Below are positions 1-64,000 of a stretch of 64,000 nt of DNA, in pieces (within the stretch, counting starts at the first letter, position 1; each line of letters starts with the position of its first letter). The DNA comes from a virus: UHGV virus genome UHGV-2031204. One strand, given 5' to 3'. Position numbers and translations under genes: made by a program. The notes below the pieces were generated by a model. That model saw nothing but the letters and a program-made list of their open reading frames with translations, had not been told where the DNA came from and made no database searches.

Positions 1-53
1 GCTTTACCACGAGCGTCACGCCGTAGAATTAGTATAACTATAGAGGGTGATTA

Positions 54-78
54 GGGGACTATACGTCCCCTTTTTTTT
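54..78 (+). terminator. rho-independent terminator
   Basis: Hairpin GGGGAC-tatac-GTCCCC followed by T8 (71..78). Confidence 0.6.
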
Positions 79-119
79 GATTTTTACGGTACTGGTATGT
101 ATTTATAGGAGGTGGTACC

Positions 120-524
120 GTGAACGTCGAAGAACCACATTACGATTTTTATAGTTTGTTAGAGAACAACATCTTTCCAGAACGGATTTTAGTTCGCAGT
201 CGTTTAGACGATTTGATTCTGTATACGCTCTTGCCTATATTGGCAAATCACCCTGAGTTTAAAGCATGGCTTAGTGAAATGAAATCCATTGACGAACCTG
301 CTTTGCTACTAAACGATGAGGTTCCGGTAATACGCACGAATTACCACCTTACGAGAACGGAGGTCCATGCGATTACCCCGAAACTAGTTAATTCGTTTAT
401 GTGTGAATTAGCCAACGGGATAAAACGTCAACAGATACCGTTAGTTGAAGCTTTCTCTGTGTTATTGGATGCGGTATATAGTTTCCAGTACCAGGCAACC
501 AATAAGCTGTCAAATATCCATTGA
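120..524 (+). CDS. hypothetical protein (134 aa)
   Basis: ORF with GTG start 6 nt after AGGAGG (108..113); follows the terminator at 54..78. Confidence 0.55.
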   Translation: MNVEEPHYDFYSLLENNIFPERILVRSRLDDLILYTLLPILANHPEFKAWLSEMKSIDEPALLLNDEVPVIRTNYHLTRTEVHAITPKLVNSFMCELANGIKRQQIPLVEAFSVLLDAVYSFQYQATNKLSNIH

Positions 525-543
525 GTTATAGTGGGAGAGAAAA

Positions 544-924
544 ATGAATACTACACTGCGTCCACTGGACGTGATTTTGGTGCATCCGGACGCATTGAGT
601 AAAATTAAGATTCGGAGCCAGCTCGACGAGAAGCTGCTTTCGTCTCTGGAATGGGGTTTTGTGATGCACCCCGGTGAGTATAAAAACACACGATACAATG
701 ATGTTCCAGAAGGTAGTGTGATTGATTGGTCTGTGCCGGAAGGGTTTGAAGATGTCGTTCAGTACATGGCTGAAATGACGGTGCCCTACACGTTACCGAT
801 TGCGGGACCTGCGGAGAATATCATTAGCCTACGCAGATTGGTGAATGCACAACCTGAAAACATCCGTAATGGGGTGGCGTGGACGACAGGAACGGCATGT
901 CATTTGAAGAATATGTTGCAGTGA
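544..924 (+). CDS. hypothetical protein (126 aa)
   Basis: ATG ORF with GGGAGAG upstream; tightly packed after the previous gene. Confidence 0.55.
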   Translation: MNTTLRPLDVILVHPDALSKIKIRSQLDEKLLSSLEWGFVMHPGEYKNTRYNDVPEGSVIDWSVPEGFEDVVQYMAEMTVPYTLPIAGPAENIISLRRLVNAQPENIRNGVAWTTGTACHLKNMLQ

Positions 925-934
925 AAGAATAGTA

Positions 935-978
935 CCCACTACTCGTTTCTGAGTAGTGGGTAGGTTTTCTTTTTTTTG
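935..978. terminator. terminator hairpin between convergent genes
   Basis: Stem CCCACTACTC / GAGTAGTGGG with loop gtttct, then a T-rich run (965..978); lies between + gene ending 924 and - gene ending 979. Confidence 0.55.
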
Positions 979-1791
979 TTACGATTTGAAACGACCGCCT
1001 GACATGTAGTTGTAACGGTTGCCCGAGTCGTCGTTGTGCACCATCGCGCGTTGTAGACGTGGTAAATTGTCGTTGAACATTTCACCCGCATCGGAATAGC
1101 CTTCGATGACATTTTTAAACGCACCGAACTCCATACCGTTTTCGAGACGACCAGAATCCATATCGAAAATCATTTTGTTGTAGATATACTGTTTTGTGGC
1201 GTAAAGTGCCATATCTGCAACAACCGGATAGAAGGCCGGTTTGATTTCGTTTAAGTCTTCAGACATTTCGAATTTAACCTGGAGTTTGGTCGCATAAACG
1301 AACATGCCAGGGTCTTTGATTTTAATCGTGTTAGGTCCAAGCTTTTTCACCTCAGGTGAAGAAATGCGTGGCATTGCAGATTGACTATCCACAACAAATT
1401 GGGTAGAGGCTAGTACACCGGACGTTGCACCATCTAAATAAGACCCAGCAGGCGGTAAAGTATAGGCTTGCCCTGCTACGGGTGTGACGGCCATATGGAC
1501 ATCAAGTATTGGACGTCCACCAGTTTTCATGTCGTCCAGGTAATAGATGCGTGAGTAGTAATCCTGGGTGTCGTTTTCAAAAGGGAGACCCTGTAAATCG
1601 ATCTCTGTGTACTGACCTAAACGAGAGACTTCAGGAATTAAGTATTCCCGAAAAACCTTTTGAGTGATTTCATTGTCCAGCGAACTGGCAACACCAAAGT
1701 TGCGAAGATTTTGAGGTACAAAAGCCGCACGAAGAATCGGTTCGGGAATTTCGCGACGTATTCTCCGTAGACAGTAGTCGATGACGCTCAT
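979..1791 (-). CDS. hypothetical protein (270 aa)
   Basis: Long minus-strand ORF; AGGAG present upstream of its ATG on the minus strand; isolated minus-strand gene among + genes. Confidence 0.55.
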   Translation of the reverse strand: MSVIDYCLRRIRREIPEPILRAAFVPQNLRNFGVASSLDNEITQKVFREYLIPEVSRLGQYTEIDLQGLPFENDTQDYYSRIYYLDDMKTGGRPILDVHMAVTPVAGQAYTLPPAGSYLDGATSGVLASTQFVVDSQSAMPRISSPEVKKLGPNTIKIKDPGMFVYATKLQVKFEMSEDLNEIKPAFYPVVADMALYATKQYIYNKMIFDMDSGRLENGMEFGAFKNVIEGYSDAGEMFNDNLPRLQRAMVHNDDSGNRYNYMSGGRFKS

Positions 1792-1900
1792 TGCGTGCTC
1801 CTAATAGGCTCTGTAAAACGGTTCATAGGATCGGGTAATAGTCCAACCCTGCCTTACTAAAAAATACACTCTGTGCCCTTCCTGTGCGCACTATACTCGA

Positions 1901-1930
1901 ATAATTTTTGTATAGATATTATCTTAATGA
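1901..1930 (+). promoter_or_regulatory. conserved promoter-like motif, copy 1 (TAGATATTATCTTaATGA)
   Basis: AT-rich stretch plus TAGATATTATCTT core, about 45 nt upstream of the ATG at 1958; one of 7 similar copies in the window. Confidence 0.45.
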
Positions 1931-1957
1931 TGTTCCCTTAAAGGAGTATTAACGTTA

Positions 1958-2281
1958 ATGACGCGCGTGCTATTTGGTTTTCTGCTAGACTCTAGCCATT
2001 CAGTTCGCTATCGTCCTGAGGAGATTTTAGAAGCGATACAAGAACTGATTTTTCCGGGTGTTCACAATTTACCTGGAGATCGGTTGAAGGTGGCAGAAAG
2101 ATATTTTGGTTCGGATGCGTGGTTTATGATCAGTGCGTTGGGTCGTGACCACAGTAGTCCTTTCTCTTATAAAAATGGAGTTGTGCAAACGTGGTCAAAA
2201 TACACTTCAATCCAGCTACAGTTTATCATAACTTCTGGGCAGCGATGGAAAAAACATCCTACGCTTCCGCTTTGCGGATGA
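1958..2281 (+). CDS. hypothetical protein (107 aa)
   Basis: ATG ORF with AAGGAG (1941..1946) upstream. Confidence 0.5.
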   Translation: MTRVLFGFLLDSSHSVRYRPEEILEAIQELIFPGVHNLPGDRLKVAERYFGSDAWFMISALGRDHSSPFSYKNGVVQTWSKYTSIQLQFIITSGQRWKKHPTLPLCG

Positions 2282-2817
2282 CAGTAAAAGAAAAACAGGC
2301 CGTTACTGTACAACTGATACACACAGCATTAGAGGATATTTTTCACTCAATCCCCAGAATGCCGAATAGTCGGCTGCCGGATTTTTTAGACCAGTTCACG
2401 GATGCTTACACCCTAACGAATTTACTGGTTGCAGATGGTCGTGTAAAACCACCTAAAACCATGAAGTGTCGTCAGGTTCTTGTCCATCGTTCAGCGTTTG
2501 GTGAAGTTGCAACAGAACAAGAACGTGAGGTTTGTGTCCTACGTTCGAAGACATATCTCCTGGGGTTGGCGTTTGATGACTGTTACGACGGTTTGTTGTG
2601 TGATGTCGAATCTTTAGTTAGGGAAGGGTTTGAGGCTGTCGGGGAAGTTTTCAATCCTTATTTAACGGTTGAGATTGAACCACACCTTACACCGAGAGGT
2701 CAAATTGCGATGATGGAGCTTCGTCTTGGAGAAGATATCCGATTTATCCACTACCGGAACTGTTTCCCGGATAAAAGATACGATCCGGATTACCTTACTC
2801 GATCACGTGACGTATAA
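2278..2817 (+). CDS. hypothetical protein (about 179 aa)
   Basis: Track ORF 2191..2817 trimmed to the ATG at 2278, which forms an ATGA overlap with the upstream stop (2279..2281). Confidence 0.5.
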   Translation: MTVKEKQAVTVQLIHTALEDIFHSIPRMPNSRLPDFLDQFTDAYTLTNLLVADGRVKPPKTMKCRQVLVHRSAFGEVATEQEREVCVLRSKTYLLGLAFDDCYDGLLCDVESLVREGFEAVGEVFNPYLTVEIEPHLTPRGQIAMMELRLGEDIRFIHYRNCFPDKRYDPDYLTRSRDV

Positions 2818-3157
2818 GGCGTACCAGCGTATACTCGCGGACGAAAGGTTGTCATCGTATTCAGGGACAGATGCTGAACAGTTAAAATATGTCATACTGT
2901 CCCTACTGGAGTATCTCATTCCTAATTTTACGGAATCGGGAATGTGGGATGCTAACTGTGCTGCAACGATAGTACGGTCTTATCGACCTCGGTCTACAGA
3001 GGAAGATGTTCGTCTGATAACATCTTACGTCCGTGGTGCACTATGTGAGGAAATGGGCATTCCTCCCAAAGGGTGGCGTTTTTATTATCGGATAGACGGA
3101 CATTTTCTTCGTTTTATTCCAAAGAAGGTAACGGATGTTTATGACGATCTTTATTGA
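2807..3157 (+). CDS. hypothetical protein, start uncertain
   Basis: Track ORF 2726..3157; no ATG lies after the upstream stop, so an in-frame GTG at 2807 is proposed. Start is uncertain. Confidence 0.4.
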   Translation: MTYKAYQRILADERLSSYSGTDAEQLKYVILSLLEYLIPNFTESGMWDANCAATIVRSYRPRSTEEDVRLITSYVRGALCEEMGIPPKGWRFYYRIDGHFLRFIPKKVTDVYDDLY

Positions 3158-3542
3158 GTTTCCGTGGACAACTGCAGAAATTCTGAAGGTAATAAAACGC
3201 GCCGCGTATCTTCAATACCTGGATGTTTCGGATACAGTAGATTATTACGTAGAACAGCTCGTTAGGCTGGAGGTATTACGTCGAAAGTATTGCATCGACG
3301 AACTTACAGTACGTGAGCTGTTTGCGGACATTATTCGGCGGTATCCGATTGTAGAATCGGAGAGTCCGAACAGTTACTGTATTAATCATGTTATTGAAGT
3401 TGAGCTTCTGAATTCAGTGTCGTTATGGGCGCGACTTGAAGAAGAAGTGGTGGTTTTACCGAATGAAGGTTTTCTTCTGTTCCACACAGGTTCTGGCGTT
3501 TGGCGAATGTTTACAACAGGAGGGGTAGCGTATGGTGCGTGA
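3135..3542 (+). CDS. hypothetical protein (135 aa)
   Basis: ORF in the tightly packed + strand block; short overlap with the upstream gene. Confidence 0.5.
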   Translation: MFMTIFIEFPWTTAEILKVIKRAAYLQYLDVSDTVDYYVEQLVRLEVLRRKYCIDELTVRELFADIIRRYPIVESESPNSYCINHVIEVELLNSVSLWARLEEEVVVLPNEGFLLFHTGSGVWRMFTTGGVAYGA

Positions 3543-4041
3543 GAGTTATTTTATCATACCTGACTATCAATTTATTTGCGGACCGCTGACGGAGTTTGAT
3601 CCGAACGCGATATTGCGCGAAGTCTGTACCGATTTAAATACGGTACTGAATTATGTTTGGGAGTATGCGTTAACGGGGCACTTCCCGAAGTTAAATCGTT
3701 ACGCGTTACAAGGAACGTTTGATTTTATTGGACGGGAACTTAACAGCCACGGCGTCTTGTTGGAGGGTGAGCGTGCGTTAGAGTATGTAAGAGCGACGCA
3801 GGAGGTAGCGAAGGCTTTTGTGACAGCGGTGTCGACAGAGCCGTACTGGTTTACACGATACGGCCAGTGGATAGGTGCACGTTATTGTGCACAAAAGCCT
3901 GGCGCGGTAGAGTTCCTTGTAAGGTACGAAGAGGTGAAGTATCCTGAATACGAGGAACCCGCTTTGTTACAACAACTCACCCCAAAAATACAAACGCTTA
4001 CAGAAATGTTGCTGGGTAATCTGGCTGGGAAGGTCTTATAA
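3532..4041 (+). CDS. hypothetical protein (169 aa)
   Basis: ORF with ATG at 3532, overlapping the upstream stop by 11 nt. Confidence 0.5.
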   Translation: MVRESYFIIPDYQFICGPLTEFDPNAILREVCTDLNTVLNYVWEYALTGHFPKLNRYALQGTFDFIGRELNSHGVLLEGERALEYVRATQEVAKAFVTAVSTEPYWFTRYGQWIGARYCAQKPGAVEFLVRYEEVKYPEYEEPALLQQLTPKIQTLTEMLLGNLAGKVL

Positions 4042-4547
4042 TGCAGTATGTTTATTACGTCGCGCAAGAGGTACAAAGTTACGGTAGAACCCGTTTTTAC
4101 GAAGCAGTACGTGATGTGTTGGTGGACGTTTTAGAAACGAATCGTTTAGACGTTTTCGAACACGATATTCGTCGACTCTATGAAGACTTCGGTACCGCAT
4201 ACATTATCGCGGCGAAGTCCCATAATCCCGAGTTGTTAAAAGAACTGCTTACTGTTACTGCATACGACGAAAATGCTATTCCTGGCGAAACCGTAGAAAG
4301 TATCACCTTCCTTTCTACGATAGGTGATGAAGACAGTCATCTTGCGGCAATTTGTCACGCGGCGGATATTCTACAGCGTGAGCTCCAGTCGCAGACAGGA
4401 TTGGCTGCGTTAATTAATTCTATGTTTCCTGGTTCATTGACGCGTTGGATTGGGGAAACATTCAGCGATCTGGTGTTGGTCTGCTATGAAACTGTTTATG
4501 GAAATTTCGGAAGTGTATCTCCCGGAACGCCTACATTCGCGGGTTGA
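4041..4547 (+). CDS. hypothetical protein (168 aa)
   Basis: TAATG stop/start overlap with the upstream gene, suggesting translational coupling. Confidence 0.55.
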   Translation: MQYVYYVAQEVQSYGRTRFYEAVRDVLVDVLETNRLDVFEHDIRRLYEDFGTAYIIAAKSHNPELLKELLTVTAYDENAIPGETVESITFLSTIGDEDSHLAAICHAADILQRELQSQTGLAALINSMFPGSLTRWIGETFSDLVLVCYETVYGNFGSVSPGTPTFAG

Positions 4548-4917
4548 GAATGCGGATATTGGTTCGGTAGCACCGTATATGGCGTACTGGTTCCTGGCGA
4601 AGTATGCAGAAGAATCTGTACGTTCAGTGGTACGTCGTTTGGGTGAGGGTGAAACGTTTCTGACGTTCATCCCACCCAACCATCAATTTATTTTCACACA
4701 ACTAGCACAACTGTTCTCAGTCGATGAAGTGCGTATATTCTCCCATTCTTTGTTGCAGTTTGAAATAGAAAAGGATGTGGACTATTTTCGTATCCGTAAT
4801 TTGGTGGAAACACTCTGGCGACAGTCTGGGTTAACGCCGGAAGAAGGATCGAAGAAAACCAAAGTATCTTTGTTTATGAATGAGATTGGGAGTGGTTTTA
4901 TTTGCATAGAGGTTTGA
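4486..4917 (+). CDS. hypothetical protein, start uncertain
   Basis: Track ORF 4450..4917; candidate starts are ATG 4486 or ATG 4579, neither with a clear Shine-Dalgarno sequence. Confidence 0.4.
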   Translation: MKLFMEISEVYLPERLHSRVENADIGSVAPYMAYWFLAKYAEESVRSVVRRLGEGETFLTFIPPNHQFIFTQLAQLFSVDEVRIFSHSLLQFEIEKDVDYFRIRNLVETLWRQSGLTPEEGSKKTKVSLFMNEIGSGFICIEV

Positions 4918-5532
4918 ATGTACAAAGTACGGGGTGATCATTTCATCCGTCCGAACTTAGGGTTACTGGAATACGCCACAGGTGGCGATTTCTATAAAGA
5001 TAAGTTAGTAAGAACCCTAATGCGCTTTCGCTGTATGCGAGTGTCTTTTCCTGCAACGATAGAGACGACGGATGAAGCAACGCGATATATCAATACCGCG
5101 ATTAGCGAGTTATCGAAAGCGTGTAACTTTCCTGGCAATAAAAGGGAACTGAAAGAGTTAGACAGTTACCTGAAACGGTTAAACGATGAATACCGGCAGT
5201 GGGAATTTAACTCAATGATGGAAACCAGTTATACGGAAGACATGATTGAGGATATGCGACCCCTCCTGGAAATCTATGAGTTATGTAAAATACAAGGCGG
5301 GTCTTCTTGGGATGTGTTGCGTGAACACGCGATAGAAATTCTTCGCGATAATATTCTCCAGATTTACGAGAATGATTGCGAACCCGTTATCCAGCTCTTT
5401 CGTACCGCACACAAATGTGGTATTGAGGGCCTGTGTTTAAACTTATCGTTACACGATGACTTAGGTACCGTTTCAGGTGTTTACGCTACGTTCCATCTGG
5501 ACATCACAATGTTGAGGAGTGATAATGTTTGA
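4918..5532 (+). CDS. hypothetical protein (204 aa)
   Basis: ATG immediately after the upstream TGA (4915..4917). Confidence 0.55.
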   Translation: MYKVRGDHFIRPNLGLLEYATGGDFYKDKLVRTLMRFRCMRVSFPATIETTDEATRYINTAISELSKACNFPGNKRELKELDSYLKRLNDEYRQWEFNSMMETSYTEDMIEDMRPLLEIYELCKIQGGSSWDVLREHAIEILRDNILQIYENDCEPVIQLFRTAHKCGIEGLCLNLSLHDDLGTVSGVYATFHLDITMLRSDNV

Positions 5533-5938
5533 TTTTAGTAACATTGAACCAGGGTCTATCGTAAATATTGTTTACGATACCCCGTTAAAAGGTAATGAAA
5601 CGCGAGTGCGTGTACTCGCGTCTAAAGTCGGCTATGAGTTTGCAAAAACCGCAGGCGAAGATCTGGCTGCTATCCAGAAGAACATTTATTCGTCGTTAGT
5701 AGCACAACCTTCAAATGACCTCACTGCGTATAACTATATGCTGTTCCGCGATTCTACAGGTAAAGTAGGCGTTGCGGCAGATGCATGGGTACGCGAAGTA
5801 AGGGTAATTACCAGTTTGACAGCACGTTTTGTTGTACAGCTCGATAACAAGCAGGAGAAAGAAGACCTGGAAGCTGCGTTGGCAGCACGTGGGTTTAATG
5901 ATGTGGAAATCGAGATCATTGAAAACGCGGCAGGTTAA
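5519..5938 (+). CDS. hypothetical protein (139 aa)
   Basis: GAGGAG upstream of the ATG; followed by the terminator at 5945..5986. Confidence 0.55.
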   Translation: MIMFDFSNIEPGSIVNIVYDTPLKGNETRVRVLASKVGYEFAKTAGEDLAAIQKNIYSSLVAQPSNDLTAYNYMLFRDSTGKVGVAADAWVREVRVITSLTARFVVQLDNKQEKEDLEAALAARGFNDVEIEIIENAAG

Positions 5939-5944
5939 TCGAAA

Positions 5945-5986
5945 ATGTCCTCTCTTCGGAGAGGACATTCTTCTTTCTTTTTTTTC
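5945..5986 (+). terminator. rho-independent terminator
   Basis: Stem GTCCTCTC / GAGAGGAC with loop ttcg, then a T-rich run ending in T8. Confidence 0.6.
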
Positions 5987-6039
5987 ACGTTACCCACCCT
6001 CCTTATAGCCGAGTTAAACTGCCTTTTTAGAGGACAGCC

Positions 6040-8352
6040 GTGGAATACATTTCTCCTTTTCGTTTAACGGTAGATGAATACCATCGTGATATCGATGTCA
6101 ACGATGCCTACCGCGAACAAGTCGCGTTATACATTCATAACGTGACAGCACAAAAATACCCTTTAGAGTTTTGTCGTCAGGAAGTTGATGCTCTTATTGC
6201 ACCTGGCGGTGAGTTAGCAACTGAATCTCCTGTGTGTAAGATGTGGGTGCGTAATCAGAAAACGGGCGATCGTGAGGAAAAATACACAACCGTCGATAAG
6301 TTATTTAAAACCGTCATTGACAAACAGATTATCTCCGCACCTTCGTTAACTTTTTATTTGCCCGAACACGTCAAACGTTCTAAGTTATCTGAATTCACAG
6401 CAGCTAACGTAGCGAAACGTGCCGCGGTAAAAAAGGAAATGTTTGCTGCTGCAGCAGCAGGCAATGAAGTATTAAAGATCAACAAAAAGAACGAACAGAA
6501 CGCGGTCAAGACGCTGAATAACGGAATGTCGGGTGCATTTTCCTCTCCGTACACGATTATTTTCAACCAGTCTTCACACTCCGTACTAACGTCCACTTGT
6601 CGTACTGCAACTTCGTTCGGCAATGCTGGTAATGAACGTTTATTAGGCGGTAATCGGCATTACGATACCCCGTCGCGTATTATCGATCATTTCTTATCTA
6701 TCGGTACCTTAACCGATTGGAATAGCTTTAAGAAATGTATGGAGACGTATGAGCTTCATTACCCGTCGGTAGAAGAGGTGATGGAAGTTATTCATTATTC
6801 TGCCGATTTCTACTTTAAGAGCGAAGCGGGGATGGAGTTCGTTGAGCATTACGTTAGTAATGTATCGCCGTTGACGCGTGCCGCGTTTGTTTACATGGGT
6901 GATTTTTTCCACCTGGCGAAATACAACGATAAGTTCATGCGCGACTTTATTGGCGCATTGATTACCCCTGATGTGCGTGTTGATACTGAGGGCTGGACTG
7001 ATACGGACTGGGTTGCTGCTGAGAAGACCATCGATGGTGATATGCAGATTATTATCTCACAGTTCCGTACCGACGTAGTACCGATGGGTAAGGCGTTCAG
7101 TGACGTTAAGAAATTTGACGGTAATAAAAAACCCTTGCCGTGGGATCAGCAGGACGGTTATAAAGAACTAATTCGTTCCGCGTTGTTCTTACAGAAAACG
7201 ATCGGTAAATACGCACTACTGATTCGCAATATTCTTACCACGAAAAATTTACCGATCAATATTGCCCGAATGCCGGATGTGGTTCGTCGTGTAGGTGTAG
7301 TGTCTGATACTGACTCTACAATGATGACTGCGCAATGGTGGGCAATCTGGTACACCGGTAAACATTACGGTGAAGTAGCGACCCGTGTTTCCAATGCGAT
7401 GATCTATATTGCGACACAGCACTTACGACATTTGATGGCGAGCATGTCAGCAAACATCGGTGTGGCGAAGGAGCGTTTGTTCCTGTATGCAATGAAGAAC
7501 GAATTTAAGTTTGATTCGTTTGCACTGACTACCAAAGCAAAACATTACTTCTCGTTGATTACCGGACAGGAAGGCCAGCTGAAAAAAGATCCCGAGCTGG
7601 AAGTAAAAGGTGTGTCTTTACGTACATCTAACATTCCTCCGATTATCATGAAGGAGTTTAAGAACACCATCAAAGGGTTATGTGAAGTTGTTGCCCGTGG
7701 TGATCAGATCGAAATCATTCCGTTGCTGGAAAAGGTTGCCCAAATCGAACACACGATTATGGATTCTATTCGTTCTGGGAATCCAGGGTATTTGAAAACG
7801 ACTAACATTAAGGAACGTAGCGCTTATAACGAGAAGGATGAAAAGAACTACCATTACCACCGAATGTATAATGCTATCTTTGGTCCGAAGTTTGGTTATT
7901 TGGAAGAACCGCCCTACGATGCTGTGAAACTTCCGGTAACGTTGGAAAACAAAACGAAGATTAAAGAATGGATTGACAGTATCGAAGATCCGATTATCAA
8001 GAACGGTGCATCGGCGTGGTTTGAGGAGACAAATTTCCGTAAATATAAAACGTTGATTCTACCAGAGCATTTGGTGGAAAACTACGGTATTCCTAAAGAA
8101 CTGATCGATATCGCAGATATCCGTCGTACTGCTTTCTCTACGGTTGAACCGTATTATCACATTCTTGAATGCTTAGGTGTGTTCATGATGGATAAGAATA
8201 GGATGAGACTGTTATCAGATTTCTACGATAGAGTCGAGGAAGAAGACGAGCTGTACAAGGAATTAGCAGAAGTACAATACGTTAAGAAATCGGAGAGGGC
8301 AGGAGATGACGAAGAAGATGAAGACGAAGAAGAGGTTTTTGACGACGAGTGA
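6040..8352 (+). CDS. family-B DNA polymerase, polymerase part (motifs B and C), with acidic C-terminal tail
   Basis: 770 aa; GTG start after AGAGGA. Contains VVSDTDS (resembles motif C YGDTDS) and K-x3-NNG-x-SG (resembles motif B K-x3-NS-x-YG). No exonuclease motifs; C-terminus is ...DDEEDEDEEEVFDDE. Confidence 0.6.
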   Translation: MEYISPFRLTVDEYHRDIDVNDAYREQVALYIHNVTAQKYPLEFCRQEVDALIAPGGELATESPVCKMWVRNQKTGDREEKYTTVDKLFKTVIDKQIISAPSLTFYLPEHVKRSKLSEFTAANVAKRAAVKKEMFAAAAAGNEVLKINKKNEQNAVKTLNNGMSGAFSSPYTIIFNQSSHSVLTSTCRTATSFGNAGNERLLGGNRHYDTPSRIIDHFLSIGTLTDWNSFKKCMETYELHYPSVEEVMEVIHYSADFYFKSEAGMEFVEHYVSNVSPLTRAAFVYMGDFFHLAKYNDKFMRDFIGALITPDVRVDTEGWTDTDWVAAEKTIDGDMQIIISQFRTDVVPMGKAFSDVKKFDGNKKPLPWDQQDGYKELIRSALFLQKTIGKYALLIRNILTTKNLPINIARMPDVVRRVGVVSDTDSTMMTAQWWAIWYTGKHYGEVATRVSNAMIYIATQHLRHLMASMSANIGVAKERLFLYAMKNEFKFDSFALTTKAKHYFSLITGQEGQLKKDPELEVKGVSLRTSNIPPIIMKEFKNTIKGLCEVVARGDQIEIIPLLEKVAQIEHTIMDSIRSGNPGYLKTTNIKERSAYNEKDEKNYHYHRMYNAIFGPKFGYLEEPPYDAVKLPVTLENKTKIKEWIDSIEDPIIKNGASAWFEETNFRKYKTLILPEHLVENYGIPKELIDIADIRRTAFSTVEPYYHILECLGVFMMDKNRMRLLSDFYDRVEEEDELYKELAEVQYVKKSERAGDDEEDEDEEEVFDDE

Positions 8353-8584
8353 GATTAATTCGATCCCGTGTAACGAACGTTGGTTCCGACTAAAGCCTGT
8401 TGTCAGTTTCGAAATCTACTACGACGATCCGTTAAACGGGTGGTTAGCACACGTAACCGGGCAGAATGTTTTTGTCATGGGATACGGATTACGGTAAAAA
8501 GAAAGTAAACGTTGCACCAAAGTGCAACGTTTTAACTCTATTATATGGGGATTCGAAAGAATCCTCAGCGGGGGAGAGTAAGTC

Positions 8585-9646
8585 TTAATTTTCTAATGCC
8601 TGATATAATGGTAAAATTAACTCGTGTCGATAGTAATTTCTAGCCGACCGTGTAAGTTTTTCCAATATCTTCGCATCTTCGAATCTGGCTATACGCACCA
8701 TTAAATTGGATTTGTATTTGCTCATACTCGAGTTGTCGAACTGTAAGCAGAACAACGCCCAATACCAGTTCACGATGTTTCGATGCCAACTACCCTGAAT
8801 GGTTGAGCCTGGGTCTTTAAAAAGGATGCGGTCTACCGCAGTGGTAGGGTGTGCCGGATCATCAAAGAACTGTGGAATGTGTGCCATGACCACACCAGGT
8901 AAAGGTTTACCTGCACGAAGTGCTTTACACACTTGCGTTGCGTGTTTAATTGAAAGTTCACGTAAAGGCGGTGTAGGGACAACACGAAGTGGTGTTTCGG
9001 GTTCGACTTCTTTACCTGTTGCGACAGCGCGATGAATATTTAAAAATGCGATATTCATGTAGCTGGGTAGCATACGGTAAATGATGTGTCGCTGCGCGTA
9101 AACTACACGGTTAATCGGTTCGGATTGCGTTCGGTAATATTGTTCTGCAAGAACGTATTGCCATAGCAGTGCAACCAGATTAATTTCAATAATACTGATG
9201 CCACGGGGTTTGCCGTTCCCGAGACTCCAGTTAAGATTCGTGTACTCGTGATAAAGATAAACTGCAGGTGTGTAGTCACGAAAAGACAGTTCAGGATCAA
9301 TAGGACGTGCGACGAGTGAAATAATCTCATCTTGCCCTTCGATAAAGATCCCATTGAAAACTTGACCATACTCCCCCACAGAAGTTAGGTGTAGTGCATT
9401 ACCGATATCGGAAAGTTTGCGTCGACATGCCCACTCGATCTCTTCGTAGCTGGGTTCACCCGCATATCCGATAGCCGCTAAGATTTTGAGTACCAGATGG
9501 CCTGAAACAACACGGGTTTGAATGGACTCTAAATAGTTGCGAATGCGCTGATTATTATTTTTTACGGCACTGACCAATTGTATAGCGGAAGGGTCTTCGA
9601 ATTTACCCTTTATGGCTGCTTGGTTTAACTCGGCTTGACTGAACAT
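8585..9646 (-). CDS. hypothetical protein (353 aa)
   Basis: Minus-strand ORF with AAGGAG upstream of its ATG; divergent from the 9855 gene. No motif recognised. Confidence 0.55.
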   Translation of the reverse strand: MFSQAELNQAAIKGKFEDPSAIQLVSAVKNNNQRIRNYLESIQTRVVSGHLVLKILAAIGYAGEPSYEEIEWACRRKLSDIGNALHLTSVGEYGQVFNGIFIEGQDEIISLVARPIDPELSFRDYTPAVYLYHEYTNLNWSLGNGKPRGISIIEINLVALLWQYVLAEQYYRTQSEPINRVVYAQRHIIYRMLPSYMNIAFLNIHRAVATGKEVEPETPLRVVPTPPLRELSIKHATQVCKALRAGKPLPGVVMAHIPQFFDDPAHPTTAVDRILFKDPGSTIQGSWHRNIVNWYWALFCLQFDNSSMSKYKSNLMVRIARFEDAKILEKLTRSARNYYRHELILPLYQALEN

Positions 9647-9700
9647 GACTTACTCCTTGGGGTTACACATAGGAAACGGTCACAGTCTCACTCACATTGA

Positions 9701-9731
9701 AAAATATCTGAGAAAGATATTATCTATGTGA
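9701..9731 (+). promoter_or_regulatory. conserved promoter-like motif, copy 2 (AAGATATTATCTATGTGA)
   Basis: One of two tandem copies, 80 bp apart, upstream of the strongly codon-optimised gene at 9855. Confidence 0.5.
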
Positions 9732-9780
9732 TGGTTCGGTAGTTAATCATTTTAAGCTATGTGTGTTTTACGTGTATTCT

Positions 9781-9811
9781 AAAATATCTTAGCTAGATAT
9801 TATCTACGTGA
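9781..9811 (+). promoter_or_regulatory. conserved promoter-like motif, copy 3 (TAGATATTATCTACGTGA)
   Basis: Core ends about 45 nt upstream of the ATG at 9855. Confidence 0.5.
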
Positions 9812-9854
9812 ACCAACACTACAATTGTATTAAACCTTATAAGGATTAAGTAAA

Positions 9855-11702
9855 ATGGCTAAAGAGTTTATTGACAATCAAAACGACGTTGTGACTGGTG
9901 CTGCTGGTTCCGCTGCAGATCCAATTCCGTCTTTCGGTGGCGCGGGAGCTGCTACTGTGGATAATACCAATGCGGCCAACGCTTTTGGTGGGATGTCTAA
10001 AAACATCTCTACTTTCGATAAAGCTTTCGGATACATGTCTTTCGTGTCCACTGCTTCTCAGTTCACCAGCCTGATTGAGAAGATGGCGGAGAAGAATACA
10101 TACCTGCGTAACTTCCGTTGGGGTGTTATTGACGGCATCAACTCTGAAATGGGTTCTGCTGCATACGTGGCTGGTCCGTCTGGCGATAACCATAACGAAT
10201 GGCTCTACGGCATCCTGTTCTTTGAACATGGCCAGTCCATCCGTTTCTACGAAATCAACGGTAAAGAAAACTACTACACCCTGGCGCAGCTGTTCAGCCA
10301 AGAAGGTGTGATGAACAACATCACTAACCAGATTGCAACTCAGCACAACCTGCCAAGCGTACAGTTCATGGTAATGAACTGCGTACCGGAACTGGGTAAA
10401 ACCATGAACGAAGAATGGGCTAACCAGCTCATGGGCCAGATTGCACTGGGTATCTTCGGTCGTCATTCCGGCTACCTGGGCTACCTGAAAATGACCCGTT
10501 CTGATCGCTTCACCGCGCAAGTCAGCGTAGTTGAAGAAGGTTCTGTAACTGATGTTAACGGTTCTGCACAACGTGCTGACCTGATGGTTGTGGTTGACCA
10601 TACTCGCACCGGCAACAACGATAATAACCCGACGCTGTTCTCTTCTGAACGCCTCCAGAATTATCCGAGCGTTGCAGGTGTTGGTTACATCAACCTCCGC
10701 CATAAAGGTAAACCTCAGACCCTGACTAACGGTACTCAGGACCTGCGTCAGCTGGAAGCCGAAGTGGTTGTTTCCCTGATGGATTCTCAGTCCTCTGGGG
10801 CAATGGCACCTATCGAGCGTCAGCTGATTGAACTGGCCGCGTTCGCACAAATCGCCACTATCGGTGGCTGGCGTGAACGTTTCATGCAGTCGCTGAACAA
10901 AACCGATCGCCGCTTCTCCCGCGTTCTGGAGTATGTAGAATGGGGCAGCGAAAAACCTGACCTGAGCAAAATCGACGGTAACCGTGAAGTTATCGAGAAA
11001 TGCCTGGACACCTTCGCTAACCCGACTGCGGCCCTGGTGGTGAACCATCGTGCAGGTAACGGTATCGGTGGTCTGTCTACTCTCCTGAGCGAAATCGGGA
11101 TGGGTAACACCAACGCACTGTACACCCTGTTCAATATCCTGGATAACATGGCCAGCAACGGCGCGACTAAGTTCAGCACTCGCTTCAAAGCACTGCTGGG
11201 CAATGTCACCAACTTCGAGTGCAAACACGTTGTTATTGCCGGTTGCCCGACCATCTCTGGCCAGTATTTCAGCAACAGCCAGAAACGCAGCTTCCAGGAT
11301 ATGGACTTGGTTTCCGCTCTGACTAAAGTGGGTGATAACCAACGCGATGCGATCGACTACATCAGTGCACAGTCCTACTCTCACCGCTATCTGAATGCGC
11401 GTGACCAGCGTCTGTACCTGCTGAAAATGGCTGCGTCCATGTTCGGTAGCAAACAGCCGCAGGTAACGGGTGAAGCGTCTGACCTGGCGATCAATCCGCT
11501 GTTTGGTAAAGCACTGGTGGAATACATTACTGAAAACTGCAACTTCCAGGTGAATGGTGTTACCGCAGCGAACAGCCTCACTCACTCTGTGTTTGTTAAC
11601 ACGGGTAATGAGAACTTCGCGCTGTCTGGTAGCGGTCCTAACGCATTTGGTAGCGATTTCGGTATGTCCTTCGCTGCAACTGACTGGCGTCCGACTTTCT
11701 AA
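9855..11702 (+). CDS. putative phage-nucleus shell protein (chimallin-like); alternatively another very abundant protein
   Basis: 615 aa with AAGGA upstream; strong bias to high-expression codons (CTG, CGT, GGT, AAC); Gly/Ala-rich N-terminal segment. Sits directly upstream of the RNAP beta-prime N gene, as phiKZ gp54/gp55 does (recalled, not searched). Size matches known chimallins (about 600-700 aa). Confidence 0.6.
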   Translation: MAKEFIDNQNDVVTGAAGSAADPIPSFGGAGAATVDNTNAANAFGGMSKNISTFDKAFGYMSFVSTASQFTSLIEKMAEKNTYLRNFRWGVIDGINSEMGSAAYVAGPSGDNHNEWLYGILFFEHGQSIRFYEINGKENYYTLAQLFSQEGVMNNITNQIATQHNLPSVQFMVMNCVPELGKTMNEEWANQLMGQIALGIFGRHSGYLGYLKMTRSDRFTAQVSVVEEGSVTDVNGSAQRADLMVVVDHTRTGNNDNNPTLFSSERLQNYPSVAGVGYINLRHKGKPQTLTNGTQDLRQLEAEVVVSLMDSQSSGAMAPIERQLIELAAFAQIATIGGWRERFMQSLNKTDRRFSRVLEYVEWGSEKPDLSKIDGNREVIEKCLDTFANPTAALVVNHRAGNGIGGLSTLLSEIGMGNTNALYTLFNILDNMASNGATKFSTRFKALLGNVTNFECKHVVIAGCPTISGQYFSNSQKRSFQDMDLVSALTKVGDNQRDAIDYISAQSYSHRYLNARDQRLYLLKMAASMFGSKQPQVTGEASDLAINPLFGKALVEYITENCNFQVNGVTAANSLTHSVFVNTGNENFALSGSGPNAFGSDFGMSFAATDWRPTF

Positions 11703-11731
11703 TAAGTTGGTAAGTAGTAAGCAGTAGTTGA

Positions 11732-11772
11732 GGGACAGGGGAAAACCCCCTGTCCCTTCCCTCTCTTTTTTT
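11732..11772 (+). terminator. rho-independent terminator
   Basis: Stem GGGACAGGGG / CCCCTGTCCC with loop aaaa, then a T-rich run. Confidence 0.65.
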
Positions 11773-11786
11773 GTTGAGGATTCGGC

Positions 11787-13394
11787 GTGGAACATAAACT
11801 AGAATATTACGGGATTTCGGGGCGACTAATTAGTCACGACAAGATGTTACGTGACTGTATACAAGAAGCGGAGGAAAAAGGCTACAAACCACCGATTATT
11901 ATCAATGACGTTGCTGCAACGATGGATACCATCGAAGCGTCGGAGATGATTAACCAAATACTCCAAAACCGAATCGTTGATGAAACACTCAACTCGGCTC
12001 CTATTTGCAGTCTGACCTGCGAATCACCTATTACCCATCGTTATAATCTTGGGCTACGTTGCCCACATTGCGGACATGTTGTTTCTGAACATCGGATTAC
12101 GTCCGATGTCTGGTTACGCGCCCCCGATGAGATGGGTAACTTTATCAATCCACGTTTTTGGTCTCTCTTTAATGCCTTCTTTGGCTCTAAGCTGAAAAAA
12201 TTTAATCGTAACAAAGTGACGGTAGAGCGCGGGTCTGATTTACTGCTGTGGCTAATCGATCCGTACTACCATCCAGAAAAGGACGAAGGAACACGTGCTC
12301 GCGTGGTGAAAAGAATACTCGGCGAACATGGCTTCGAACGGGGAATTCGAAACTTTATCGACCACCATCGAACCGTCTTTAATATCCTTACGTCCCCGGA
12401 AGCTTGGAAGGAGATTTATCCGCCAACGAAAAATAACCGTTATGAGAGTGAGCGCGTACGCTTAGAATGGCGTGAGTTCTTTCAGGAACAATCGTTCTCA
12501 TTCTTTCCAAGACACCTTCCGATTATTTCATCAAAACTGATCGTTACGGAGGAACGTCGACAAGGTATTTTTATCGATCCGGTTTATACCAGCGCTATCG
12601 ACGCAGTAAAAAATGTGGCGTTGTTGTACACGAATGCACGTCGTATCGAACCACGATTTATTATTCGTCGCGCAATCAAAGCGAATCGACAGCTTGCGTA
12701 TTTCTATATTGACCATCGTCAGGAAGTGATGGAAGGTAAACCTGGGTTCTATCGGGCAAAACTCGGGTCAACACACGTACCGTGGGGCGGACGTGTGACT
12801 ATCTCTCCTATCTCTGAACCTCACGATGCGTTGAAAGTTATTGCGCCTTGGCGTTGGTTGGTTCCGTTGGCGAGTGTTCACATCGAGAACAAGTTAGGTC
12901 GTCGTGATTATACACCTCGACAATGTGAGCGCATTATTGCATTTGCGGCAATGCAGTATGTACCGCTGGTACATGAAATTATTAATGAGTTGATTAAAGA
13001 ATCCCCCGGCGGATTCGGCTTAATGTTGGAAGTTCTGCGTAACCCAACATTGGTTCAACTTTCTATTCAGACATTGTTCATCTCAGCGGTACTGACAGAT
13101 GTAACACAATGTTCTCTGCGTATTTCTGATCGTGTCATCAAAGCGCCTAACGCTGATTTCGATGGCGACCAGTTACAATGCAGATTGGCAATCGACCAGA
13201 TTGAAATGGAACTGGGCATGGCTTATCGCCCAGACAACGGGTTTATGTCAAGCACGAATGTGGACGAGGTTTCGAGTTGTATGATTCTCCATAACGAGAA
13301 TATCAGCAACATAAACAGTTTCTTCCAGGATACTGAAGAGGACTTGGAAGCCGGTATCGCGCTTGACTCTGAATTATTAAAATTGGCGGGGTAA
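11787..13394 (+). CDS. multisubunit RNA polymerase beta-prime-like subunit, N-terminal fragment
   Basis: 535 aa; contains NADFDGDQ (the beta-prime catalytic Mg-binding motif) and an N-terminal C-x-x-C ... CPHC zinc-finger-like cluster; GTG start after GAGGA. Confidence 0.8.
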   Translation: MEHKLEYYGISGRLISHDKMLRDCIQEAEEKGYKPPIIINDVAATMDTIEASEMINQILQNRIVDETLNSAPICSLTCESPITHRYNLGLRCPHCGHVVSEHRITSDVWLRAPDEMGNFINPRFWSLFNAFFGSKLKKFNRNKVTVERGSDLLLWLIDPYYHPEKDEGTRARVVKRILGEHGFERGIRNFIDHHRTVFNILTSPEAWKEIYPPTKNNRYESERVRLEWREFFQEQSFSFFPRHLPIISSKLIVTEERRQGIFIDPVYTSAIDAVKNVALLYTNARRIEPRFIIRRAIKANRQLAYFYIDHRQEVMEGKPGFYRAKLGSTHVPWGGRVTISPISEPHDALKVIAPWRWLVPLASVHIENKLGRRDYTPRQCERIIAFAAMQYVPLVHEIINELIKESPGGFGLMLEVLRNPTLVQLSIQTLFISAVLTDVTQCSLRISDRVIKAPNADFDGDQLQCRLAIDQIEMELGMAYRPDNGFMSSTNVDEVSSCMILHNENISNINSFFQDTEEDLEAGIALDSELLKLAG

Positions 13395-13400
13395 TGAAAC

Positions 13401-13988
13401 ATGGGCATGTGGAACTTAGGCGGAACCATCTGGACGCGACAAACTGAAAATAGCGGGATGTATCGCTATTTCAGAGACAATTTCGATATTAACGCCTTTG
13501 CTCCCGACATGATCGAAAGCGTTAAACGAAAATGTAATGAGTTAATTTCATTAGAGCGTTTCCGTGAGATGTATGCAGCCGCACGCAAAGTACAGCACAG
13601 CGATGCGACTGACGTTGTACGACAATTGGAGAAGATAGGACAATTCCAGTTTGCAAACGCAACTTTACAGCCGTTGCTGATGGCATTGCCAGAATATCGA
13701 CAATTGTACAATAACAACATGGCGACCGGTTACGAGAACGGGTATTCGAAAATCGATAACTTCCGTGGTTCGGCGTATATGCATACGGACGATAACTTCC
13801 GCGAAGTAACGTCGGGTATGTCCAACGAGTACGATGAAGATCGTATTTGGAACTGGGTATCCAACGAAGATCGATCCAACAAACTCACGCGTGTAGAGCA
13901 AGTTGACATGCAAATCAACTGGGCACGTATGCGGAGTTTTGATTGGGAAGACGAAGATCCGTGTTCTGAACTCGGCGCTTCGTGTTAA
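13401..13988 (+). CDS. hypothetical protein (195 aa)
   Basis: ORF followed by the terminator at 13994..14026. Confidence 0.55.
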   Translation: MGMWNLGGTIWTRQTENSGMYRYFRDNFDINAFAPDMIESVKRKCNELISLERFREMYAAARKVQHSDATDVVRQLEKIGQFQFANATLQPLLMALPEYRQLYNNNMATGYENGYSKIDNFRGSAYMHTDDNFREVTSGMSNEYDEDRIWNWVSNEDRSNKLTRVEQVDMQINWARMRSFDWEDEDPCSELGASC

Positions 13989-13993
13989 TCGAA

Positions 13994-14026
13994 AAGAAGG
14001 GGATTGGGCACCCCCTTCTTTTTTCT
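13994..14026 (+). terminator. rho-independent terminator
   Basis: GC-rich hairpin (AGAAGGGG ... CCCCCTTCT) followed by a T-run. Confidence 0.55.
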
Positions 14027-14065
14027 TATTTACAGCAGCAGCTATCAATGTGATAGGAGTAGAGA

Positions 14066-14449
14066 ATGGCGATTGCAGTAGGCACGGTTTCTACACGCGG
14101 CTGGGCAAAAACTCCCCGTGAACGTATTCGTGAGATGATGAATCATTACACGGAAGCGGGGTATAGCCAATCGCAAATTTATCAAGGCAATGTCCGGTCA
14201 CTTGCGAAAGCAAAGCAAATGTTTGCTCAAGATCCCGACGGCTTAGCCAATCGGGTGAAAACAGACTTAACCACGCTTTACGAACATATTTTTCCTGAGG
14301 GGGTTGAAGTAGAGACAACCTGGGAATATTTGCCGGATACCGATGTACGCTACCGTATCATCATTCAAGCTCGCGTTATGTCGGGTGGGGTGTGGTATGA
14401 TGTGGAACGTTACGTTGAAACTGAATCATCAGTCATTGAGGATGAGTAA
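14066..14449 (+). CDS. hypothetical protein (127 aa)
   Basis: AGGAG upstream of the ATG. Confidence 0.55.
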   Translation: MAIAVGTVSTRGWAKTPRERIREMMNHYTEAGYSQSQIYQGNVRSLAKAKQMFAQDPDGLANRVKTDLTTLYEHIFPEGVEVETTWEYLPDTDVRYRIIIQARVMSGGVWYDVERYVETESSVIEDE

Positions 14450-14451
14450 GG

Positions 14452-15120
14452 ATGGATCAAGAACCGGGAAAATTTAATGGTGTACCCATTGAAGAACTTT
14501 CTGGCCGTGCTAAGTTTGAGTTTGAGAAACTTCTTGAAATGGAAGAGATGCTTAAACAGGGCCAGGGTGTGTGCAGCGTGTTTACTGAATCGATGTTCCG
14601 TCGACAAGGTTTGCCGTTGTTGTCGGGGATGTTGGACGGTACGTTTAACGAAGATACCTGGACGGATTATGTAGGTAGTGCTTTCGTTCCGTTACAGATT
14701 GTTTCGGATTCGGATAATTCAAAACTACTCTTTACGATCCCGCCTCTGCTTAATACTGGTCGGTCACTCCAACACGTCGATGGCCAACCGTCGCTCACTG
14801 AAGAAACAGAGATGATTCGGCAACAAGCCGATATCATTTCCGAGGTCGGTGAACGGCAGATGTATCAGATGATCGACTATACGTTGGACGGTATCGAACA
14901 GTTGTCGTACGAAGAAAATGCACTTCGTGCGAAACAGACTATCGATCTGTTAAACTGGATCTTCCGTCGTTATAACGTGTCAGGACAATTACCTTATCCT
15001 GAAGGACTTGAAGAATTGTGCAATCGTATCCAGGGACAAAAGAAACCTATAACGGCGGCACAACCTGAACAGTCCTCCCCTGCTAAGGGAAGAAGAATCA
15101 TCGATGAAGAGGATTACTAA
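14452..15120 (+). CDS. hypothetical protein (222 aa)
   Basis: ATG 3 nt after the upstream stop. Confidence 0.55.
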   Translation: MDQEPGKFNGVPIEELSGRAKFEFEKLLEMEEMLKQGQGVCSVFTESMFRRQGLPLLSGMLDGTFNEDTWTDYVGSAFVPLQIVSDSDNSKLLFTIPPLLNTGRSLQHVDGQPSLTEETEMIRQQADIISEVGERQMYQMIDYTLDGIEQLSYEENALRAKQTIDLLNWIFRRYNVSGQLPYPEGLEELCNRIQGQKKPITAAQPEQSSPAKGRRIIDEEDY

Positions 15121-16252
15121 TCCGCCACCGAAACCAGTTGGCGTTAAGCGCATTTTCTCAACGGGCGATGTACATTTATTGCACCGTCGTGTACCGACGT
15201 GGCATATTGTTAACGTGCTCAAGGAAACCTTAGAACGGTTCGATAATACGATTGACGCTATTTATATAGCTGGTGATTTATTTGATGATTCCCGGCATTT
15301 GCGGCAAGAAGATTCTCAGGAAGCCATAGGGTTTTTAACTTGGTTATTGCTCTGGGCCAAACAGACGAATACTGCTATTCGTGTCTTGGAAGGAACACCC
15401 TCCCACGATCACAAACAATCGAAAATCGTCGAAGAGTTAAATCAGGCGGTGGGTGCAGATTGTTTGTATCTGGATAAGATTGGCGTGTTTTACGACGAGG
15501 CGTTAGAAGCGACAGTCGGTTGGGTCCAGGACGAGTATAAAGCCCTGGGTTCCGAATCCATTGATGCTGCCGCAACAGAACAGGAAATGGCTGAATTATT
15601 AGCCACGCGTGGTATACAGCAGATGGATTTCTGCTTTATGCATGGCTGCTTTCAGTTCCAAGTTCCCGTTGAGTCTACCCGCTTTTTCCATACGGATTTT
15701 TGGGAACCGTTAGTCAAGCATTTGATTATCATCCATCACGATCATCGTAGGAAACAATTGGGTAAGATTCGTGTACCAGGCAGCCCTGATCGCCTGGCAA
15801 TGGGTGAAGAAGAGGACAAAGGCTTTGCTATTGTCGATTTCACTCCTGATTTAGCCAGAGATTATTTCTTGGTTAATGAACGCGCTTGCCCGCAGATTAA
15901 AATTGCTGCGGAGGAGGACTATGAATCGCAGTACGCGAAATGTCTCTCTGCGCTTGAGTACATCGATACTCATCCGTCCTCAGTGATAGGACGATTGGAA
16001 ATTGAATATTACCCTGATTCTCCATTGGCGGAAGCCATCACTCGTTGGAAATCACAATATTCATTCCATATTTCAGGTACGCGTATACGTACGCCTGAAG
16101 AGGAGCAAATTCTCGCAGCCGGTTTTGCCATCGACGCAGAGGTCGAGGAAACCATCTCTGAAGAGAATGTTGAAGCGATTTTGTTAGAAGCATTAGTGCC
16201 GTTTAAATACGATGCACAAATTGTCACTGACATTATCAGGAGCATCAAATGA
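15104..16252 (+). CDS. calcineurin-like metallophosphoesterase (possible Mre11/SbcD-type nuclease)
   Basis: 382 aa; N-terminal GDVHL and AGDLFDD fit phosphoesterase motifs I and II (D-x-H, GD-x-x-D). Confidence 0.45.
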   Translation: MKRITNPPPKPVGVKRIFSTGDVHLLHRRVPTWHIVNVLKETLERFDNTIDAIYIAGDLFDDSRHLRQEDSQEAIGFLTWLLLWAKQTNTAIRVLEGTPSHDHKQSKIVEELNQAVGADCLYLDKIGVFYDEALEATVGWVQDEYKALGSESIDAAATEQEMAELLATRGIQQMDFCFMHGCFQFQVPVESTRFFHTDFWEPLVKHLIIIHHDHRRKQLGKIRVPGSPDRLAMGEEEDKGFAIVDFTPDLARDYFLVNERACPQIKIAAEEDYESQYAKCLSALEYIDTHPSSVIGRLEIEYYPDSPLAEAITRWKSQYSFHISGTRIRTPEEEQILAAGFAIDAEVEETISEENVEAILLEALVPFKYDAQIVTDIIRSIK

Positions 16253-17085
16253 CCCCAATCAGTGTTGATCGCACGTTTGGGTTTTATCAAATGTCAATTG
16301 CTACATCGTTGGCTTTTGAAGGGCTTCTCCATGAAGGAGAATATGCCGATTGGAAGGGTCCAGTCCCTATCCACAAGTATCAGGATATTTACCTGAATCT
16401 ACGGACGTTGTTCCGTAACGCGTTTTACGCGTTTGAAACGAATCGTGAACGATTAACACCTGAAGTGTTGCTGGCATCGATTGAAGAAGATATTGCTTCT
16501 ATTAACGCTACCGCGAAAGCGGTAGCGCCTTCGGTGCTATGTGTCCCCTATATCTGTACGTATAAAAGTGCGAACAGAATCTTCCCCGAAGCAGCGTTCC
16601 GTACGATTGCGGGAGGGCAGGAAAAGATGACACCTAACCAGCACCACTTTAATGCGTTAGAACATGATACGTTAAAGTTATACGGTGAAAAATACCCTGA
16701 GCAATTCAAAAGCTTTGATGTGTTTCCGAAAGGGCAGCATGACACATTGATTTTAACCCATTACCCCGCCGATCTGTTGGCCTACAAAGATTTCCCGCTG
16801 TTGAATCTGTTAGAATCACACACGGGCAAGATTAAAGGTCGGTTAGAATGGTACACGAAGCTTTACGGTAAACCCGAACAGATCCCGTTTAACAAGGCGT
16901 TTCTAACGCTATTTGGCGATGGGTATATGTTCTCCCCACTTGACAGAAAGGTTCGTAAGGTGGTGTTGAATACCGCCGAGAAATACCACTGGCGACAAGA
17001 TACGACCATGGATCGTATTTACAGTTGCTTGAAGTTGGTTAACGAGCCCTTTGTCATTGAGTTCCTTCGTAGATTGTCTCGCTAA
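16249..17085 (+). CDS. hypothetical protein (278 aa)
   Basis: ATGA overlap with the upstream gene. Confidence 0.55.
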   Translation: MTPISVDRTFGFYQMSIATSLAFEGLLHEGEYADWKGPVPIHKYQDIYLNLRTLFRNAFYAFETNRERLTPEVLLASIEEDIASINATAKAVAPSVLCVPYICTYKSANRIFPEAAFRTIAGGQEKMTPNQHHFNALEHDTLKLYGEKYPEQFKSFDVFPKGQHDTLILTHYPADLLAYKDFPLLNLLESHTGKIKGRLEWYTKLYGKPEQIPFNKAFLTLFGDGYMFSPLDRKVRKVVLNTAEKYHWRQDTTMDRIYSCLKLVNEPFVIEFLRRLSR

Positions 17086-17143
17086 TTTTACAGATCGTTT
17101 TGTTAGTTTGAGCACTCCGAAAATGTAAAAATAGGATAAGTAA

Positions 17144-17788
17144 ATGGTCAATAAAAACTTCCTTAAAGAGAAATGGCTTTACCCGCAGACTGAGCCGGAT
17201 CAACAGGGCCGTACTCGTAAACTGGGCATTGAATTGAACGAGTTCAATGGTGATGTGGAACTGATGAAATTCCACTATTCCTTTGGTAAAGGCGAAGGTC
17301 TTTATTTCACCGCAGGCTATACTGTCTGTGTTGATATCTTTGAAACCCTGCGTACGGTGATGCAGAAACCCGAAAAAGTTGTTTTCAAATGGGAAGATAC
17401 AAAAGGTAAGAAGGCACCGGTTAGCTTACACGTAGGTCGTGATGAAAATCTGACACCGTTCTTTGCACTGAGCGGTGAGATCCCAGGGGTTGGTGCGCGT
17501 CAGAAGAAATTCTATTTCACCTATCCGAAAGGTTATCGTGTTTTCCGTAATGGACAACTGGTCTCCGATCTGGAACTGGCAGAGCGTCAGCTACGCGCGT
17601 TCCTGAAAAATGCAGATGTATTCCTGGAAGATTTCCGTGACAACTACAAACCGCGTGAGTTTAATAATGCGGCTGGTGGTAGTTACGGTCGCGGCGGTTA
17701 CAATAACGGCGGCAACGGCGGCGGTTATAACAACCAATCTGCCGCAAAAGCCCCAACACCAACTAACGATTTTGACGATATTATCTAA
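17144..17788 (+). CDS. putative ssDNA-binding-like protein with Gly/Asn-rich linker and acidic C-terminal tip
   Basis: 214 aa; strongly codon-optimised; C-terminus GGSYGRGGYNNGGNGGGYNN...NDFDDII resembles the disordered linker and acidic tip of SSB proteins (E. coli SSB ends DFDDDIPF). Confidence 0.4.
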   Translation: MVNKNFLKEKWLYPQTEPDQQGRTRKLGIELNEFNGDVELMKFHYSFGKGEGLYFTAGYTVCVDIFETLRTVMQKPEKVVFKWEDTKGKKAPVSLHVGRDENLTPFFALSGEIPGVGARQKKFYFTYPKGYRVFRNGQLVSDLELAERQLRAFLKNADVFLEDFRDNYKPREFNNAAGGSYGRGGYNNGGNGGGYNNQSAAKAPTPTNDFDDII

Positions 17789-17808
17789 ATAATGTAAAAC
17801 TATAACAT

Positions 17809-17836
17809 AGCCCCAGGATATCCTGGGGCTCTTTAT
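17809..17836 (+). terminator. terminator-like hairpin
   Basis: Stem AGCCCCAGGA / CCTGGGGCT with loop tat, then a weak T-tract. Confidence 0.45.
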
Positions 17837-17860
17837 CGTGTATGTGTGTAGAATACAGTC

Positions 17861-17895
17861 GAAGTTATCTGAGATAGATTTTATCTTAGTGGACG
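17861..17895 (+). promoter_or_regulatory. conserved promoter-like motif, copy 4 (TAGATTTTATCTTAGTGG)
   Basis: Lies inside the 5' end of track ORF 17838..19550, which argues for the later start at 17922. Confidence 0.45.
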
Positions 17896-17921
17896 ACTAT
17901 GTTATTCCTGGAGATTTTAAA

Positions 17922-19550
17922 ATGCGCATTGAAAAGAATCGTGACCGTTTAGTGATAAAGTACGGCGAAAAAGAGGTCGCGTTTAATGGTTTCCGAAATG
18001 GACGTAAAGACGTGAATGTGCCAGACGTACGCGATAGTTTCGGACAGATCGTAACGCACGATAAAATTATGTTCATGGAAATCGAGCGTTATTGGTCAAC
18101 TTTAACACCCGAAGAGAAAAGCGAACTGTTTTCAGTTTACGAAGAATTAGAGTTGTTAGCTAATGAACCCCCAGAAGTTATTCGTGAACACGTCCCCACG
18201 CTCGTCGCGAGAATTGCTAAATTTCATCACGCAGATAGATTCCGCCAGCTTTATCCACACGGTTCGGTGTGGATTCCTCAAAACGTCCACGAAACGTACG
18301 AAGAGATGTCGTCGAATTATCCAAAAGAGATGACGTATATCGTACAAGATTATTACGAATTGGTGATTTTGTCTTTGATGACAAAACCGTTTATTCCCGT
18401 ATTCTTGATTTTGGACGCTTTTCCTGCAACACGTGCTTCTGTTGAGTCGAAGCGCAAAAGTGTTTATAACCTGACCTACTGCATGGAACTGTTGTCCGAT
18501 ACCGAGATTGCTACACTGCCAGCCATTACAAAGTTGCGTGAGTTTTTAGTGTCGGTGATTTCGAAAGTTCAGGACGGGGGGAGTAAAGGACCCAATACTG
18601 CAAACCTTACCGTCCTGGCATCTATCTGTGGCTACGGTACGGATATGGTAGAGGAATACATCATAGCGTTCGCTGTTATCCGATTAATTGCGATGAAGTT
18701 AATCGGTGCCGAACTACCACCAGGTACGATGGTTGAAAACAACATCGTGGCGGGGATGTATTTCAATATTCGACAAGAAATTGAAACGGGCTTCGCGGGA
18801 AAAATTTCCGGTCAAAACGTGATGCTAAAAGCGAATCCTGAGAAAATCATGTTCAACGGCGAGAAGGGGAAAACTTCGTCGATTGACCTGGTTCAAGCTC
18901 GGACTAAAGCACCAATGAAGGAATTCGTTCGTACTCAAGAATTCTTTAATGACTATCGTCGTGCGGTGCGTGCTTTGAATCTCGATATTGCTCCCGCTGA
19001 TGTGAAAGTGTTGATAGATTCCATCAACATTAACCATCAATATCCTTTCTACGAACTCTACGAATGGTTGGTGGCGGCAGTGATGCACCGATTTGCAGAT
19101 CGTCGTACATACAAGGAAATCGACGCAGAAGCGTTTAAGAATGCGATGGGTATATCCCAAGCCGTTTACATCTATTACGGAATGGCTGAGATTGCACAGT
19201 TGTTAAGTTGTGAAATGATCCGGGCACCGCTAAATGGCGGGTATCCCATCGAGCCAATCGATAATGAGATTAAAATAAAAACGGATAGATATTATCCACA
19301 AGCATACCGTAAGCATCGTAATACTTACGAACAATCAACATTGAAGGATTCTCTCAGCTTGTTGGTTCGTGAACATATCGCGCCGTTCAACTTCAATCTC
19401 AGGGCAACACCGGAAGCAGCCAGAATGTTACGGTGTGGGACAGTGATGTTGGACTATTCACCTCATCCGCGACTTCAGAACATGTTAGCAGAATTTCTGT
19501 TAATTCAAAACAGAAAGAAATGCGAAGAAGTAGCATGGTTTAATCAATAA
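17922..19550 (+). CDS. hypothetical protein (542 aa)
   Basis: Track ORF trimmed to the ATG at 17922 (GGAG 8 nt upstream), placing the promoter motif and terminator outside the gene. Confidence 0.55.
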   Translation: MRIEKNRDRLVIKYGEKEVAFNGFRNGRKDVNVPDVRDSFGQIVTHDKIMFMEIERYWSTLTPEEKSELFSVYEELELLANEPPEVIREHVPTLVARIAKFHHADRFRQLYPHGSVWIPQNVHETYEEMSSNYPKEMTYIVQDYYELVILSLMTKPFIPVFLILDAFPATRASVESKRKSVYNLTYCMELLSDTEIATLPAITKLREFLVSVISKVQDGGSKGPNTANLTVLASICGYGTDMVEEYIIAFAVIRLIAMKLIGAELPPGTMVENNIVAGMYFNIRQEIETGFAGKISGQNVMLKANPEKIMFNGEKGKTSSIDLVQARTKAPMKEFVRTQEFFNDYRRAVRALNLDIAPADVKVLIDSININHQYPFYELYEWLVAAVMHRFADRRTYKEIDAEAFKNAMGISQAVYIYYGMAEIAQLLSCEMIRAPLNGGYPIEPIDNEIKIKTDRYYPQAYRKHRNTYEQSTLKDSLSLLVREHIAPFNFNLRATPEAARMLRCGTVMLDYSPHPRLQNMLAEFLLIQNRKKCEEVAWFNQ

Positions 19551-19580
19551 TTTTCGGCTTGACCTAAAGGAGCATTTACA

Positions 19581-21287
19581 ATGGCAATGAAACTTTTGAA
19601 ACTACAAATGTATCCAGTGTACGAAATCCCAGAGCAGATTCGTCGTCGCATTGGGTTCTTTGAATCGCAGCACGCTTTGGATGAGTTAGTGGATGTGGTT
19701 GCAGAACACGGTGATAAAGCAACAGGTTCTCGGGCTTATCAAGAAGCCTTGGGGCAGATTGTGGGTTTCGACAACACCCCAACTGGCATTGAACGTCCAT
19801 TCATTAACGTGAGTGATAACGAATCGCAACCAATCCATTTTGCGTATAATTCTCGCGATACTGGTGTGTATAACTTCGTGGCGATTATTGTTTCGAACTC
19901 GTTAAATGACACACGGACTCAAGAAACACGTTATGTTGTTTCCGGGTATACGTCCCAGGCAGAACGATCCATGTTTAATCACCTGCCGGATGACATGGTT
20001 CTGTATATCAACGAAATATACGGGTTACAATGTACGTATATCACCGATGCGTTTGGTGGACGTCGTATCAACCCGGATTCCTTCCGTTTGATAGACAACT
20101 ATGTGTTGTCCAAGACATTAACCGCAGACAGTTATGTAGAGCACACCATTGACGTTATTTCTACCGCGAAAGCAGCTGATATGGTGCGTAAAGTGGTGAA
20201 AGCTGGTGAGCAGATTGAGCTGGATAACAACACTGTTATCTCTGCTAATTGCCAGCGTGCACCACAGTTGATGTCTAGTCAATTAACACGACCAGAATCT
20301 TTCGTGACAGCTATCTCCAATTCCTTCATTAATACCATGGGGATTGAAACGGAGTTGAGTGCAGTGGACAGTTTCTTCGCAGGAGATCATTCTCTTGGGG
20401 TAGAATCTGAACTTAGCCAGATCGGGGTGATGCGTAATTTCAATAGTTACGAATTGGTGAAGGCTTTTAGAACCGCCATATCCAACGCCACGTCCGATAT
20501 GACTAGCGGTTGGAACGTTGCGAACCGTGCAGCATTCAAACTGTGCGACCTGCGTAACGCGGTGATTAATCCCGAAGACGTAGATGCTGCAATTGCGCAC
20601 TCACTGGCTGTCGCAGCCCGTCGCGGTTTTGGTGAAATTGAACGCACCGATGATTGGGTAGGACGTAACAACTATTCTACTCAGGGTTCGTTGGTGGCAT
20701 TTGATTTAGCCATGTTACTGGGGCCTGTGGTCACTCGTAACCTTATCGGCGAAGTGACTTTCTTCTACGATAACCGTATGGCGGATATTGCAACACCTCC
20801 TCTGCTGCAAGTGTCAAAACACAACGTTGGGGCATTAACTGAAGACGGATTACCGGATGTGTTAGCACGTCGCTTCTTAAGTGACTTACAAGGCGTATTC
20901 TTGCAAGTGACTAAACACAACCGTATTCGTTGTAAGATGACCGTAACGTGTATCGTTGGGGTGGTTTCACGTATTGAAATCGAAATCGATGGTGAGCTGC
21001 CTGAGTATTATACTCATGCGTCGTTCATGAAAGCACGTCTGCATTGTGGTACAACGACTGACCTTCAGTACACGAACCAGTTAGCTGCAGAAACAGCGCA
21101 GCTGATGAACAAAGTGGAAGAAGGGTACCAAGAATTCAACCGTGGTCAGAACCGTTCGAATATCCTGTCGAATATTCCAACTGCCCCTGTGTCTGCACCT
21201 ACGAGCCTGGGTAGCTTCGGTAGCTTTGGTGGTGGCGATATGTCAACCTCTGCGCCAGTGTCTGGCTTTGGTGCATTCGGCGAGTAA
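19581..21287 (+). CDS. hypothetical protein with FG-motif C-terminal tail
   Basis: 568 aa; AAGGAG upstream; C-terminus ...SLGSFGSFGGGDMSTSAPVSGFGAFGE. Confidence 0.6.
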   Translation: MAMKLLKLQMYPVYEIPEQIRRRIGFFESQHALDELVDVVAEHGDKATGSRAYQEALGQIVGFDNTPTGIERPFINVSDNESQPIHFAYNSRDTGVYNFVAIIVSNSLNDTRTQETRYVVSGYTSQAERSMFNHLPDDMVLYINEIYGLQCTYITDAFGGRRINPDSFRLIDNYVLSKTLTADSYVEHTIDVISTAKAADMVRKVVKAGEQIELDNNTVISANCQRAPQLMSSQLTRPESFVTAISNSFINTMGIETELSAVDSFFAGDHSLGVESELSQIGVMRNFNSYELVKAFRTAISNATSDMTSGWNVANRAAFKLCDLRNAVINPEDVDAAIAHSLAVAARRGFGEIERTDDWVGRNNYSTQGSLVAFDLAMLLGPVVTRNLIGEVTFFYDNRMADIATPPLLQVSKHNVGALTEDGLPDVLARRFLSDLQGVFLQVTKHNRIRCKMTVTCIVGVVSRIEIEIDGELPEYYTHASFMKARLHCGTTTDLQYTNQLAAETAQLMNKVEEGYQEFNRGQNRSNILSNIPTAPVSAPTSLGSFGSFGGGDMSTSAPVSGFGAFGE

Positions 21288-21309
21288 AAGATTAATCAAG
21301 GACTCTTAA

Positions 21310-22689
21310 ATGAAAATTATTGAATTCTACAAATCGTTTCTTAAATCACAAGGATTCGATTTTGAAAACGATTTACTCACTCGTGACGGTGGTGAACCGG
21401 CAGAGTTTACGTATAACAAAGTGAAGCGCCGTTTGGCGCTTCCTACCCCAGCGATGATTAAGCGTGGCATGGAAGACGACGATGGTCGTGAATGTCAAGC
21501 ATTTCATCCACTGTGTGAATCGGTACTGGCAGGTGAATCAGGGACAATTCGTTTCCTGAAGAAATCCATTAATGCGAACCTGTTCATTCGTTCCTTTGCA
21601 TTAATCGACGCGATTCTGGAAACGGGGGCAAGTGGTAAAGCAGTACGTTCAGCTTCCTACAAGAAGTTCTTAACAGAACAGATTTGCGAAGGGATGAAAG
21701 ATCCGACGTTCGATGAGCGTTTGGTAAAATCCTGGGAAGCGGTTAAGGCGTTCGTTTACGCACAATTGGAAAAAGATAAAAAGCACAAGATCACCCAGCT
21801 TTTTATCGCATCTGATTTAGTTATCGATGGTGTGAAGTTTAACCGCGTAGCTAATTATCGGAATATGTTCGAAGAAGAATCGTTAGATGGTACCGCAATG
21901 TACTTCTCTGCGAAGCTTCAACGTAAACAAGACAAAATCATTATCCACCGTTTACTGACCACCGTGTTCGGTTGGTATCCGAGCGTAACGGGGTCTAATG
22001 ATTCGCGTCCGTATTTCGGTTGCTTAGCGCGTGGTTGGGCGCAGTACGTTGTGAATTATAACAACGTCGTTAAGGGATTGCGCGACCACACTTCTTTACG
22101 TCCGTTGGAAGATGAATGGATTTCTCAGCTGGACAATATGGATATTTACGATAACGTCATTCAGACCTTACCGTATAACACCGGCCCACGTTCTGACAGC
22201 CCTGAACGTGATACCACGGCGCATGACTTCCGTATTGATCGTGCACAGGCACCGCAGCAGATCCCACAAAAACGTGCATCGGATGCAGATAAAGCAGATA
22301 AGTCCGATCCGATGGAATTCTTCCGCGCTCGTGAACGTAACATGGCCGCGCATAGTCCTTATGGGAATTTGACGCCAGCGATGCAACGTTACGCTGAGCA
22401 GCACGGAACAACTAACCCCGCCAACGGTATGGTAAGTCGAATTTCTGTTGTGGATGCGTTTGGTGGTGAGCGCAAGGTTTCACCTTTCGGTGGTCAGAGT
22501 AACTTCGGTGTAGGGAATACTGGAGGTTCTTTGGCAAGCACCTTTGGCGGAGGGAATAATTCTTTCGGCGGGAATGTAGGGGGGACTAGCGCATTTAGCA
22601 CAAGTTCAGCATTTGCATCGAATAGCAGTTTTGGCGGGCAGCCGCAAAGCAGCTTCGGCGGATTTGCAACTTCGGCATTTACGCGTTAA
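21310..22689 (+). CDS. hypothetical protein with long FG-repeat low-complexity C-terminal tail
   Basis: 459 aa; the last ~80 aa carry at least 8 FG dipeptides (AFGG, PFGG, NFGV, TFGG, SFGG x3, GFAT) spaced by S/T/N/G/Q-rich linkers. Confidence 0.6.
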   Translation: MKIIEFYKSFLKSQGFDFENDLLTRDGGEPAEFTYNKVKRRLALPTPAMIKRGMEDDDGRECQAFHPLCESVLAGESGTIRFLKKSINANLFIRSFALIDAILETGASGKAVRSASYKKFLTEQICEGMKDPTFDERLVKSWEAVKAFVYAQLEKDKKHKITQLFIASDLVIDGVKFNRVANYRNMFEEESLDGTAMYFSAKLQRKQDKIIIHRLLTTVFGWYPSVTGSNDSRPYFGCLARGWAQYVVNYNNVVKGLRDHTSLRPLEDEWISQLDNMDIYDNVIQTLPYNTGPRSDSPERDTTAHDFRIDRAQAPQQIPQKRASDADKADKSDPMEFFRARERNMAAHSPYGNLTPAMQRYAEQHGTTNPANGMVSRISVVDAFGGERKVSPFGGQSNFGVGNTGGSLASTFGGGNNSFGGNVGGTSAFSTSSAFASNSSFGGQPQSSFGGFATSAFTR

Positions 22690-22700
22690 GTGAAGTATAA

Positions 22701-22728
22701 AAGAAGGGACCGTGTCCCTTCTTTTTTT
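22701..22728. terminator. bidirectional terminator hairpin
   Basis: Stem AAGAAGGGAC / GTCCCTTCTT with loop cgt, then T7; between convergent genes. Confidence 0.6.
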
Positions 22729-23050
22729 AATCATTACCGATGGTGCTAATAATCTCACTGACCGTTCCGACGTCGGGTACGATTAGTTGCGTGATTTCAG
22801 GGGTGAAATTCATGGGGTCTTCTAGCCCGTTTAATAGCATCATCGGATAGATAATGATATCGGCGTAACCTTTGAGTTTACAGTAGGCGTAGAAATTGTG
22901 GACCTCAGGCCAACTGTAGCGTGGGTCAACATTTTCTATTTTAGTTTTCGGGTGTTTACGCAGATAGTCTGTGTAATCGTGCATCACTTTCCATGTCGTG
23001 GTGTAAGGCGCAGGTATGAATTCTTCTAGGGTAATAAAATTGTCTAACAT
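22727..23050 (-). CDS. hypothetical protein (107 aa)
   Basis: Small minus-strand ORF between a terminator and a divergent promoter region. Confidence 0.45.
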   Translation of the reverse strand: MLDNFITLEEFIPAPYTTTWKVMHDYTDYLRKHPKTKIENVDPRYSWPEVHNFYAYCKLKGYADIIIYPMMLLNGLEDPMNFTPEITQLIVPDVGTVSEIISTIGND

Positions 23051-23060
23051 AATCGTTCCT

Positions 23061-23093
23061 AAAATAAGTGAGATAGATATTATCCTACTGAAT
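23061..23093 (+). promoter_or_regulatory. conserved promoter-like motif, copy 5 (TAGATATTATCCTACTGA)
   Basis: About 35 nt upstream of the RNAP beta-like gene at 23114. Confidence 0.45.
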
Positions 23094-23113
23094 CAACCTA
23101 AAGGAGCATTAAA

Positions 23114-25351
23114 ATGAAAACGCCAGTAGAGCTAATGAGCAGTGTGGCTGACCGTGAGATTAATATCACCGAAGTATCAGGTGCAAGGGCATCGATGGTA
23201 GGCAACCATATGAAGTCTGCGGTCCCTATCGACAATCCTGAACCATCGCCACATTTTACAGGGGCAGATATAAACTACCACGATTTTCTGTTCAATGACG
23301 TTGTAGAAGATCCCGGTAGCATCTGCCACTATATGACCAAAGACGGTCGTCAGCGCCGCGCGACGTTTACACGTTATGGTCGTCGTGGGGATTCTAAAGC
23401 GTTGGAACATGCTATCTTCTTCCGCCGTGCAGAAATGAAGGGCGGTAAAACCATGATAGATGTGCTGGAGATTAACTTCTATACTAACCACGACAACATC
23501 TTCTCATCTGAGAAACGTGAGTCGATGAAACTGCGTAGTATTTTACGTGGCGAAACCGATCAGTTGGAAAAGGATGAAATCCTTACAACGATGTCGTGTA
23601 TGGTGGAAGGCGAGTACGCCGATAGCGTCGTGTTACCAACCGTTACGATTTCGCATCCTGATATCATCGAGGATTCTTACACCATCTCTGAGTACGCCGC
23701 CCAAAAACTCCACGGTTATGGTTTGAAAATCGTTGAAAAGACGCTACGTGAAGACGAGTTTTTACTGGATACTTACGGTTATATCGATCCGAACGGTAAT
23801 CGCGTCCCACGGTATTTCCCGGATGTGGGGGAGGCTATTCGTGACGATGGGTTGGTCATTGCATCGCGTCGTTTCGATGAGCTTTACGGTGCAATTGATG
23901 CGTCGCTTGGGGAAACCCAACACGTCTCTCCGTTCTTTGATAGTTGCGAATATGTGGATGCCGATCCCGTCCATTATAAAGCACGTCTTGCAGGCGACAA
24001 AGAACTGATGGAACGTAGCGGTACACGTATCGTCGATATCCAGGTGTGGCGTGATGAAACGTCTTGCGCGAATGGTGCTAACAATATTTCTTGTACCGAA
24101 GAGAACAAACGAGAACTGGATAAATACGCATTAGCATTGAAAGACTATTACAATGCCATCGTACGATTCTATTTCTCAATGTCCCGTGACAAAAATATTA
24201 TCTGGTCGCCGAAAGCGTGCGTGTTGTTGGAAAAAGCGTTCGCTTCTGAAACATACGAGGTCTATCACGAGTTTCGTGAAGAGATACGCGTGGTGATTGA
24301 TGAAGCAATTCGTCGTGGTGAATACGGTAAAGAAAATGTCAGTCAGCAGATTCTTTCTAAGTTGACCTCGCCAGTACAACGTGGACTCAGCGATCCCATC
24401 AACACGTATACCATTCGTATTGCTGTTCGTTATCCGATCCCGGTAACGGTGTCGTCTAAGATTACCGACCGCTCGGGTACGAAAGGGATTGTTGGGCGTG
24501 TATTGCCCGTTGAGCAGATGCCGATTAACGAATTCGGTGAACGTGTTCACGTTTTACGTTCGATGAACGCTGTAATTCGTCGCTCGACTTATGCAGCATT
24601 ATTCCACATGTATTGGTCAGCTGCGTCTGAACAGTTGAAAATGCGTCTTAAACCATTGCTGGATGAAGGACGTATCAGCGAGAGCTGGGAAATCCTGATG
24701 GATTATCTATCACGCTATAATCCAGAATGGGCCAATACACTACAGGCAACGCATCCTACGGAGGATTTACAACGCGAACTTTTCAAAGAGATTTACGATT
24801 TTACAATCCGTATTTACTTACCACATGAACTTGACGACACGCCAGTCGATATCAGTGAACGGTTGGGTGAATTTAAACCGCGTAAATCCAAACTCCTGAT
24901 TACTAATTTCGATGGTAAACAGGAATGGACAAAAAATGAGTTTTACGTAGGTGGTGTGGAAACATTACGTCTGGATAAAACAGGTCGTGAGTTTTCCAGC
25001 ATCTCGTCAATGTATCTGAATTATCTGGGTACGATAGATGCGTCTAACCAAGGCCGTGGTTCGTATCCGATAAACTATAAAACGCTAAAATGGGCTGGTC
25101 CTTCGGAAGAACGACTGTTAGCGGGTTATGGTCCAGGTAACTACGAAGAAGTTCACGACAGGGCAAATAACCCTGCGGTGCATCGTGAGATTTTAGTAGG
25201 GCTTTATCGATCTCAAACCCCGTCTAATCCGGGTCCACTGGTAGACCGGAATAAATTCCCGTTAGGGGATTCACAGATTGACAGGATGATGAAAAACATC
25301 CACAGCTGTGAAGGGTTTGAATTGGTGAAAATGAAAAGGGGCGATGAATAA
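23114..25351 (+). CDS. multisubunit RNA polymerase beta-like subunit (C-terminal region)
   Basis: 745 aa; DRSGTKGIVGRVLPVEQMP...RSMN parallels E. coli beta [20 protein letters not shown]...SRMN; AAGGAG upstream. Confidence 0.6.
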   Translation: MKTPVELMSSVADREINITEVSGARASMVGNHMKSAVPIDNPEPSPHFTGADINYHDFLFNDVVEDPGSICHYMTKDGRQRRATFTRYGRRGDSKALEHAIFFRRAEMKGGKTMIDVLEINFYTNHDNIFSSEKRESMKLRSILRGETDQLEKDEILTTMSCMVEGEYADSVVLPTVTISHPDIIEDSYTISEYAAQKLHGYGLKIVEKTLREDEFLLDTYGYIDPNGNRVPRYFPDVGEAIRDDGLVIASRRFDELYGAIDASLGETQHVSPFFDSCEYVDADPVHYKARLAGDKELMERSGTRIVDIQVWRDETSCANGANNISCTEENKRELDKYALALKDYYNAIVRFYFSMSRDKNIIWSPKACVLLEKAFASETYEVYHEFREEIRVVIDEAIRRGEYGKENVSQQILSKLTSPVQRGLSDPINTYTIRIAVRYPIPVTVSSKITDRSGTKGIVGRVLPVEQMPINEFGERVHVLRSMNAVIRRSTYAALFHMYWSAASEQLKMRLKPLLDEGRISESWEILMDYLSRYNPEWANTLQATHPTEDLQRELFKEIYDFTIRIYLPHELDDTPVDISERLGEFKPRKSKLLITNFDGKQEWTKNEFYVGGVETLRLDKTGREFSSISSMYLNYLGTIDASNQGRGSYPINYKTLKWAGPSEERLLAGYGPGNYEEVHDRANNPAVHREILVGLYRSQTPSNPGPLVDRNKFPLGDSQIDRMMKNIHSCEGFELVKMKRGDE

Positions 25352-27450
25352 TGAAGGGCACTCCAGTTCACGTGCGTGATCTGTGTAAACTGAACTCGGA
25401 TCAGGTGTGGCTATTGCGCGGCAGATATGAAGTGACGTTCGATGACGGGATAACCTTAAACATGTCAGGACGCCACATTAAAATCAGTTGGCCTTATTGG
25501 GGGCTAACACGATTTTATCCGCAGATCCCAATCAGTTCGCAAATGGCGTATAAACATGGCGACACCGCTACAGATGACGCACATCTGAAGTTTATGTCAT
25601 TGGCAGCTGTGGCAGCACGTAAAGCGGGTGTGGATTTAGCAGATACCCGCTATTTATTGCAGCAGCACGTCTATGCGGATGCGTTTAACTTATCGGTGAA
25701 AAATCTGTTGTCGTATTGTGTCACGATTGACTACGATACGATGATGGAAATTTACCAACACCGAAATTTTACGCAGATTCATCAGTGGGCACAAATGTAT
25801 CCTACTGGGTACGACGAAGAAGGTCGGGATATGATCGAAGAAGCGTATCTTCTTATCGAAGATATCTTCAAAGACCCACAACTTCGTTTAAACCCTGTGG
25901 TGATGTCGGTCTTGGATAAAACCATCAAAATGAACCAGGTTCTCCAGGCGTATATACGCGGGAAAACGTCAGAGATTGATTCTCGCGTTTATTCTAACCA
26001 GGTATGGGAAGGTTTCTTTACGGGCCTACATTCTGTAATTAGCCGTCTGAAAGAAGCGGGAGCGACGTCACGTTCTCACCTGTATAATACCGATAAAATC
26101 GCCGATGCGGAATATGCGTCACGTAAGCTACAGTTAGCAGCCAACGTGTTAATGTATTTCGAATACGACGATTGCGGTACGCATCATGTTCACCGCCACA
26201 CGTTTACAGAAAGTAAACTGGAGCGTAAGAAGTACGATGCGATGGTAGGGATGCGTTATCGTTTTGAAGGCGTGGGAGGCCCGTGGCTACGATTCGAGAA
26301 AGGGGAGTTTGAGAAAGTCTTAGGTAAACCTATTGAGTTTCGTACCGCGATGTGCTGTAAGGGGATGGCACGTCAAAGCATTTGTGCAACGTGCATGGGT
26401 GATTTGATTTATAACCTTTCGCCGGGAACGTCCCCAGGTCACTTGGCTTCAACCTCGATATCTGAAAAGGGTACGCAGGGGATTCTCTCAACGAAGCACT
26501 TGGACTTCTTACGTTATCTGCTGAATCTGGTACTGACTCCGAGAATGCGGGATTATCTTGGGGAGTATAAACACAACTCCGTAAAAGGGTTGAGTTTACG
26601 GGAGAAACCGCAGTACGGTAATTGGGATGAATACCAACTCGTTATTTCTGATGAAGTCTATTCTGAAATCAGCCAAATCGCGTATCATGACGATTTGGAA
26701 GTGATCGACGAAACGGCATTGCCGGAGATTAACGAACTGACCTTTTTGCGGTTGGATGAAGCTGGGAATGTGTTGGCTGAAGATCCCATTGACGTCCGTA
26801 TGGGGGTTTGTGGTAACTTCTCGAAAGCCTTCTTGCATTTCTTCCTGAAACAGCGCGATAACATTACCTTCCCGTCGAAGAAGCTGGTACGGATTCCCCT
26901 GAAAGGATGGAAACCGAGTTGGCCGATACTAATTTATACGAATCGGTCTGAATCTATGGCGGAGTTTGTAGCAGGGTTAGAATTGAAACTTCGTTCGGTT
27001 GCGTCTGATAAATCGGATACTTTCGAACAGTTCTCTGATGACTCAATGCGTTTGAGCAAGAAGTCGGGTAAGGTAAAACCAACGACTCTGGTTCAGATGC
27101 GCGGTGCTACGGAGAAACAATGTACGCACGCGTTATTTGATGTGTTTAAATATATCCAACGTAAGCTCGGTGGTATTCCGATGACACACATCGCGATTAT
27201 GCTGGCGATATCACGCGTTGAATCACCGACCAATCCTTTCCCGGCGGTTGGGTTTGATAGTGAAGATGCTGATGTGATGGATGGCAAACGTTTCGAGGAT
27301 CACAATACGTTGATTGCGATGCGTTCAGCTGTACCGATGTTGTTATTCGAAGGCCAACAGAAAAACCTGGACAACGTGCGTTTCTACACGTCGCGTAAAC
27401 GTCCGGCGTCGTTATACGACAATACGGTGGCCGCGACTATCATTGAGTAA
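25351..27450 (+). CDS. possible RNA polymerase beta-prime-like subunit, C-terminal part
   Basis: 699 aa; TAATG overlap with the beta-like gene; Cys cluster CCKG...CATC and GTQGILSTKHLD weakly resembling the beta-prime bridge-helix motif SGYLTRRLVD. Weak evidence. Confidence 0.4.
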   Translation: MKGTPVHVRDLCKLNSDQVWLLRGRYEVTFDDGITLNMSGRHIKISWPYWGLTRFYPQIPISSQMAYKHGDTATDDAHLKFMSLAAVAARKAGVDLADTRYLLQQHVYADAFNLSVKNLLSYCVTIDYDTMMEIYQHRNFTQIHQWAQMYPTGYDEEGRDMIEEAYLLIEDIFKDPQLRLNPVVMSVLDKTIKMNQVLQAYIRGKTSEIDSRVYSNQVWEGFFTGLHSVISRLKEAGATSRSHLYNTDKIADAEYASRKLQLAANVLMYFEYDDCGTHHVHRHTFTESKLERKKYDAMVGMRYRFEGVGGPWLRFEKGEFEKVLGKPIEFRTAMCCKGMARQSICATCMGDLIYNLSPGTSPGHLASTSISEKGTQGILSTKHLDFLRYLLNLVLTPRMRDYLGEYKHNSVKGLSLREKPQYGNWDEYQLVISDEVYSEISQIAYHDDLEVIDETALPEINELTFLRLDEAGNVLAEDPIDVRMGVCGNFSKAFLHFFLKQRDNITFPSKKLVRIPLKGWKPSWPILIYTNRSESMAEFVAGLELKLRSVASDKSDTFEQFSDDSMRLSKKSGKVKPTTLVQMRGATEKQCTHALFDVFKYIQRKLGGIPMTHIAIMLAISRVESPTNPFPAVGFDSEDADVMDGKRFEDHNTLIAMRSAVPMLLFEGQQKNLDNVRFYTSRKRPASLYDNTVAATIIE

Positions 27451-27453
27451 ACG

Positions 27454-27480
27454 AGAGGGGCCTGCGCCCCTCTTTTTTTG
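27454..27480 (+). terminator. rho-independent terminator
   Basis: Stem GAGAGGGGC / GCCCCTCT with loop ctgc, then T7. Confidence 0.65.
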
Positions 27481-27492
27481 TAAGAGGGGAGC

Positions 27493-29202
27493 ATGTACGA
27501 ATTCCACATGACCTTTACGAGTATGGGCGTGAGGGTCGAAGTCCCTTGTCGACCTATAGAGTCGGCGATCCTAAAGTGGGCAGAAGAGAATATGCACGCC
27601 CCGAAAATGGGTAAACAATACGGAAGAATCATCACCGAACGTGGCGATCCGTATTACGCGCATATACCTTCTATCCGTACCTTTATATTCCACCGGAATT
27701 TTTCCGAACGTTTACGAATCATTATTAACCGAACTGCCGCTGAGTTTGCGATTGACTTTAAACTCTACGAGCATCACTTAACCCAGGGAACACCTTACCG
27801 CTGTACGTTTGAAAACTACGGCTTTAACATGATAGAAGAAGATGAGTCGTCACGCTTCTTTTATCAGAATGGCGTTGTAGAAACAGCGTGCCAGCCTAAC
27901 CGCTTACAAACCATCTTTGAGATTGGTACAGGGATGGGTAAGTCGAAGACGAACATGAAAGTGATGGTTCGTAAAGGGGTAAGAACGTTATTGATTCATC
28001 GACCCACGTACATCTCTAAATGGTTATTCGACTTAACGGAAGACCCTACTGGACTTCGTGAATCGAAAGAGGACGTCTTGGTTATACAGGGCGTACAAGC
28101 GGTCTACGAAGCGCTAGAAATGGGTGAAAGTGGTGAGTTGGATAAACGTGGCATCAAAGTTATTATCGTCTCTACAGTGACGTTACAGCGGTTTTTGAAA
28201 GAATATATCAACACCGCTGCGACTAACCCGGTGAACATCGATGATTTCTATAACACGCTAGGTGTTGGGTTTTTATCGATGGATGAAGTGCACGAACATT
28301 TCCACTTGGTGTACATGGCTGGAATTATGTTGAATCCGCCGCCCTCTGTTGAAATGTCAGCCACACTCCAACCGGGTGAATCGAAAGCGTTCTTGGCAGA
28401 ACGGTATAAAGAACGTTTCCCACAAGAGGCACGCATCACCATTCCGATTATTCCTGCGGTACACGTGAAAGCGTTGTATTACCGAATTGAGAATAAACGG
28501 TTTGCGTGGTGGGCAACGAAGATGACCCCGTATAACCACAAACTGTTTGAAGGGAAGCTGATTAGCGAAAACCTTCATCAGTCGTACGCGGATATGGTCT
28601 GGGATGTAATAGAACGGACGTATCTGGCAGGTTATCAACCTGGTCAGAAAGTGTTGGTGTTGTTTGCAACCGTCGCAATGTGTGAGTTCTTTACGGATTA
28701 TGTGCGAGAGAAGCTTGCACAATCTGATAAGTTCCACGCTTTGATGGTTGCGAAATATAACGCAGGAGATTCGTATGACGACTTCATTCAAGCGGATTTC
28801 TCTATTTCAACACCAGGGAAAGCGGGTACTGCGGTTGACAAACCGGGGTTGGTTCACATGTACATTACCACCCCTGTGGAAGACCAGCAGTTAAACCGTC
28901 AGATGGCCGGACGCCCACGTAAGATCCTCCACAACGACTGGGGTGAACTCGATCCCGTTGTGTGGTTATTCCATTCTTATTCGATACCGAAGCATTGCAA
29001 TTACTTGAATGCGCGTCAAAAATCACTGAGTGATTCTGTGTTGTCGTTTAAGATAGCCACCTCACCGTATATTGTAAGGAAAGCTGATGTTACTACCGCC
29101 GCAGCCAACAGAGCCAACCGCGCCGTATGCCGGTCTGAACTTAGCAAGTTTTCTCGAAAAAGTTTTAAAGGCGTATCCCGACGTTTTAGACGTCGTAAAT
29201 AA
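27493..29202 (+). CDS. superfamily-2 DExH-box helicase
   Basis: 569 aa; Walker A-like GTGMGKSKT and DEVH (helicase motif II). The C-terminal ~40 aa are basic and low-complexity. Confidence 0.55.
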   Translation: MYEFHMTFTSMGVRVEVPCRPIESAILKWAEENMHAPKMGKQYGRIITERGDPYYAHIPSIRTFIFHRNFSERLRIIINRTAAEFAIDFKLYEHHLTQGTPYRCTFENYGFNMIEEDESSRFFYQNGVVETACQPNRLQTIFEIGTGMGKSKTNMKVMVRKGVRTLLIHRPTYISKWLFDLTEDPTGLRESKEDVLVIQGVQAVYEALEMGESGELDKRGIKVIIVSTVTLQRFLKEYINTAATNPVNIDDFYNTLGVGFLSMDEVHEHFHLVYMAGIMLNPPPSVEMSATLQPGESKAFLAERYKERFPQEARITIPIIPAVHVKALYYRIENKRFAWWATKMTPYNHKLFEGKLISENLHQSYADMVWDVIERTYLAGYQPGQKVLVLFATVAMCEFFTDYVREKLAQSDKFHALMVAKYNAGDSYDDFIQADFSISTPGKAGTAVDKPGLVHMYITTPVEDQQLNRQMAGRPRKILHNDWGELDPVVWLFHSYSIPKHCNYLNARQKSLSDSVLSFKIATSPYIVRKADVTTAAANRANRAVCRSELSKFSRKSFKGVSRRFRRRK

Positions 29203-29470
29203 ACTCTGTACCGATCCTGTGATGGGCGTTGCATTTCACTATTACATGGTGAATGAACACTATGCAGGAATGCAGATTTTCCAACGTGGTAAATGCTATT
29301 ATATCACACGTAACTCCAGTATTCGTAATACTTCGTCTTATGAATTGTACAGTTGGGTTCTGTGGTCTGAAAACCCCGCAGGTAATGTAGACCAAAACCC
29401 GAAAGTGGCCTATCGGTTATACTCCGAGAAATGGCACAGTTGGGTAACCGTTCCTCATGATAACGGTTAA
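29087..29470 (+). CDS. hypothetical protein overlapping the helicase 3' end in another frame
   Basis: 127-aa ORF; ATG at 29087 with AGGAAAG upstream; overlaps 27493..29202 by 116 nt. Could be real or a sign of a frameshift. Confidence 0.3.
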   Translation: MLLPPQPTEPTAPYAGLNLASFLEKVLKAYPDVLDVVNKLCTDPVMGVAFHYYMVNEHYAGMQIFQRGKCYYITRNSSIRNTSSYELYSWVLWSENPAGNVDQNPKVAYRLYSEKWHSWVTVPHDNG

Positions 29471-29482
29471 AAAGAACAGAAC

Positions 29483-29515
29483 GGGTGTATATTGTGTACA
29501 CCCTTTCTTTTTTTG
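29483..29515 (+). terminator. rho-independent terminator
   Basis: Stem GGGTGTA / TACACCC followed by a T-rich run. Confidence 0.55.
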
Positions 29516-29531
29516 CTAAAGGAATATAAAA

Positions 29532-30104
29532 ATGTCACGTCGTAAAAAGAAACCCGCTTATAATCCACGTGCTCTGGCGAAGAAAACCCTTCGTGATAGC
29601 GTGAAGAACGTGTATAAACTGGTCATTCTGTTCGAAGACCAAATGAAGATTTTGGCTGAGCGTATCGACAAAGAACGCGAGATTCTGGACGCGCTGCAAG
29701 AACCAGAATACAAAGAGTTTGCCATTAACGCGTTAGACGAAGCGAAAGCGGCTTTCGTGGGACTGATGGCAGAGGGGAAAGAAAAGCTGGGTGCTAAATT
29801 GATTGCGATCGATGAAGTGGCAACCAAAACCAAAACGATGTTGGAAAGCACAAATTGGGCCAATGTCAAAGAGCAATACGAGCTGGATACTCTGCTGGTG
29901 ACTAACCTGGAAACCGATGCGATCTTCCTGGGCAAAGATATTCAGGGTGCCGCGATTGAAATCTTGTCATTGTACAATAGTCGCGCGGATTTTGTAAAAC
30001 GTGCAATGCAGCAAGGCAGCACGTTCGCCGAAGCGTACGAACTTCTACAGCAGGCTGAGCAGGCTGTAAAACAACCAGACACCGTCGTTGAAGCAGAGGG
30101 TTAA
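29532..30104 (+). CDS. hypothetical protein (190 aa), basic N-terminus
   Basis: ATG ORF with AAAGGA upstream; N-terminus MSRRKKKP. Confidence 0.55.
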   Translation: MSRRKKKPAYNPRALAKKTLRDSVKNVYKLVILFEDQMKILAERIDKEREILDALQEPEYKEFAINALDEAKAAFVGLMAEGKEKLGAKLIAIDEVATKTKTMLESTNWANVKEQYELDTLLVTNLETDAIFLGKDIQGAAIEILSLYNSRADFVKRAMQQGSTFAEAYELLQQAEQAVKQPDTVVEAEG

Positions 30105-30107
30105 TTA

Positions 30108-32066
30108 ATGTCAGATACTTTAGACCAACGCCCAGGCAATGGGCGTCGTCGGGTTCAGGAAGACACACCTCATGTCGTCGTGCCTGAGGCTGACTTGTCT
30201 ACGATGTCCGCCGACGATGGGATTATGGCAATCAAACGCAGTAATCCCCATTTTTCATTTGCTCAAGCAGAAGAGATGTATCACAACCTCGTAAAAGCGA
30301 AACCTGCTGAAGAACCCGTTTTACCTAAACCGGTTTATGAGGAAGAACCTGCTCCGGTAGTAACGATTGCTGAGCCAGAACCCGTTGTCGTTGAGCCGGT
30401 TATTCAGCAACCTGATCCTGCCCCTGTCGCAGACAAACCTGCGCCGGTGGTAGAGAAGAAAGCCGAAGAACCTTACGTTCCTCAAGCGATCGAAGGTTCA
30501 CAGATTGCCGCTGATCATGAACCTGAAGCATCCCCGGCAGTGAAAGAACAACCAGCTGAGCACCATGTGAATTTTGGTACGCAAGCACCACATGAGGAAA
30601 TCAGCGAATTGCCCGAAGACGATCCAGGTCGAGTTCTGACGGAGTTCAACACACTGATTGGTTTACGTGAAGACCCGAACCTCATTGGTAGCGAACTGAA
30701 GAAATTCTTTTCCAGTGTTCCGCGCGGTAGTGACGGTCGGCTCCTGTTTAAATCGGAAGAACAGCGTGACCTGTACGAGCGTTTGTATCGTGCCCTGAAC
30801 ATGATGCCACCGCGTTTACAAAACCAGCAGCAAGCATTCGATGGTGCATTGTCTCGTGAAGATACCGCCTGGGAACAGCGTGTACAGTTGCCGGGAATGT
30901 CTAAGCCGGTTGGCTTCATTACACCACGTAACAGTCAGCACACCGGTGCTATTGCGGCACTTCGTCGTCGCCGTAAGTCAGGTATCCCTAACTGGGTATG
31001 GTTACCCGCAACGGGTATCTTTGTAGGCTTCCGTGCACCGTTAGAACGCGAAATCTGTGATTTTGATATTCAGCTGACCCTGGAAACTGCAAAAATCGGT
31101 ATGCAGACCTACGGTCTGATGTTATCCGCATCTTCGGGTATCTATTTAAGCCATATGGTTGAATTTGCGTTACGCTTCGTTACTGACTGCACGTTGGATT
31201 GCGAAGGGAACGACATGAAGACCGTGCTGTTGGATACTATCGATCTTGCGGATTATTGGCTGTTGCTGATTGGTGTGATGCAAGCGAAATATCCCGGCGG
31301 TTTGCCGTGGACGTTAATCTGTGGCCATGAGGGATGTGGTTATCAAGAAGATATTCGTCTGAACCTGGCCCGTTGTATCCGTATGGGGACGTCACTTTAC
31401 ACCGATATGCAGCGTAGCCTGTGGGCTCAGCAGCGTGGTAAAGAAGACGTTACGATCAGTCGTTTGGAACAACGTAAGTTTGTTGAAGAACACCTGAAAG
31501 ATCCGTCTGCGACATTCGTAAGCGACGGGATTACCGTTAAATTCGGTCGTTCGACGTTAGGTAAGTTCTTTGATAATACAGAACGTTGGGTGGAAGAGAA
31601 CAACACCGCGTCTACATCTGCGTTGGCTGAGAAAGGCACCGAGCGGGAGCGTGAAGATCACCTTCGTCTCATTACCGAAGCACGTCGCTTAACACGTTAT
31701 GCGTATATGGTGGAATCCATTACGGTAACTGAAGAAGTTATGCAGGACGATGAAATTCGTGAGGTAAGCACCACAGAAACGGATACCGATAAGATTATCC
31801 AGATTCTGGAGGAGCTGTCTTCCGATCGTCACTATGTGTACGAGTTTGAGGCGGCTGCGGCGAACTATAACGAACGTAGTCGTTTGGCGGTGTTCGGATA
31901 TATGGGTCAGAAATGTCCGTCTTGCGGTAAAACCCATGAGGGCGAAAAAGAAGGTACTTACCGTGGTATCGTGACGATCTCACCGGACCGCGTTTTTTTC
32001 GAGCTATCTCGAGTGGTGTCCGAGATTCAGCGGTATCTGAGGGATCAATACGCCGTTATTGGCTAG
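30108..32066 (+). CDS. hypothetical protein with Pro/Val/Glu-rich N-terminal region and C-terminal CxxC motif
   Basis: 652 aa; residues ~65-125 are PAEEPVLPKPVYEEEPAPVV...; near the C-terminus GQKCPSCGKTHEGE. Confidence 0.55.
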   Translation: MSDTLDQRPGNGRRRVQEDTPHVVVPEADLSTMSADDGIMAIKRSNPHFSFAQAEEMYHNLVKAKPAEEPVLPKPVYEEEPAPVVTIAEPEPVVVEPVIQQPDPAPVADKPAPVVEKKAEEPYVPQAIEGSQIAADHEPEASPAVKEQPAEHHVNFGTQAPHEEISELPEDDPGRVLTEFNTLIGLREDPNLIGSELKKFFSSVPRGSDGRLLFKSEEQRDLYERLYRALNMMPPRLQNQQQAFDGALSREDTAWEQRVQLPGMSKPVGFITPRNSQHTGAIAALRRRRKSGIPNWVWLPATGIFVGFRAPLEREICDFDIQLTLETAKIGMQTYGLMLSASSGIYLSHMVEFALRFVTDCTLDCEGNDMKTVLLDTIDLADYWLLLIGVMQAKYPGGLPWTLICGHEGCGYQEDIRLNLARCIRMGTSLYTDMQRSLWAQQRGKEDVTISRLEQRKFVEEHLKDPSATFVSDGITVKFGRSTLGKFFDNTERWVEENNTASTSALAEKGTEREREDHLRLITEARRLTRYAYMVESITVTEEVMQDDEIREVSTTETDTDKIIQILEELSSDRHYVYEFEAAAANYNERSRLAVFGYMGQKCPSCGKTHEGEKEGTYRGIVTISPDRVFFELSRVVSEIQRYLRDQYAVIG

Positions 32067-32182
32067 ACCCGAACGAGATCCCTTCGGATCATGTCATTAA
32101 TACGCTTAAGCTTGATACCACCTCTCTGTTCAAACAACGTAGCACGCGCCCGATAACTTATCAGGAAGCTCACGATGAGCTT

Positions 32183-32488
32183 TTGGGTGCGTACGATTTA
32201 TCGGTCGGTCTAGACACCGGGACGAGACATGTTGGCTTATCAGATTTCGAAAACCCCGAATATGGGAGTCTGTATGAAATCTGGATGGAAGTGTATCTGC
32301 GTGAGCAGATAGGCGAGCATTTCAGAATGACCTTCGACGAGTGGTTAAATCGACCACGGTGGGAGATTATGATGATGCTCCGTGTGCTTAATCGTCGTAA
32401 AGCTGCGATTAAGAAAGTCATGAGTGATGTTACTTCCGGTGACCCAGAGCTACAAGGTTTGGAGAAAGAACTTAAGCTGAAAAATTAA
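32183..32488 (+). CDS. hypothetical small protein, start uncertain (TTG 32183 or ATG near 32285)
   Basis: Frame open from 31940; first canonical start is TTG at 32183; followed by the terminator at 32493..32535. Confidence 0.3.
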   Translation: MGAYDLSVGLDTGTRHVGLSDFENPEYGSLYEIWMEVYLREQIGEHFRMTFDEWLNRPRWEIMMMLRVLNRRKAAIKKVMSDVTSGDPELQGLEKELKLKN

Positions 32489-32492
32489 GTGT

Positions 32493-32535
32493 AAGGGAGT
32501 CGTAAAGACTCCCTTAGCTTTTTTCTTTTTTTTTC
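32493..32535 (+). terminator. rho-independent terminator
   Basis: Stem AAGGGAGTC / GACTCCCTT with loop gtaaa, then a long T-rich run. Confidence 0.65.
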
Positions 32536-32569
32536 GCTTTGGTATGAACCCCCTGTATTGGAAAAGGCT

Positions 32570-33424
32570 ATGATTGACATTTATACCGATTACGCCGCCG
32601 TTCTTACCGTCAATCGTGCGGAAGAACGTGCTGCGCCTTTCCTGGACTTAGTAACGCTGTGCATGGATTACGGTTACGATGTTGCGTTAAGCGATGTGTA
32701 TTGGCAACCGTCGTCTGATCCTGCCGACGAAACAGTAAGACTGGAAGGGATTATTGTAAAATGCGCCGTGGCGTTAGGCAACCGTTTAGGCGTTGCTTTA
32801 AACCCACAAGAAGTTTTCCGTAAACCGAAAGAGACCGTACGTATTCTAGATGGTATTACGTCTAAATTCGAAGAGTTCGAAGACACTGATACGTTATACG
32901 GTCTCGTGATGTCTGGAGAAACGCCAGAGTTTATCCTGGAAAGTATCTGCCGTTACGTATACGGTGATGACAATATCCATTTTGAAGATTTGGTCATTCG
33001 TGTTTCACCCCGTGTAATGACGGTGATGCGCAACTATCTTTCAGCTATGGTTGTGGATGAACAGCTTGCTGTAGGTAACGATGCGCGTCTGACGCGTATT
33101 GCAGAATACTTGCGTCTTTATCCGCAAAACCCTTCTGCGTTCGTATTCCTAAACCTACCTGAAGATCCCGATTTGACGGTTGTCCAACAATCGTTAGTGT
33201 TTGACGTCGAAGATTACAGCGAAACAGAATTACTCGAGATGTATACGGTAGGGCTTTCGATTATCGATAACGATGACTTCGATGACGCGTATGCCGATCT
33301 TTCGACGAACTTAGAGAAACTTAATAATGATGGGTTACAACCCATTACTGTTTTACAACCTGCATTAAAAAGCCTACGGCTGATTTATCAGGTTGAGGAG
33401 GCAGAGCACGATGACGAGGTTTGA
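32570..33424 (+). CDS. hypothetical protein (about 284 aa)
   Basis: Track ORF trimmed to the ATG at 32570 (AAAGG upstream). Confidence 0.55.
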   Translation: MIDIYTDYAAVLTVNRAEERAAPFLDLVTLCMDYGYDVALSDVYWQPSSDPADETVRLEGIIVKCAVALGNRLGVALNPQEVFRKPKETVRILDGITSKFEEFEDTDTLYGLVMSGETPEFILESICRYVYGDDNIHFEDLVIRVSPRVMTVMRNYLSAMVVDEQLAVGNDARLTRIAEYLRLYPQNPSAFVFLNLPEDPDLTVVQQSLVFDVEDYSETELLEMYTVGLSIIDNDDFDDAYADLSTNLEKLNNDGLQPITVLQPALKSLRLIYQVEEAEHDDEV

Positions 33425-34712
33425 GTTCTTAGTAGCGGCATGTAAAGCAGAGGCATGGCGACGTCTGGTCTGGCGCATTGCTATTTTTAACATGTCGGTA
33501 TTTCCAACAGGGCGCGAAGAACCCGAAGCGTTTGATATAACGTATATCGACGGCTTACCGCATTATTACGCTGTAGAAGACGGCAAGGGCAGTTGGGAAC
33601 CGATTACTGACGGCGTAAAGGACCAGGAGCTGTTTGTCCCTGAAGAACAGTTCGAGCTACGCCCTGACGATTATCCCGGTTTAGACGGTCCTATTCCCAC
33701 GACAGTAGGACGATACGTTTTTAACTGGATTGTTATCTGGTATGCATTTGGTACACGCTTACCCTATCTGGCGATTTCACAAAACCCGTTGGAATATCGC
33801 AAAGAGATGCATCGGCGTTGTTTAGACCATGAAACCGATGAGCCAGAAAACGAAGGTGCAATTCGACCGAGTATGATTGAGCGCTTTGTAAGCGGTTTAC
33901 ACGAACTCGCGCCACTTACGTCAGGGATTGCACCAACCGGTACGTTACGAAGTCTCACAGTGCATCCTGATGCGTATAAAATCCGCGATGCGTTACTGTT
34001 GAAGCACAAAGACGAGTTAGACGATCCTGCCGTTATCGTTAAGATTGAAAAAGCGTTGGATGAGTTAGACAAAGAATGGTTGTCGGGTGACCAATCTATT
34101 GAGTTTTATAACTCGCCGAAATCGCGGATGCGTCGACGTAAATTAATGCTGATGTACGGTATCGAATCGTCTTTTCAGGAAGGGGGTCATTACACGCTCA
34201 TTCCGAACGCGTTAGTTGAAGTTGATAAGGCGGGGATGGAAAACCTGGTTGCGAAATTCAACTCTATCCGTGAAGGTTCATTCTCTCGTGGTGCGGAAAC
34301 AGCGAAAGGGGGTGAGCAGGTACGTATTATCCAGATGATTTTCCAGAACCACCGAATCGTCCCTGGTGACTGCGGAACGAAACTAACGTACCCGGTTGTG
34401 ATTACCGAAGATAACGTAAAACGTTACGTTGGGATGAATGCGATGGTTAATGGTAAACTGACACCATTGACTGAGGAATATTTAAAACAACAGTTAGGTA
34501 AGGTGGTGCGGTTACGCCGACCCATCTTATGTCAGTATGGCCACATCGACACCTGCACAGCGTGTTCGTCTGCGAATAAAGGGGAAGAACCTCGCGCAAT
34601 CGCTGCGGATATATCCTCGGCGTTCTCTAACGTTATGTCCGTGGCAATGGCCGCGATGCATGGTAAAGAGACAGTGGTACACGAATTTAATCCATCGATC
34701 CACATTACGTAA
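33411..34712 (+). CDS. hypothetical protein (about 433 aa)
   Basis: Track ORF trimmed to the ATG at 33411 (GGAGG upstream); C-terminal Cys cluster CQYGHIDTCTACSS. Confidence 0.55.
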   Translation: MTRFEFLVAACKAEAWRRLVWRIAIFNMSVFPTGREEPEAFDITYIDGLPHYYAVEDGKGSWEPITDGVKDQELFVPEEQFELRPDDYPGLDGPIPTTVGRYVFNWIVIWYAFGTRLPYLAISQNPLEYRKEMHRRCLDHETDEPENEGAIRPSMIERFVSGLHELAPLTSGIAPTGTLRSLTVHPDAYKIRDALLLKHKDELDDPAVIVKIEKALDELDKEWLSGDQSIEFYNSPKSRMRRRKLMLMYGIESSFQEGGHYTLIPNALVEVDKAGMENLVAKFNSIREGSFSRGAETAKGGEQVRIIQMIFQNHRIVPGDCGTKLTYPVVITEDNVKRYVGMNAMVNGKLTPLTEEYLKQQLGKVVRLRRPILCQYGHIDTCTACSSANKGEEPRAIAADISSAFSNVMSVAMAAMHGKETVVHEFNPSIHIT

Positions 34713-34725
34713 GGATTATTAGCCA

Positions 34726-35235
34726 ATGGCAACTAAAGATATTTCGACACAAGATGAGCGCCCGGCAGCTGTAAGACGCGCTGAGGAAAATGCGGTAAAT
34801 TACAGCCAAGATGACGCGTACCAGGTGCGACTTATTGCTACTCAGCTCGATGAGGCTGGCGGGGCAATTAGCCAAAATAAACCGAAAGATACCCCAGAAG
34901 CTGACGACGCTTTCCGTAAGTTACATCAATCGTTCCGTACGTTGTTTGAACTTCGTGGTCAGGCATTCATTGATGCGTTCAATGTGTTCGTTGAGGCTGC
35001 AATTAAACACAAGCGTGGTATCTTCTACTATCCTAATGTGAACTACCATTTAGATTGGTTTTACGATTCTGCTGAACGTGAAACATATGTCGTGTTTATC
35101 AACATGTTAGTACGCTTCGCAAATTCTCAGGATAAAGCAAACTTTGCTCAGCGTGACAACGTTGGACGTTTGGTACAACGTGTGACCGATCCAGAGCTGC
35201 AACACTTGCTGGCTTACTGCTTCAACGCGGCATAA
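34726..35235 (+). CDS. hypothetical protein (169 aa)
   Basis: ORF followed by the terminator at 35241..35281. Confidence 0.55.
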   Translation: MATKDISTQDERPAAVRRAEENAVNYSQDDAYQVRLIATQLDEAGGAISQNKPKDTPEADDAFRKLHQSFRTLFELRGQAFIDAFNVFVEAAIKHKRGIFYYPNVNYHLDWFYDSAERETYVVFINMLVRFANSQDKANFAQRDNVGRLVQRVTDPELQHLLAYCFNAA

Positions 35236-35240
35236 AAGTA

Positions 35241-35281
35241 TTACCCTACTCCCGAAGGAGTAGGGTAACGTTTATTTTTTT
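35241..35281. terminator. bidirectional terminator hairpin, near-identical to 40599..40642
   Basis: Stem TTACCCTACTCC / GGAGTAGGGTAA with loop cgaa, then a T-run; between convergent genes. Confidence 0.65.
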
Positions 35282-37061
35282 ACCGTGCAGCTTTGATGTA
35301 TTCAAAAGGATCGGTAATCGTTTCTCCTTGTCTACGTAGAAAAGCTTCTAAGACGACATTTTTATCGGGCAATAGGAAGAAATCTGTCGCGATTTCCATT
35401 GCATTGACGCGCCCCGCAGTAAGGTTAATACCGACACGACGCCGTACCTCTTCAGGAACACCGTGAATGCTCAGTAGCTCGATTAACGTTGTTTCACGAG
35501 ACTGGTTCATCATGTTCGTTGCAGATGGGTATGCCTGGGTTAAGTCAGCATCCGCAGTTTGCCCACGGAAAGCCGTGTAGAAATCATCAACTTCTTTGAT
35601 GATGTTTCGTAGCCCATTCTCTGCGTTCATACACGCAGTCAATGTAACAATCCAACCATCCGTCCCAATGACTTCATTGTCGAAATCGTTACGCATCGCG
35701 CTACCCACACAACCGATAACCAGGCCCTGTTCATAGAGGTAATACGTGTATGCAATACAGATTCGCTTCGGCAGAGAAGGGAAAATATCATACATCGAAT
35801 AACCCGCCAAAACTGAAATAGCAGAAGACAGATCGTTCGTCTTTTTATCGAGCAGAACAATCATCAAGTTATCGAAGATGTTATAAACGCAGTATTCTAA
35901 CGGGAAATCTTTCTGCGCCTTTAAGTGCCATTCCAACTTCTCCTCGTAGGGCAGTTCCGGTAAGTCCAACTTGTTTAAACCCAACTCGGTTTCCAGTATC
36001 GCGTTAAGTTTGTAAGAGGGGCGTTGTCCCTCGTGTACACGCAATGAACGGAATAGACACATTGCATCTACACAGTAGAATGACGCCGTACAATAAAGAA
36101 TGTGCCACTGTTGCGAAGGCGCTTTTGTTAATGACTTTGATTCCGTTTTCTTCGATGCTTCGTCTTTCTTAAAGTAGACACGACGGTACTGTTTTGGCAC
36201 GTCAGGATGACAGAAGACGTCTTCCGGTGGAATCCCCGCAGCTTCTAAAGCTTCCAACATACGTGAAATATCGAACTCGTGGTTCCATGCGACGAGTAAG
36301 TCAGGAAGCCGAGGATGGATTTCCTCAAACATCCGTTGAATGCAACAACCTGAATTGAGGCATTCGTAAACGAAGATTTTGTAACCATCGATAACGTTTT
36401 TGTATTTAACGATAGGATTGTCGTTCTCGTCTTTTCCACGAAAAGCGATTTTAGAAAGCAATTCCTGAGCACGTTTGACGAGTCGCGCTTCAAAGTTTTC
36501 ACGCCCACAACGGGTGACGTAGTCTTTCGTAGCAAAGAAATGAATTTCGTCGTCTAAAACAAAACTCATAATCCAGGGGTCTCGAGACTTGTCTTCTTCT
36601 CGAGTTTCCACGTCGTATACACAGATGCGGTTAGGTGAAACAGCATTAGGCCATTTACGTATGTACTTTTCTTTAATCCAGCTAGTAATGGGCAAATCAG
36701 CCCAGTAAACATACGGTGAAGTACAAACCTGACGGAGTGGTTTCTTTTTATCGGGAAAACGAATCCCCAGACCCATCTGTATGGTTGAGGACATCATTAC
36801 GTCCGTTGTTAAATATTCCTGGCACTTACTACGTTCTTCGTATTCTTTCTTTTCCTTGTGATTACGATGTTGTGGTAAAGTAATGTAGATGGGCCGTTTC
36901 AGATTTTCACGCATGACAATTCGTGGGATATATCTGCCATCTTTAGTATGGACGACCTCCTTTATGAGCACGAAGTCGTTTTCTTTCTGCTGATCGGTTG
37001 CGTAAGAAACAAACTTGCACTCCTTGGCAATAACGTCTTCCGGTGCGTAATAGTTATTCAT
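35280..37061 (-). CDS. family-B DNA polymerase, N-terminal part (3'-5' exonuclease domain plus motif A)
   Basis: Minus-strand ORF, start trimmed to the ATG at 37061 (594 aa). Contains VYDVETRE (Exo I, D-x-E), WNHEFD (Exo II), YNIFD (Exo III-like) and DADLTQAYPS (resembles motif A D-x-x-SLYPS). Confidence 0.55.
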   Translation of the reverse strand: MNNYYAPEDVIAKECKFVSYATDQQKENDFVLIKEVVHTKDGRYIPRIVMRENLKRPIYITLPQHRNHKEKKEYEERSKCQEYLTTDVMMSSTIQMGLGIRFPDKKKPLRQVCTSPYVYWADLPITSWIKEKYIRKWPNAVSPNRICVYDVETREEDKSRDPWIMSFVLDDEIHFFATKDYVTRCGRENFEARLVKRAQELLSKIAFRGKDENDNPIVKYKNVIDGYKIFVYECLNSGCCIQRMFEEIHPRLPDLLVAWNHEFDISRMLEALEAAGIPPEDVFCHPDVPKQYRRVYFKKDEASKKTESKSLTKAPSQQWHILYCTASFYCVDAMCLFRSLRVHEGQRPSYKLNAILETELGLNKLDLPELPYEEKLEWHLKAQKDFPLEYCVYNIFDNLMIVLLDKKTNDLSSAISVLAGYSMYDIFPSLPKRICIAYTYYLYEQGLVIGCVGSAMRNDFDNEVIGTDGWIVTLTACMNAENGLRNIIKEVDDFYTAFRGQTADADLTQAYPSATNMMNQSRETTLIELLSIHGVPEEVRRRVGINLTAGRVNAMEIATDFFLLPDKNVVLEAFLRRQGETITDPFEYIKAAR

Positions 37062-37132
37062 GATTTCACTCTCAAATCTAGCGGCTGCTATACTGATTTG
37101 TGGGTAATGTAATTTCTCAAAAGGAAACACAA

Positions 37133-38467
37133 ATGGGATATTGGCAAAATCACATTGCATCAGTTGCGGATGCAAAGGTTGTAGCCGCAGAATCGATTAA
37201 ATTCCAAGACAAAAAGAAGCTGGCAGAATTGGCTGATATTATTGCTAAGTTTCGTGGAGCAGGCGATTTCAGTCCTGCTGGCTACGAAAGTGCCGGGGTT
37301 TCGGATTGGGTATTTAAGAATATCGGCATTACGATTCACTTTAAGAACGGTGGTGAACTGGGTCTTGCTGACGTTGCTTTTGCAGGTGTGGAACCACCGA
37401 AATTGGATGCAAACAGTCCAATCATCGCATCGATGACTCGTGCGCTGTACGCAGGTAACAAAGACCTGGATATGTACAGTAAGTTCATCAAAGAAAACGA
37501 GCTAAACTCAACAATCGATGACAGCAGTGCAAAAATCAGTGGCGATCTGAGCAAAGTGGGTTCTCCGCTTTATCTTACCCCGGTGCTGTTGGAAAAATTA
37601 AATTTGACCGATCTGGAAATCGCCTCGGTGATTCTTCACGAAGTCGGGCACATCTACTATTATTTCCGCACTCTGATGCGCACTGTGGTGACTGATTTGC
37701 TGGCGGATGCTGCGGCTAACCGCATCATGGAAACGGAAGACCAGAATGTCCGCTTGCGTATCGTTAAAGACGTAGAGAAGATGCTGAACACGAAAGTGAA
37801 TCAGCCAGAAACGATTTGTACTGAGTACAAAAAAGAAAACGTCTACATGCACTTGGTCACACAGCTGTTATTAGATCGTCCGTTTATTAGTGGCAGTCAA
37901 GGCTTTGCTAACAGAACGTGGGAACGTGCTGCGGACGATTTTGCTTCCCGTTTCGGAGGCGCTCCTTATCTGGCTTCCGCACTGTATAAAATGGAAACCA
38001 GTTCGTTCTATTTGCTGCGGAACTCAGCGTATATGAACATGGGTGTCCATTTGACAGTAGAACTTTTCCGCGTGACTGCGCTGATAGTCTCTTCTACGAT
38101 TCCAATCATTCCGGTGATCTCCGTGACGTTCGGAATGATCTTAAATGACCCGGATAACACCATTTACGATCCGCCACAGCAGCGTTTTGAGGCAATGCGA
38201 CGTACACTCGTTGAAGAACTCAATACGATTAAAGACAAAAATACGAAAGCTGCTAACGAGCAACGTAAACGTATTTTAGATGGTATTGCGGTTATCGACA
38301 AGTTATTAGAAACCGTAAAAGATAAAGATAACTTGTACCAGTTTATCTGGAATACTTTAACGCCGAAGGGTCGTCGCTCACGTGCTGCAGTTGATTACCA
38401 GCGCGCGATTGGGAAGTATATGTCGAACGATCTTCGTATTGCTTCAGCCATGTTTAATGTCGAATAA
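37133..38467 (+). CDS. HExxH-motif protein (possible zinc metallopeptidase) with hydrophobic segment
   Basis: Track ORF trimmed to the ATG at 37133 (AAGGA upstream); contains VILHEVGHIYY and a likely membrane helix VTALIVSSTIPIIPVISVTFGMIL. Confidence 0.45.
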   Translation: MGYWQNHIASVADAKVVAAESIKFQDKKKLAELADIIAKFRGAGDFSPAGYESAGVSDWVFKNIGITIHFKNGGELGLADVAFAGVEPPKLDANSPIIASMTRALYAGNKDLDMYSKFIKENELNSTIDDSSAKISGDLSKVGSPLYLTPVLLEKLNLTDLEIASVILHEVGHIYYYFRTLMRTVVTDLLADAAANRIMETEDQNVRLRIVKDVEKMLNTKVNQPETICTEYKKENVYMHLVTQLLLDRPFISGSQGFANRTWERAADDFASRFGGAPYLASALYKMETSSFYLLRNSAYMNMGVHLTVELFRVTALIVSSTIPIIPVISVTFGMILNDPDNTIYDPPQQRFEAMRRTLVEELNTIKDKNTKAANEQRKRILDGIAVIDKLLETVKDKDNLYQFIWNTLTPKGRRSRAAVDYQRAIGKYMSNDLRIASAMFNVE

Positions 38468-38481
38468 GTAAAGGTAAAATC

Positions 38482-38925
38482 ATGACGCATAAAGTTTCTT
38501 TAAATTCCCTGGTTCTGGACTTTAAACGTACGAACGAGGGTAAAGGTGTACAGGCACAACGCGCACTGACTGGCCTGGTCGCATTCGCATTGGCTTATAA
38601 TACCGATATGCCCGATAATGGTCCGTTTGGGTCGAATGAAGTGTCGCAGCTAAAGCTTCGCCCGCTGATGAAAAATGTTGTTTCGGACGTAAACGAGCTT
38701 TATTGTGTCGATCTGGGCAGTATTGAAGATTTGACAGTGGCACTGTTTTGTAACCGCTACGATAGCGCTTGGGGTGGTCGTCGCGCTATTGAAAACTTCT
38801 CTGTCCGTGAGATTTTCAATGAAGCCTTGGGCGACGATGTATGGGATACCGTTAATCTGTGGCTGGAACGTTTCATGGAAACGGTGAAATTCTATATGGA
38901 AGAAACGCGAGGCGAGCTGGTATGA
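38482..38925 (+). CDS. hypothetical protein (147 aa)
   Basis: ATG ORF 14 nt after the upstream stop. Confidence 0.5.
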   Translation: MTHKVSLNSLVLDFKRTNEGKGVQAQRALTGLVAFALAYNTDMPDNGPFGSNEVSQLKLRPLMKNVVSDVNELYCVDLGSIEDLTVALFCNRYDSAWGGRRAIENFSVREIFNEALGDDVWDTVNLWLERFMETVKFYMEETRGELV

Positions 38926-40592
38926 GTATGGAGATGACAGCAAACATTGCGCAACCGCAGTGGAAACTCGATGAACTTCCTGCACTGTTAGAACAGCGTA
39001 TGGAAGAACGCATCGATTCTGTTAGCCAACTCAATCTCTACATGCAACGTAATGAAGCAGACCTGATTTACGGTTCTCGCCTTATCGCGCAAATTGAAGC
39101 GATCTTACGGGAAATACGTAATGCAGGGTTGAACCGTGATGTTGCTGTGGCGACTGAATCGTTGCGTCCTGGCACAATCCCGAAGGCGGTACAAAGTGTT
39201 CTGACGTCGAATTATTCCAAAACACACCAGAAAGAAACGGTGGTGGCATTAGAGTCTTACGCTAATTTTGGTAAGATTAGCCTTATCGTGATGGTGATGA
39301 TGGGGATAATGAAAATCCTCAGTTGGATTATCAGCAACGCCGTTCCTTTTGCAGGTGCTGCGAATATTGACGGGAACGACTATCGTGAGAAACTGGAAGA
39401 GAAGTTGGCCGATGTTCCTTTCACAGAGCGCCTGAAAACAACCGTACTGAAAGAAGTTTATCTGGTACTGTCAAAAGGTTTGAAAGACAGCGAGTTAAGC
39501 AACCTGGAGTTATCTCTTTCGCTGGCCGACGACGTTTTCGTGAACATGGAAGCTGAAGAGTTTCTAAATAAACTCGCCGCTGCGTTAGGTAAATCACCGT
39601 TTATCGATACGTTTAAGAACCATCTTAAACGTCGGCAGAATGAGTTGCAGGTTATTCAGGATCTGCTCGATACGCTGCTTCGGACGAATATCGGTTACGG
39701 TGTATTTGACTTCGGGGTTGCTGAGGAAGTCTATAACGGTTTGCCGCCTGATGTGAAACGTGCTGGAGTGAACATTCCGTCAGATATTCAGTTCAACTTA
39801 ATGAGCACGCTTCTTGACAGTTTTGCCGGTGCGCTTCAGGACTTAGACCAGTCGCTGAAAGACATCAAAACGTATTACCTGTCGAATAATCCGAAGGTAG
39901 GCACATCGCAAGAGAACCAAGTCGCCGCTGTGCATCTGGTTCGTGCGTTAGGCGAGATCAATGGCCGAATTGAATATACTGCCACGGAATTTGGACGACA
40001 GAAAGGTAGCCCGGGTCCAATTTTGCGTGTAAAAGACAAGGTTGAGCTTCTCGGCTATACCACACGTGAATTAGACAACGGTTGGATGATTGCGTCGATC
40101 GGTGCTAACTCTTTCTTTGGCTCCACAACAAATCTGGAGATGATGCGCCAGGAGTTGAGCTTAAGTAACGGGGATTACCGTGAGCTGTTGGCATGTCTGA
40201 TTACACTGGCACGTAGTGGTATCTCGGATGGTGTGGCGAACACCGCACTAGACAAGTATAAGGTGTTGGAGAAACGTGTCGATCAGGTTGTAAAAACCTT
40301 GAAAGATATGGCGCGCCAATCACGTTCTGGCGTCGACAGTCAGAAATGGCAGGCGATGGAACAGGCGTTTAAAGACCAGGTGACGCGAGGGGAGAACTTT
40401 AACCTTCATGGTCGTGAGCTGACCACGATGATGGTGTTAAACCCTGACCGTAATGTCTGGGATTCTGTTGCGCACAGTGCAAACATGATTAACATGTGGT
40501 GCAAGGCCGCAGGGTCTATGGCAACGGTGTTGAAGCGTGCCAAGTCCAACCCACTTGTGAAAGGCGGGAAGTTCAATAAATTGATTGATTAA
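38922..40592 (+). CDS. hypothetical protein with one hydrophobic helix (about 556 aa)
   Basis: Track ORF trimmed to the ATG at 38922 (ATGA overlap with the upstream stop); segment ISLIVMVMMGIMKILSWIISNAVPF. Confidence 0.55.
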   Translation: MSMEMTANIAQPQWKLDELPALLEQRMEERIDSVSQLNLYMQRNEADLIYGSRLIAQIEAILREIRNAGLNRDVAVATESLRPGTIPKAVQSVLTSNYSKTHQKETVVALESYANFGKISLIVMVMMGIMKILSWIISNAVPFAGAANIDGNDYREKLEEKLADVPFTERLKTTVLKEVYLVLSKGLKDSELSNLELSLSLADDVFVNMEAEEFLNKLAAALGKSPFIDTFKNHLKRRQNELQVIQDLLDTLLRTNIGYGVFDFGVAEEVYNGLPPDVKRAGVNIPSDIQFNLMSTLLDSFAGALQDLDQSLKDIKTYYLSNNPKVGTSQENQVAAVHLVRALGEINGRIEYTATEFGRQKGSPGPILRVKDKVELLGYTTRELDNGWMIASIGANSFFGSTTNLEMMRQELSLSNGDYRELLACLITLARSGISDGVANTALDKYKVLEKRVDQVVKTLKDMARQSRSGVDSQKWQAMEQAFKDQVTRGENFNLHGRELTTMMVLNPDRNVWDSVAHSANMINMWCKAAGSMATVLKRAKSNPLVKGGKFNKLID

Positions 40593-40598
40593 AAAAGA

Positions 40599-40642
40599 TT
40601 ACCCTACTCCCGGAGGAGTAGGGTAACTTTTATTATTTTTTC
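40599..40642. terminator. bidirectional terminator hairpin, near-identical to 35241..35281
   Basis: Stem TTACCCTACTCC / GGAGTAGGGTAA with loop cgga, then a T-run; between convergent genes. Confidence 0.65.
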
Positions 40643-43597
40643 TTAATCGGCGGTAGTATCGTGACGGTTATAGACAATAACGATATCGTCTTTAAGTCCG
40701 ATGTCACCGCTGGCCTCAATGTCCAGCTTTTTACCTATAGTTGCTCTTGATGCTTCCGAAACAACGGTAAAGAGACGCATGTCTTTATCTGGTCCCATAG
40801 CATCGAGTTCAACACCGATAATAGACGCATCGAGGGTTTCACTCAACGCATTACCGATTTCTGTTGCAGAGATTGTTAGATGACTACCCAAGTAATCATT
40901 GATAACCTGAGACGTTTTCTTACGAATCTGCGTTAAGAGCTCGGTGTTATTACGGTTAGCAGCTGTTAGGTAATAACGCACGGTGAACTGGTTTTCCGCA
41001 GGGACAGGCGTCACTACCCCGTCCTCGGTACGGGCGTCGATATACCCCATTGTTGTAATCGGCACAAAGTAACCTTCGGTACGTTCTAACAACATAGGCT
41101 TCAAAGTTGGCAATATTACCGTAACGTAGTTAACGATGTTTTCGATAACTTCATTCAGATACGATTTTGCAGAAGGTGTCGTCGCGAATTTATATCGCGC
41201 ATCGAATACCGCCATCTCACTACGGAATTTGATAGAACGCGATTTCGCAATCTTCGGATTGCCGAATTCGTCTTTAACTAAGTCTCCTTCACGATGTAGG
41301 ACGATCTGTTGTCCAGCCTCGTCGAGTTTTGGATCACCTTTACGATGCTCGTACGTAATCTGAAGTGGTGGCGTGCGACCTGCGTCGTAGGTGTAGATTG
41401 GTACACCGTTCTCATCGCGTTTAACCACATCGATTTCCCACGTTGCCATCACGTCTTTTTCGTAATACTGGTAGTTAATGCTGTCAGTAACAGCACGCGC
41501 TTTACGCCAGTAGTACGTCATTGCTTTACCCAATTCGATTTTGAAAATCTCGTGAGTAATACCAATCGCATCGCGTGACGGGGCAGTGATTAACGCATCC
41601 ATTTCCGCACGTTCGTAATTACCAGGATAATAACCGGTGCAGCCGTAGAACAGGTTGAAGTCCGTCATCAACGGTACAGGCGTTTCCGTGGGTGTGCTAC
41701 TACTAATGCGTGTATTCGTTAGCATTAATTCGTCGTTACGGTCAACGTCTAGGTTGGTTTCCAGCAGGAATTCCCATACGCGCTCACTACCCTGTTTACC
41801 GACTAACGTACCGTTGATATACGCTAAAGTGTTGTCTGCGTTACGTGGACGGAACGATAGCTGTGCAAAAACTTGATCGTCAGTCAGTGCTTGATAAGGT
41901 GCCTCTGACTTCGTTACGGTACGCAATACATAACCGGCCTCGGTCTTTTCGATAGTGTAGTCGGCTGTTACCACACTGAGTTCCGTGCTTACGTTAGTGG
42001 CAATAAAGCGTTTGGAGTTTAACGTCGGTTTATCTAATTGATAAATACGAACGTCAATGGCTTTATTGTTGATATCCACAACGTAATGGAATGGTGTAAA
42101 GAGATAACGATTAGCGTTGGCCGCGTTAATCAAATCTTCTTTACGCATGGTTTTTGCCAAGACCGTCATCTCCGCATCAACCGTCAGGCTGGTGTCGGTG
42201 AACCGATAAAGTGTGTCAGGAAGAATCGTCAGGCGATTACCGTTAACCTTTACCGTCGGTAGATTAACCAATTCATTCCAGGAGAAATAGAACGGTGCCG
42301 TGATCGTCCCGATGGGAGAACTGACATTGGGAATTGTCGATTCGAGCATCGGTGCCGTTAAGAAGTATGTACGGCTAGTAACATAGTCGTTTGGCTTCGA
42401 CAACGTTAGACCGTAATCAGAAACCGTTGCTTCTAATTGTTTCTCCGTTACAGGGAGTTTTCGTGCACCTACAGCGTTATTGACTACACGTGTACGCAAA
42501 TCTTCGAACGTGAGCTGGCTACGACCACCTGACAACATTTTACCTGCTTTTGCAGCCATCTGTTTGATGGAAAAACTCTTAATCGGGTTAACGTAGTTTT
42601 CGTCGTATTCACCGTTTAAATCACGCAATGTAAACGTGTATTCGTCAGACGGATAAGCCGAGATATCGACACTTAAAGGTCCTAAGGTCGTGTAGATATC
42701 CATACGAATTTCACCACTGACCAAATTCTTCGCCATGTAGATCGAGGGGATAGTACACCGTATAACACCGTCACCGACCTGGATTAACGCGGTTGGGGTG
42801 TTGGGGTCGTAAACGTCACGACTGTGCGTATGCTGAATTTCAACCCACTTGTTATCGTTGGTTGATTTCATCCACACCCTTACGTAGAAAAATTTGTTAG
42901 TGTAATGGCGGGTCATGACAAAGGTATTTTTCCCTGCAACGGTGTCACTTTCGTTCTTCACCGCATACTGCATGACCGGGATATGGATTGCCAGTAGTTG
43001 CGAGGCCGTGGTGTTAGACGACGTCAACTCCCAATCCAGCGCATTCGTCGACACAGGAGAAATCGGTGACTGTGTTTCGGTAATCCAAAGAACTTGAAAC
43101 GCTGGGTTTTCATTGGTACCGTAAGGAAGTACCCTGATTTCAATCGGGTACTGGATGGCAAAGGTGTAACCTGACACCGTGAAAACTGTGTCACGTGGGA
43201 TAACAACCTTACGCACACCCGCAATCTGTAAAGGGTACGCCTTGGAGATTAAACTATCAACATCGATTAATAACAACAACTCGGTGGTTGAAGGTTGGGC
43301 GAACACATCAACGTAGTCCACATCGGACATATGTCGGAACAGGTCATCGTACGTTTGCGCCATCGATGGAAATGTCTTTGGCACTGATTCTTGCAACCCC
43401 ATAAGCGTTGCATGGCCCAACATTGTCCCCATTTCCGCCAAATAAACAACAGGGTCTGTTGGGTCACGTAACACTATTTGGCCTTCGGCGTCTTCTACAT
43501 CCAGAAGCTGATTCAAGAGCAGTGTTTGCATCGCTGCCGGATGGTGGGCAAACAACAATATGTTCTTTGCCAAAGTATCGTAAGTCGTAGAACTCAT
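40643..43597 (-). CDS. large hypothetical protein (984 aa), possibly structural
   Basis: Long minus-strand ORF; 1-nt stop/start overlap with the upstream minus gene. No motif recognised. Confidence 0.6.
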   Translation of the reverse strand: MSSTTYDTLAKNILLFAHHPAAMQTLLLNQLLDVEDAEGQIVLRDPTDPVVYLAEMGTMLGHATLMGLQESVPKTFPSMAQTYDDLFRHMSDVDYVDVFAQPSTTELLLLIDVDSLISKAYPLQIAGVRKVVIPRDTVFTVSGYTFAIQYPIEIRVLPYGTNENPAFQVLWITETQSPISPVSTNALDWELTSSNTTASQLLAIHIPVMQYAVKNESDTVAGKNTFVMTRHYTNKFFYVRVWMKSTNDNKWVEIQHTHSRDVYDPNTPTALIQVGDGVIRCTIPSIYMAKNLVSGEIRMDIYTTLGPLSVDISAYPSDEYTFTLRDLNGEYDENYVNPIKSFSIKQMAAKAGKMLSGGRSQLTFEDLRTRVVNNAVGARKLPVTEKQLEATVSDYGLTLSKPNDYVTSRTYFLTAPMLESTIPNVSSPIGTITAPFYFSWNELVNLPTVKVNGNRLTILPDTLYRFTDTSLTVDAEMTVLAKTMRKEDLINAANANRYLFTPFHYVVDINNKAIDVRIYQLDKPTLNSKRFIATNVSTELSVVTADYTIEKTEAGYVLRTVTKSEAPYQALTDDQVFAQLSFRPRNADNTLAYINGTLVGKQGSERVWEFLLETNLDVDRNDELMLTNTRISSSTPTETPVPLMTDFNLFYGCTGYYPGNYERAEMDALITAPSRDAIGITHEIFKIELGKAMTYYWRKARAVTDSINYQYYEKDVMATWEIDVVKRDENGVPIYTYDAGRTPPLQITYEHRKGDPKLDEAGQQIVLHREGDLVKDEFGNPKIAKSRSIKFRSEMAVFDARYKFATTPSAKSYLNEVIENIVNYVTVILPTLKPMLLERTEGYFVPITTMGYIDARTEDGVVTPVPAENQFTVRYYLTAANRNNTELLTQIRKKTSQVINDYLGSHLTISATEIGNALSETLDASIIGVELDAMGPDKDMRLFTVVSEASRATIGKKLDIEASGDIGLKDDIVIVYNRHDTTAD

Positions 43598-44895
43598 CAG
43601 TTATTACCTGTCGGTAGTGAAGCGGCATTAGCGTTATCCAGTAATCCCGCTTTCTTGAGAATATGTTGGTAGTCTGCCTGGTAAACATACCAGGTAAGTT
43701 TGCGTCGTACGGAATCGATGTGTGGATAACCGTAATAGTTAAACAACGGTAGCAATTGTGGCGCGATGGGTACTAATTGGTCACTAGCAATCGGGATGAA
43801 GTTGCCCGATTGAATAGAGCCTGGTTGCGGGAGCATATCGGGATTAAAAATGGAAACGGTGCGGTTAAACATTTCCATGTATAATGGATCGTTAAACCGC
43901 GCACCGATAGCTTGCCAGTTAATAGTAATCGTAACATCGTCGTTTAACTGCGGTTTGGAGTTATCAACGTTCGCCATTTGTCCCGCGTTATCGTTCATCG
44001 GCCATGCGACACAAATCGTCCAGAAACGGGTGATGTTCCCTAAGGCATCGTAACGCATCCCGTAGATTCGCGATTGATAATCGATTCTGCGTTGAATGGA
44101 GTTACGCATTTTCGGACGGAACTTACCCATCTTCACACCAGACATATACTCCAGCCACACCCCCATCATTTTCATTAATGGGTCGCCATAGGGGTTGTTT
44201 AATGACATGCTGATGGAAAAGCTGTTGTTAACTTCATGGGTAGAGTCAACCATCCCCCACTGTTCACGCATTAAACCTTCACTTGCCATCCAGTTATCAA
44301 TAGATTGATCGGGTGCACCACTAAGGCTAATCAGCTGCGTACTGAGTATTGGTATGAACGCTTGTAGATTATCGAATTTTACTTGAGGCATAAACGGCGT
44401 ACCTAAGCGATTCTTCCGCCTACCGTTTTCCATAGGTGCGTCTGTAAACCCGAGTTCAAAATCAGGGTCAAGCGCAGCTAAAATCGAATAATCTATAGAG
44501 TCCTTTGGCTGCATTGCCATGTTCGACATTTTACGAGACTTAGCAATGTTGTCGTAACACAGGTTAAAATCGGGCCGGGTAATAAAAGTTAGTCCACCGT
44601 ATTCTCGGTTGATTGGCGTGGGGTTAGACGCCATCATATGGTTGAACCCCATGTAGGGGTTGGTCAAACGCTGCGCAGCAAGACCCAAACCTACAGTAAG
44701 ACGGATACGATCGTTCCATGCCGTAAGTTCAGTATTAGCGTCGTAAGGTGTCGGGGGGTTAGCATTACTAATCCGTCCGTCGAAATACCCTGCGACCGAA
44801 GGCACTGCGTCCGCATTATTCGGATTGTGGAGAGAATCGTCGTAATCAGTATTCGGGTCATACCCCGGATCGTTCTTATCTGTCTCGTCACTCAT
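43597..44895 (-). CDS. hypothetical protein (432 aa)
   Basis: Minus-strand ORF with GGAG 6 nt upstream of its ATG; acidic N-terminus. Confidence 0.6.
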   Translation of the reverse strand: MSDETDKNDPGYDPNTDYDDSLHNPNNADAVPSVAGYFDGRISNANPPTPYDANTELTAWNDRIRLTVGLGLAAQRLTNPYMGFNHMMASNPTPINREYGGLTFITRPDFNLCYDNIAKSRKMSNMAMQPKDSIDYSILAALDPDFELGFTDAPMENGRRKNRLGTPFMPQVKFDNLQAFIPILSTQLISLSGAPDQSIDNWMASEGLMREQWGMVDSTHEVNNSFSISMSLNNPYGDPLMKMMGVWLEYMSGVKMGKFRPKMRNSIQRRIDYQSRIYGMRYDALGNITRFWTICVAWPMNDNAGQMANVDNSKPQLNDDVTITINWQAIGARFNDPLYMEMFNRTVSIFNPDMLPQPGSIQSGNFIPIASDQLVPIAPQLLPLFNYYGYPHIDSVRRKLTWYVYQADYQHILKKAGLLDNANAASLPTGNN

Positions 44896-44921
44896 CTTTA
44901 ACTCCGGAGTTCATTAGGAAA

Positions 44922-46028
44922 ATGTTAGAAAAAACGTTTGAGACAAGCGTTGTCTCTTTCCTCTCCAGACTTCCCATGCTGTTTCGTTCGCGTGCGGAGT
45001 CGATGGAGGAATTTAACTCAGTGCTCTATAACGAGCACATTACCTTAGTCGAACAAAGCCTGCTGGGTTTAGATTACCTTCCGGGAATTCTGGAGAAAAT
45101 CCAAATTTTGCTGGCAGGAAACCAATTAACGGCTATCTCACTGTTAACCGGTGTACCGGATGTTGACATTATCGGTACCCTGGATCAGGTCAGCACACGT
45201 CGTAGTGCGCTTGATAACGCAGTCCGCACCGGTTCCCGCTTAGCAGCGCTTGCAGTCGGCGAATCTGCCCGTTATGGTTTACCATCATACGATAAAATCG
45301 GCATTGCAGTCGGCGAATCTGCCCGACGGGTCGCCCAGGAATCAAAAGGTTCGGTCAGTGGCGGGAAAGGTGATCCGATTAAACAGCTTTTCGATCAAGA
45401 AGGGTTGTCCAACGGGAAAATGTTCTCAGTAACATTCGAACGTGACGGTAATAAAGTCGAACTCCCAATGCGTTTACGTTTGGATGTGAAATCCTTACCG
45501 ACCGAACAAATTGAAACACTGATTGCGTTCAGTGACCAGACGAAAACATTCTGGGAACGTTGGCTGCGTGCACGCGTTGGCGCGTTGAGTTACGTAAAAG
45601 ACATTGCGTTCTGTAACGACCTGGTAGAAGAATATCGTAAGAACCGTTATCGCGATAAGTCCGGTTATTACCGTAAGATGATGGAGAAGAAGAACGGTAA
45701 CTGGTTGTCTGGCCTGCTGTCTTTGGCACCGTCTATCAATAACGCCTCTTCCGTTATGGTGGTTTCTCAAGACACCATTGACGGCTTGACCGCACAACTA
45801 GGTGGTGAATTTGACGATTTCAATATCCGTCAGCGTGTGTTCAAAGACACCTTGACTGTCTACTATGTTGTTGTGGACACCACCTGGAATCGTGTCACTA
45901 TTTATACCCGTGGTCAGAACGGCTCTCAGGAACTCGATAAATCTGACTTTAGTAAATCGAAGTCTGGTAGCGCCGATGTAAATAAAATCATCGAAGCGTA
46001 TCGCTCTGGCGCTCAGCCAGTTCTTTAA
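44922..46028 (+). CDS. hypothetical protein (368 aa), start uncertain
   Basis: + ORF starting 26 nt from the divergent minus gene; poor RBS spacing at 44922. Confidence 0.45.
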   Translation: MLEKTFETSVVSFLSRLPMLFRSRAESMEEFNSVLYNEHITLVEQSLLGLDYLPGILEKIQILLAGNQLTAISLLTGVPDVDIIGTLDQVSTRRSALDNAVRTGSRLAALAVGESARYGLPSYDKIGIAVGESARRVAQESKGSVSGGKGDPIKQLFDQEGLSNGKMFSVTFERDGNKVELPMRLRLDVKSLPTEQIETLIAFSDQTKTFWERWLRARVGALSYVKDIAFCNDLVEEYRKNRYRDKSGYYRKMMEKKNGNWLSGLLSLAPSINNASSVMVVSQDTIDGLTAQLGGEFDDFNIRQRVFKDTLTVYYVVVDTTWNRVTIYTRGQNGSQELDKSDFSKSKSGSADVNKIIEAYRSGAQPVL

Positions 46029-46038
46029 GGGGTAAGGC

Positions 46039-46974
46039 ATGGCAATCCCGAATATGCTCGCTATGTTGTTGCCGAGCTTTGAAGCAACAAACTTGAAAAA
46101 CCAACTCTCATCAAACTGCGATGCGATTGGTGAACAACTTTTACCGCGTTTCCAGTCTCTGCAAGAGCTGGTAGCGTCGAAAGAAGGCAAGCCGTTTAAA
46201 TCGAAAACGGTGCAGGACATGTCGGATGATTTGGTTAAATACCTGCGGAATTCCGGTCTGGAAGCCAAAGGTCTCCGTAATCCTTCGATGCTGGAATACA
46301 TCGTTGCCTCGATGGAAAACACGCTACAATTGCGTTCTTTCTTAGACCAATGTATTACGCGTGACATTGGTAAAGCGTTAGTCACGTCTTCAATGACGTT
46401 TAATAAATTAACGGTGCTCAGACTGCTTGACCTGATTGACTTCTTTACAGGTTACAGTGCCACCTTACTTAACTACGTAACCGCAGAAGAAATAGCCGCC
46501 GTAGAAGGCTCGAATATTGAAGTAAAAGGCGTCGGTCCGAATGACCTTCAATACCTCAATACTCGTTCTATTTCTTACTGCATTGCTGTCCGTGTGCTGG
46601 CAACGCCGCTGAATAAACTGAAAGCGGATTATGCGGAAATTCCTGAAGCGATCTTTAACGACGAAACTTACGGTGAGTTGGCGCAACAGTTCGGTTCGAG
46701 CTCCGTTGACCCACTGGGAATGAGCAGTGTACCGTTCCCAATCTCACTGATATTGCGCGTACGTTTGAATATCGCTGAACGGCAGATGGATAAGTACGAC
46801 GAGTGTGTAGAAGCGGCGAAAGCGGCGGAACTGCGTATCTTACTTTACAAAAAGCAAGTCGCAGAAGGTAAGGGTGATGCCCACATTGAGAAACTGATTG
46901 AAATCAGTGAAAAGCATCTGATGGAACTCAAGCACAAGCGTGAGCGTCTTGAAAAGAAATACGGTTTAGCGTAA
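46039..46974 (+). CDS. hypothetical protein (311 aa)
   Basis: ATG ORF with AAGG upstream. Confidence 0.55.
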   Translation: MAIPNMLAMLLPSFEATNLKNQLSSNCDAIGEQLLPRFQSLQELVASKEGKPFKSKTVQDMSDDLVKYLRNSGLEAKGLRNPSMLEYIVASMENTLQLRSFLDQCITRDIGKALVTSSMTFNKLTVLRLLDLIDFFTGYSATLLNYVTAEEIAAVEGSNIEVKGVGPNDLQYLNTRSISYCIAVRVLATPLNKLKADYAEIPEAIFNDETYGELAQQFGSSSVDPLGMSSVPFPISLILRVRLNIAERQMDKYDECVEAAKAAELRILLYKKQVAEGKGDAHIEKLIEISEKHLMELKHKRERLEKKYGLA

Positions 46975-46991
46975 ACCGTTAGGAGAGGCGA

Positions 46992-47552
46992 ATGTTTGAG
47001 CACGATAGTCCTGAATTTAATGTTGCTGTAGAGCGCATTAAATCCTACATGTCGATTTTATCGAAAAACCCAATCGACACACACGATGACGAGGTTATTC
47101 ACAAAACACTGGAAGCCGCCGCCGTTATTTTACCGTACTTTCGTCTGATGGCTGCGGATTCTTTGCAGCAAGTATTATATGACGAATATCCGCAGGTCGG
47201 ATTTACCTTTAATACGTTTTATAACGAAAGTGTAGATTTCTTGCTGGATGGTAAGCGACGTAATGTGACGTTAGGGCAGTGGTCGACTTTGCTGTCGTCG
47301 TATATGAACGATGTTCGTAACACGAAGAATGTTGAACAGACGGGTGCATTAGGCTCGCGTCTATTAGCTGCTGCGTTTGGTCGCCGAGGTACTGTACGTA
47401 ATATGGGCTCTGCTCACCAATCCGTTGAGTGTAGCAAACGTCTTTTATCTTATGCAGACCATGAACTGCTGGCACGCTGGATGACGCGCCCGAACGGGTT
47501 GTCCGACATGATCTCGTCGTTAGCAGTGTTTTTGAAAATCGCACGTCCCTAA
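46992..47552 (+). CDS. hypothetical protein (186 aa)
   Basis: ATG ORF with AGGAGAGG upstream. Confidence 0.55.
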   Translation: MFEHDSPEFNVAVERIKSYMSILSKNPIDTHDDEVIHKTLEAAAVILPYFRLMAADSLQQVLYDEYPQVGFTFNTFYNESVDFLLDGKRRNVTLGQWSTLLSSYMNDVRNTKNVEQTGALGSRLLAAAFGRRGTVRNMGSAHQSVECSKRLLSYADHELLARWMTRPNGLSDMISSLAVFLKIARP

Positions 47553-47611
47553 GGGGGCCCCTCATTCTAGGGGCGTGTAATTGGGTTATATAACCAAAGG
47601 AAATAAACGAA

Positions 47612-48883
47612 ATGGCAAATTTCGCAAAAACTCGCGCCGCTCGTGAATCGATGGAAGCGGCCGATGAAGTAATCGACGGTATCAGCAACGTTGAACCGGC
47701 AGAAGAGAACCTGGACGTCCAACTTGCGGACGTAGCATCTATCGACGGTCAGCTCGATCAGCTGGAAACCGACGGTGAAACCCTGGCTGCCGATACCGAG
47801 CGTACTGAAGACGCTATCGAACAGGCGGAAGAAGCCGTTGCTAACGGTGAAGAAATGCCGGAAGAAGCGGTTGCCCTGCACGAAGTGGCACAGGAATCCA
47901 TCGCACGTCGTTGGTGCCTGGAACGTACTAAACTGGCACGCGAATCCTATCGCCGTGGTCGTGGTATGACTGCTGCTGCCCAGGAAGGTTGGAAAGAAAC
48001 CCTGAAAGATCTTTACGATCGTTTCATTCAGTTCTGTAAAGAAGTGATTGCGAAGATCAAAGACCTGAAACTGAAATATTTCAACGTCGGTAAGACCGCA
48101 CAGAAACGTGCGAAGAAATATCAGGAAATGCTGCGTAAGCTGGGCAAACAGAAGAAAGATGAGATCTCTGGTGGCTTTATCACCAAGCTGTCTATCGAAG
48201 GTAAATTCGATGCCGCTGGCTCTATCGCTATTGCGAAAGAAGTTACCGCAGGTAAAGCTAAAGGTTCCATCGCTGTTCTGGAAAAACAAGCTGGTGAAGC
48301 TGTGACTGCCGTTACCAAAGGTGACGATGACGCATTCAAAGCAATGCGTGGCGATCAGCCGGTAGAACTGTTTGGTAAAGCTGCTTCTAAACTGCACACT
48401 CTGCCGAACTTTGAAAAAGGTGATGCGTCTAAACTCCTGGCTCTGCCGGGCAACGCTTACGTTCAGGCTGGTACTAAAGAACTGGCTGGCGGCCACAAGT
48501 TCACCGCAATTGCTTTCATGAGCACCGGTGACGCTTCTGACGATAAAGACGTGAAAACTCCGTCTGTTTCTGAAATGGCTGGTGCTGCTTCTGCTCTGGA
48601 AGCGATCGGTAAAGGTTTCGAAGCCGTACTGAAAGATTTCCGTGCTTACGATTCTGAAATCGTGAAGCTGCAACAGGCTGCTGAGAATGCTGCTAAGGCG
48701 CTGAACAACGAAAAAGACGATAGCAAGTGGGATGGCCTGCGTAACGCACGTCAAGCTGCCGATTGGTCTGTTAAGAACTACCAGACCCTGAACCGCGCAG
48801 TTAGCTATGTTGCTAACACCGTTATTAGCGGTCTGAATGGCTACCTGGGTGCTGGTATCGGTGCTTACGAAAAATCTAAATAA
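47612..48883 (+). CDS. highly expressed protein, tandem paralog A (possible head internal protein)
   Basis: 423 aa; strongly codon-optimised; starts MANFAKTRAARESME, acidic N-terminal region, ends GYLGAGIGAYEKSK; paralogous to 48966..50231. Confidence 0.8.
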   Translation: MANFAKTRAARESMEAADEVIDGISNVEPAEENLDVQLADVASIDGQLDQLETDGETLAADTERTEDAIEQAEEAVANGEEMPEEAVALHEVAQESIARRWCLERTKLARESYRRGRGMTAAAQEGWKETLKDLYDRFIQFCKEVIAKIKDLKLKYFNVGKTAQKRAKKYQEMLRKLGKQKKDEISGGFITKLSIEGKFDAAGSIAIAKEVTAGKAKGSIAVLEKQAGEAVTAVTKGDDDAFKAMRGDQPVELFGKAASKLHTLPNFEKGDASKLLALPGNAYVQAGTKELAGGHKFTAIAFMSTGDASDDKDVKTPSVSEMAGAASALEAIGKGFEAVLKDFRAYDSEIVKLQQAAENAAKALNNEKDDSKWDGLRNARQAADWSVKNYQTLNRAVSYVANTVISGLNGYLGAGIGAYEKSK

Positions 48884-48965
48884 TCATTTAGATTCGTAGT
48901 TCCGTACAGTTCTTGAAATAAATCATCAGGGGAACAATACGTTCCCCTTAGAGGAAAAGCTTAAA

Positions 48966-50231
48966 ATGGCGAATTTCTACAAAAACAAAATTGCTCGTGA
49001 GTCTATGGAGTCTACTTCTACTGTAGTTCCAGACGGCATCGAACTGCCAGCAGAATCCGTAGAAGGCACTCTGGCCGATATCGAGCATGACACCAAACCG
49101 ATCGAAGCTCTGGACGCTGACGCTGAACTGCTGGCAGAAGACGGCGACGAAACTGACGCTCAGCTGGATGTTCTGGATGAAGCTCAGGCTGCTGCTGACG
49201 GTGAAGGTGCAGGCGAAGACGGTGAAGAACCGATGGATGCCGAAGAAGATATGCCGGACGACGCTGCGACTGCGCTGGACGTTGCTCAGGAATCTATCCG
49301 TTCTCGTTGGAACTTCGAACACCGTTCTTCTGTTGCACACGAATCCTACGGTTCTCGTAACCGTCGTCAGGTTGCTCGTGAATCCCTGTGGGAAGACATC
49401 AAAGCCTTCCTGGGCCGTATTCTCGATTGGCTGAAAGAACAAGGCCGCAAACTGAAAGATCGCTGGCTGAAATTCCACAACCAGGGTAAATCTATTCAGG
49501 CACGTGCTAAGAAATACGATGAAGTTATTCGTAAGCTTGGCAAACAGAAGAAAGATGAGATCTCTGGTGGCTTTATCAAGTCTCTGTCTATCGACGGCAA
49601 GTTCGTCGGTGATAATATTCCGAAACTGAAAGGTATCCTTAACCAGGTCTCCTCGTTCTATAGCGCTAAGATGCCTGCCATGGCCGCTAAAGCTGCTGAA
49701 GTGGTTTCCGATGTTACCAAAGGTAATGGCGTTAAAGTTGAAAAACTGAAAGCCGACTTTACCGAACTGTCCAAACAAGACAGTCTCCAAAACTTCAAGC
49801 TCGGTAACATGGCGGTGAAAACCGAGTATGACAACGAAGGCGGCTTCAGCTCCACCTTTGTTGAAGCTGAAAACAGCGTTGAAACTAGCGTGAAAACTCC
49901 GTCTGTTGGCGAACTGGCCAAAATCAATGCTCTCTTCAACGAAGTGGGTAAACAGATTGAGAAGAACGTTCAGGATTATCGTAAAGTCGAAAGCGCGCGG
50001 AAAACCTTTGAAGATAATATCGATAAGCTCCTGAAAGAAGTCGATAAAGTTAAGATCGACGAAAAACCGGAACTGACCGAAGGTGTACGTGCTGCCCGTC
50101 GTTTCATCACCAGCGTTAACCAGGGTCTGTCTCTGGGTGAGAAGGTTATTGCTTCTACTCAGAAACACCTGGCCGGTGGTCTGAACGGTTACCTGAGTGC
50201 CGGTATCGGCGCTTACGAAAAATCTAAATAA
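48966..50231 (+). CDS. highly expressed protein, tandem paralog B (possible head internal protein)
   Basis: 421 aa; starts MANFYKNKIARESME, ends GYLSAGIGAYEKSK; shared central block RKLGKQKKDEISGGFI and about 80-90% DNA identity to paralog A in conserved stretches. Confidence 0.8.
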   Translation: MANFYKNKIARESMESTSTVVPDGIELPAESVEGTLADIEHDTKPIEALDADAELLAEDGDETDAQLDVLDEAQAAADGEGAGEDGEEPMDAEEDMPDDAATALDVAQESIRSRWNFEHRSSVAHESYGSRNRRQVARESLWEDIKAFLGRILDWLKEQGRKLKDRWLKFHNQGKSIQARAKKYDEVIRKLGKQKKDEISGGFIKSLSIDGKFVGDNIPKLKGILNQVSSFYSAKMPAMAAKAAEVVSDVTKGNGVKVEKLKADFTELSKQDSLQNFKLGNMAVKTEYDNEGGFSSTFVEAENSVETSVKTPSVGELAKINALFNEVGKQIEKNVQDYRKVESARKTFEDNIDKLLKEVDKVKIDEKPELTEGVRAARRFITSVNQGLSLGEKVIASTQKHLAGGLNGYLSAGIGAYEKSK

Positions 50232-50249
50232 TCCCTGATTGTTTAGTAA

Positions 50250-50295
50250 GAGAACCACCCTGTAATGGGGTGGTTCTCTCTTTTCTTTTTTTTTC
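50250..50295 (+). terminator. strong rho-independent terminator
   Basis: Stem GAGAACCACCC / GGGGTGGTTCTC with loop tgtaat, then a long T-rich run ending in T9. Confidence 0.7.
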
Positions 50296-50300
50296 GATTA

Positions 50301-50336
50301 AAATAATTTTCAGATATATATTACCTAGGTGAGATT
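50301..50336 (+). promoter_or_regulatory. conserved promoter-like motif, copy 6 (TTCAGATATATATTACCTAGGTGAGA)
   Basis: 26-nt stretch identical to the copy at 58563..58588; about 50 nt upstream of the ATG at 50385. Confidence 0.5.
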
Positions 50337-50384
50337 ACACAGTAATCTCTTTACGACTTGTTTATTACGTTTAGGAGAAATATC

Positions 50385-51026
50385 ATGAGCCGCATTAATT
50401 TAACTGATTTTGTTGATGGTGTTGTGTCTACGGATAAAGGTGTTGTTACGATGGTGGCACCGAATAGTAAAGTTGTTACTTTAAATCCGGTAGAACTGAT
50501 TTCTATTTCTACCTGGTTGCGCTTACTTTCTGGTAAGAAACCTAAAGACCAAGCGAAGGGTGGCCTATTAGTTGGTACACGTGAGTTTGTTTTCAAAGAC
50601 ATAACCCAAGATAAACTGGACAGCATTGCTAAAGAACTGAACGGCAAGCATAAAACTCGCGACATCGGGTGTGCCGAATATGACGGAGTAACGTACCATG
50701 CGTTTCTTGATAGTCACGTAGCATTGCGTGAAAAAGAAAATGGGATGTACGATTCAGTTTGTTTCTTTCACTTAATCGCACCAACAGAAAACGAAGCTGT
50801 GTATGAAACCGTTGAAAAATCGGCGGAAGCTGTTATGGAAACGGTGTCAGAACTTATAGAAGGGATGAAAAGAATCCCACGTGTGTTGAAAGTTACTGAT
50901 GGGGCTTTCGATTGTTTTAAATTATTACCCCTAATAGCTAGTAAAGAATACGAAGATGAGAACACCTTCGGACTATTCGAAATTAGTCTTTCGGAAGCAG
51001 TTGTTACTTTCTTTGAAGATTTATGA
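50385..51026 (+). CDS. hypothetical protein (about 213 aa)
   Basis: Track ORF trimmed to the ATG at 50385 (AGGAG upstream), placing the promoter motif outside the gene. Confidence 0.55.
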   Translation: MSRINLTDFVDGVVSTDKGVVTMVAPNSKVVTLNPVELISISTWLRLLSGKKPKDQAKGGLLVGTREFVFKDITQDKLDSIAKELNGKHKTRDIGCAEYDGVTYHAFLDSHVALREKENGMYDSVCFFHLIAPTENEAVYETVEKSAEAVMETVSELIEGMKRIPRVLKVTDGAFDCFKLLPLIASKEYEDENTFGLFEISLSEAVVTFFEDL

Positions 51027-51032
51027 GATAAA

Positions 51033-51061
51033 AAACCCTCTACGGAGGGTTTTATTTTTTC
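51033..51061 (+). terminator. rho-independent terminator
   Basis: Stem AAACCCTC / GAGGGTTT with loop tacg, then a T-run. Confidence 0.65.
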
Positions 51062-51080
51062 GACCTTTAGGAGAATAGAA

Positions 51081-51632
51081 ATGAATAAATTTAATATCTT
51101 AGACGCTGAAGTCGTATCTGAAACCAGTTTACAGCAGGAAATCTTTCGTATTCAGTTTGGCGATAAAACCATTATCGTCCCACGTCCGGTAATGATTGGA
51201 CTGGCTATTTTTATTAACTGTGCGCATTGTAATGGTTCTCAACTCTCCACGCTCACTTACAACAATTACGAATTCTATATTCCAGAACACCTGGAATACG
51301 ATCGCTTCATTGCTTCACGTCCGTTCTACAAGTTTATGTTAGACGCAGGTTATTCTACGCTGACGAAAACGTACATTCGTGATTATTCGAAGCTGGAAAC
51401 CTTTTACCGTCGTCGTGGTTATCGCGTTCCTGAGCCTATTGACGGTTTTCAAACCCGCGTTGTATTACTTAAACCGCTAGAAAAAGAACTGGCTTGTTAT
51501 AAACTTGATATCGAGCAGAAGTTACTGCGTGAAGATTTGTTGAATTTATACAACCAGCTTTCAGTTGTACCGAAAAACACAGTAGAAAACATTCTACCTG
51601 ATTACGGAATTAGACAATACCAGGAAGGTTAA
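51081..51632 (+). CDS. hypothetical protein (183 aa)
   Basis: ATG ORF with TAGGAGA upstream. Confidence 0.55.
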   Translation: MNKFNILDAEVVSETSLQQEIFRIQFGDKTIIVPRPVMIGLAIFINCAHCNGSQLSTLTYNNYEFYIPEHLEYDRFIASRPFYKFMLDAGYSTLTKTYIRDYSKLETFYRRRGYRVPEPIDGFQTRVVLLKPLEKELACYKLDIEQKLLREDLLNLYNQLSVVPKNTVENILPDYGIRQYQEG

Positions 51633-51634
51633 AA

Positions 51635-51940
51635 ATGAAACTCAAAGCCGATGCGATATGTGTTGTTAAGTTGCCGGAAAGTAATGTGGTGTACTGCGTA
51701 AAACGGCTAGACATTCGATTACTGATACCGAGACTTAATGAACCTGGTTGGAATGGGGATTTGATGATTCCTCTGATCAGACCACTCCCTACGAACGATG
51801 GCAATATAACGCATTTGCATATGGAAGCCAAAGGGCGGTACGTTACCGTTTACCATTTAGCCGATCAGTACAAAACGAGTCGGTATACCCGAAAAGATTT
51901 TATACGCCATTTAAGAGGCTCACTGGAGATAAAGAAATGA
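51635..51940 (+). CDS. hypothetical protein (101 aa)
   Basis: ATG 2 nt after the upstream stop; its TGA overlaps the DHFR start (ATGA). Confidence 0.5.
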   Translation: MKLKADAICVVKLPESNVVYCVKRLDIRLLIPRLNEPGWNGDLMIPLIRPLPTNDGNITHLHMEAKGRYVTVYHLADQYKTSRYTRKDFIRHLRGSLEIKK

Positions 51941-52473
51941 CAATTACAGTTTCGATGATAGCTGCTGCTGGGTTGAATAACGAAATTGGGAAAGACAATA
52001 AACTACCGTGGCGTATTCCTGATGACTTAAAGAATTTTAAGGCACTTACATCAGGTAAGGTTATCGTGATGGGAAGCAAGACATGGGAATCGTTAGGGTA
52101 TAAACCCCTGCCTAATCGTCACCATGTCGTGTTGACGAGAAGACCTGGCGGTGTGCCCGAAATCGATGGGGTGCTTAACCTTAAGGGTGAAATGGGGTCG
52201 ATTATTGAGTTCCTCAAAACTGAGGTTGAGAAAAAGGGTTATCCTAAAGAAATCTTTATTATCGGTGGTGCAGAAATTTACCATCAGGCGTTACCTTACG
52301 TGGATAAGATTTACTTGTCACGCGTAGAAGTTAAAGTCGATGGTGCAGATGCGTTCTTTCCTGAAATCGATCGTAACAAGTTTAGACTGGTTTATAACTT
52401 AACGCACGCTTCCAAACCGGATAGTGATGTTCCACGTTGGCATTATCAAATTTGGAAAAGAGATGGGCACTGA
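51937..52473 (+). CDS. dihydrofolate reductase
   Basis: 178 aa from the ATG at 51937: MIAAAGLNNEIGKDNKLPWRIPDDLKNFKALTSGKVIVMGSKTWESLG...PLPNRHHVVLTR...IFIIGGAEIY matches the conserved DHFR pattern. The track ORF 51748.. is the same frame with an earlier, less likely start. Confidence 0.9.
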   Translation: MTITVSMIAAAGLNNEIGKDNKLPWRIPDDLKNFKALTSGKVIVMGSKTWESLGYKPLPNRHHVVLTRRPGGVPEIDGVLNLKGEMGSIIEFLKTEVEKKGYPKEIFIIGGAEIYHQALPYVDKIYLSRVEVKVDGADAFFPEIDRNKFRLVYNLTHASKPDSDVPRWHYQIWKRDGH

Positions 52474-52759
52474 GTTTGTAACCTTAGAAAAGCTCTTTTT
52501 AGGTAGAGTTGCGAAAGGGAAAATAGCGCGCTTCACCTGGTGTCCTTCCCCTGTAAAGCACGCGTTTATACGCCGTTTACATCAAGAGAAAAGCGTCAGG
52601 TTGGTCTTGATAGTGTTGTTCGAAAACGACCGTGGGCTGTTGATTAACAATCAGCGTTTTGCGGCAGAGATTTGGGCAACCACATCTGGGGGTGAGGAAG
52701 CGTCTGTTGGCTTCGCTAACGATGAGATTATCTTTGAAGGTATACCTTATCTGTTATAG
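52463..52759 (+). CDS. hypothetical small protein, start uncertain
   Basis: Track ORF 52424..52759 trimmed to the ATG at 52463; followed by the terminator at 52775..52812. Confidence 0.35.
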   Translation: MGTEFVTLEKLFLGRVAKGKIARFTWCPSPVKHAFIRRLHQEKSVRLVLIVLFENDRGLLINNQRFAAEIWATTSGGEEASVGFANDEIIFEGIPYLL

Positions 52760-52774
52760 GTAGGTTAAACGTAA

Positions 52775-52812
52775 AAGGGGACTTCGGTTCCCTTTTATTT
52801 TTTTTTCATTTC
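52775..52812 (+). terminator. rho-independent terminator
   Basis: Hairpin GGGGAC-ttcg-GTTCCC followed by a T-rich run ending in T9. Confidence 0.6.
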
Positions 52813-52848
52813 GCGCCTGTGATATGACTATAACGAAGGAACAAGCCA

Positions 52849-54357
52849 ATGCAACAGTATTTTGAAATTCCGTCGTTAGACGCGACCATTCGCAAACCAA
52901 TAATCGATGGCGTTATACAACGTGTACTTAATGAGTCCGGTATTGATACAGCAGCGGTTGTTTTCCTCGATGAATTCAATAGCGCCCATCAACCGGATTC
53001 TACTCTAGGTGACGGTACTGAAGTAGAGTACAGTTCACCTGAAAAGGTTTACGTTGAAGTAGAAGAAGAACGTGATGAGTGGGCAAGAATCAACCGTCAG
53101 GTTGGTCAGCAGGCTGAACCGTACTTCTTTGAAAACTCCGTCGATCAGGTACGCGCCTGGCCCGTTAGAACGATGTATAACGTAACAGTAACGTTACGAC
53201 GTACCAGTGCCTCACGTGATGAGTTATTGCGCTGGACGAACCGTTTAGACTCATTAGTGGACATGGGCCGTTATTCGACCATGACAGAGTCAGAAGCGTT
53301 CTATTATATCCCTAAACCCGCGTTAAAGTTGTTGAATGCCTGCTACGTTGCTGCAGGAACACGAGTACCAACGTTTGACGATTTTAAAGCCTATTTGAAA
53401 GCGTATTTTACGCCCGACGTATTTCGTGCAGCCAATGTTGCCGGGGGGCAGGAAACCATTGCGGTACGTTACGCACCTACGCGTTTAGAAACGGTATATG
53501 ACGTTCAAACACCGGCCTGGGATAAAGATGAAAACCACTGGGAGGCAACGTTCGTTATCCGTTTCTCTTATCAGCGCCCTGAAGAGATTGTGGTTTCGTA
53601 TCCGTATATCATCAATCAGACACCACTGCCTGATGAATATTGGCCGGAGATAGACCCACCGTGGGTATCTAACGAGGAGTTAGTTTACCGCCACCCACAA
53701 CAGAAGAATCTCGATTCAACCTGGTGGATTAACGAAACTCGTCAGTATATTCGTCTCCCGTATTTGTTATCTCCCACGGAACAGTTCCATCGTACGCACT
53801 CCCCGCTTAAAGATAAGCTCTTACCGATTTTCGGTACAGATGTTGTTTTTGAACCGGACAACATGTTATCGCCGAAGGTGATGTCTACGGAAGATTTACC
53901 TTACGAATGGAACGAAGCGTTGCTACCGTATATCGAACATTGTCGTGCGATTGACCCGACAGGACAGACGGGTGTTTTCCGTATCGAGTTGTTCGAAGAG
54001 GGACAGATTATCGAACCGCGTTTCTACCATTGGGAAGGAAATACGTTTTCGCTTAAAGGTCGTGACCTGAAAGTAAATAAGGGTTATTACTTAACCGAAT
54101 CGGTCATGTTTGACTGGCGTGGAATGAACCTCTGGCCATTACAGTTATATCCACAGGCAGCGAAAGTATTAATTGAGTGGTTGTTCCCGAAATGGGACGT
54201 TCCTGATTGGTGGTGGGATAAGCCGGTGTTACCGCCGAGTGTTATCGATGACATTAATAAACTGATTCCGAACGTAGAAGCCCGTGTGTTATTGACGGTG
54301 CTGAACTCGACCATTATTACCATGCGAGGAACAGAGAATGCTCAAAGCGAAGCGTGA
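52849..54357 (+). CDS. hypothetical protein (502 aa), possibly structural
   Basis: ATG ORF with AAGGA upstream. Confidence 0.6.
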   Translation: MQQYFEIPSLDATIRKPIIDGVIQRVLNESGIDTAAVVFLDEFNSAHQPDSTLGDGTEVEYSSPEKVYVEVEEERDEWARINRQVGQQAEPYFFENSVDQVRAWPVRTMYNVTVTLRRTSASRDELLRWTNRLDSLVDMGRYSTMTESEAFYYIPKPALKLLNACYVAAGTRVPTFDDFKAYLKAYFTPDVFRAANVAGGQETIAVRYAPTRLETVYDVQTPAWDKDENHWEATFVIRFSYQRPEEIVVSYPYIINQTPLPDEYWPEIDPPWVSNEELVYRHPQQKNLDSTWWINETRQYIRLPYLLSPTEQFHRTHSPLKDKLLPIFGTDVVFEPDNMLSPKVMSTEDLPYEWNEALLPYIEHCRAIDPTGQTGVFRIELFEEGQIIEPRFYHWEGNTFSLKGRDLKVNKGYYLTESVMFDWRGMNLWPLQLYPQAAKVLIEWLFPKWDVPDWWWDKPVLPPSVIDDINKLIPNVEARVLLTVLNSTIITMRGTENAQSEA

Positions 54358-55708
54358 TAAACCGTCTTCTTTCGAACCGGTGGAACGCCCGATACCTGAG
54401 TTGAATAAACCGCAAGACGGTGTGAAGGAAACCACGAACGTGGTGACACAACCGACACGTACAACGGTGACGGATTTAGAACGTATACCGAAACAGTACC
54501 TGATGAAATACCTGGAAGGGTCTTCCTGGACAGTGGATTTCTTTAATTTCCTGAAAGGGCGTAACGACGCGAAGAAATTCTTCGATTCGAAGGTACTTAC
54601 GCCTGACCAGCAAGTAGAGAAAATCATCGGGTTAGAATTGCGGGTTACCACACCGCTAGATCGTTCTCAGGATACAACGAACAAAACATTCACCATGTCC
54701 GGTGCCGCAACAATGGCGAACTCGGTGATTCCCAACGAAGGGTGTTTTTTCGTTGCCCCGATTGGAGACGGACGGTTCGCGTTGTTCAATGTCACGAACG
54801 TCGTACGGATGTCCAATAACAAAATTGCAACGTATAACATTGAATATACGCTGTTGTTTGAAGTTGATCCAGAAGTTGCAGAAACCATTCGCCGGTGTAC
54901 GGTCCGTGAGTATTATTACGTTTCTGAACGTGCCTGGACGGGCGGTGATACGTTACTGACACCGAAAGAATACCGTGCGTTTTTGAAGGTTGTTGATGCG
55001 ATTGCCGACATTGAACAGACTTACGTAAAACGGTTTTACGATGGGGAAACGGCAACGTTGCTTTTCCCGCACGATCGGCACAGCGATGGGCTGCGTAGTC
55101 GCGCGTACTACGACGTGTTCTTAGCACAGTTCGTACGCTCTGTAGGCTTACGGACCGTCGGCAAAGATATTCAAATCTATCCGCACCCACCAACGCGTGT
55201 GGAAGATATTGAAACGGTCTGGACAGCGTTGTTAAATCAATCGCCAACGTTCTTAGCGGATTACAAACGCGATTCCAGTGTCTGGCAGGTAAAAACCTTC
55301 CGTACGATGCAGCATCGGAATTCTGTGACCTGGTCATTAATTTCGGATACCCGTTTCTTTACCGATGAATTAAAACCGGGCTATGGGATGGCGCAACGTT
55401 TCCCTGGACAGTGGCCGAAGTGGACGGAGTTTGAACCGGTTGAAGTGGAGAACTATCGGGGTAATGAAGGTGAATCTATCCCTGCATTTCTACCACTGAC
55501 CTACGAACCGTATTTGTTAAGCCCAACGTTCTACGAGGGCTCGTACAGTTCGTTATTAGAATACGGTTTATATCTCTATCTGAATAAACGCCCACTGTCA
55601 ACGGTAATTGCATTACGGTTGTTTGAAGAAGTTTACCGTTTACCGAAGGATGCGCAATTCTATTATATTCCGATGGTGTATTTGTTGTTACGGTATGCGA
55701 GGGATTAA
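54338..55708 (+). CDS. hypothetical protein (456 aa), possibly structural
   Basis: Overlaps the upstream gene by 20 nt. Confidence 0.6.
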   Translation: MLKAKRDKPSSFEPVERPIPELNKPQDGVKETTNVVTQPTRTTVTDLERIPKQYLMKYLEGSSWTVDFFNFLKGRNDAKKFFDSKVLTPDQQVEKIIGLELRVTTPLDRSQDTTNKTFTMSGAATMANSVIPNEGCFFVAPIGDGRFALFNVTNVVRMSNNKIATYNIEYTLLFEVDPEVAETIRRCTVREYYYVSERAWTGGDTLLTPKEYRAFLKVVDAIADIEQTYVKRFYDGETATLLFPHDRHSDGLRSRAYYDVFLAQFVRSVGLRTVGKDIQIYPHPPTRVEDIETVWTALLNQSPTFLADYKRDSSVWQVKTFRTMQHRNSVTWSLISDTRFFTDELKPGYGMAQRFPGQWPKWTEFEPVEVENYRGNEGESIPAFLPLTYEPYLLSPTFYEGSYSSLLEYGLYLYLNKRPLSTVIALRLFEEVYRLPKDAQFYYIPMVYLLLRYARD

Positions 55709-56249
55709 CGTGGCTGAAAAACGTAGCGCAGCATTTATGCTGTTTCACAAGTGGGTGGGATGGCGTGTTCCTGAATGGACGACGATTTCAACGTACATGT
55801 CCCAGGAACATGGGCTGTTCTTACCGGAAGACGAGAAAAAAGCACGCGCGATACTACTCAATAAAAAGACTGTATACATGCGACCTTTCGAAGTTGCGGT
55901 TTATGCAGAATCGGGCGCGGCGTTAGACGTCCACGACCCACATGACGGGATCATTGTGTACGGGTATATCATGGAACACTTAGCTGATTGGCTAAATTAC
56001 ATGCAGACCCCACACCTGACAACACGTAAAGTCCCTATGGAGGGCTTGCGTCAGTTTAATGCGTTAGCGCGTAAACTGTTCCCGGTAGCGAACCGTTACG
56101 GTTACTTTAAGAAACCCGAAGTAACAATGGCGGTTTCCGTACAAGCGTTATTTGGCGAAGTTCGATTGGAAACAGAACGGCATCAGTTCAACGATACGAT
56201 TATGCACCGTATTGAACAGATATACCGTAGACGTGGAGGAATTCTGTAA
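55695..56249 (+). CDS. hypothetical protein (about 184 aa)
   Basis: Track ORF 55608..56249 trimmed to the ATG at 55695; a GTG at 55710 is an alternative start. Confidence 0.5.
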   Translation: MRGINVAEKRSAAFMLFHKWVGWRVPEWTTISTYMSQEHGLFLPEDEKKARAILLNKKTVYMRPFEVAVYAESGAALDVHDPHDGIIVYGYIMEHLADWLNYMQTPHLTTRKVPMEGLRQFNALARKLFPVANRYGYFKKPEVTMAVSVQALFGEVRLETERHQFNDTIMHRIEQIYRRRGGIL

Positions 56250-57568
56250 TGTCGTTTGGTCGGTTACAGAACATAGCAAACGTGCACATTGCACAGGCGG
56301 CGGGATTACCGGCCATCGACTACGTACCCCTTATCACGGTTCGTGGGGTGACGATTGACGTTTACAAAACCATGTCGATAATCCATGCCAGTAATTTCGC
56401 TCAGGATTTAACGACCATCACGCACCTCAGTGTGGTGATTCCACTGAGCCAGCAACGTATTCTTACGTCGTCGGCAGAAGGGGATTTATCAGTTAAAATC
56501 CTGATGCGGACAATGAACAAGAAAACCATTGCGCAACTGAACTACCGAGGAATTGTGGTTAACAACCACGATCCTGATATGGAATCACCTACAATGTTTT
56601 TGGGTGAATCTGACCAAAAAGGGTTGGGTGTGGTAACGTTGGAACTGATGGACGAATCGATGTGGTTCCTTCGTTGTCGCCAGGTAGGCGGGATTTACCA
56701 CGAAACTGACGGGTTAAGTGTCGTTCGTGCATTACTTGCTGACACATTACCTACCGGGGATGCACCAGAAGGTCAGTTGGTTGGTGTTGAATACGAGGAA
56801 GAGGAACAACAACCTTATCGCGACATTTTGATTCCCGATTCGCAAAGTTTTCTTTCGGTTTTCGATTTCATTCAGAACCGCTACGGTGTGTATAGCCAAG
56901 GATTAGGTGTCTTCTTGTATAAACACCGTTGGCATATCTTTCAACCGTGGGATTCTAAGAAATTCTCTACGGCAAAAAAGAAACTGGTGGTAATTAACCT
57001 TCCAAGAGAGAAAGTTGCCTATTTAGATAAAACGTGTCACATTGCAGGTGACGTCATTTATCTGATTTGTGGTGGCGATGTTCACACCTTCGAAGACAAA
57101 GACGCTCTTGCGCTAAATCAGGGAACGGGTTACCGCGTGGGTTCAATCCGTGCCTTAGATGGACGTGCAAGTTCTTTCTCTCCAGGCGACGTTTCAGCAA
57201 CGACGTCAGATTCGTTTGTTTCGGCAGCAGACCCTACACAGTACCCCGGCGGTGTTGTTAATGCACCTATTGATCCAAACGAGCACTTCAGCGACACGGA
57301 TAAGCCTCGTCGTTCTAAGTTGGCTGCCGCCAGAGGGACACTGACCGCAACGACCTGGAACCGTTCAGCGTACGGTTTATTGCAGCCGGGTATGGCAGTA
57401 AAATATCTGTATGCGAATAATTACGGTGTATACACTCGTTATGGGACGTTGGTTGGTGAAGTTTTCCAAGCTGCCGTTGACGGTGGTTCGATGGCGTCCC
57501 CACAATTTAATACCATTAGTCAATTGACGTTGTGGTTGACTAATGAAAAATTTACAACCGCTACGTAA
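56249..57568 (+). CDS. hypothetical protein (439 aa)
   Basis: TAATG overlap with the upstream gene. Confidence 0.6.
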   Translation: MSFGRLQNIANVHIAQAAGLPAIDYVPLITVRGVTIDVYKTMSIIHASNFAQDLTTITHLSVVIPLSQQRILTSSAEGDLSVKILMRTMNKKTIAQLNYRGIVVNNHDPDMESPTMFLGESDQKGLGVVTLELMDESMWFLRCRQVGGIYHETDGLSVVRALLADTLPTGDAPEGQLVGVEYEEEEQQPYRDILIPDSQSFLSVFDFIQNRYGVYSQGLGVFLYKHRWHIFQPWDSKKFSTAKKKLVVINLPREKVAYLDKTCHIAGDVIYLICGGDVHTFEDKDALALNQGTGYRVGSIRALDGRASSFSPGDVSATTSDSFVSAADPTQYPGGVVNAPIDPNEHFSDTDKPRRSKLAAARGTLTATTWNRSAYGLLQPGMAVKYLYANNYGVYTRYGTLVGEVFQAAVDGGSMASPQFNTISQLTLWLTNEKFTTAT

Positions 57569-57600
57569 ATTATGTCGTCCGTAACCTAAAGGATTTGTTA

Positions 57601-58401
57601 ATGAGTAATCTACTTACTTTCAGAATGTCTGGTCAAACGTTAATCCAAATCGACAAGTTCGAAGAAGAGAATTTTTCGAAACCGTCGAAGTTGTTAGAAC
57701 GTTGCCTTAATGTTATTCCTGGTGGCGAACAACGCCAGTTGGACTACATCATGGCGTCCAGTGCTGACAAAACGATTTCTGTTATCTATACCGTAGACGG
57801 TGTACAGAATTGTCGCTTATTACCAATCGAAGAAAAAGGGACGTTAGGTCATTTGTTGTTCCTGCACGCGATCACAACCGCCGTGGTGTCTGGTGCTTTA
57901 GAAGCGCAATACGGCTTTGCTTATTGTTACTTCTATGCTCAGAAATTAGCTGCAGCGGTTGTTCCAGGGCAACAAGAAACCTATCCTCAGTATATTGAAC
58001 GTATTCTCCCTTCACACTTTAGTGAGTCGGAAGACTACGACTTCAATGCGTTTCGTTTTACCGTGGTGGGTGAAGCCCGCGATCCTGAATACACAACAGC
58101 GGTTCGTGCGGTGGTGCGCTATTCTGTTATTTCTACAGACAGCGGTACATCAAATAACTTTAATGAAGTGTATCCGGTCTTGCAGTTAGGTCCTTATGTG
58201 ACTTTCAACAGCTATGTGCCATTCAGTTGCCAGCTTGTGGGTCCGCAGGATAACGATTCTATTCTCCCTGTTGCGGAAGAAAAGTCATTGTTTATTCGCG
58301 AATCTGTAGAAGCTATTAGCGATAAGCGCTTTATGATTTCTTCGAAGACGGGCATTAACGATCCTGAAATCGCTGTAATGGATAAGATGCAAGGTCTGTA
58401 A
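57601..58401 (+). CDS. hypothetical protein (about 266 aa)
   Basis: Track ORF trimmed from its TTG to the ATG at 57601 (AAAGGA upstream). Confidence 0.55.
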   Translation: MSNLLTFRMSGQTLIQIDKFEEENFSKPSKLLERCLNVIPGGEQRQLDYIMASSADKTISVIYTVDGVQNCRLLPIEEKGTLGHLLFLHAITTAVVSGALEAQYGFAYCYFYAQKLAAAVVPGQQETYPQYIERILPSHFSESEDYDFNAFRFTVVGEARDPEYTTAVRAVVRYSVISTDSGTSNNFNEVYPVLQLGPYVTFNSYVPFSCQLVGPQDNDSILPVAEEKSLFIRESVEAISDKRFMISSKTGINDPEIAVMDKMQGL

Positions 58402-58560
58402 AAACTTCCCGTTACCTCTATGGGTAACGGGAATACCTTTTATTTATTCCTAAACGACACGCAGAAGTCATTTAACCGTTAAGACGACTAATTACCCTTT
58501 AAAAAGAAAATTGCGTCAGAATGCGTTTTAGAGCGTTCTAGAGGGTATATGGATTCAAAA

Positions 58561-58590
58561 AGATTTCAGATATATATTACCTAGGTGAGA
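58561..58590 (+). promoter_or_regulatory. conserved promoter-like motif, copy 7 (TTCAGATATATATTACCTAGGTGAGA)
   Basis: Identical over 26 nt to the copy at 50311..50336; about 50 nt upstream of the small gene at 58637. Confidence 0.5.
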
Positions 58591-58636
58591 GTTTACGTAA
58601 TACTCATTTATCGAATACCTAATTAGGAGTTATATC

Positions 58637-58780
58637 ATGATTTCTGTAAAACACAAAAAAGCTATCTTCGCTGTTGTTATCGCTGTTGTTCTGGGTTGCC
58701 TGTATCTGGACATCGACAAAGGCTACGACACTTGCATCGACAACGGTAATTCCGTTGCACAGTGCACTGGTCGTGGTTAA
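58637..58780 (+). CDS. small (47 aa) highly expressed membrane or lipoprotein-like protein
   Basis: Not in the ORF track (under 60 aa). ATG after AGGAG; MISVKHKKAIFAVVIAVVLGCLYLDIDKGYDTCIDNGNSVAQCTGRG has a signal-like hydrophobic core, a lipobox-like VLGC and 3 Cys; strongly codon-optimised; own promoter motif and terminator. Confidence 0.55.
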   Translation: MISVKHKKAIFAVVIAVVLGCLYLDIDKGYDTCIDNGNSVAQCTGRG

Positions 58781-58787
58781 TGTATAA

Positions 58788-58815
58788 GGCACCTTCGGGT
58801 GCCCTTAATTTTTTT
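58788..58815 (+). terminator. rho-independent terminator
   Basis: Hairpin GGCACC-ttcg-GGTGCC followed by a T-run. Confidence 0.65.
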
Positions 58816-58834
58816 ATTAATTGGAGCATAAAAG

Positions 58835-59650
58835 ATGATTACCATTAAAGATTATTTTCCGCGTGGACTGAGCAATGAAAACTTCGTTCCAACTGAAGAC
58901 ATTGCCATCGTAACAGAGTCTAGTGATAAGTCTTTTAAACTCTACTTGAGTACGGCAGCAGGAAAATCCACTCTTATCCTTCGCGAACCTGAAGTGATAA
59001 GCATCTGCTCGTTTGGGGGTGGTGTAGAAGGAACGATTAATTGGTTGAAATCCAGAATGCATCGTTTGCTTATCGTGAACACCGATCCTGTGATTCGTTT
59101 ACAGCAATTGAAATCGTTGAATGAAGTTATCGTCGGATTATTGGAACATGAAACGTTCGGTAATGCAGCGATTGCGGAAGAGATTAAATCTGTAGAACTA
59201 ATCGAGTGGAGTGATATCGAATACGAACGTGCTGCGTTATTCGCAATGTACGGTGACGATAATCCTGTTGTGTTTGCACAAACATTAGATAACGTTACAG
59301 TAACAGCGCGCGTATTGTTTGGCTTACAGCGTGTTGAGTTTGAACTGAAACACGTTTATGTAAGTAATACTCCAGAGATGGTGGAAACGTTGACTCGTGC
59401 GTTCGCTTACCCGTTAGACGGAGAATGGGAACAGCAGATTAATGAAGCGTTAGGCGCGATGCTGTTCTTAGCAGGCACACTAAGGAAAGAAGAGAAATTA
59501 GAAGGTCGTGTTTATCCAGAATACGATTTTGTTTGTGAAGAATGTGGAGCACAGTATCAAATACGTGTTCCTTTAACCGGCCTGACAATCCCGAAAGCCA
59601 ACGTGCAATGTAAGGAATGTGGCCATGTTCAATACGTAGCGACTAAATAA
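58835..59650 (+). CDS. hypothetical protein with C-terminal zinc-ribbon-like motif
   Basis: 271 aa; GGAG upstream; C-terminus CEECG...(21 aa)...CKECG. Confidence 0.55.
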   Translation: MITIKDYFPRGLSNENFVPTEDIAIVTESSDKSFKLYLSTAAGKSTLILREPEVISICSFGGGVEGTINWLKSRMHRLLIVNTDPVIRLQQLKSLNEVIVGLLEHETFGNAAIAEEIKSVELIEWSDIEYERAALFAMYGDDNPVVFAQTLDNVTVTARVLFGLQRVEFELKHVYVSNTPEMVETLTRAFAYPLDGEWEQQINEALGAMLFLAGTLRKEEKLEGRVYPEYDFVCEECGAQYQIRVPLTGLTIPKANVQCKECGHVQYVATK

Positions 59651-59656
59651 AAGCAA

Positions 59657-59700
59657 CCCCTAATCCCGAAAAGGATTAGGGGTACACTTTATTTATTTTC
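59657..59700 (+). terminator. rho-independent terminator
   Basis: Stem CCCCTAATCC / GGATTAGGGG with loop cgaaaa, then a T-rich run. Confidence 0.6.
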
Positions 59701-59707
59701 GCAAATT

Positions 59708-59791
59708 CAACAACTTGGATTAAATAAAAGGCTTAAAGCCACTAACAATCATCGAGTACAGATCTTCACCGAAAGGAGAAGTAACTACTAA
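59708..59791 (+). pseudogene. 5'-truncated remnant of the small-ORF family
   Basis: Reads in frame as QQLGLNKRLKATNNHRVQIFTERRSNY*, clearly related to the C-terminus of the 59948 ORF (SQLGMDKRLKPSTNRFTQIFTEKRSEHY*), but has no start codon and runs in frame straight from the upstream gene's stop. Confidence 0.35.
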
Positions 59792-59947
59792 ATAAAATAA
59801 AGGGGTGTGACAGCACCCCTTATCAAAGCTTTAACTTTTCGAAAAGAGAAGTTAAAGCAGGGTACGCTGTAGCACCAGCGTACCCTTTACAGCACCACCA
59901 CGTTTCCGTAGTGGATTTCTTTAATCACCCTACAAAGAGGGCTTACC

Positions 59948-60121
59948 ATGAACAATGGTTACTACTTTACTGACAAAATGCTTGCAGAACAGAGTGCAGC
60001 AAAGACCAATTTACAGCAACGTATCTACAAGTATAGTCAGCTCGGCATGGATAAACGGTTAAAACCGTCTACCAACCGTTTCACGCAGATATTCACCGAA
60101 AAGAGGAGTGAACACTACTAA
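59948..60121 (+). CDS. small hypothetical protein (57 aa), repeat-family member
   Basis: MNNGYYFTDKMLAEQSAAKTNLQQRIYKYSQLGMDKRLKPSTNRFTQIFTEKRSEHY; paralogous to the 60346 ORF and the remnant at 59708. Confidence 0.4.
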   Translation: MNNGYYFTDKMLAEQSAAKTNLQQRIYKYSQLGMDKRLKPSTNRFTQIFTEKRSEHY

Positions 60122-60345
60122 CAAATAAAGAGGAGGCGTGTCAGCGCCTCCCCTCCTCGTACAGTAACCTGCCGAGATGGTGGTCGTAGGTATAATAAAA
60201 AGGGGTGCACCACCACCCCTTTTCTTAGCTTTAACTTTTCCGAAGAGAAGTTAAAGCAGTAGAGACTGTTCCATCAGTCTCTACTGTACGGTGACAACGC
60301 ATAAAGTTGTTGACGTTTTTACAACATTACAAAAGGTAATGAAAA

Positions 60346-60507
60346 ATGAACGAATATCAAATACAGATGTTCAATACCGCGATGCGAAATCGTGAAAAAC
60401 AAATTCAGTTTAACCAACGCATGGACGAATATGTTCGTCTCGGCCTCGTTGCGGCACCGAAAACGGTTAACAATCACAATGTTCACCAACCACCTGTAAG
60501 GAGATAA
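60346..60507 (+). CDS. small hypothetical protein (53 aa), repeat-family member
   Basis: MNEYQIQMFNTAMRNREKQIQFNQRMDEYVRLGLVAAPKTVNNHNVHQPPVRR; the stop appears premature relative to the family 3' end (GATAAG versus GAAG). Confidence 0.4.
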   Translation: MNEYQIQMFNTAMRNREKQIQFNQRMDEYVRLGLVAAPKTVNNHNVHQPPVRR

Positions 60508-60650
60508 GTTACTAACTAATAAAGGGGGTGGCAGCAACACCCCCTACTTAGTTCAGTAGTTGTTTCCCGTTCATAATTAATAGCCTTCTGTTTTTTTTTG
60601 TTTTTCGAGACGCATAAGGGGTCATAAGGGGGAGCCGAAGCTCCCCAGAC

Positions 60651-62213
60651 TCAAAAGAGTTCGTCACCCATGCCGCCGGTAAATACGTTAATCGACGAGG
60701 CTGTTACAGTTTCTTCTTTATCACAATCCCATGGCAAAATGCCAACATCACGGAAAGGTATTACAGTATAATGATAAGCTTCTTTGGTATCAATAATGGT
60801 ACGGTGTTTACCGCGTTGTACTTCTAAATAGCTGTGTCCGCTGACGACACGTTTGTTAAAATACATCTCACCGTCAGCTTCGTTGTCTAAGCTAGAGCAG
60901 TTGTCGTAAAGACCACGACCAGGTAAGCTCTTACAGAAACTTGCTGGGTCGAGTGCTTTTAATTTTTTGCCTTCTGGTGAGATTTGGTGTGGTGCTAAGA
61001 GGAAACCACGATTACGTACCACTTGGATGTTTCGCGCGATACGATAAATTTCTTTAATGTCACTACCCGCAATACCGTTACCGTGCCCTGCTTTGCTGAT
61101 AGTACCGAAATAGTCTCCGCGTATTCCAGCTACATGATAACCTCGACGTTTTAGATCTAAAATCAAATCATTCAAATAGTGAATTTTAAAATCGGAGTTT
61201 GTGTGTTTTTGGAAAATATACTCCCAACCGTTTGCCCGCATTTTACTACAGAGGTAATCTGACATTTGTGCATTGTGTAGCGCTTTTTCTTCGTCAGTTG
61301 CCGTTTCAGGTGCAACCATTACCGGAGCTGTACCTTCAAAGTGTCCGTAAAGTGCTTGATACGCGTAAGCCAAGTTAACATCTAATTCGTTTTCTAAACT
61401 TAAATCCAGAATAACCGGTTGTAAGTCACCTTTAACATTTGCCATCACCTTTTCTGGGGTGTTGAATACAGGAATGCTAATAGAGAGCAATAAACTGAAT
61501 AATGACTTACAGTTAAAGGGTAGTGCGGGCATTAGCCAGAGTTCTTCGGTGATCCCTTTGTTACAGCCAAGCATTTGGTTAATTGCTTTCCACCCCGTAC
61601 GTAACCCATTACCTGCCGCTTTCTTACTGATAGAGTCGAATACATGTACGAAGGGTGCTTTATTGTCAGTAATCAATTCCCCTACCAGAGAAGGAATCTT
61701 ATTATGAGAGCGTTCACTGAACGTGGATAAGGTATCCTTAAGGTCGTTGAGCGCCGTTTGTAAATCAACACGCGTTTCAGTGCCGTTCAGTGCGCCTAAC
61801 GTACGACCCAATTTTTGTTTCAGTTGTACGCCTTGAATAGCTTGACGTAACTGAAAGTAGTATTGTGCTACTTGGCGATTAAGATGCTCGATGCGTGCTT
61901 CTGGTTCTTCTGGAATATCATCTTCCAGGAATTTGGTAATCGTATCGTATAGAGGACGTATTTGCGTAGTGGCCAGTTTCAAACGTTTCATGACGTTTGT
62001 GTGGTCGTAAGGCATACCGCCGTCTATGATGGATGTGATGATATCCTTGATTTCGACGAGGGCGGCACGTTCGTCACCTTCTTCTGCGTAATCAGGAAGC
62101 TTAGCCTCTAACAGCACTTTTCTTATGATGTCGTGGTCCTTTTCAGGATCGGTCAGAAGACTTTCAGCGTATAATGTGGCTAAGGCGGTTATCAACATCA
62201 TTTTGTTATTCAT
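60651..62213 (-). CDS. hypothetical protein (520 aa)
   Basis: Minus-strand ORF with AAGGA 6 nt upstream of its ATG; no motif recognised. Confidence 0.6.
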   Translation of the reverse strand: MNNKMMLITALATLYAESLLTDPEKDHDIIRKVLLEAKLPDYAEEGDERAALVEIKDIITSIIDGGMPYDHTNVMKRLKLATTQIRPLYDTITKFLEDDIPEEPEARIEHLNRQVAQYYFQLRQAIQGVQLKQKLGRTLGALNGTETRVDLQTALNDLKDTLSTFSERSHNKIPSLVGELITDNKAPFVHVFDSISKKAAGNGLRTGWKAINQMLGCNKGITEELWLMPALPFNCKSLFSLLLSISIPVFNTPEKVMANVKGDLQPVILDLSLENELDVNLAYAYQALYGHFEGTAPVMVAPETATDEEKALHNAQMSDYLCSKMRANGWEYIFQKHTNSDFKIHYLNDLILDLKRRGYHVAGIRGDYFGTISKAGHGNGIAGSDIKEIYRIARNIQVVRNRGFLLAPHQISPEGKKLKALDPASFCKSLPGRGLYDNCSSLDNEADGEMYFNKRVVSGHSYLEVQRGKHRTIIDTKEAYHYTVIPFRDVGILPWDCDKEETVTASSINVFTGGMGDELF

Positions 62214-62226
62214 GGAGCATCCTTAA

Positions 62227-62751
62227 ATGCAAATTCGTTTTAGTCCACCGTGGGAAGTTCAACCTAACATAGATAAAGGCGCTGCCGTTAAAAGTATAGA
62301 ATTGCTCCAGGCAGGGTTCTTTAACTGGTTATATGACTGTCCGAATGGTTTCAGTTCTATTATCTTACCTGAAGTAAGTCGTTCTGCTATTTATAAAGCG
62401 TTAATGGCTCCGCCTGTGCTTCCAGGTAAATATTATGATCAGGTGTTACGTCTGGTCGAATCAGGCGAAAAGGTTTCCCTTGACGATTTATATGGGGAAA
62501 CAATTCCTTGTCGCGTACGTTGGGTGTTTACTCAACGTGGTGATACGATTGTGGCGTCATTTGCAGAAGCGAAGTCCGGTTCGGGTTTTTCTTCGGGTGA
62601 AGACCACGCTGCGAAAAAGATGTTCTGCGCAGAACTTTTTAAATATATGCGTACCAAGACTCGCGTCGTGGATGACTGCTTCAGTACCTCAACGCAGTTT
62701 GCCGCTAACGAAGTGCTGACGCAATTATACGCATGTCATTTATCTCATTAA
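62227..62751 (+). CDS. hypothetical protein (174 aa)
   Basis: + ORF whose start lies only 13 nt from the start of the divergent minus gene. Confidence 0.5.
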   Translation: MQIRFSPPWEVQPNIDKGAAVKSIELLQAGFFNWLYDCPNGFSSIILPEVSRSAIYKALMAPPVLPGKYYDQVLRLVESGEKVSLDDLYGETIPCRVRWVFTQRGDTIVASFAEAKSGSGFSSGEDHAAKKMFCAELFKYMRTKTRVVDDCFSTSTQFAANEVLTQLYACHLSH

Positions 62752-62763
62752 GGTATTAAACAA

Positions 62764-64000
62764 ATGAAAGATACCCGAATCTCTAATCTGGAGAAACTCG
62801 TACAAGCTGGTAACTCGCTGGTACAAAGCGTCATTAGTAACAACAGTGCTGGCGAAATGTGGAACACCATCGTTGCTGGTGAGTCTGTACGTAGCAACAC
62901 GAAAGTTTTTGGTACCCTGCGTGACGATGCTGCACAGCACTACGCAAACGCGTTTGCTGGCGGTAAGAAAATGTCCCACGCTGCGGAAGTTGCTTCTGCA
63001 ATGATTCTGGGTGCTGCTGGTCACGGTATGGACCTGCAAGAAAAAGTAGCGCAAGAATACGCTAAGCCAGAATTCCATAGCCGTTTTAACCTGGACGTTG
63101 CGATTCCTGGTTCCCAAGCTGGTAACGGCGACTGGGGCAAAGAGCGTATGGTTGTTGCTCAGGAATACTACACCAACAAAGATTACGACAAAAACCTGGG
63201 TCTGACCTGGACGCTGAACGTACGTGCTCTGGAAACTCAGTCTCGTTTTGCTGAGACTCTGTTCCCGACCATCACCGTTGACACCAACGATGTTGGTATT
63301 ACCGTACGTACCAAAGTGACCACCGTTTCTCGTGGTGTCATGCACGCGTTACTGACCAAAGACGTTGTTGAAGATCATCGTCGTAACCTGCACGAAGCGC
63401 TGACTGACCACACCGTTCTTCAGGACGAAGCGATCAACATCGTTCCTTACGTAATGGAAACCGGTGAAAACGCTGAATACTTCGTAAGCGAAGATCTGGT
63501 ACCGAACGAATCTGTTCGTCTGGGCCGCGTACCTCCGTACCCGACTAACTACCTGAGCTTTGCTAAAGACACTCTGAACCTGTTCCAGCTGTCTGCGCAT
63601 CCGGGTATCGTTCAGGAAGGTTACGACGAAACTGATGAAATCGCACCGGGTTGTGCTCTGGGCAGCCTGCTGATTTCCGTACGTAAACCGACCGAAGAAG
63701 CGAAAGCAGGTAAATTCATCAAACTGCACGTTCGTGACATGCAGTTCGCAACCTTCCAGCGTCCTGCTGAAGGTGATGGTCGTGAGCTGGTACTGCAATT
63801 CCGTCGTACTGCGTTCTCTCTGAATGCGAAAACTACCGACTGGAAAGGCGAAGCTATTCCGGCACTGAAATCACTGGAACAGAACTCCTACACCCTGCGT
63901 TATGTGATCACCATCAACATGTCTCTGTTCACTACCGGTCAGTTCGGTGGCAAAGTTGACATCGCTGGTCACAAACTGGAAATCGAAGGTCTGTACGACG
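62764..64000 (+). CDS. highly expressed protein, 3'-truncated by the window end; candidate major virion structural protein
   Basis: ATG at 62764 (AAGG upstream); frame open for over 412 codons to the window edge, so absent from the ORF track; very strong bias to high-expression codons. The track's minus ORFs 62740..63345 and 63349..63798 are its antisense shadow. Confidence 0.75.
   Translation, partial: MKDTRISNLEKLVQAGNSLVQSVISNNSAGEMWNTIVAGESVRSNTKVFGTLRDDAAQHYANAFAGGKKMSHAAEVASAMILGAAGHGMDLQEKVAQEYAKPEFHSRFNLDVAIPGSQAGNGDWGKERMVVAQEYYTNKDYDKNLGLTWTLNVRALETQSRFAETLFPTITVDTNDVGITVRTKVTTVSRGVMHALLTKDVVEDHRRNLHEALTDHTVLQDEAINIVPYVMETGENAEYFVSEDLVPNESVRLGRVPPYPTNYLSFAKDTLNLFQLSAHPGIVQEGYDETDEIAPGCALGSLLISVRKPTEEAKAGKFIKLHVRDMQFATFQRPAEGDGRELVLQFRRTAFSLNAKTTDWKGEAIPALKSLEQNSYTLRYVITINMSLFTTGQFGGKVDIAGHKLEIEGLYD

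Follow-up and report, generated by a model that had tools for sequence, protein, structure and literature searches.

Two genes of the window, the 64,000-nucleotide stretch of the virus genome UHGV-2031204 analysed here, very probably encode the two subunits of a single replicative family-B DNA polymerase of a PhiKZ-like jumbo phage, with an active site that would lie across the subunit interface. The source phage is a PhiKZ-like, nucleus-forming jumbo phage (chimallivirus, 'group 1'). We refer to the N-terminal subunit as DNAP-N and to the C-terminal subunit as DNAP-C. The positions of both genes, of their motifs and of neighbouring elements are given in Table 1.

Table 1. The two polymerase genes, their motifs and adjacent elements (positions in the window)
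Feature	Position	Strand	Details
SH3-fold gene, upstream of DNAP-C	5519..5938	+	Pfam PF20287 SH3DP, E 1e-30
Terminator-like hairpin and T run, between the SH3DP gene and DNAP-C	5944..5969	+	consensus match only; site count in the region equal to that expected from shuffling
DNAP-C, C-terminal subunit of split family-B DNA polymerase (probable)	6040..8352	+	770 aa
Motif B K157-TLNNGMSG165, fingers	6508..6534	+	aligned to RB69 KLLINSLYG and Pol zeta KLLANVTYG
Motif C VVSDTDS (D423/D425), palm	7297..7317	+	aligned to RB69 YGDTDS 619-624 (hhalign)
KxY motif AKHYF (K501-H-Y503)	7537..7551	+	equivalent of RB69 KKRY (hhalign)
LLSDFY motif, conserved, C-terminal in DNAP-C	8209..8226	+	in most of the 38-member alignment
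Acidic tail ...DDEEDEDEEEVFDDE	8227..8349	+	41 aa, 22 D/E; clade-specific extension of DNAP-C
Bidirectional terminator-like hairpin directly 3' of DNAP-N, between convergent genes	35240..35269	.	consensus match only
DNAP-N, N-terminal subunit of split family-B DNA polymerase (probable)	35280..37061	-	593 aa
Motif A DADLTQAYPS (residues 504-513)	35523..35552	-	catalytic Asp and steric-gate Tyr; aligned to RB69 DLTSLYPS 411-418 (hhalign, hmmsearch)
Exo III Y393-NIF-D397 (YNIFD)	35871..35885	-	aligned to RB69 Y323..D327
Exo II N260-HEF-D264 (NHEFD)	36270..36284	-	aligned to RB69 WNVESFD, D222
Exo I D150-V-E152 (DVE)	36606..36614	-	aligned to RB69 D114/E116

DNAP-N comprises an N-terminal domain, a 3'-5' exonuclease domain and a first palm segment with motif A, and it belongs to phrog_3011 (E 6e-250). 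Its gene lies inside an ORF that opens with TTG (35280..37175, minus strand). Sequence comparison supports the ATG at 37061 as the start, because homologues measure 585-600 aa and an identical 593-aa product has been called on public contigs. Conservation was scored in the best 150 of 763 representatives (50%-identity clusters, E <= 1e-30). Exo I and Exo III are conserved in 150/150 of these sequences and Exo II in 144/150, and the motif A residues D504, D506, Y511 and P512 are present in 144-149 of the 150, the rest being gaps in the alignment that mostly belong to shorter and probably truncated sequences. In the AF2 model of DNAP-N alone, residues 1-450 are confident and most of residues 455-593, which form the motif-A segment, fall below pLDDT 50; these low values fit a segment whose folding depends on contact with its partner.

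DNAP-C contains a pre-finger hairpin, fingers with motif B, a large helical insertion, the palm motif C, KxY and a thumb. It matches the Pfam family PF20286, "divergent family B DNA polymerase" (divDNApol; E 4e-279), with a score of 928 bits versus a curated gathering threshold of 25.7 and over model positions 3-705 of 705; in PHROGs, its family is phrog_2927. The start codon is GTG, with GAGGA 6 nt upstream. In an alignment of 38 homologues, motif C, the KxY motif and residues K157, N160, N161, S164 and G165 of motif B are all kept in 38/38 sequences. Exonuclease motifs are absent from DNAP-C. The AF2 model of the isolated protein does not draw motif C as a canonical beta-hairpin. Judged by the family alignments of both proteins, the motif matches are not due to chance, because every catalytic position is invariant. 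The sequence-only reading had assigned Exo I/II/III and motif A DADLTQAYPS to the minus-strand gene, and motif B, motif C and an acidic tail, without exonuclease motifs, to a plus-strand gene about 27 kb away. For the former gene the coordinates, motifs and conservation agree with that assignment, for the latter all the elements were found, and the measured distance between the two genes, on opposite strands, is 26,927 bp.

The two proteins map to complementary parts of RB69/T4 gp43, which is the best structural and profile match of both halves and in which Exo I-III, motifs A, B and C and KxY are collinear with those of the window proteins. When compared by hhalign with a profile of seven T4-like PolBs, DNAP-N residues 106-532 align to RB69 gp43 72-437 in one alignment spanning motif A (98.7%, E 1.7e-16), and DNAP-C residues 72-184 and 416-565 align to RB69 426-587 and 614-766. 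The two DNAP-C matches are singly weak (probabilities 25% and 11%, E 7.6e-4 and 2.6e-3), but we consider them credible because they are collinear, coincide with motifs that are invariant and match the outcome of the fold searches. Furthermore, hmmsearch against the PDB gave the same motif mapping for both halves, and RB69 gp43 was the top Foldseek match of both AF2 models (E 3e-13 for DNAP-N and 7e-5 for DNAP-C). Single-sequence searches of the PDB with either half returned only noise, and family profiles were required. From the complementary RB69 ranges of the two halves it follows that the break is located inside the palm after motif A; the profile-profile alignment places it about 15-30 residues past this motif, at approximately RB69 430-445. 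Around the break, RB69 has no counterpart of about 90 DNAP-N residues after motif A or of the initial 70-90 residues of DNAP-C, and jointly these segments replace an RB69 stretch of about 20 residues. RB69 gp43 is a single chain of about 900 aa, whereas the two subunits of the window enzyme add up to 1,363 aa. The enzyme differs from RB69 by these extra break segments and by a helical insertion, about 200 aa long, that separates motif B from motif C. The extra segments are likely to be docking elements.

The initial proposals that a family-B polymerase is encoded in two genes and that the break falls between motif A and motif B are thus borne out, in that both proteins match RB69 gp43 over complementary collinear ranges, not unrelated families, and hhalign puts the break just past motif A. 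An intact family-B polymerase elsewhere had been named as a finding that would speak against a split. A T4-like PolB HMM detected no other family-B polymerase, and hence no single-chain PolB, in the window or in the whole 244,840-bp ChrisDB genome; in both, it matches only two ORFs, DNAP-N and DNAP-C, on complementary HMM ranges. ChrisDB has the same two-gene layout, collinear with the window, and both of its genes are annotated 'DNA polymerase'.

In the enzyme that we propose, three elements would come from DNAP-N: the N-terminal domain, the 3'-5' exonuclease for proofreading and the first strand of the palm. Motif A, on this strand, would provide Asp506 for metal binding and Tyr511 as the steric gate. 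DNAP-C would contribute the remaining palm (the pre-finger hairpin, motif C with Asp423 and Asp425, and KxY), the fingers with motif B, the helical insertion and the thumb. The two proteins would pair non-covalently in a 1:1 ratio, so that the active site would be built across the subunit interface. A clamp-derived RNase H protein (Rhc), with its gene outside the window, would complete the holoenzyme.

An active site assembled from two polypeptides, as the sequence-only reading had also suggested, would follow from the location of motif A on the N half and of motifs B and C on the C half. This is at odds with a different view of the family, in which DNAP-C is a self-sufficient polymerase carrying both catalytic aspartates, DNAP-N is a loosely associated exonuclease, and DADLTQAYPS is vestigial. 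Kazlauskas and Venclovas (2011, PMC3201878) described the family in this way, with D229 and D398 of EL as the catalytic aspartates, and Iyer 2021 (PMC7824862) stated that family members lack a fusion to a 3'->5' exonuclease domain. We found, however, no equivalent of motif A in DNAP-C. Firstly, EL D229 corresponds to D226 of the window protein, a variable position that is Asp in only 29/38 homologues, Asn in 8 and Glu in 1. Secondly, D226 is located downstream of motif B, which breaks the A-B-C order, and in the AF2 model of DNAP-C it lies within predicted helices (residues 211-236). Motif A of the N half, on the other hand, is conserved as strongly as the exonuclease catalytic residues and lies inside the 98.7% collinear RB69 alignment, and the T4-like PolB HMM matches the two halves on complementary ranges only. 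Moreover, the PhiKZ preprint (PMC13648687) describes a stable 1:1 'core polymerase' complex. We therefore regard a self-sufficient DNAP-C as very unlikely.

Two further explanations have next to no probability. Joining of the two products by a split intein, through protein trans-splicing into a single-chain polymerase, has precedents in the split or intein-containing PolB genes of other jumbo phages, such as MIJ3 (PMC6892783), but a Pfam scan (E up to 1) found no intein/Hint family in either protein, visual inspection of the break segments shows no intein signature (neither a Cys/Ser block at the N-terminus nor a terminal HN with Cys/Ser/Thr after it), and PhiKZ, according to PMC13648687, yields a complex of two separate subunits. 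A recent or artefactual split (an assembly error, a gene-breaking inversion or decaying pseudogenes), for which the unusual layout is the sole favourable point, is effectively refuted by comparative sequence data: some 300 phage genomes from many genera share the two-gene layout, neither ORF is broken and their catalytic residues are invariant, an identical N-half protein occurs on independent public contigs, and among the 763 DNAP-N representatives (E <= 1e-30) the median length of the best 150 is 573 aa and the only long one, P0189 (894 aa), carries an acidic, Ala-rich extension without similarity to the C half.

Returning to the two-subunit polymerase, the C half is present in 299 phage records and the N half in 300, with near-identical genus counts; among the records listed, there is usually one copy of each half, and the gene spacing is 28-52 kb in the 21 genomes tabulated. 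The closest characterised relatives are the SPN3US-like Salmonella phages, with approximately 81% (C half) and 75% (N half) amino-acid identity. They have the same gene order as the window, on opposite strands and with a spacing of about 29 kb, and we see no difference of substance; the window polymerase is simply another member of the SPN3US-like clade. PMC5694885 and PMC5105663 (Thomas 2016/2017), citing Cornelissen 2012, refer to a 'split subunit DNA polymerase' of PhiKZ-related phages, including SPN3US (gp18 and gp44) and OBP. Homologues of both window proteins in PhiKZ-like Pseudomonas phages are about 34% identical to them across 94-98% of the length, and PhiKZ shares with the window phage the family and the two-gene architecture. 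In several PhiKZ-like genomes, the two genes are located on the same strand, about 34 kb apart, whereas those of the window are on opposite strands.

For PhiKZ itself, the preprint (Basu et al., bioRxiv 2026, PMC13648687) reports that DNAP-N and DNAP-C form a stable and active 1:1 complex, solved at 2.1 Å by cryo-EM, that is stimulated by Rhc. By analogy, we infer that the window proteins would act like their PhiKZ orthologues in complex formation (1:1), activity and Rhc stimulation. According to the same source, PhiKZ uses Rhc, a single clamp-derived subunit, whereas RB69 uses the ring clamp gp45. The core polymerase of PhiKZ works with Rhc, but the window yielded no Rhc gene: a phmmer search of its ORFs, with E. 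coli RnhA as query, detected no RNase H. This is a weak test, though the same query finds the ChrisDB homologue, at 182.8-184.3 kb (E 9.5e-13 to E. coli RnhA), outside the syntenic range of the window. Judged by sequence, the ChrisDB protein is likely an Rhc orthologue.

Split family-B polymerases are also known from T4-like phages. The gp43A/gp43B pairs of the Aeromonas phages 25, 44RR and Aes151 and of the Acinetobacter phage Henu6 are likewise cut between motif A and motif B, and those of phage 25 co-purify and are active (PMC2988022). However, their break is at the fingertip, the halves corresponding to RB69 3-503 and 516-903, whereas that of the window enzyme is at about RB69 430-445. In addition, the T4-like halves either adjoin each other or have some 2 kb of mobile-element-like DNA between them, on one strand, instead of lying 27 kb apart on opposite strands, and they are close to T4 in sequence, whereas the window halves are divergent. 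Based on these differences in break site, layout and sequence, the T4-like split and that of the window are independent events. PMC3061061 describes an engineered split Pfu polymerase; a family-B enzyme thus tolerates a chain break in the fingers region, although this break is artificial and near the fingertip.

The acidic tail distinguishes the DNAP-C of the window clade from that of PhiKZ. In the 38-member alignment it is confined to the SPN3US/Erwinia-like subclade, and it lies outside the PF20286 model, whose match stops at DNAP-C residue 729. On this sequence evidence, it is an appendix specific to the clade and not a family feature. Several distant homologues terminate exactly at LLSDFY, the motif that directly precedes the tail. 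LLSDFY was put forward by Kazlauskas 2011 (PMC3201878) as a clamp-binding-like motif and is, by its sequence, a candidate docking motif for a clamp-like partner. We can also imagine, although we think it unlikely, that the break segments (DNAP-N about 520-593 and DNAP-C 1-90), which single-chain PolBs lack, and the tail form a regulated docking module that would allow separate control of assembly, stoichiometry or nuclear import. The polymerase would then be active only once the halves meet in the phage nucleus, and the tail would perhaps be a DNA-mimic or partner-binding switch of the SPN3US/Erwinia-like clade.

The SH3-fold gene immediately upstream of DNAP-C could possibly encode an accessory subunit of the polymerase; it is a conserved neighbour of the divergent polymerase in the neighbourhood given by Iyer 2021 (PMC7824862). 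Scans for sigma-70 promoters around both genes gave numbers at or below the shuffle expectation; a phage that has RNA polymerases of its own would be expected to give an uninformative scan of this kind.

The split polymerase is already known from Kazlauskas 2011 (PMC3201878), Cornelissen 2012, Iyer 2021 (PMC7824862) and the 2026 PhiKZ preprint (PMC13648687). With the split described in 2011-2012 and the PhiKZ complex, per the preprint, solved by cryo-EM, our analysis adds nothing new beyond the placement of motif A. This placement does sharpen one point: two older papers (PMC3201878 and PMC7824862) assigned the entire polymerase domain to the C half, which our data contradict. As motif A is on the N subunit, the alignments argue for a composite active site and for an N half that would be more than a detachable proofreader. 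In annotations, the two genes should carry names that mark them as subunits of one DNA polymerase, DNAP-N and DNAP-C. Public records of relatives often label the N half 'hypothetical protein', and one record has it as 'RNA polymerase beta subunit'.

Both genes of the putative split family-B DNA polymerase are present where the sequence-only reading had placed them, on opposite strands and 26,927 bp apart. For the N-terminal subunit, DNAP-N, the ATG at 37061 is the supported start, because homologues are 585-600 aa long and gene calls on six public contigs give an identical protein of 593 aa. This protein belongs to phrog_3011 'DNA polymerase' (E 6e-250) and matched no Pfam family; the C-terminal subunit, DNAP-C, belongs to phrog_2927 and to Pfam PF20286, 'Divergent Family B DNA polymerase' (E 4e-279, model covered in full). 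Iyer et al. 2021, who defined these Pfam families, reported the neighbourhood of a PF20287 gene and a PF20286 polymerase (PMC7824862), which is also found here. Convergent with DNAP-C lies a conserved 353-aa gene (8585..9646, minus strand; phrog_3938, E 6e-126), placed as ChrisDB gp37.

Features of the split polymerase, its surroundings and its counterparts in the collinear Erwinia phage ChrisDB
Feature	Position	Strand	Remarks
DNAP-C ORF	6040..8352	+	GTG start, GAGGA 6 nt upstream, 770 aa
DNAP-N ORF	35280..37175	-	ORF extent; supported ATG start at 37061, 593 aa
Acidic C-terminal tail of DNAP-C	8227..8349	+	22 D/E in 41 aa, beyond L[LIV]SD[FY]Y
Gene just upstream of DNAP-C	5519..5938		PF20287 'SH3 fold domain associated with phage DNA polymerases', E 1e-30
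Terminator-like hairpin bounding DNAP-C	5944..5969		consensus match only
Terminator-like hairpin bounding DNAP-N	35240..35269		consensus match only
DnaB-like helicase	60651..62213	-	among genes fitting a PhiKZ-like phage
ChrisDB gp33	12626-14935 (ChrisDB)	+	RefSeq 'DNA polymerase'
ChrisDB gp60	42626-44404 (ChrisDB)	-	RefSeq 'DNA polymerase'

Among 36 N-half homologues (alignment A1), Exo I (D150/E152), Exo III (Y393/D397) and motif A (D504/D506/Y511/P512 in DADLTQAYPS) are invariant, and Exo II (N260/D264) is nearly so. Among 38 C-half homologues (A2), motif B (K157/N160/N161/S164/G165), motif C (D423/T424/D425), the KxY residues K501/Y503 and K523 are invariant. A wider N-half set was taken from 50%-identity cluster representatives of 1.84 billion proteins; it gave 763 matches at E <= 1e-30. 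All of the best 150 conserve Exo I and Exo III, and 144-149 of them conserve each of the four motif-A positions; the exceptions are gaps in the alignment, most of them in shorter sequences that are probably truncated.

The break was mapped on RB69 gp43, a single-chain T4-like replicase. Against PDB sequences, the A1 HMM matches RB69 gp43 (E 5e-7), with collinear stretches comprising Exo I, II and III and RB69 405-431 ('[27 protein letters not shown]'). When a profile of seven T4-like polymerases was used as the hhalign target, a single alignment placed N-half residues 106-532, motif A included, on RB69 72-437 (98.7% probability, E 1.7e-16). The C half gave two weaker, mutually collinear alignments: one, spanning the pre-finger hairpin and motif B, pairs residues 72-184 with RB69 426-587 (E 7.6e-4), and the other, over motif C and KKRY, pairs residues 416-565 with RB69 614-766 (E 2.6e-3). 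These ranges put the split at about RB69 430-445, that is, inside the palm, 15-30 residues past motif A and ahead of the fingers. About 70 residues at the DNAP-N C-terminus and 70-90 at the DNAP-C N-terminus have no RB69 counterpart. RB69 gp43 is also the top Foldseek match in the PDB for the AF2 models of the N half (E 3e-13) and C half (E 7e-5). In the C-half model (mean pLDDT 85), motifs B and C are separated by a long helical insertion. In the N-half model (mean pLDDT 81), residues 1-450 are predicted with confidence but most of 455-593, the motif-A segment, is below pLDDT 50, which would fit a segment whose folding requires the partner chain.

It is not the case that the two proteins belong to unrelated families, or that a complete single-chain family-B polymerase was found elsewhere. 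Run unfiltered, one T4-like PolB HMM matches both halves on complementary ranges (N half up to position 415, C half from 411 or 439 upward), and nothing beyond the two halves in the window or the whole 244,840-bp ChrisDB genome; therefore, both objections fail. Neither half has a paralogue within the window.

An alternative is that the C half is a complete polymerase module, as it was taken to be in the 2011 and 2021 papers (PMC3201878, PMC7824862). According to the former, the motif-A aspartate is EL D229 (PMC3201878), which corresponds to D226 of DNAP-C. That position is Asp in 29 of 38 homologues, Asn in eight and Glu in one; it follows motif B and sits in a region predicted to be helical, and it is the N half that carries the canonical, invariant motif A. 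For these reasons we favour a composite active site, which supports the proposal that the break between motifs A and B leaves the site to be assembled from two polypeptides.

The observation is confirmed and its interpretation supported, yet the feature is already known: the window polymerase is another member of an experimentally characterised system. The discovery of these divergent polymerases goes back to Kazlauskas and Venclovas 2011, who remarked that exonuclease and polymerase occupy separate chains (PMC3201878). Thomas et al. refer to a 'split subunit DNA polymerase' (SPN3US gp18 and gp44) and credit Cornelissen et al. 2012 for it (PMC5694885, PMC5105663). A 2026 preprint describes the PhiKZ core polymerase as a stable 1:1 DNAP-N/DNAP-C complex with a 2.1 Å cryo-EM structure, and Rhc, a clamp-derived RNase H, as a third subunit that raises activity (PMC13648687). 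ChrisDB gp228 ('ribonuclease', 182771-184297, 508 aa), which matches E. coli RNase HI (E 9.5e-13), is likely an orthologue of Rhc; its gene is not in the part of the ChrisDB genome that is syntenic with the window.

The family's conserved C-terminus, L[LIV]SD[FY]Y (DNAP-C residues 724-729), was put forward as a clamp-binding-like motif (Kazlauskas 2011, PMC3201878). More distant homologues stop at LLSD[FY]Y or a few residues later, and the acidic tail is confined to the SPN3US/Erwinia-like clade.

In tblastn searches, 299 phage records contain the C half and 300 the N half; the genus counts for the two are nearly the same, and the rows listed usually show a single copy of each. The halves lie 28-52 kb apart in the 21 genomes with both positions listed (counted across record ends where records are permuted), usually on opposite strands; PhiKZ-like Pseudomonas phages have both on one strand. 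Because they co-occur so widely as distant genes, and no C half is fused to any of the best 150 N-half representatives, the split is old and stable throughout the family. T4-like phages such as Aes151 and Henu6 have a similar split (gp43A/43B), also between motifs A and B. However, their halves correspond to RB69 3-503 and 516-903, with the break at the fingertip, and are encoded on one strand, adjacent or ~2 kb apart; those of phage 25 are active and co-purify (PMC2988022). Since the cut sites differ, the two splits were independent events.

Several N-half homologues deserve mention. P0189 (894 aa) carries a ~330-aa acidic, Ala-rich C-terminal extension without similarity to the C half. P0063 (610 aa), encoded on a metagenomic contig of 281 kb, distantly resembles the N half and matches Pfam PF03104; it ends ~90 residues beyond a motif-A-like DYDMGAFYPS and may represent a further large-phage lineage whose polymerase is split at a similar position. 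In PhiKZ-like and PhiPA3-like genomes the N-half tblastn match is in 2-3 pieces (e.g. MT995926.1, 193970-195853; PhiPA3 NC_028999.1, 74326-76694), which suggests an insertion, intron or frameshift inside DNAP-N. The orthologue of Erwinia phage pEa_SNUABM_8 (MW760841.1, 43500-45263) is labelled 'putative DNA-directed RNA polymerase beta subunit', which looks like a mis-annotation.

Megablast of the window matched only Erwinia and Cronobacter jumbo phages (72-78% nucleotide identity). At the protein level, SPN3US-like Salmonella phages and Erwinia phage Asesino come closest (~75-81%), and database proteins of 95-97% identity are found on contigs that reach 225 kb in length. ChrisDB is collinear with the window from ~6.5 kb onward. 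Other genes of the window, including multisubunit RNA polymerase pieces, an SF2 helicase and internal head proteins, fit a PhiKZ-like phage (chimallivirus, Iyer 'group 1'). Two internal head protein paralogues stand in tandem (47612..48883 and 48966..50231, plus strand; both phrog_2497, E 2e-147 and 9e-120). They and a phrog_8316 gene are nearly exactly opposed by minus-strand ORFs of 395, 436 and 649 aa (47567..48754, 48948..50258 and 9846..11795, respectively), which are probably shadow ORFs because none of the three has a PHROG match; three full-length antisense ORFs within 64 kb at 45.5% GC are still unusual.

What the first reader, a model, noticed from the sequence alone, without database searches (positions are those of the whole stretch)
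9701..9811. Seven copies of a conserved promoter-like motif TAGATATTATCTAnGTGA
Copies at 1901, 9701, 9781, 17861, 23061, 50301 and 58561 all face + strand genes, 40-75 nt upstream of the start codon, often just after a terminator. They front the chimallin-like gene (two copies), the RNAP beta/beta-prime pair and the small lipoprotein-like gene. The core contains a GATA-T-TATC palindrome and does not look like a sigma-70 promoter. It may be the early promoter read by a virion-packaged phage RNAP; I recall phiKZ early promoters being AT-rich with a TATATTAC-like core but cannot verify this.
Basis: partly seen in the sequence, partly recalled or inferred. Interest (0 to 1): 0.6.

Follow-up and report, generated by a model that had tools for sequence, protein, structure and literature searches.

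The report
Early promoters of a jumbo phage
The repeated motif is real and is this jumbo phage's version of the known phiKZ-type early promoter, which most likely lets the RNA polymerase carried in the virus particle switch on the first genes after infection; it is a clean example of a known element, not a new one.

Summary
Seven copies of TAGATATTATCTAnGTGA lie on the + strand (8 pattern hits against 0.07 expected by chance). All sit in non-coding spacers 22-52 nt upstream of a start codon; the distal chimallin copy is 123 nt upstream. The conserved element is about 36 nt long: ATTCAAAnAnATTTnAGATAGATATTATCTAnGTGA.

The window comes from a new SPN3US/Asesino-like nucleus-forming jumbo phage. 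The motif fronts the chimallin gene (two tandem copies), the non-virion RNA polymerase subunits (phiKZ gp71-73/gp74 homologues) and several small genes. It does not front the virion-protein genes or the virion RNA polymerase gene in the window.

SPN3US carries about 24 copies, all on the + strand, and six of its sites match window sites. The window, SPN3US and phiKZ sites align without gaps, with ATATTA and a downstream G invariant. phiKZ early promoters (core TATATTAC) are experimentally mapped. A nearly identical consensus is already published as the predicted early promoter of phages N1M2 and OBP.

Two minor extras:
- There are two discrete promoter flavours, each conserved at matching sites in SPN3US.
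- The tandem chimallin promoters are conserved in five genera.

Verdict: new member of a known kind, low-to-moderate interest.

The parts
1895..1930 (+). Early promoter P1, palindromic flavour (core TAGATATTATCTTAATGA at 1913-1930). Predicted start of transcription at G1929.
   Evidence: Orthologous to SPN3US site 7393, 31/36 identical.
9696..9731 (+). Distal chimallin early promoter (core AAGATATTATCTATGTGA at 9714-9731). Predicted start at G9730.
   Evidence: The block is conserved in five genera.
9776..9811 (+). Predicted start at G9810, giving a 5' untranslated region of about 45 nt.
9855..11702 (+). Chimallin (nuclear shell protein, ChmA) gene, driven by the two tandem promoters.
   Evidence: 52.7% amino-acid identity to Asesino gp39. 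Asesino gp039 was shown to form the nuclear shell (PMC11724907).
11787..13394 (+). Non-virion RNA polymerase beta'-N subunit (phiKZ gp55 homologue). It lies downstream of chimallin, behind the terminator-like hairpin at 11730-11758.
   Evidence: 7OGP chain A, E = 1.5e-38.
17857..17892 (+). Early promoter (core TAGATTTTATCTTAGTGG at 17875-17892). It follows the terminator-like hairpin at 17809-17830 and drives genes 17922-19550, 19581-21287 and 21310-22689.
   Evidence: Orthologous to SPN3US site 23813.
19268..19303 (+). Possible eighth, degenerate copy (ATAGATATTATCC, no GTGA) inside the 3' end of ORF 17922-19550, 295 nt before gene 19581.
   Evidence: 17 bits. Orthologous to the strong SPN3US intragenic site 25229 (37.7 bits).
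23056..23091 (+). Early promoter of the non-virion RNA polymerase operon (core TAGATATTATCCTACTGA at 23074-23091). Predicted start at G23090.
   Evidence: Orthologous to SPN3US site 28972.
23114..27450 (+). Non-virion RNA polymerase beta (23114-25351, phiKZ gp71-73-like) and beta' C-terminal part (25351-27450, phiKZ gp74-like).
   Evidence: 7OGP chains C and D, E = 4e-29 and 9e-32.
50297..50332 (+). Early promoter, phiKZ-like flavour (core TATATATTACCTAGGTGA at 50315-50332). It forms a single-gene cassette: hairpin 50249-50279, promoter, gene 50385-51026, hairpin 51032-51053.
   Evidence: Orthologous to SPN3US site 56297, 32/36 identical.
58553..58588 (+). Early promoter, phiKZ-like flavour (core at 58571-58588). 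It drives the 47-residue lipoprotein-like gene 58637-58780, which is followed by the hairpin at 58788-58803.
   Evidence: Orthologous to SPN3US site 65416.
33411..34712 (+). Virion RNA polymerase beta' middle subunit (SPN3US gp42 orthologue), part of the enzyme proposed to read the motif. No motif copy lies directly in front of it.
   Evidence: 74% identity. SPN3US gp42 is a virion RNA polymerase subunit (PMC5694885). Searches find no motif there.

Best explanation
The seven sites are phiKZ-type early promoters of a new SPN3US/Asesino-like member of the Chimalliviridae.

Proposed mechanism (inferred from phiKZ):
1. The multisubunit RNA polymerase packaged in the virion is injected with the DNA.
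2. It recognises a roughly 36-bp directional element with three blocks. These are an A-rich TTCAAA-like block near -30, a TTTnAGAT block near -20, and an extended AT-rich core A(G/T)ATATTA(T/C)CT near -10.
3. It starts RNA synthesis about 7 nt after the core, at the conserved G (or the following A) of GTGA.

These promoters sit wherever + strand transcription has to restart, either after a terminator or after a divergent - strand gene. They launch the genes needed first: chimallin (from two tandem promoters), the non-virion RNA polymerase subunits, and small takeover-type proteins.

What is shown here: the motif, its placement and orientation, its conservation at matching sites in relatives, its ungapped alignment with phiKZ TATATTAC sites, and the identity of the downstream genes.

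What is inferred: the start position, the early timing, and recognition by the virion polymerase.
For: Motif statistics and exclusivity:
- 8 hits against 0.07 expected.
- The seven sites score 42-51 bits; the next best position scores 11 bits.
- All sites are non-coding, on the + strand, and followed by a Shine-Dalgarno sequence and an ATG.

Downstream genes:
- Chimallin (PMC11724907).
- Non-virion RNA polymerase subunits, homologous to chains of PDB entry 7OGP.
- No motif in front of the virion-protein block or the virion RNA polymerase gp42 orthologue.

SPN3US:
- About 24 + strand copies and no genuine - strand copy. The copies found at up to 3 mismatches lie in spacers upstream of + strand genes, apart from one copy inside the 3' end of the gene at 23886-25493 (site 25229), and they avoid the virion-structural blocks. 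Six match window sites.
- Between window and SPN3US the motif is 81% identical, against 62% for the rest of the spacers.
- Both tandem chimallin promoters are conserved blocks in five genera.

phiKZ:
- The ungapped alignment with phiKZ sites has A8, A24, T25, T27, A29 and G37 invariant in 34 of 34 sequences.
- With G37 taken as +1, the blocks fall at -30, -20 and -10, as described for phiKZ and 201phi2-1 early promoters (PMC11512511, PMC8244752). The predicted 5' untranslated regions are 24-54 nt, against the 31-40 nt typical of phiKZ.

Literature:
- Early motifs are found in every jumbo phage that encodes its own RNA polymerases, and were validated wherever tested (PMC7598289).
- The N1M2 consensus is TBYAWWWWWTTTCARRYAKATATTATYWAAGTGWA; the phiKZ core is TATATTAC (PMC7058600).
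- The SPN3US virion RNA polymerase is essential (PMC5694885).
Against: - There are no transcript data for this phage or, as far as the held literature shows, for any SPN3US-like phage. Start sites, timing and the polymerase are inferred by homology of the DNA element.
- No jumbo-phage virion RNA polymerase had been purified as of 2017 (PMC5312081), and I found no later report of one being shown to initiate at these motifs in vitro.
- In 201phi2-1, not all non-virion RNA polymerase genes have an early promoter nearby (PMC11512511), so the logic 'polymerase genes must be early' is not absolute.
- A strong terminator-like hairpin (11730-11758) lies between chimallin and the gp55-like gene, so how that gene is transcribed is unclear.
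- The strand bias within the window alone is weak evidence, because most genes are on the + strand.
Confidence: 0.85

Rival explanations
1. The sites are host sigma-70 promoters, used by the bacterial RNA polymerase immediately after DNA entry.
For: The core contains TATTAT, a 5-of-6 match to the -10 hexamer TATAAT. A conserved G follows 7 nt downstream and a TTCAAA-like block lies upstream.
Against: - None of the seven sites passes the sigma-70 scan.
- The TTCAAA block is only 15 nt from TATTAT, which is too close for a -35 element, and there is no TTGACA-like hexamer at 16-18 nt (my reading).
- In 2 of 7 window sites, 8 of the 20 aligned SPN3US sites and all phiKZ sites, the critical last T of the -10 hexamer is C (TATTAC).
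- Conservation extends across positions that sigma-70 does not read (CAGATAGA, CTAnGTGA).
- phiKZ-type infection does not depend on host RNA polymerase (PMC7598289, PMC13282480).
Confidence: 0.04
2. The palindrome AGATATTATCT is an operator for a dimeric DNA-binding protein (a repressor or activator), not itself a promoter.
For: The 11-bp perfect palindrome is present in 3 of 7 window sites and 10 of the 20 aligned SPN3US sites. SPN3US encodes an annotated helix-turn-helix protein behind one of the non-palindromic copies.
Against: - The conserved element is about 36 bp long and asymmetric.
- All copies point the same way, toward a nearby start codon.
- The palindrome is absent from the T/C flavour and from all phiKZ sites, which otherwise align column for column.
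- The reverse strand of each site scores 20 bits or less.
Confidence: 0.05
3. They are middle-class promoters, read by the non-virion RNA polymerase or by a modified form of it.
For: phiKZ gp54 has a middle promoter as well as an early one (PMC8244752), and chimallin here has two promoter copies. Which polymerase serves the middle class is unresolved (PMC10612078).
Against: - Both chimallin copies carry the same early-type motif.
- The motif matches the phiKZ early core TATATTAC. It does not match the phiKZ middle motif (TACT near -22 after an A-run) or the late motif (TATG) (PMC8244752, PMC7598289).
- The motif fronts the non-virion RNA polymerase genes themselves.
Confidence: 0.05
4. They are hairpin-form promoters of the N4 type, recognised as extruded DNA stem-loops by a virion polymerase.
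For: Like N4, the phage injects a virion RNA polymerase, and the core is palindromic in some copies.
Against: - Folded as single-stranded DNA, the seven sites give 0 to -3.8 kcal/mol, with a different structure at each site.
- 5 of 7 fold no better than shuffled sequence.
- The central palindrome leaves only a 4-bp A/T stem.
- The N4 enzyme is a single-subunit polymerase, unrelated to the multisubunit enzyme here (PMC7598289).
Confidence: 0.01

Closest known systems
phiKZ early promoters (core TATATTAC, attributed to the virion RNA polymerase; mapped by primer extension, differential RNA-seq and ONT-cappable-seq)
   Same: - They align without gaps to the window sites. The shared features are an A-rich TTCAAA block, TTTnAGA, the ATATTA core and a downstream TGA, with six columns invariant.
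- Both lie in spacers pointing at the downstream gene.
- Both front the nuclear-shell gene.
- Two window sites contain TATATTAC exactly.
   Different: - Five of the seven window sites carry AGATATTATCT (G and T in place of T and C), which creates an 11-bp palindrome absent from phiKZ.
- The initiation region is CTAnGTGA here, against tAAnTTGa in phiKZ.
- Chimallin here has two tandem early-type copies. phiKZ gp54 has one early and one middle promoter (PMC8244752).
[quoted passage not shown]
   Same: The consensus is almost identical position for position. This includes the G/T choice before ATATTAT and the GTG downstream. Both are found at roughly 20-30 sites per genome at the heads of operons.
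   Different: They come from a different phage lineage and are also only predicted. The TATTAC variant is not part of the N1M2 consensus.
SPN3US-group phages (SPN3US, Asesino, ChrisDB, Wellington)
   Same: The same motif occurs at matching positions, in the same two flavours, with the same tandem pair upstream of chimallin.
   Different: The window phage is only about 52% identical in chimallin. Some sites differ in strength: the copy inside a gene is strong in SPN3US (37.7 bits) and degenerate here (17 bits). I could not confirm whether the SPN3US motif has been published (Lavysh 2016 is not held).
AR9/PBS1 early promoters
   Same: Same functional class: an AT-rich motif near -10 attributed to a virion multisubunit RNA polymerase (PMC5312081, PMC7598289).
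   Different: The AR9 genome contains uracil and the phage forms no nucleus. The review says early motifs differ from phage to phage (PMC7598289); I did not compare the AR9 sequence itself.
Bacterial sigma-70 promoters
   Same: Overall geometry: an AT-rich hexamer about 7 nt upstream of a purine start.
   Different: There is no usable -35 element at the correct spacing, many copies have C at the last -10 position, and none is flagged by the consensus scan.

Membership tests
phiKZ-type (Chimalliviridae) early promoter | Highly conserved AT-rich core of about 10 nt (TATATTAC-like) centred near -10 | tested here: met
   ATATTA is invariant or nearly so in all 34 aligned window, SPN3US and phiKZ sites. 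The core definition comes from PMC7598289 and PMC7058600.
phiKZ-type (Chimalliviridae) early promoter | Further conserved blocks near -20 (T-rich, then AGA) and near -30 (A-rich) at fixed spacing | tested here: met
   The ungapped alignment shows tTcaAA and atTTnAGAt in register in all three phages. This matches the description in PMC11512511 and PMC8244752.
phiKZ-type (Chimalliviridae) early promoter | Located in non-coding spacers at the heads of operons and oriented toward the downstream gene | tested here: met
   Seven of seven sites are non-coding and on the + strand, with an ATG 22-123 nt downstream. Each follows a terminator or a divergent gene.
phiKZ-type (Chimalliviridae) early promoter | Fronts early-class genes (nuclear shell, non-virion RNA polymerase, small unknown proteins) and not virion genes | tested here: met
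   for the window. The SPN3US genome-wide map shows none in the virion-structural blocks.
phiKZ-type (Chimalliviridae) early promoter | The phage encodes a virion-packaged multisubunit RNA polymerase | tested here: met
   Window 33411-34712 is 74% identical to SPN3US gp42, a virion RNA polymerase beta' subunit detected in virions (PMC5694885). The other four subunits would lie outside the window.
phiKZ-type (Chimalliviridae) early promoter | A primary 5' end a few nt downstream of the core, present from the first minutes and independent of host RNA polymerase and of new protein synthesis | not testable with these tools
   This needs RNA from infected cells. The start at G (core start + 16) is only predicted.
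Sigma-70 promoter | -35 and -10 hexamers matching TTGACA and TATAAT at 16-18 nt spacing, with T at the last -10 position | tested here: not met
   No site was called by the scan. The last -10 position is C in the T/C flavour.
N4-type hairpin promoter | A stable DNA hairpin conserved in all copies | tested here: not met
   Folding energies are 0 to -3.8 kcal/mol, the structures are inconsistent, and 5 of 7 are no better than shuffles.
Palindromic operator of a dimeric regulator | Two-fold symmetry conserved in all copies, with function independent of orientation | tested here: not met
   The 11-bp palindrome is intact in 3 of 7 window sites and absent from the T/C flavour and from phiKZ. All sites share one orientation. 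A secondary role at the palindromic subset is not excluded.

The most novel reading that the evidence does not exclude
The two discrete flavours are functionally distinct subclasses of early promoter in SPN3US-like phages, not neutral variants.

The flavours:
- Palindromic: A-G-ATATTA-T-CT. It fronts chimallin, the non-virion RNA polymerase and other longer operons.
- phiKZ-like: A-T-ATATTA-C-CTAGGTGAG. It fronts single small genes bracketed by terminators.

The two variable positions co-vary almost perfectly (G/T 18, T/C 8, G/C 1, T/T 0). The flavour is kept at matching sites between phages whose chimallins are only about 51% identical.

Possible meanings are different strength or timing, or an extra dimeric regulator acting on the 11-bp palindrome to tune or shut off the chimallin and polymerase subset.
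Probability: 0.2. Interest if true: 0.5.

Novelty: new member of a known kind. Interest (0 to 1): 0.25.

Why it matters
The result gives a ready annotation of the early transcription units of an undescribed nucleus-forming jumbo phage. It also shows that the early promoter architecture is shared, column for column, between Pseudomonas phage phiKZ and enterobacterial SPN3US-like phages.

How the virion RNA polymerase finds its promoters is not addressed in any paper I could read. The invariant positions (ATATTA and the G about 7 nt downstream) and the two discrete flavours are therefore useful constraints for biochemical or structural work.

The 36-bp element could also serve as a portable early-expression signal for engineering SPN3US-like phages, as has been done with the phiKZ consensus early promoter (PMC12676376).

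It does not change current understanding.

Tried and rejected
Sources I could not reach:
- Ceyssens 2014 and Lavysh 2016, the primary sources for the phiKZ and pan-jumbo early motifs, are not held.
- No supplementary start-site tables are held for the phiKZ or 201phi2-1 transcript papers. The start position therefore had to be inferred from text descriptions.
- Full-text searches for TATATTAC and GATATTATCT returned only irrelevant papers.
- I found no SPN3US transcript study.
- I found no structure or in vitro promoter study of a chimallivirus virion RNA polymerase.

Searches that gave little:
- The search for related loci with chimallin returned only the 96%-identical relative and SPN3US, whether queried alone or as a three-sequence alignment. 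I fetched Asesino, ChrisDB and Wellington by hit id instead.
- Chimallin has no hit in the Protein Data Bank by single-sequence search.
- BLASTP of chimallin against phiKZ gp54 is not significant. Its identity rests on 52.7% identity to Asesino gp39 and on gene order.
- Rfam and tRNA scans of the window found nothing.

Hypotheses tested and rejected:
- The N4-like hairpin.
- The sigma-70 promoter.
- The conserved TTCCTATGTG block on the - strand is unique in the window, so no late-promoter family could be defined from it.

Technical note:
- Two scripts failed because I assumed one file per locus; loci fetched together are stored as several records in one file.

Full report

Yes. The pattern TAGATATTATCTANGTGA with up to three mismatches occurs 8 times in the window, against 0.07 expected from dinucleotide-preserving shuffles. 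Seven hits are on the + strand, with core starts at 1913, 9714, 9794, 17875, 23074, 50315 and 58571. The eighth is the reverse-strand echo of the palindromic core at 9794.

Stacking the sites shows that conservation extends upstream, to a unit of about 36 nt. A 42-nt weight matrix scores the seven sites at 42-51 bits, and the next best position on either strand scores 11 bits. A matrix enriched with the SPN3US sites reveals one more, degenerate copy at 19286 (17 bits) inside a coding region.

All seven sites are non-coding in a window that a crude ORF map puts at about 93% coding. Each is followed by a Shine-Dalgarno sequence and an ATG 22-52 nt after the motif, or 123 nt for the distal chimallin copy.

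Similarity between copies stops at the edges of the motif. So the copies are not a duplicated segment or a mobile element.

**2. What is the window?**

It comes from a nucleus-forming jumbo phage of the SPN3US/Asesino group with no close match among deposited phage genomes.
- Nucleotide matches to deposited phages are negligible.
- The product of 9855-11702 is 52.7% identical to Asesino gp39 and about 51% identical to the SPN3US homologue.
- Asesino gp039 is the experimentally confirmed chimallin, and gp040 is a non-virion RNA polymerase subunit (PMC11724907).
- Gene order follows SPN3US.
- An IMG/VR contig of 220,786 bp is 96% identical to the window.

**3. What lies behind the motif?**

Searches of the Protein Data Bank identify three subunits of the non-virion RNA polymerase. 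All match chains of the phiKZ structure 7OGP:
- 23114-25351 is a homologue of phiKZ gp71-73.
- 25351-27450 is a homologue of phiKZ gp74.
- 11787-13394 is a homologue of phiKZ gp55.

So the motif fronts the nuclear-shell gene (twice), the operon for the polymerase that will later take over transcription, and several genes of unknown function. One of these is a 47-residue lipoprotein-like peptide.

The window also encodes an orthologue (74% identity) of SPN3US gp42, which is a virion RNA polymerase beta' subunit detected in virions (PMC5694885). That gene has no motif copy directly in front of it. Neither do the virion-protein genes at about 37-50 kb and 52.8-58.4 kb.

Every site marks a place where + strand transcription must restart:
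- Three loci follow terminator-like hairpins: 17809-17830, 50249-50279 and 58406-58433.
- Three loci follow a divergent - strand gene.

**4. Relatives**

I fetched the whole SPN3US genome. It has about 24 copies, all on the + strand. The only - strand hits are weak palindromic echoes.

The copies found at up to three mismatches lie in spacers upstream of + strand genes, apart from one copy inside the 3' end of the gene at 23886-25493 (site 25229), and they avoid the large virion-structural blocks. The three weaker copies found only by the matrix scan also sit just upstream of annotated + strand genes.

Six SPN3US sites are at matching positions to the window sites. Across these pairs the 36-nt motif is 81% identical, against 62% for the remaining spacer sequence.

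The chimallin upstream regions of the window, SPN3US, Asesino, ChrisDB and Wellington represent five genera. When aligned, both tandem promoter copies stand out as conserved blocks.

**5. Comparison with the experimentally characterised system**

In the first 50 kb of phiKZ, TATATTAC occurs seven times on the + strand and never on the - strand. Every copy lies upstream of a gene, including gp54, the nuclear-shell gene.

The 7 window, 20 SPN3US and 7 phiKZ sites align without a single gap over 48 columns. The consensus is ATTCAAAnAnATTTnAGATAGATATTATCTAnGTGA. Columns A8, A24, T25, T27, A29 and G37 are invariant, and A18, A26 and T28 are nearly so.

Two window sites contain the phiKZ core TATATTAC exactly.

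If G37 is taken as +1, the three blocks fall at about -30, -20 and -10. [quoted passage not shown] The predicted 5' untranslated regions would be 24-54 nt, against 31-40 nt typical of phiKZ (PMC8244752).

**6. What the literature says**

- The review by Sokolova et al. states that a conserved motif can be found upstream of early operons in every jumbo phage that encodes its own RNA polymerases. It was confirmed as the early promoter wherever transcripts were profiled, and it is an AT-rich sequence of about 10 nt centred near -10 (PMC7598289).
- Lewis et al. list predicted early promoter consensus sequences: N1M2 TBYAWWWWWTTTCARRYAKATATTATYWAAGTGWA (31 sites), OBP, 201phi2-1, EL and phiKZ TATATTAC (PMC7058600). 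The N1M2/OBP consensus matches the window motif almost position for position.
- phiKZ early transcription is attributed to the injected virion RNA polymerase. It is independent of host RNA polymerase and of new protein synthesis (PMC7598289, PMC13282480).
- The number of virion polymerase molecules per phiKZ virion (7-30) is similar to the number of early promoters (PMC10612078).
- The SPN3US virion polymerase is essential (PMC5694885).

**7. Rivals**

- *Host sigma-70 promoters.* None of the sites passes the consensus scan. The upstream block is only 15 nt from TATTAT. A third of the copies in this clade, and all phiKZ copies, have C at the critical last -10 position.
- *A palindromic operator.* The element is long, asymmetric and always in one orientation. 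The palindrome is missing from the T/C flavour and from phiKZ.
- *A middle-class promoter.* The motif matches the phiKZ early core rather than the middle or late motifs, and it drives the non-virion RNA polymerase genes themselves.
- *An N4-like hairpin promoter.* DNA folding rejects it.

**8. What is mildly new**

(a) The copies fall into two discrete flavours. In the 27 window and SPN3US sites, the two variable core positions co-vary as G/T 18, T/C 8, G/C 1 and T/T 0. By my own hypergeometric calculation this is about 4e-6, but it is inflated by shared ancestry.
- The T/C flavour is always followed by TAGGTGA.
- Its 23-mer is exactly conserved in 16 stretches of eight IMG/VR contigs, seven of them 150-245 kb long and one a 7-kb fragment.
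- In the window it drives single-gene cassettes bracketed by terminators.
- The flavour is kept at matching sites between the window and SPN3US.

(b) Tandem early promoters upstream of chimallin are conserved across five genera.

(c) A promoter copy inside a gene is strong in SPN3US (25229) but decayed in the window (19286).

**9. Verdict**

The element is a new member of a known kind: the phiKZ-type early promoter attributed to the virion RNA polymerase. Interest is low to moderate.

I give 0.85 confidence to the early-promoter explanation. The most novel reading still open is that the two flavours are functionally distinct subclasses, or that the palindromic subset also binds a regulator. 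I put its probability at about 0.2.

Noticed in passing
window 19268-19303 (+): A degenerate eighth copy of the motif (ATAGATATTATCC, no GTGA; 17 bits) lies inside the 3' end of ORF 17922-19550, 295 nt before gene 19581. The matching SPN3US site (25229) is a strong copy (37.7 bits) and is also inside a gene.
   Followed up: partly
window 9666-9675 (- strand, TTCCTATGTG): The ATAGGAA part of this block is invariant in five genera, and the full block is nearly so. It lies 7 nt upstream of the Shine-Dalgarno sequence of the - strand gene 8585-9646, which occupies the same position as the phiKZ gene annotated as a head structural protein. It contains TATG, the core of phiKZ late promoters, so it may be a late promoter. 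The 10-mer is unique in the window.
   Followed up: partly
window 50249-51053 and 58406-58803: The two TATATATTACCTAGGTGA promoters each drive a single small gene bracketed by terminator-like hairpins, embedded among virion-protein genes. One product (58637-58780, 47 residues) has a signal peptide and a lipobox-like VLGC. It may be an early lipoprotein, conceivably for superinfection exclusion as with T5 Llp (from my own knowledge, not tested).
   Followed up: partly
window 11730-11758 (+): A strong terminator-like hairpin (12-bp stem, 8 G-C pairs) sits between chimallin and the gp55-like non-virion RNA polymerase gene at 11787. That gene therefore needs read-through or a promoter I did not recognise.
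   Followed up: no
window 59640-60550: A gene-poor stretch with tandem modules of about 400 nt (repeats at 59792/60192 and 59844/60243) and a series of terminator-like hairpins, mostly on the - strand. No tRNA or Rfam family is detected.
   Followed up: partly
window 9706-9716 versus L023 (IMGVR_UViG_3300045988_113438): In the 96%-identical relative, the distal chimallin promoter reads TCTTAGCTAGAT, the same as the proximal copy. The window has TCTGAGAAAGAT, which is three clustered substitutions. This suggests a small gene conversion between the tandem promoter copies.
   Followed up: no
L002 22489 and 22687 (SPN3US 72489 and 72687): SPN3US has a second tandem pair of early-type promoters, 198 nt apart, just downstream of the major head protein gene and upstream of the next gene (72738-73742). 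The matching region lies beyond the end of the window.
   Followed up: no

Follow-up and report, generated by a model that had tools for sequence, protein, structure and literature searches.

Does a 615-residue protein, encoded by a strongly codon-biased gene directly upstream of an RNA polymerase (RNAP) gene, build the shell of a phage nucleus? The locus that raises this question lies in a stretch of 64,000 nucleotides (hereafter, the window) from the genome of an uncultured gut-type phage. An earlier note, made from the letters of the DNA, had described the first product as chimallin-like and the second as an RNAP beta' N-terminal subunit and had likened the pair to the phiKZ gp54/gp55 arrangement; it suggested on these grounds a nucleus-forming phage. 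We conclude, with a probability of roughly 93%, that positions 9855–11702 (+ strand, ATG start) encode the chimallin (ChmA) of an uncultured ~222 kb jumbo phage of the SPN3US/Asesino type, and positions 11787–13394 the beta' N-terminal subunit of its non-virion RNAP (nvRNAP). The family, the fold, the gene neighbourhood and the function have all been published already, and conceptually the locus adds nothing new to them.

Kinship of the 615-aa protein to chimallins

The closest characterised ortholog of the 615-aa protein is gp039 of Erwinia phage Asesino, with 52.7% identity, and a protein of Salmonella phage SPN3US (YP_009153316.1) is ~51% identical, with 92% of the length aligned. A GFP fusion of Asesino gp039 forms a ring around the phage DNA (PMC11724907). 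The SPN3US ortholog is named chimallin or ChmA in two papers (PMC9365700, PMC10643120), the first of which describes it as a diverged chimallin homologue with 10% identity to 201phi2-1 gp105 and links it to a 13.5-nm square lattice in lysates (PMC9365700). Its designations SPN3US_0022 (GenBank), ACQ60_gp244 (RefSeq) and YP_009153316.1 are equivalent; we rejected the possibility that Laughlin's 'gp244' was an SPN3US gene other than SPN3US_0022, the RefSeq and GenBank coordinates being identical. The accession of the SPN3US chimallin is confused in one preprint. An antisense ORF (9846–11795, 649 aa) was likewise rejected as a gene, the homology lying entirely on the + strand; this antisense frame is stop-free because the sense gene contains no TTA, CTA or TCA codons.

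The canonical solved chimallins (201phi2-1 gp105, 7SQQ–S and 8IGG; Goslar, 7SQT–V; phiPA3 PhuN/gp53, 8FNE) and phiKZ gp54 were not detected from the 615-aa protein by pairwise or single-round profile searches. No match was found in the PDB by phmmer, either with the protein itself or with the most distant member of its family (P0037), and a 14-sequence profile returned only noise from the same database (E > 0.5). With phiKZ gp54, BLASTP gave no significant match (E > 1) and hhalign a probability of 0.5%. Annotation resources were equally silent: the sole Pfam match was noise, a PF25677 tag precomputed on three homologs was not reproducible with hmmscan, none of the structural PHROG or Pfam families was matched, and the PHROG into which the protein falls (8316) has no assigned function. 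An iterated profile built from 25 sequences (A2), on the other hand, matched phiPA3 PhuN at an E-value of 9e-16 and the 201phi2-1 chimallin at 2e-4, in collinear alignments that share the motifs R-A-D, E-x-x-L-x-A-L, R-x-G and D-x-D; because this profile takes in weak matches, down to an E-value of 3e-4, some profile drift is possible in this sequence link.

Structure gave a congruent picture. When the predicted structure of the 615-aa protein was used as a query, the best matches were chimallins exclusively, and no capsid, HK97-like or sheath fold appeared among the significant ones. Residues ~64–573 are predicted to form the two-domain core of the chimallin type, made of an alpha/beta N-domain and a GNAT-like C-domain, a compact arrangement that is a trait of chimallins (PMC9365700). 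The structures compared are predictions, the first model having a mean pLDDT of only 62, and the structural alignments with the canonical solved chimallins show only 14–16% identity. Of the two kinds of check that the earlier note proposed, structural comparison thus favoured chimallins, while BLASTP and phmmer against them found nothing. The kinship of the protein to solved chimallins is revealed only by structure or by an iterated profile, and we identify it, by homology, as a highly diverged chimallin and as the shell protein.

Two other identities were weighed against these matches. The protein might be an abundant virion component (capsid, sheath or internal head protein), given that the internal head protein genes at 47612–50231 are strongly codon-biased too and that gp52, the phiKZ counterpart of the adjacent minus-strand gene, is annotated as a head protein. 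This is contradicted by the fold search, and we give it next to no credence; capsid, sheath or unrelated proteins as best matches, with no chimallin fold, were the outcome named beforehand as telling against a chimallin, and they were not seen. It is also very improbable that the protein, instead of being structural, is an active GNAT-type acyltransferase or a toxin-like enzyme.

Outside the core of this diverged chimallin, the N-tail (residues 1–63) and the C-tail (574–615) were modelled with low confidence and are predicted to be disordered (pLDDT below 50 for residues 1–63 and 574–601, and ~55 for 602–615). Conservation reaches 0.73 at residues 573–597, which matches the core (0.63–0.71), and is 0.40 at residues 1–45; an FD-AFG motif at residues 54–59 is conserved. 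Chimallins carry flexible N-terminal (NTS) and C-terminal (CTS1/2) segments that dock on adjacent protomers, and the two tails may correspond to these. Within the core, a Gly-rich loop (H398-R-A-G-N-G-I-G-G-L-S408) is invariant in the SPN3US/Asesino-type clade and restricted to it, whereas canonical chimallins retain only R-x-G at this position (RFGDN in PhuN, RMGET in 201phi2-1). By the modelled secondary structure, it lies at the strand-to-helix junction at which GNAT enzymes hold, by their motif A, the pyrophosphate of acetyl-CoA. On a reading that we consider unlikely, and that draws on the conservation of the loop, on its modelled position and on GNAT motif A, the SPN3US/Asesino-type chimallins would be more than diverged copies and form a branch with a function of its own, in which the loop might serve to bind a nucleotide or small ligand or to line a transport pore; their clade lacks PhuZ and is encountered as a lasting 'plasmid-like' resident of Enterobacterales isolates.

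Gene neighbourhood and RNA polymerase subunits

The gene at 11787–13394 (+ strand, GTG start) encodes a protein of 535 aa, in which the NADFDGD motif and the zinc finger reported in the earlier note were located at residues 455–461 (nt 13149–13169) and in a Cys4 cluster (C74, C78, C92, C95), respectively. It matches phrog_2987 (E-value 2e-163) and, by phmmer, PHIKZ055 (7OGP_A; E-value 1.5e-38). Homology with this phiKZ gp55 chain covers residues 70–499, with the Cys cluster and the catalytic DFDGD kept. As for the shell protein, the closest characterised ortholog is found in Asesino: gp040 (nvRNAP beta'1) is 68% identical to the 535-aa protein and carries NGDFDGD in place of NADFDGD. The 535-aa protein is, then, the beta' N-terminal subunit of a non-virion RNAP, of the phiKZ gp55/Asesino gp040 type. 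Asesino gp040 localises to the phage nucleus (PMC11724907); by orthology, the 535-aa subunit would act in the nucleus and be absent from the virion.

Three nvRNAP subunit genes besides this one were found in the window, all on the + strand. The gene at 17838–19550 encodes a phiKZ gp68-like fifth subunit (phmmer against 7OGP_B, PHIKZ068, E-value 4.6e-10; phrog_3209) and that at 25351–27450 a phiKZ gp74-like beta' C-terminal subunit (phmmer against 7OGP_D, PHIKZ074, E-value 8.7e-32). Between them, 23114–25351 encodes a beta-like subunit (phrog_3295, 'RNA polymerase beta subunit', E-value 2e-251) in the position of phiKZ gp71-73, of which it is a counterpart by synteny only. No gp123-like nvRNAP subunit was seen within the 64-kb window. 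A gp80-like subunit of the virion RNAP is encoded at 33393–34712 (E-value 3e-48).

Gene order in the window is that of phiKZ gp50–gp80, and the adjacency of gp54 and gp55 named in the earlier note is correct. Locally, the succession of DNA polymerase, a minus-strand gene, chmA, nvRNAP beta'N and SbcD is the same in phiKZ, SPN3US and Asesino, the matching blocks being gp50, gp52, gp54, gp55 ... gp65 in phiKZ, gp18–gp27 in SPN3US (where the order from DNA polymerase to SbcD is identical) and gp35–gp44 in Asesino; chmA thus stands at its conserved position, directly upstream of nvRNAP beta'N. The features that define Chimalliviridae, namely a genome above 200 kb, ChmA and genes from two multisubunit RNAPs, were all found. 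A scan of 35 window proteins revealed no PhuZ, a protein that is reported to be lacking from the SPN3US/Asesino clade and is not a defining feature of Chimalliviridae. Orthology, gene order and the RNAP subunit genes together support the proposal of a nucleus-forming phage with a shell protein and a non-virion RNAP.

The window represents 64 kb of ~222 kb, and the family has diverged far from canonical chimallins, which would leave room for the 615-aa protein to be a paralog with the chimallin fold that plays a subsidiary part, as a decoy, a shell-associated factor or a minor constituent of the shell, the major shell gene being located in the other ~160 kb. However, the ring seen in Asesino consists of the ortholog itself, the SPN3US ortholog is the one called chimallin or ChmA (PMC9365700, PMC10643120), the gene occupies the conserved chmA position beside nvRNAP beta'N, and its expression signals, described below, suit a bulk structural protein. 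Moreover, a tblastn search with phiKZ gp54 revealed no second canonical chimallin in SPN3US- or Asesino-type genomes among the matches listed. We therefore regard a secondary paralog as quite improbable and the 615-aa protein as ChmA itself.

Expression signals and proposed mechanism

The strong codon optimisation attributed to chmA is borne out by an ENC of 36.4, compared with ~46–58 in most other genes of the window. Leucine is encoded by CTG in 85% of cases and arginine by CGT or CGC in 100%, and six codons (TTA, CTA, TCA, AGA, AGG and ATA) are absent. Equal or stronger bias is encountered in the window only in the internal head protein genes and in an uncharacterised region at the right-hand end (62740–63798).

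The two promoter-motif copies noticed upstream of the gene are direct repeats on the + strand, a distal one at 9696–9731 (ATTGAAAAATATCTGAGAAAGATATTATCTATGTGA) and a proximal one at 9776–9811 (ATTCTAAAATATCTTAGCTAGATATTATCTACGTGA), which ends ~44 nt before the ATG. They are 36 nt long each, 83% identical and 80 nt apart, and share an exact 16-mer core, AGATATTATCTAYGTG, that occurs in these two copies only. When up to three mismatches were allowed, this core was found seven times, always on the + strand, where 1.08 occurrences were expected (seven were reached in 0 of 100 shuffles). The 8-mer GATATTAT is intergenic in five of its seven occurrences, intergenic DNA making up ~12% of the window. 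Further genes are preceded by the core of the repeat as well (sites at 1916, 17778, 19289 and 23077, + strand in each case), the GATATTATC motif at 23077 preceding the beta-like gene. In SPN3US and Asesino, both repeat cores recur unchanged at the corresponding positions amid diverged flanks, and the proximal copy of SPN3US is more degenerate (AGATATTATCTCTGCG).

The core GATATTATC is likely an early (virion-RNAP) promoter element; the promoter class is a guess, because phiKZ gp54 has an early and a middle promoter, unlike the two upstream copies here, which do not differ in type. Two transcription start sites have also been mapped to phiKZ gp54 (PMC8244752). A host-type sigma-70 promoter for chmA was rejected: the scan gave only two matches, both on the minus strand and outnumbered by those in shuffled sequence, and no + strand match upstream of the gene.

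A Shine-Dalgarno-like AAGGA, read directly from the + strand, is present at 9841–9845, 9 nt before the ATG, and TAAGGA is kept in SPN3US and Asesino. Downstream of chmA, an intrinsic terminator (11730–11773, + strand) consists of a 12-bp G+C-rich hairpin, GAGGGACAGGGG-AAAAC-CCCCTGTCCCTT, followed by CCCTCTCTTTTTTT; the hairpin and the T-run are retained in SPN3US and Asesino through compensatory changes in the stem. Asesino thus resembles the window phage in having the two genes side by side, with the terminator between them and two GATATTAT cores upstream. Taking the codon bias, the tandem motifs and the strong terminator as proxies, we infer that chmA would be expressed early and very abundantly.

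By homology with 201phi2-1, Goslar, phiPA3 and Asesino, a mechanism can be proposed. Early after infection, chmA would be transcribed at a very high level from the two tandem AT-rich, phage-specific promoter elements, probably by the injected virion RNAP, and its transcript would be translated efficiently thanks to a good Shine-Dalgarno sequence and host-optimal codons. The strong terminator would end the transcript, and the downstream enzyme gene would therefore be made in much smaller amounts. ChmA would self-assemble into a lattice by docking of its flexible N- and C-terminal segments on neighbouring protomers, and the resulting shell would enclose the replicating phage DNA and exclude host nucleases. 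Inside it, an nvRNAP composed of the 11787–13394 product, which carries the catalytic Mg site, and of the gp68-, beta- and gp74-like subunits encoded 4–14 kb downstream would transcribe middle and late genes.

Distribution of the phage and a polymorphic intron site

An identical ChmA is encoded on 222–225 kb contigs from many metagenomes (397 blocks of the assembly collection), and because of this we place the phage, as a new member, among the known chimalliviruses of the SPN3US/Asesino type; the kind of system is not new. It is known from sequence, its contigs of ~222 kb comparing with 240 kb for SPN3US, a Seoulvirus, and 246 kb for Asesino, an Erskinevirus, which differs in host and genus. 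Replicons with ~77% identity are deposited as E. coli and Enterobacter plasmids, and the host is probably a species of Enterobacterales. Among GTDB species-representative genomes, no relative was confirmed, and a full-text literature search for the assembly accession GCA_015624795 found nothing.

These data mark the phage, which is widespread and uncultured and measures ~222 kb, as a nucleus-forming chimallivirus. As such it should resist defences that target DNA, such as restriction enzymes and most types of CRISPR, a prediction that bears on the ecology of gut Enterobacterales phages and on phage therapy. All the database copies of SPN3US/Asesino-type chimallins that we encountered are labelled 'hypothetical protein'; this branch escapes Pfam, PHROG functional labels and one-round searches, and its annotation needs structure or iterated profiles.

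The strains of this phage differ in the nvRNAP beta'N gene. In the window, 11787–13394 is uninterrupted, and alignment with two contigs of other strains (L006 and L008) places an empty intron insertion site at 13154/13155 on the + strand (AACGCT/GATTTC, that is, NA/DFDGD), where those strains carry a 350-nt group I intron (Rfam RF00028, L006:6291–6602, 60.5 bits, E-value 8.9e-14). The gp55 gene of phiKZ is also split, between the N and the A of NADFDGD, by an intron harbouring the HNH gene gp56; the intron of the sister strains differs from it and is inserted 3 nt further downstream.

Identity of the 615-aa protein

The gene chmA is an ATG-initiated ORF of 615 aa at 9855–11702 on the plus strand, where the earlier note had placed it. 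Its product has no Pfam match and falls into PHROG 8316 (E 1e-232), a family without assigned function. Neither phmmer nor a 14-sequence profile retrieved any PDB chain for it. By tblastn, we found 62 phage records, every one below 60% identity, from SPN3US-like Salmonella, Escherichia and Proteus phages and from Erwinia and Cronobacter jumbo phages; nearly all are annotated as "hypothetical protein" and one row carries a DUF label. The top match (52.7%) is to Asesino and can be assigned to gp039 because gp39 (16493–18349) spans the matched segment. The BLASTP check proposed in the earlier note gave no significant match when made against phiKZ gp54, and neither did hhalign. The family is small, with 24 representatives in 1.84 billion proteins. 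Three homologs (P0004, P0010, and P0012) bear a precomputed Pfam tag, PF25677, which hmmscan against Pfam did not reproduce, even with E up to 1.

The comparison of a predicted model with chimallin structures, also proposed in the earlier note, was decisive. With an AF2 model built from 14 sequences (pTM 0.68), Foldseek returned nine significant matches in the PDB (E 1e-16 to 8e-20), all of them chimallin/PhuN of 201phi2-1, Goslar, and phiPA3, the next match having an E-value of 0.17. An improved model from 25 sequences (pLDDT 78.6, pTM 0.80) recovered the same nine (E 1e-18 to 2e-22, TM up to 0.72). A second-iteration profile matches phiPA3 PhuN (E 9e-16) and 201phi2-1 chimallin (E 2e-4) collinearly. 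The predicted structure therefore settles the identity of the protein as a chimallin, and the iterated profile agrees. In the model, residues 1–63 and 574–601 have pLDDT below 50 and residues 602–615 about 55; residues 573–597 match the core in conservation and residues 1–45 are variable. These modeled tails would resemble the NTS and CTS segments by which chimallin lattices are held together; in 201phi2-1, the counterpart of the N tail (residues 1–47) can be deleted without a significant drop in shell incorporation. A Gly-rich loop, HRAGNGIGGLS (residues 398–408, nt 11046–11078), located at a strand-to-helix junction in the GNAT-like domain, is invariant in the clade, whereas canonical chimallins have only R-x-G at this place.

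Gene neighborhood and links to SPN3US and Asesino

The next gene (11787–13394, plus strand, GTG start) encodes a 535-aa protein for which the best match among solved structures is phiKZ gp55 (chain A of the non-virion RNAP [nvRNAP], 7OGP; E 1.5e-38), followed by the AR9 nvRNAP beta', in agreement with its earlier description as an RNAP beta' N-terminal gene. The NADFDGD motif and zinc finger ascribed to it are found as KAPNADFDGDQ (N455-D461, nt 13149–13169) and a four-Cys cluster (C74-x3-C78-x13-C92-x2-C95). Asesino gp040 (L005:5313–6911 in the Asesino locus), with 68% identity to it, has NGDFDGD where the window phage and phiKZ have NADFDGD, and is described as "nvRNAP beta'1" and localized inside the nucleus (PMC11724907). 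The gp54/gp55 arrangement of phiKZ named in the earlier note also holds, the gene order of the window agreeing with phiKZ gp50–gp80. Other RNAP genes in the window encode gp68-like, beta-like, and gp74-like beta' C-terminal subunits, alongside a gp80-like subunit of the virion RNAP and replication genes (a split divergent family-B DNA polymerase, SbcD, and helicases). A codon-biased gene (17144–17788, plus strand, ENC 42.5) is 65% identical to SPN3US_0029, listed as a homolog of the nuclear-shell-associated phiPA3 gp61 (PMC10643120), and the genes at 19581–21287 and 21310–22689 (plus strand) would correspond, by synteny only, to the homologs of gp63 and gp64.

The SPN3US homolog of the 615-aa protein is GenBank SPN3US_0022. 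A SPN3US "gp244" was described as a diverged chimallin with 10% identity to 201phi2-1 gp105, and tied to a 13.5-nm square lattice in lysates (Laughlin et al., PMC9365700); SPN3US ChmA was listed as YP_009153316.1 (Enustun et al., PMC10643120). SPN3US gene numbers run in opposite directions in RefSeq and GenBank, and RefSeq ACQ60_gp244, which is YP_009153316.1, has exactly the coordinates of SPN3US_0022 (15768–17621 in NC_027402); the two are therefore one gene. In a 2025 preprint (10.1101/2024.12.31.630880), the SPN3US chimallin is given the accession YP_009153538, evidently a mix-up: this is a 240-aa virion structural protein adjoining the head protease (locus L010, NC_027402 220023–220745), GenBank gene 244 (0244) being RefSeq gp022. 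In Asesino, GFP-tagged gp039 forms a ring round the phage DNA (PMC11724907).

Predicted structure, orthology, and gene order thus support the earlier reading of a chimallin and its nvRNAP neighbor in a nucleus-forming phage. We consider it very probable (roughly 0.93) that the pair represents a new member, at about new-genus distance, of the known SPN3US/Asesino chimallin branch, a call that is well supported yet unsurprising to a specialist.

Codon usage and expression signals

The strong codon optimization claimed for chmA was confirmed: its GC content is 0.51 against ~0.45 across the window, its ENC is 36.4 against about 46–58 for most other window genes, CTG makes up 85% of Leu codons, all Arg codons are CGT or CGC, and TTA, CTA, TCA, AGA, AGG, and ATA are never used. 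Such choices are those preferred by highly expressed enterobacterial genes. Equal or stronger bias is seen in the window only in two tandem internal head protein paralogs (phrog_2497; 47612–48883 and 48966–50231, plus strand) and in an uncharacterized region at the right-hand end (62740–63798). Of the ENC values computed in the window, that of the first paralog (31.5) denotes the strongest bias; the value of 36.8 for the second is that of its antisense shadow ORF, not of the sense strand. Long shadow ORFs (395 and 436 aa) accompany both paralogs. Because chmA has no TTA, CTA, or TCA codons, its antisense frame is free of stops, and a 649-aa ORF (9846–11795, minus strand) spans the whole gene and exceeds it in length. 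We rejected this ORF, which arises from the codon bias; gene calling that naively takes the longest ORF would choose it over the real chmA.

The two promoter-motif copies noticed upstream of chmA correspond to a 36-nt repeat (9696–9731 and 9776–9811; 83% identical to each other). Its 16-nt core, AGATATTATCTAYGTG, matches the window exactly only at these copies and, with up to 3 mismatches, at seven sites, all on the plus strand, versus 1.08 expected. Five of the seven occurrences of GATATTAT are intergenic, in a window of which only ~12% is intergenic, and further sites at 17778 and 23077 directly precede the gp68-like gene and the RNAP beta gene, respectively, so that two nvRNAP subunit genes bear the same motif as chmA. 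Both GATATTAT cores upstream of chmA occupy matching positions and are unchanged across the window, SPN3US, and Asesino, whereas the flanking DNA differs. A promoter scan found no sigma-70-like promoter facing chmA. In jumbo phages that encode RNAPs, the early genes carry near −10 an AT-rich element of ~10 nt that is specific to each phage (PMC7598289), and nvRNAP subunits are early products (PMC8287921). By analogy, GATATTAT is probably the early promoter of the clade, read by the injected virion RNAP; the class is a guess because both copies are of one type, unlike the two start sites of phiKZ gp54, one early and one middle (PMC8244752).

Between chmA and the RNAP gene lies a terminator-like 12-bp G+C-rich hairpin followed by a T-run, preserved through compensatory stem changes. 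Tandem promoters, a Shine-Dalgarno sequence, optimal codons, and a strong terminator would make a unit suited to bulk protein, and would uncouple ChmA output from the enzyme gene downstream. A second motif family, TTTCAGATATATATTACCTAGGTGAGA, has two near-identical intergenic copies on the plus strand, one (50303–50342) upstream of the gene at 50358 and the other (58559–58598) upstream of that at 58835. It is related to the GATATTATC element yet separate from it, and may represent a further class of promoter. The block CACATAGGAA...GGTCACAGTC (9647–9690), conserved with SPN3US and Asesino, is positioned between a divergent minus-strand gene (8585–9646) and the chmA promoter repeats, and may be a regulatory site for that gene.

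Distribution, host, and intron insertion

The identical 615-aa protein occurs in 397 indexed blocks of the assembly collection, on 222–225 kb contigs from metagenomes and one NCBI assembly contig; the nearest phage record is at ~53% (tblastn). Two ~222 kb replicons, ~77% nucleotide-identical in the region (NZ_CP173450.1, 135036–139987; NZ_CP134650.1, 99820–103958), have been deposited as plasmids, one from a human E. coli isolate and the other from a gull Enterobacter ludwigii; the genes in the matching stretches are labelled "hypothetical protein". Both replicons are probably genomes of jumbo phages that persist in isolates, in line with the persistence reported for Seoulvirus-like jumbo phages (10.1101/2024.12.31.630880). 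From these replicons and codon usage, we infer an Enterobacterales host. No tubulin was seen among the proteins scanned in the window, which represents less than a third of the genome; the Asesino clade is reported to be without PhuZ.

L006 (ERZ28566275 scaffold_3), a contig of another strain of the same phage, has its RNAP gene split by an insertion of 350 nt, located precisely at the junction of A456 and D457 in NADFDGD. Rfam identifies this insertion (L006:6291–6602) as a complete group I intron (RF00028, 60.5 bits, E 8.9e-14). Two other strain contigs, L007 and L009, probably carry it as well, judging from the same pattern of 499-aa and 83-aa gene calls, while the site is empty in L008 and in the window (between 13154 and 13155). 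The phiKZ gp55 gene is also split (gp55/gp56/gp56.1, L004:11165–12545 in the phiKZ locus), by an intron that carries the HNH gene gp56. The 350-nt intron is too small for a homing endonuclease gene. The phiKZ intron lies between N and A of NADFDGD, 3 nt upstream of the A/D site of the sister strains; therefore, two different introns have hit the same catalytic-site codons.
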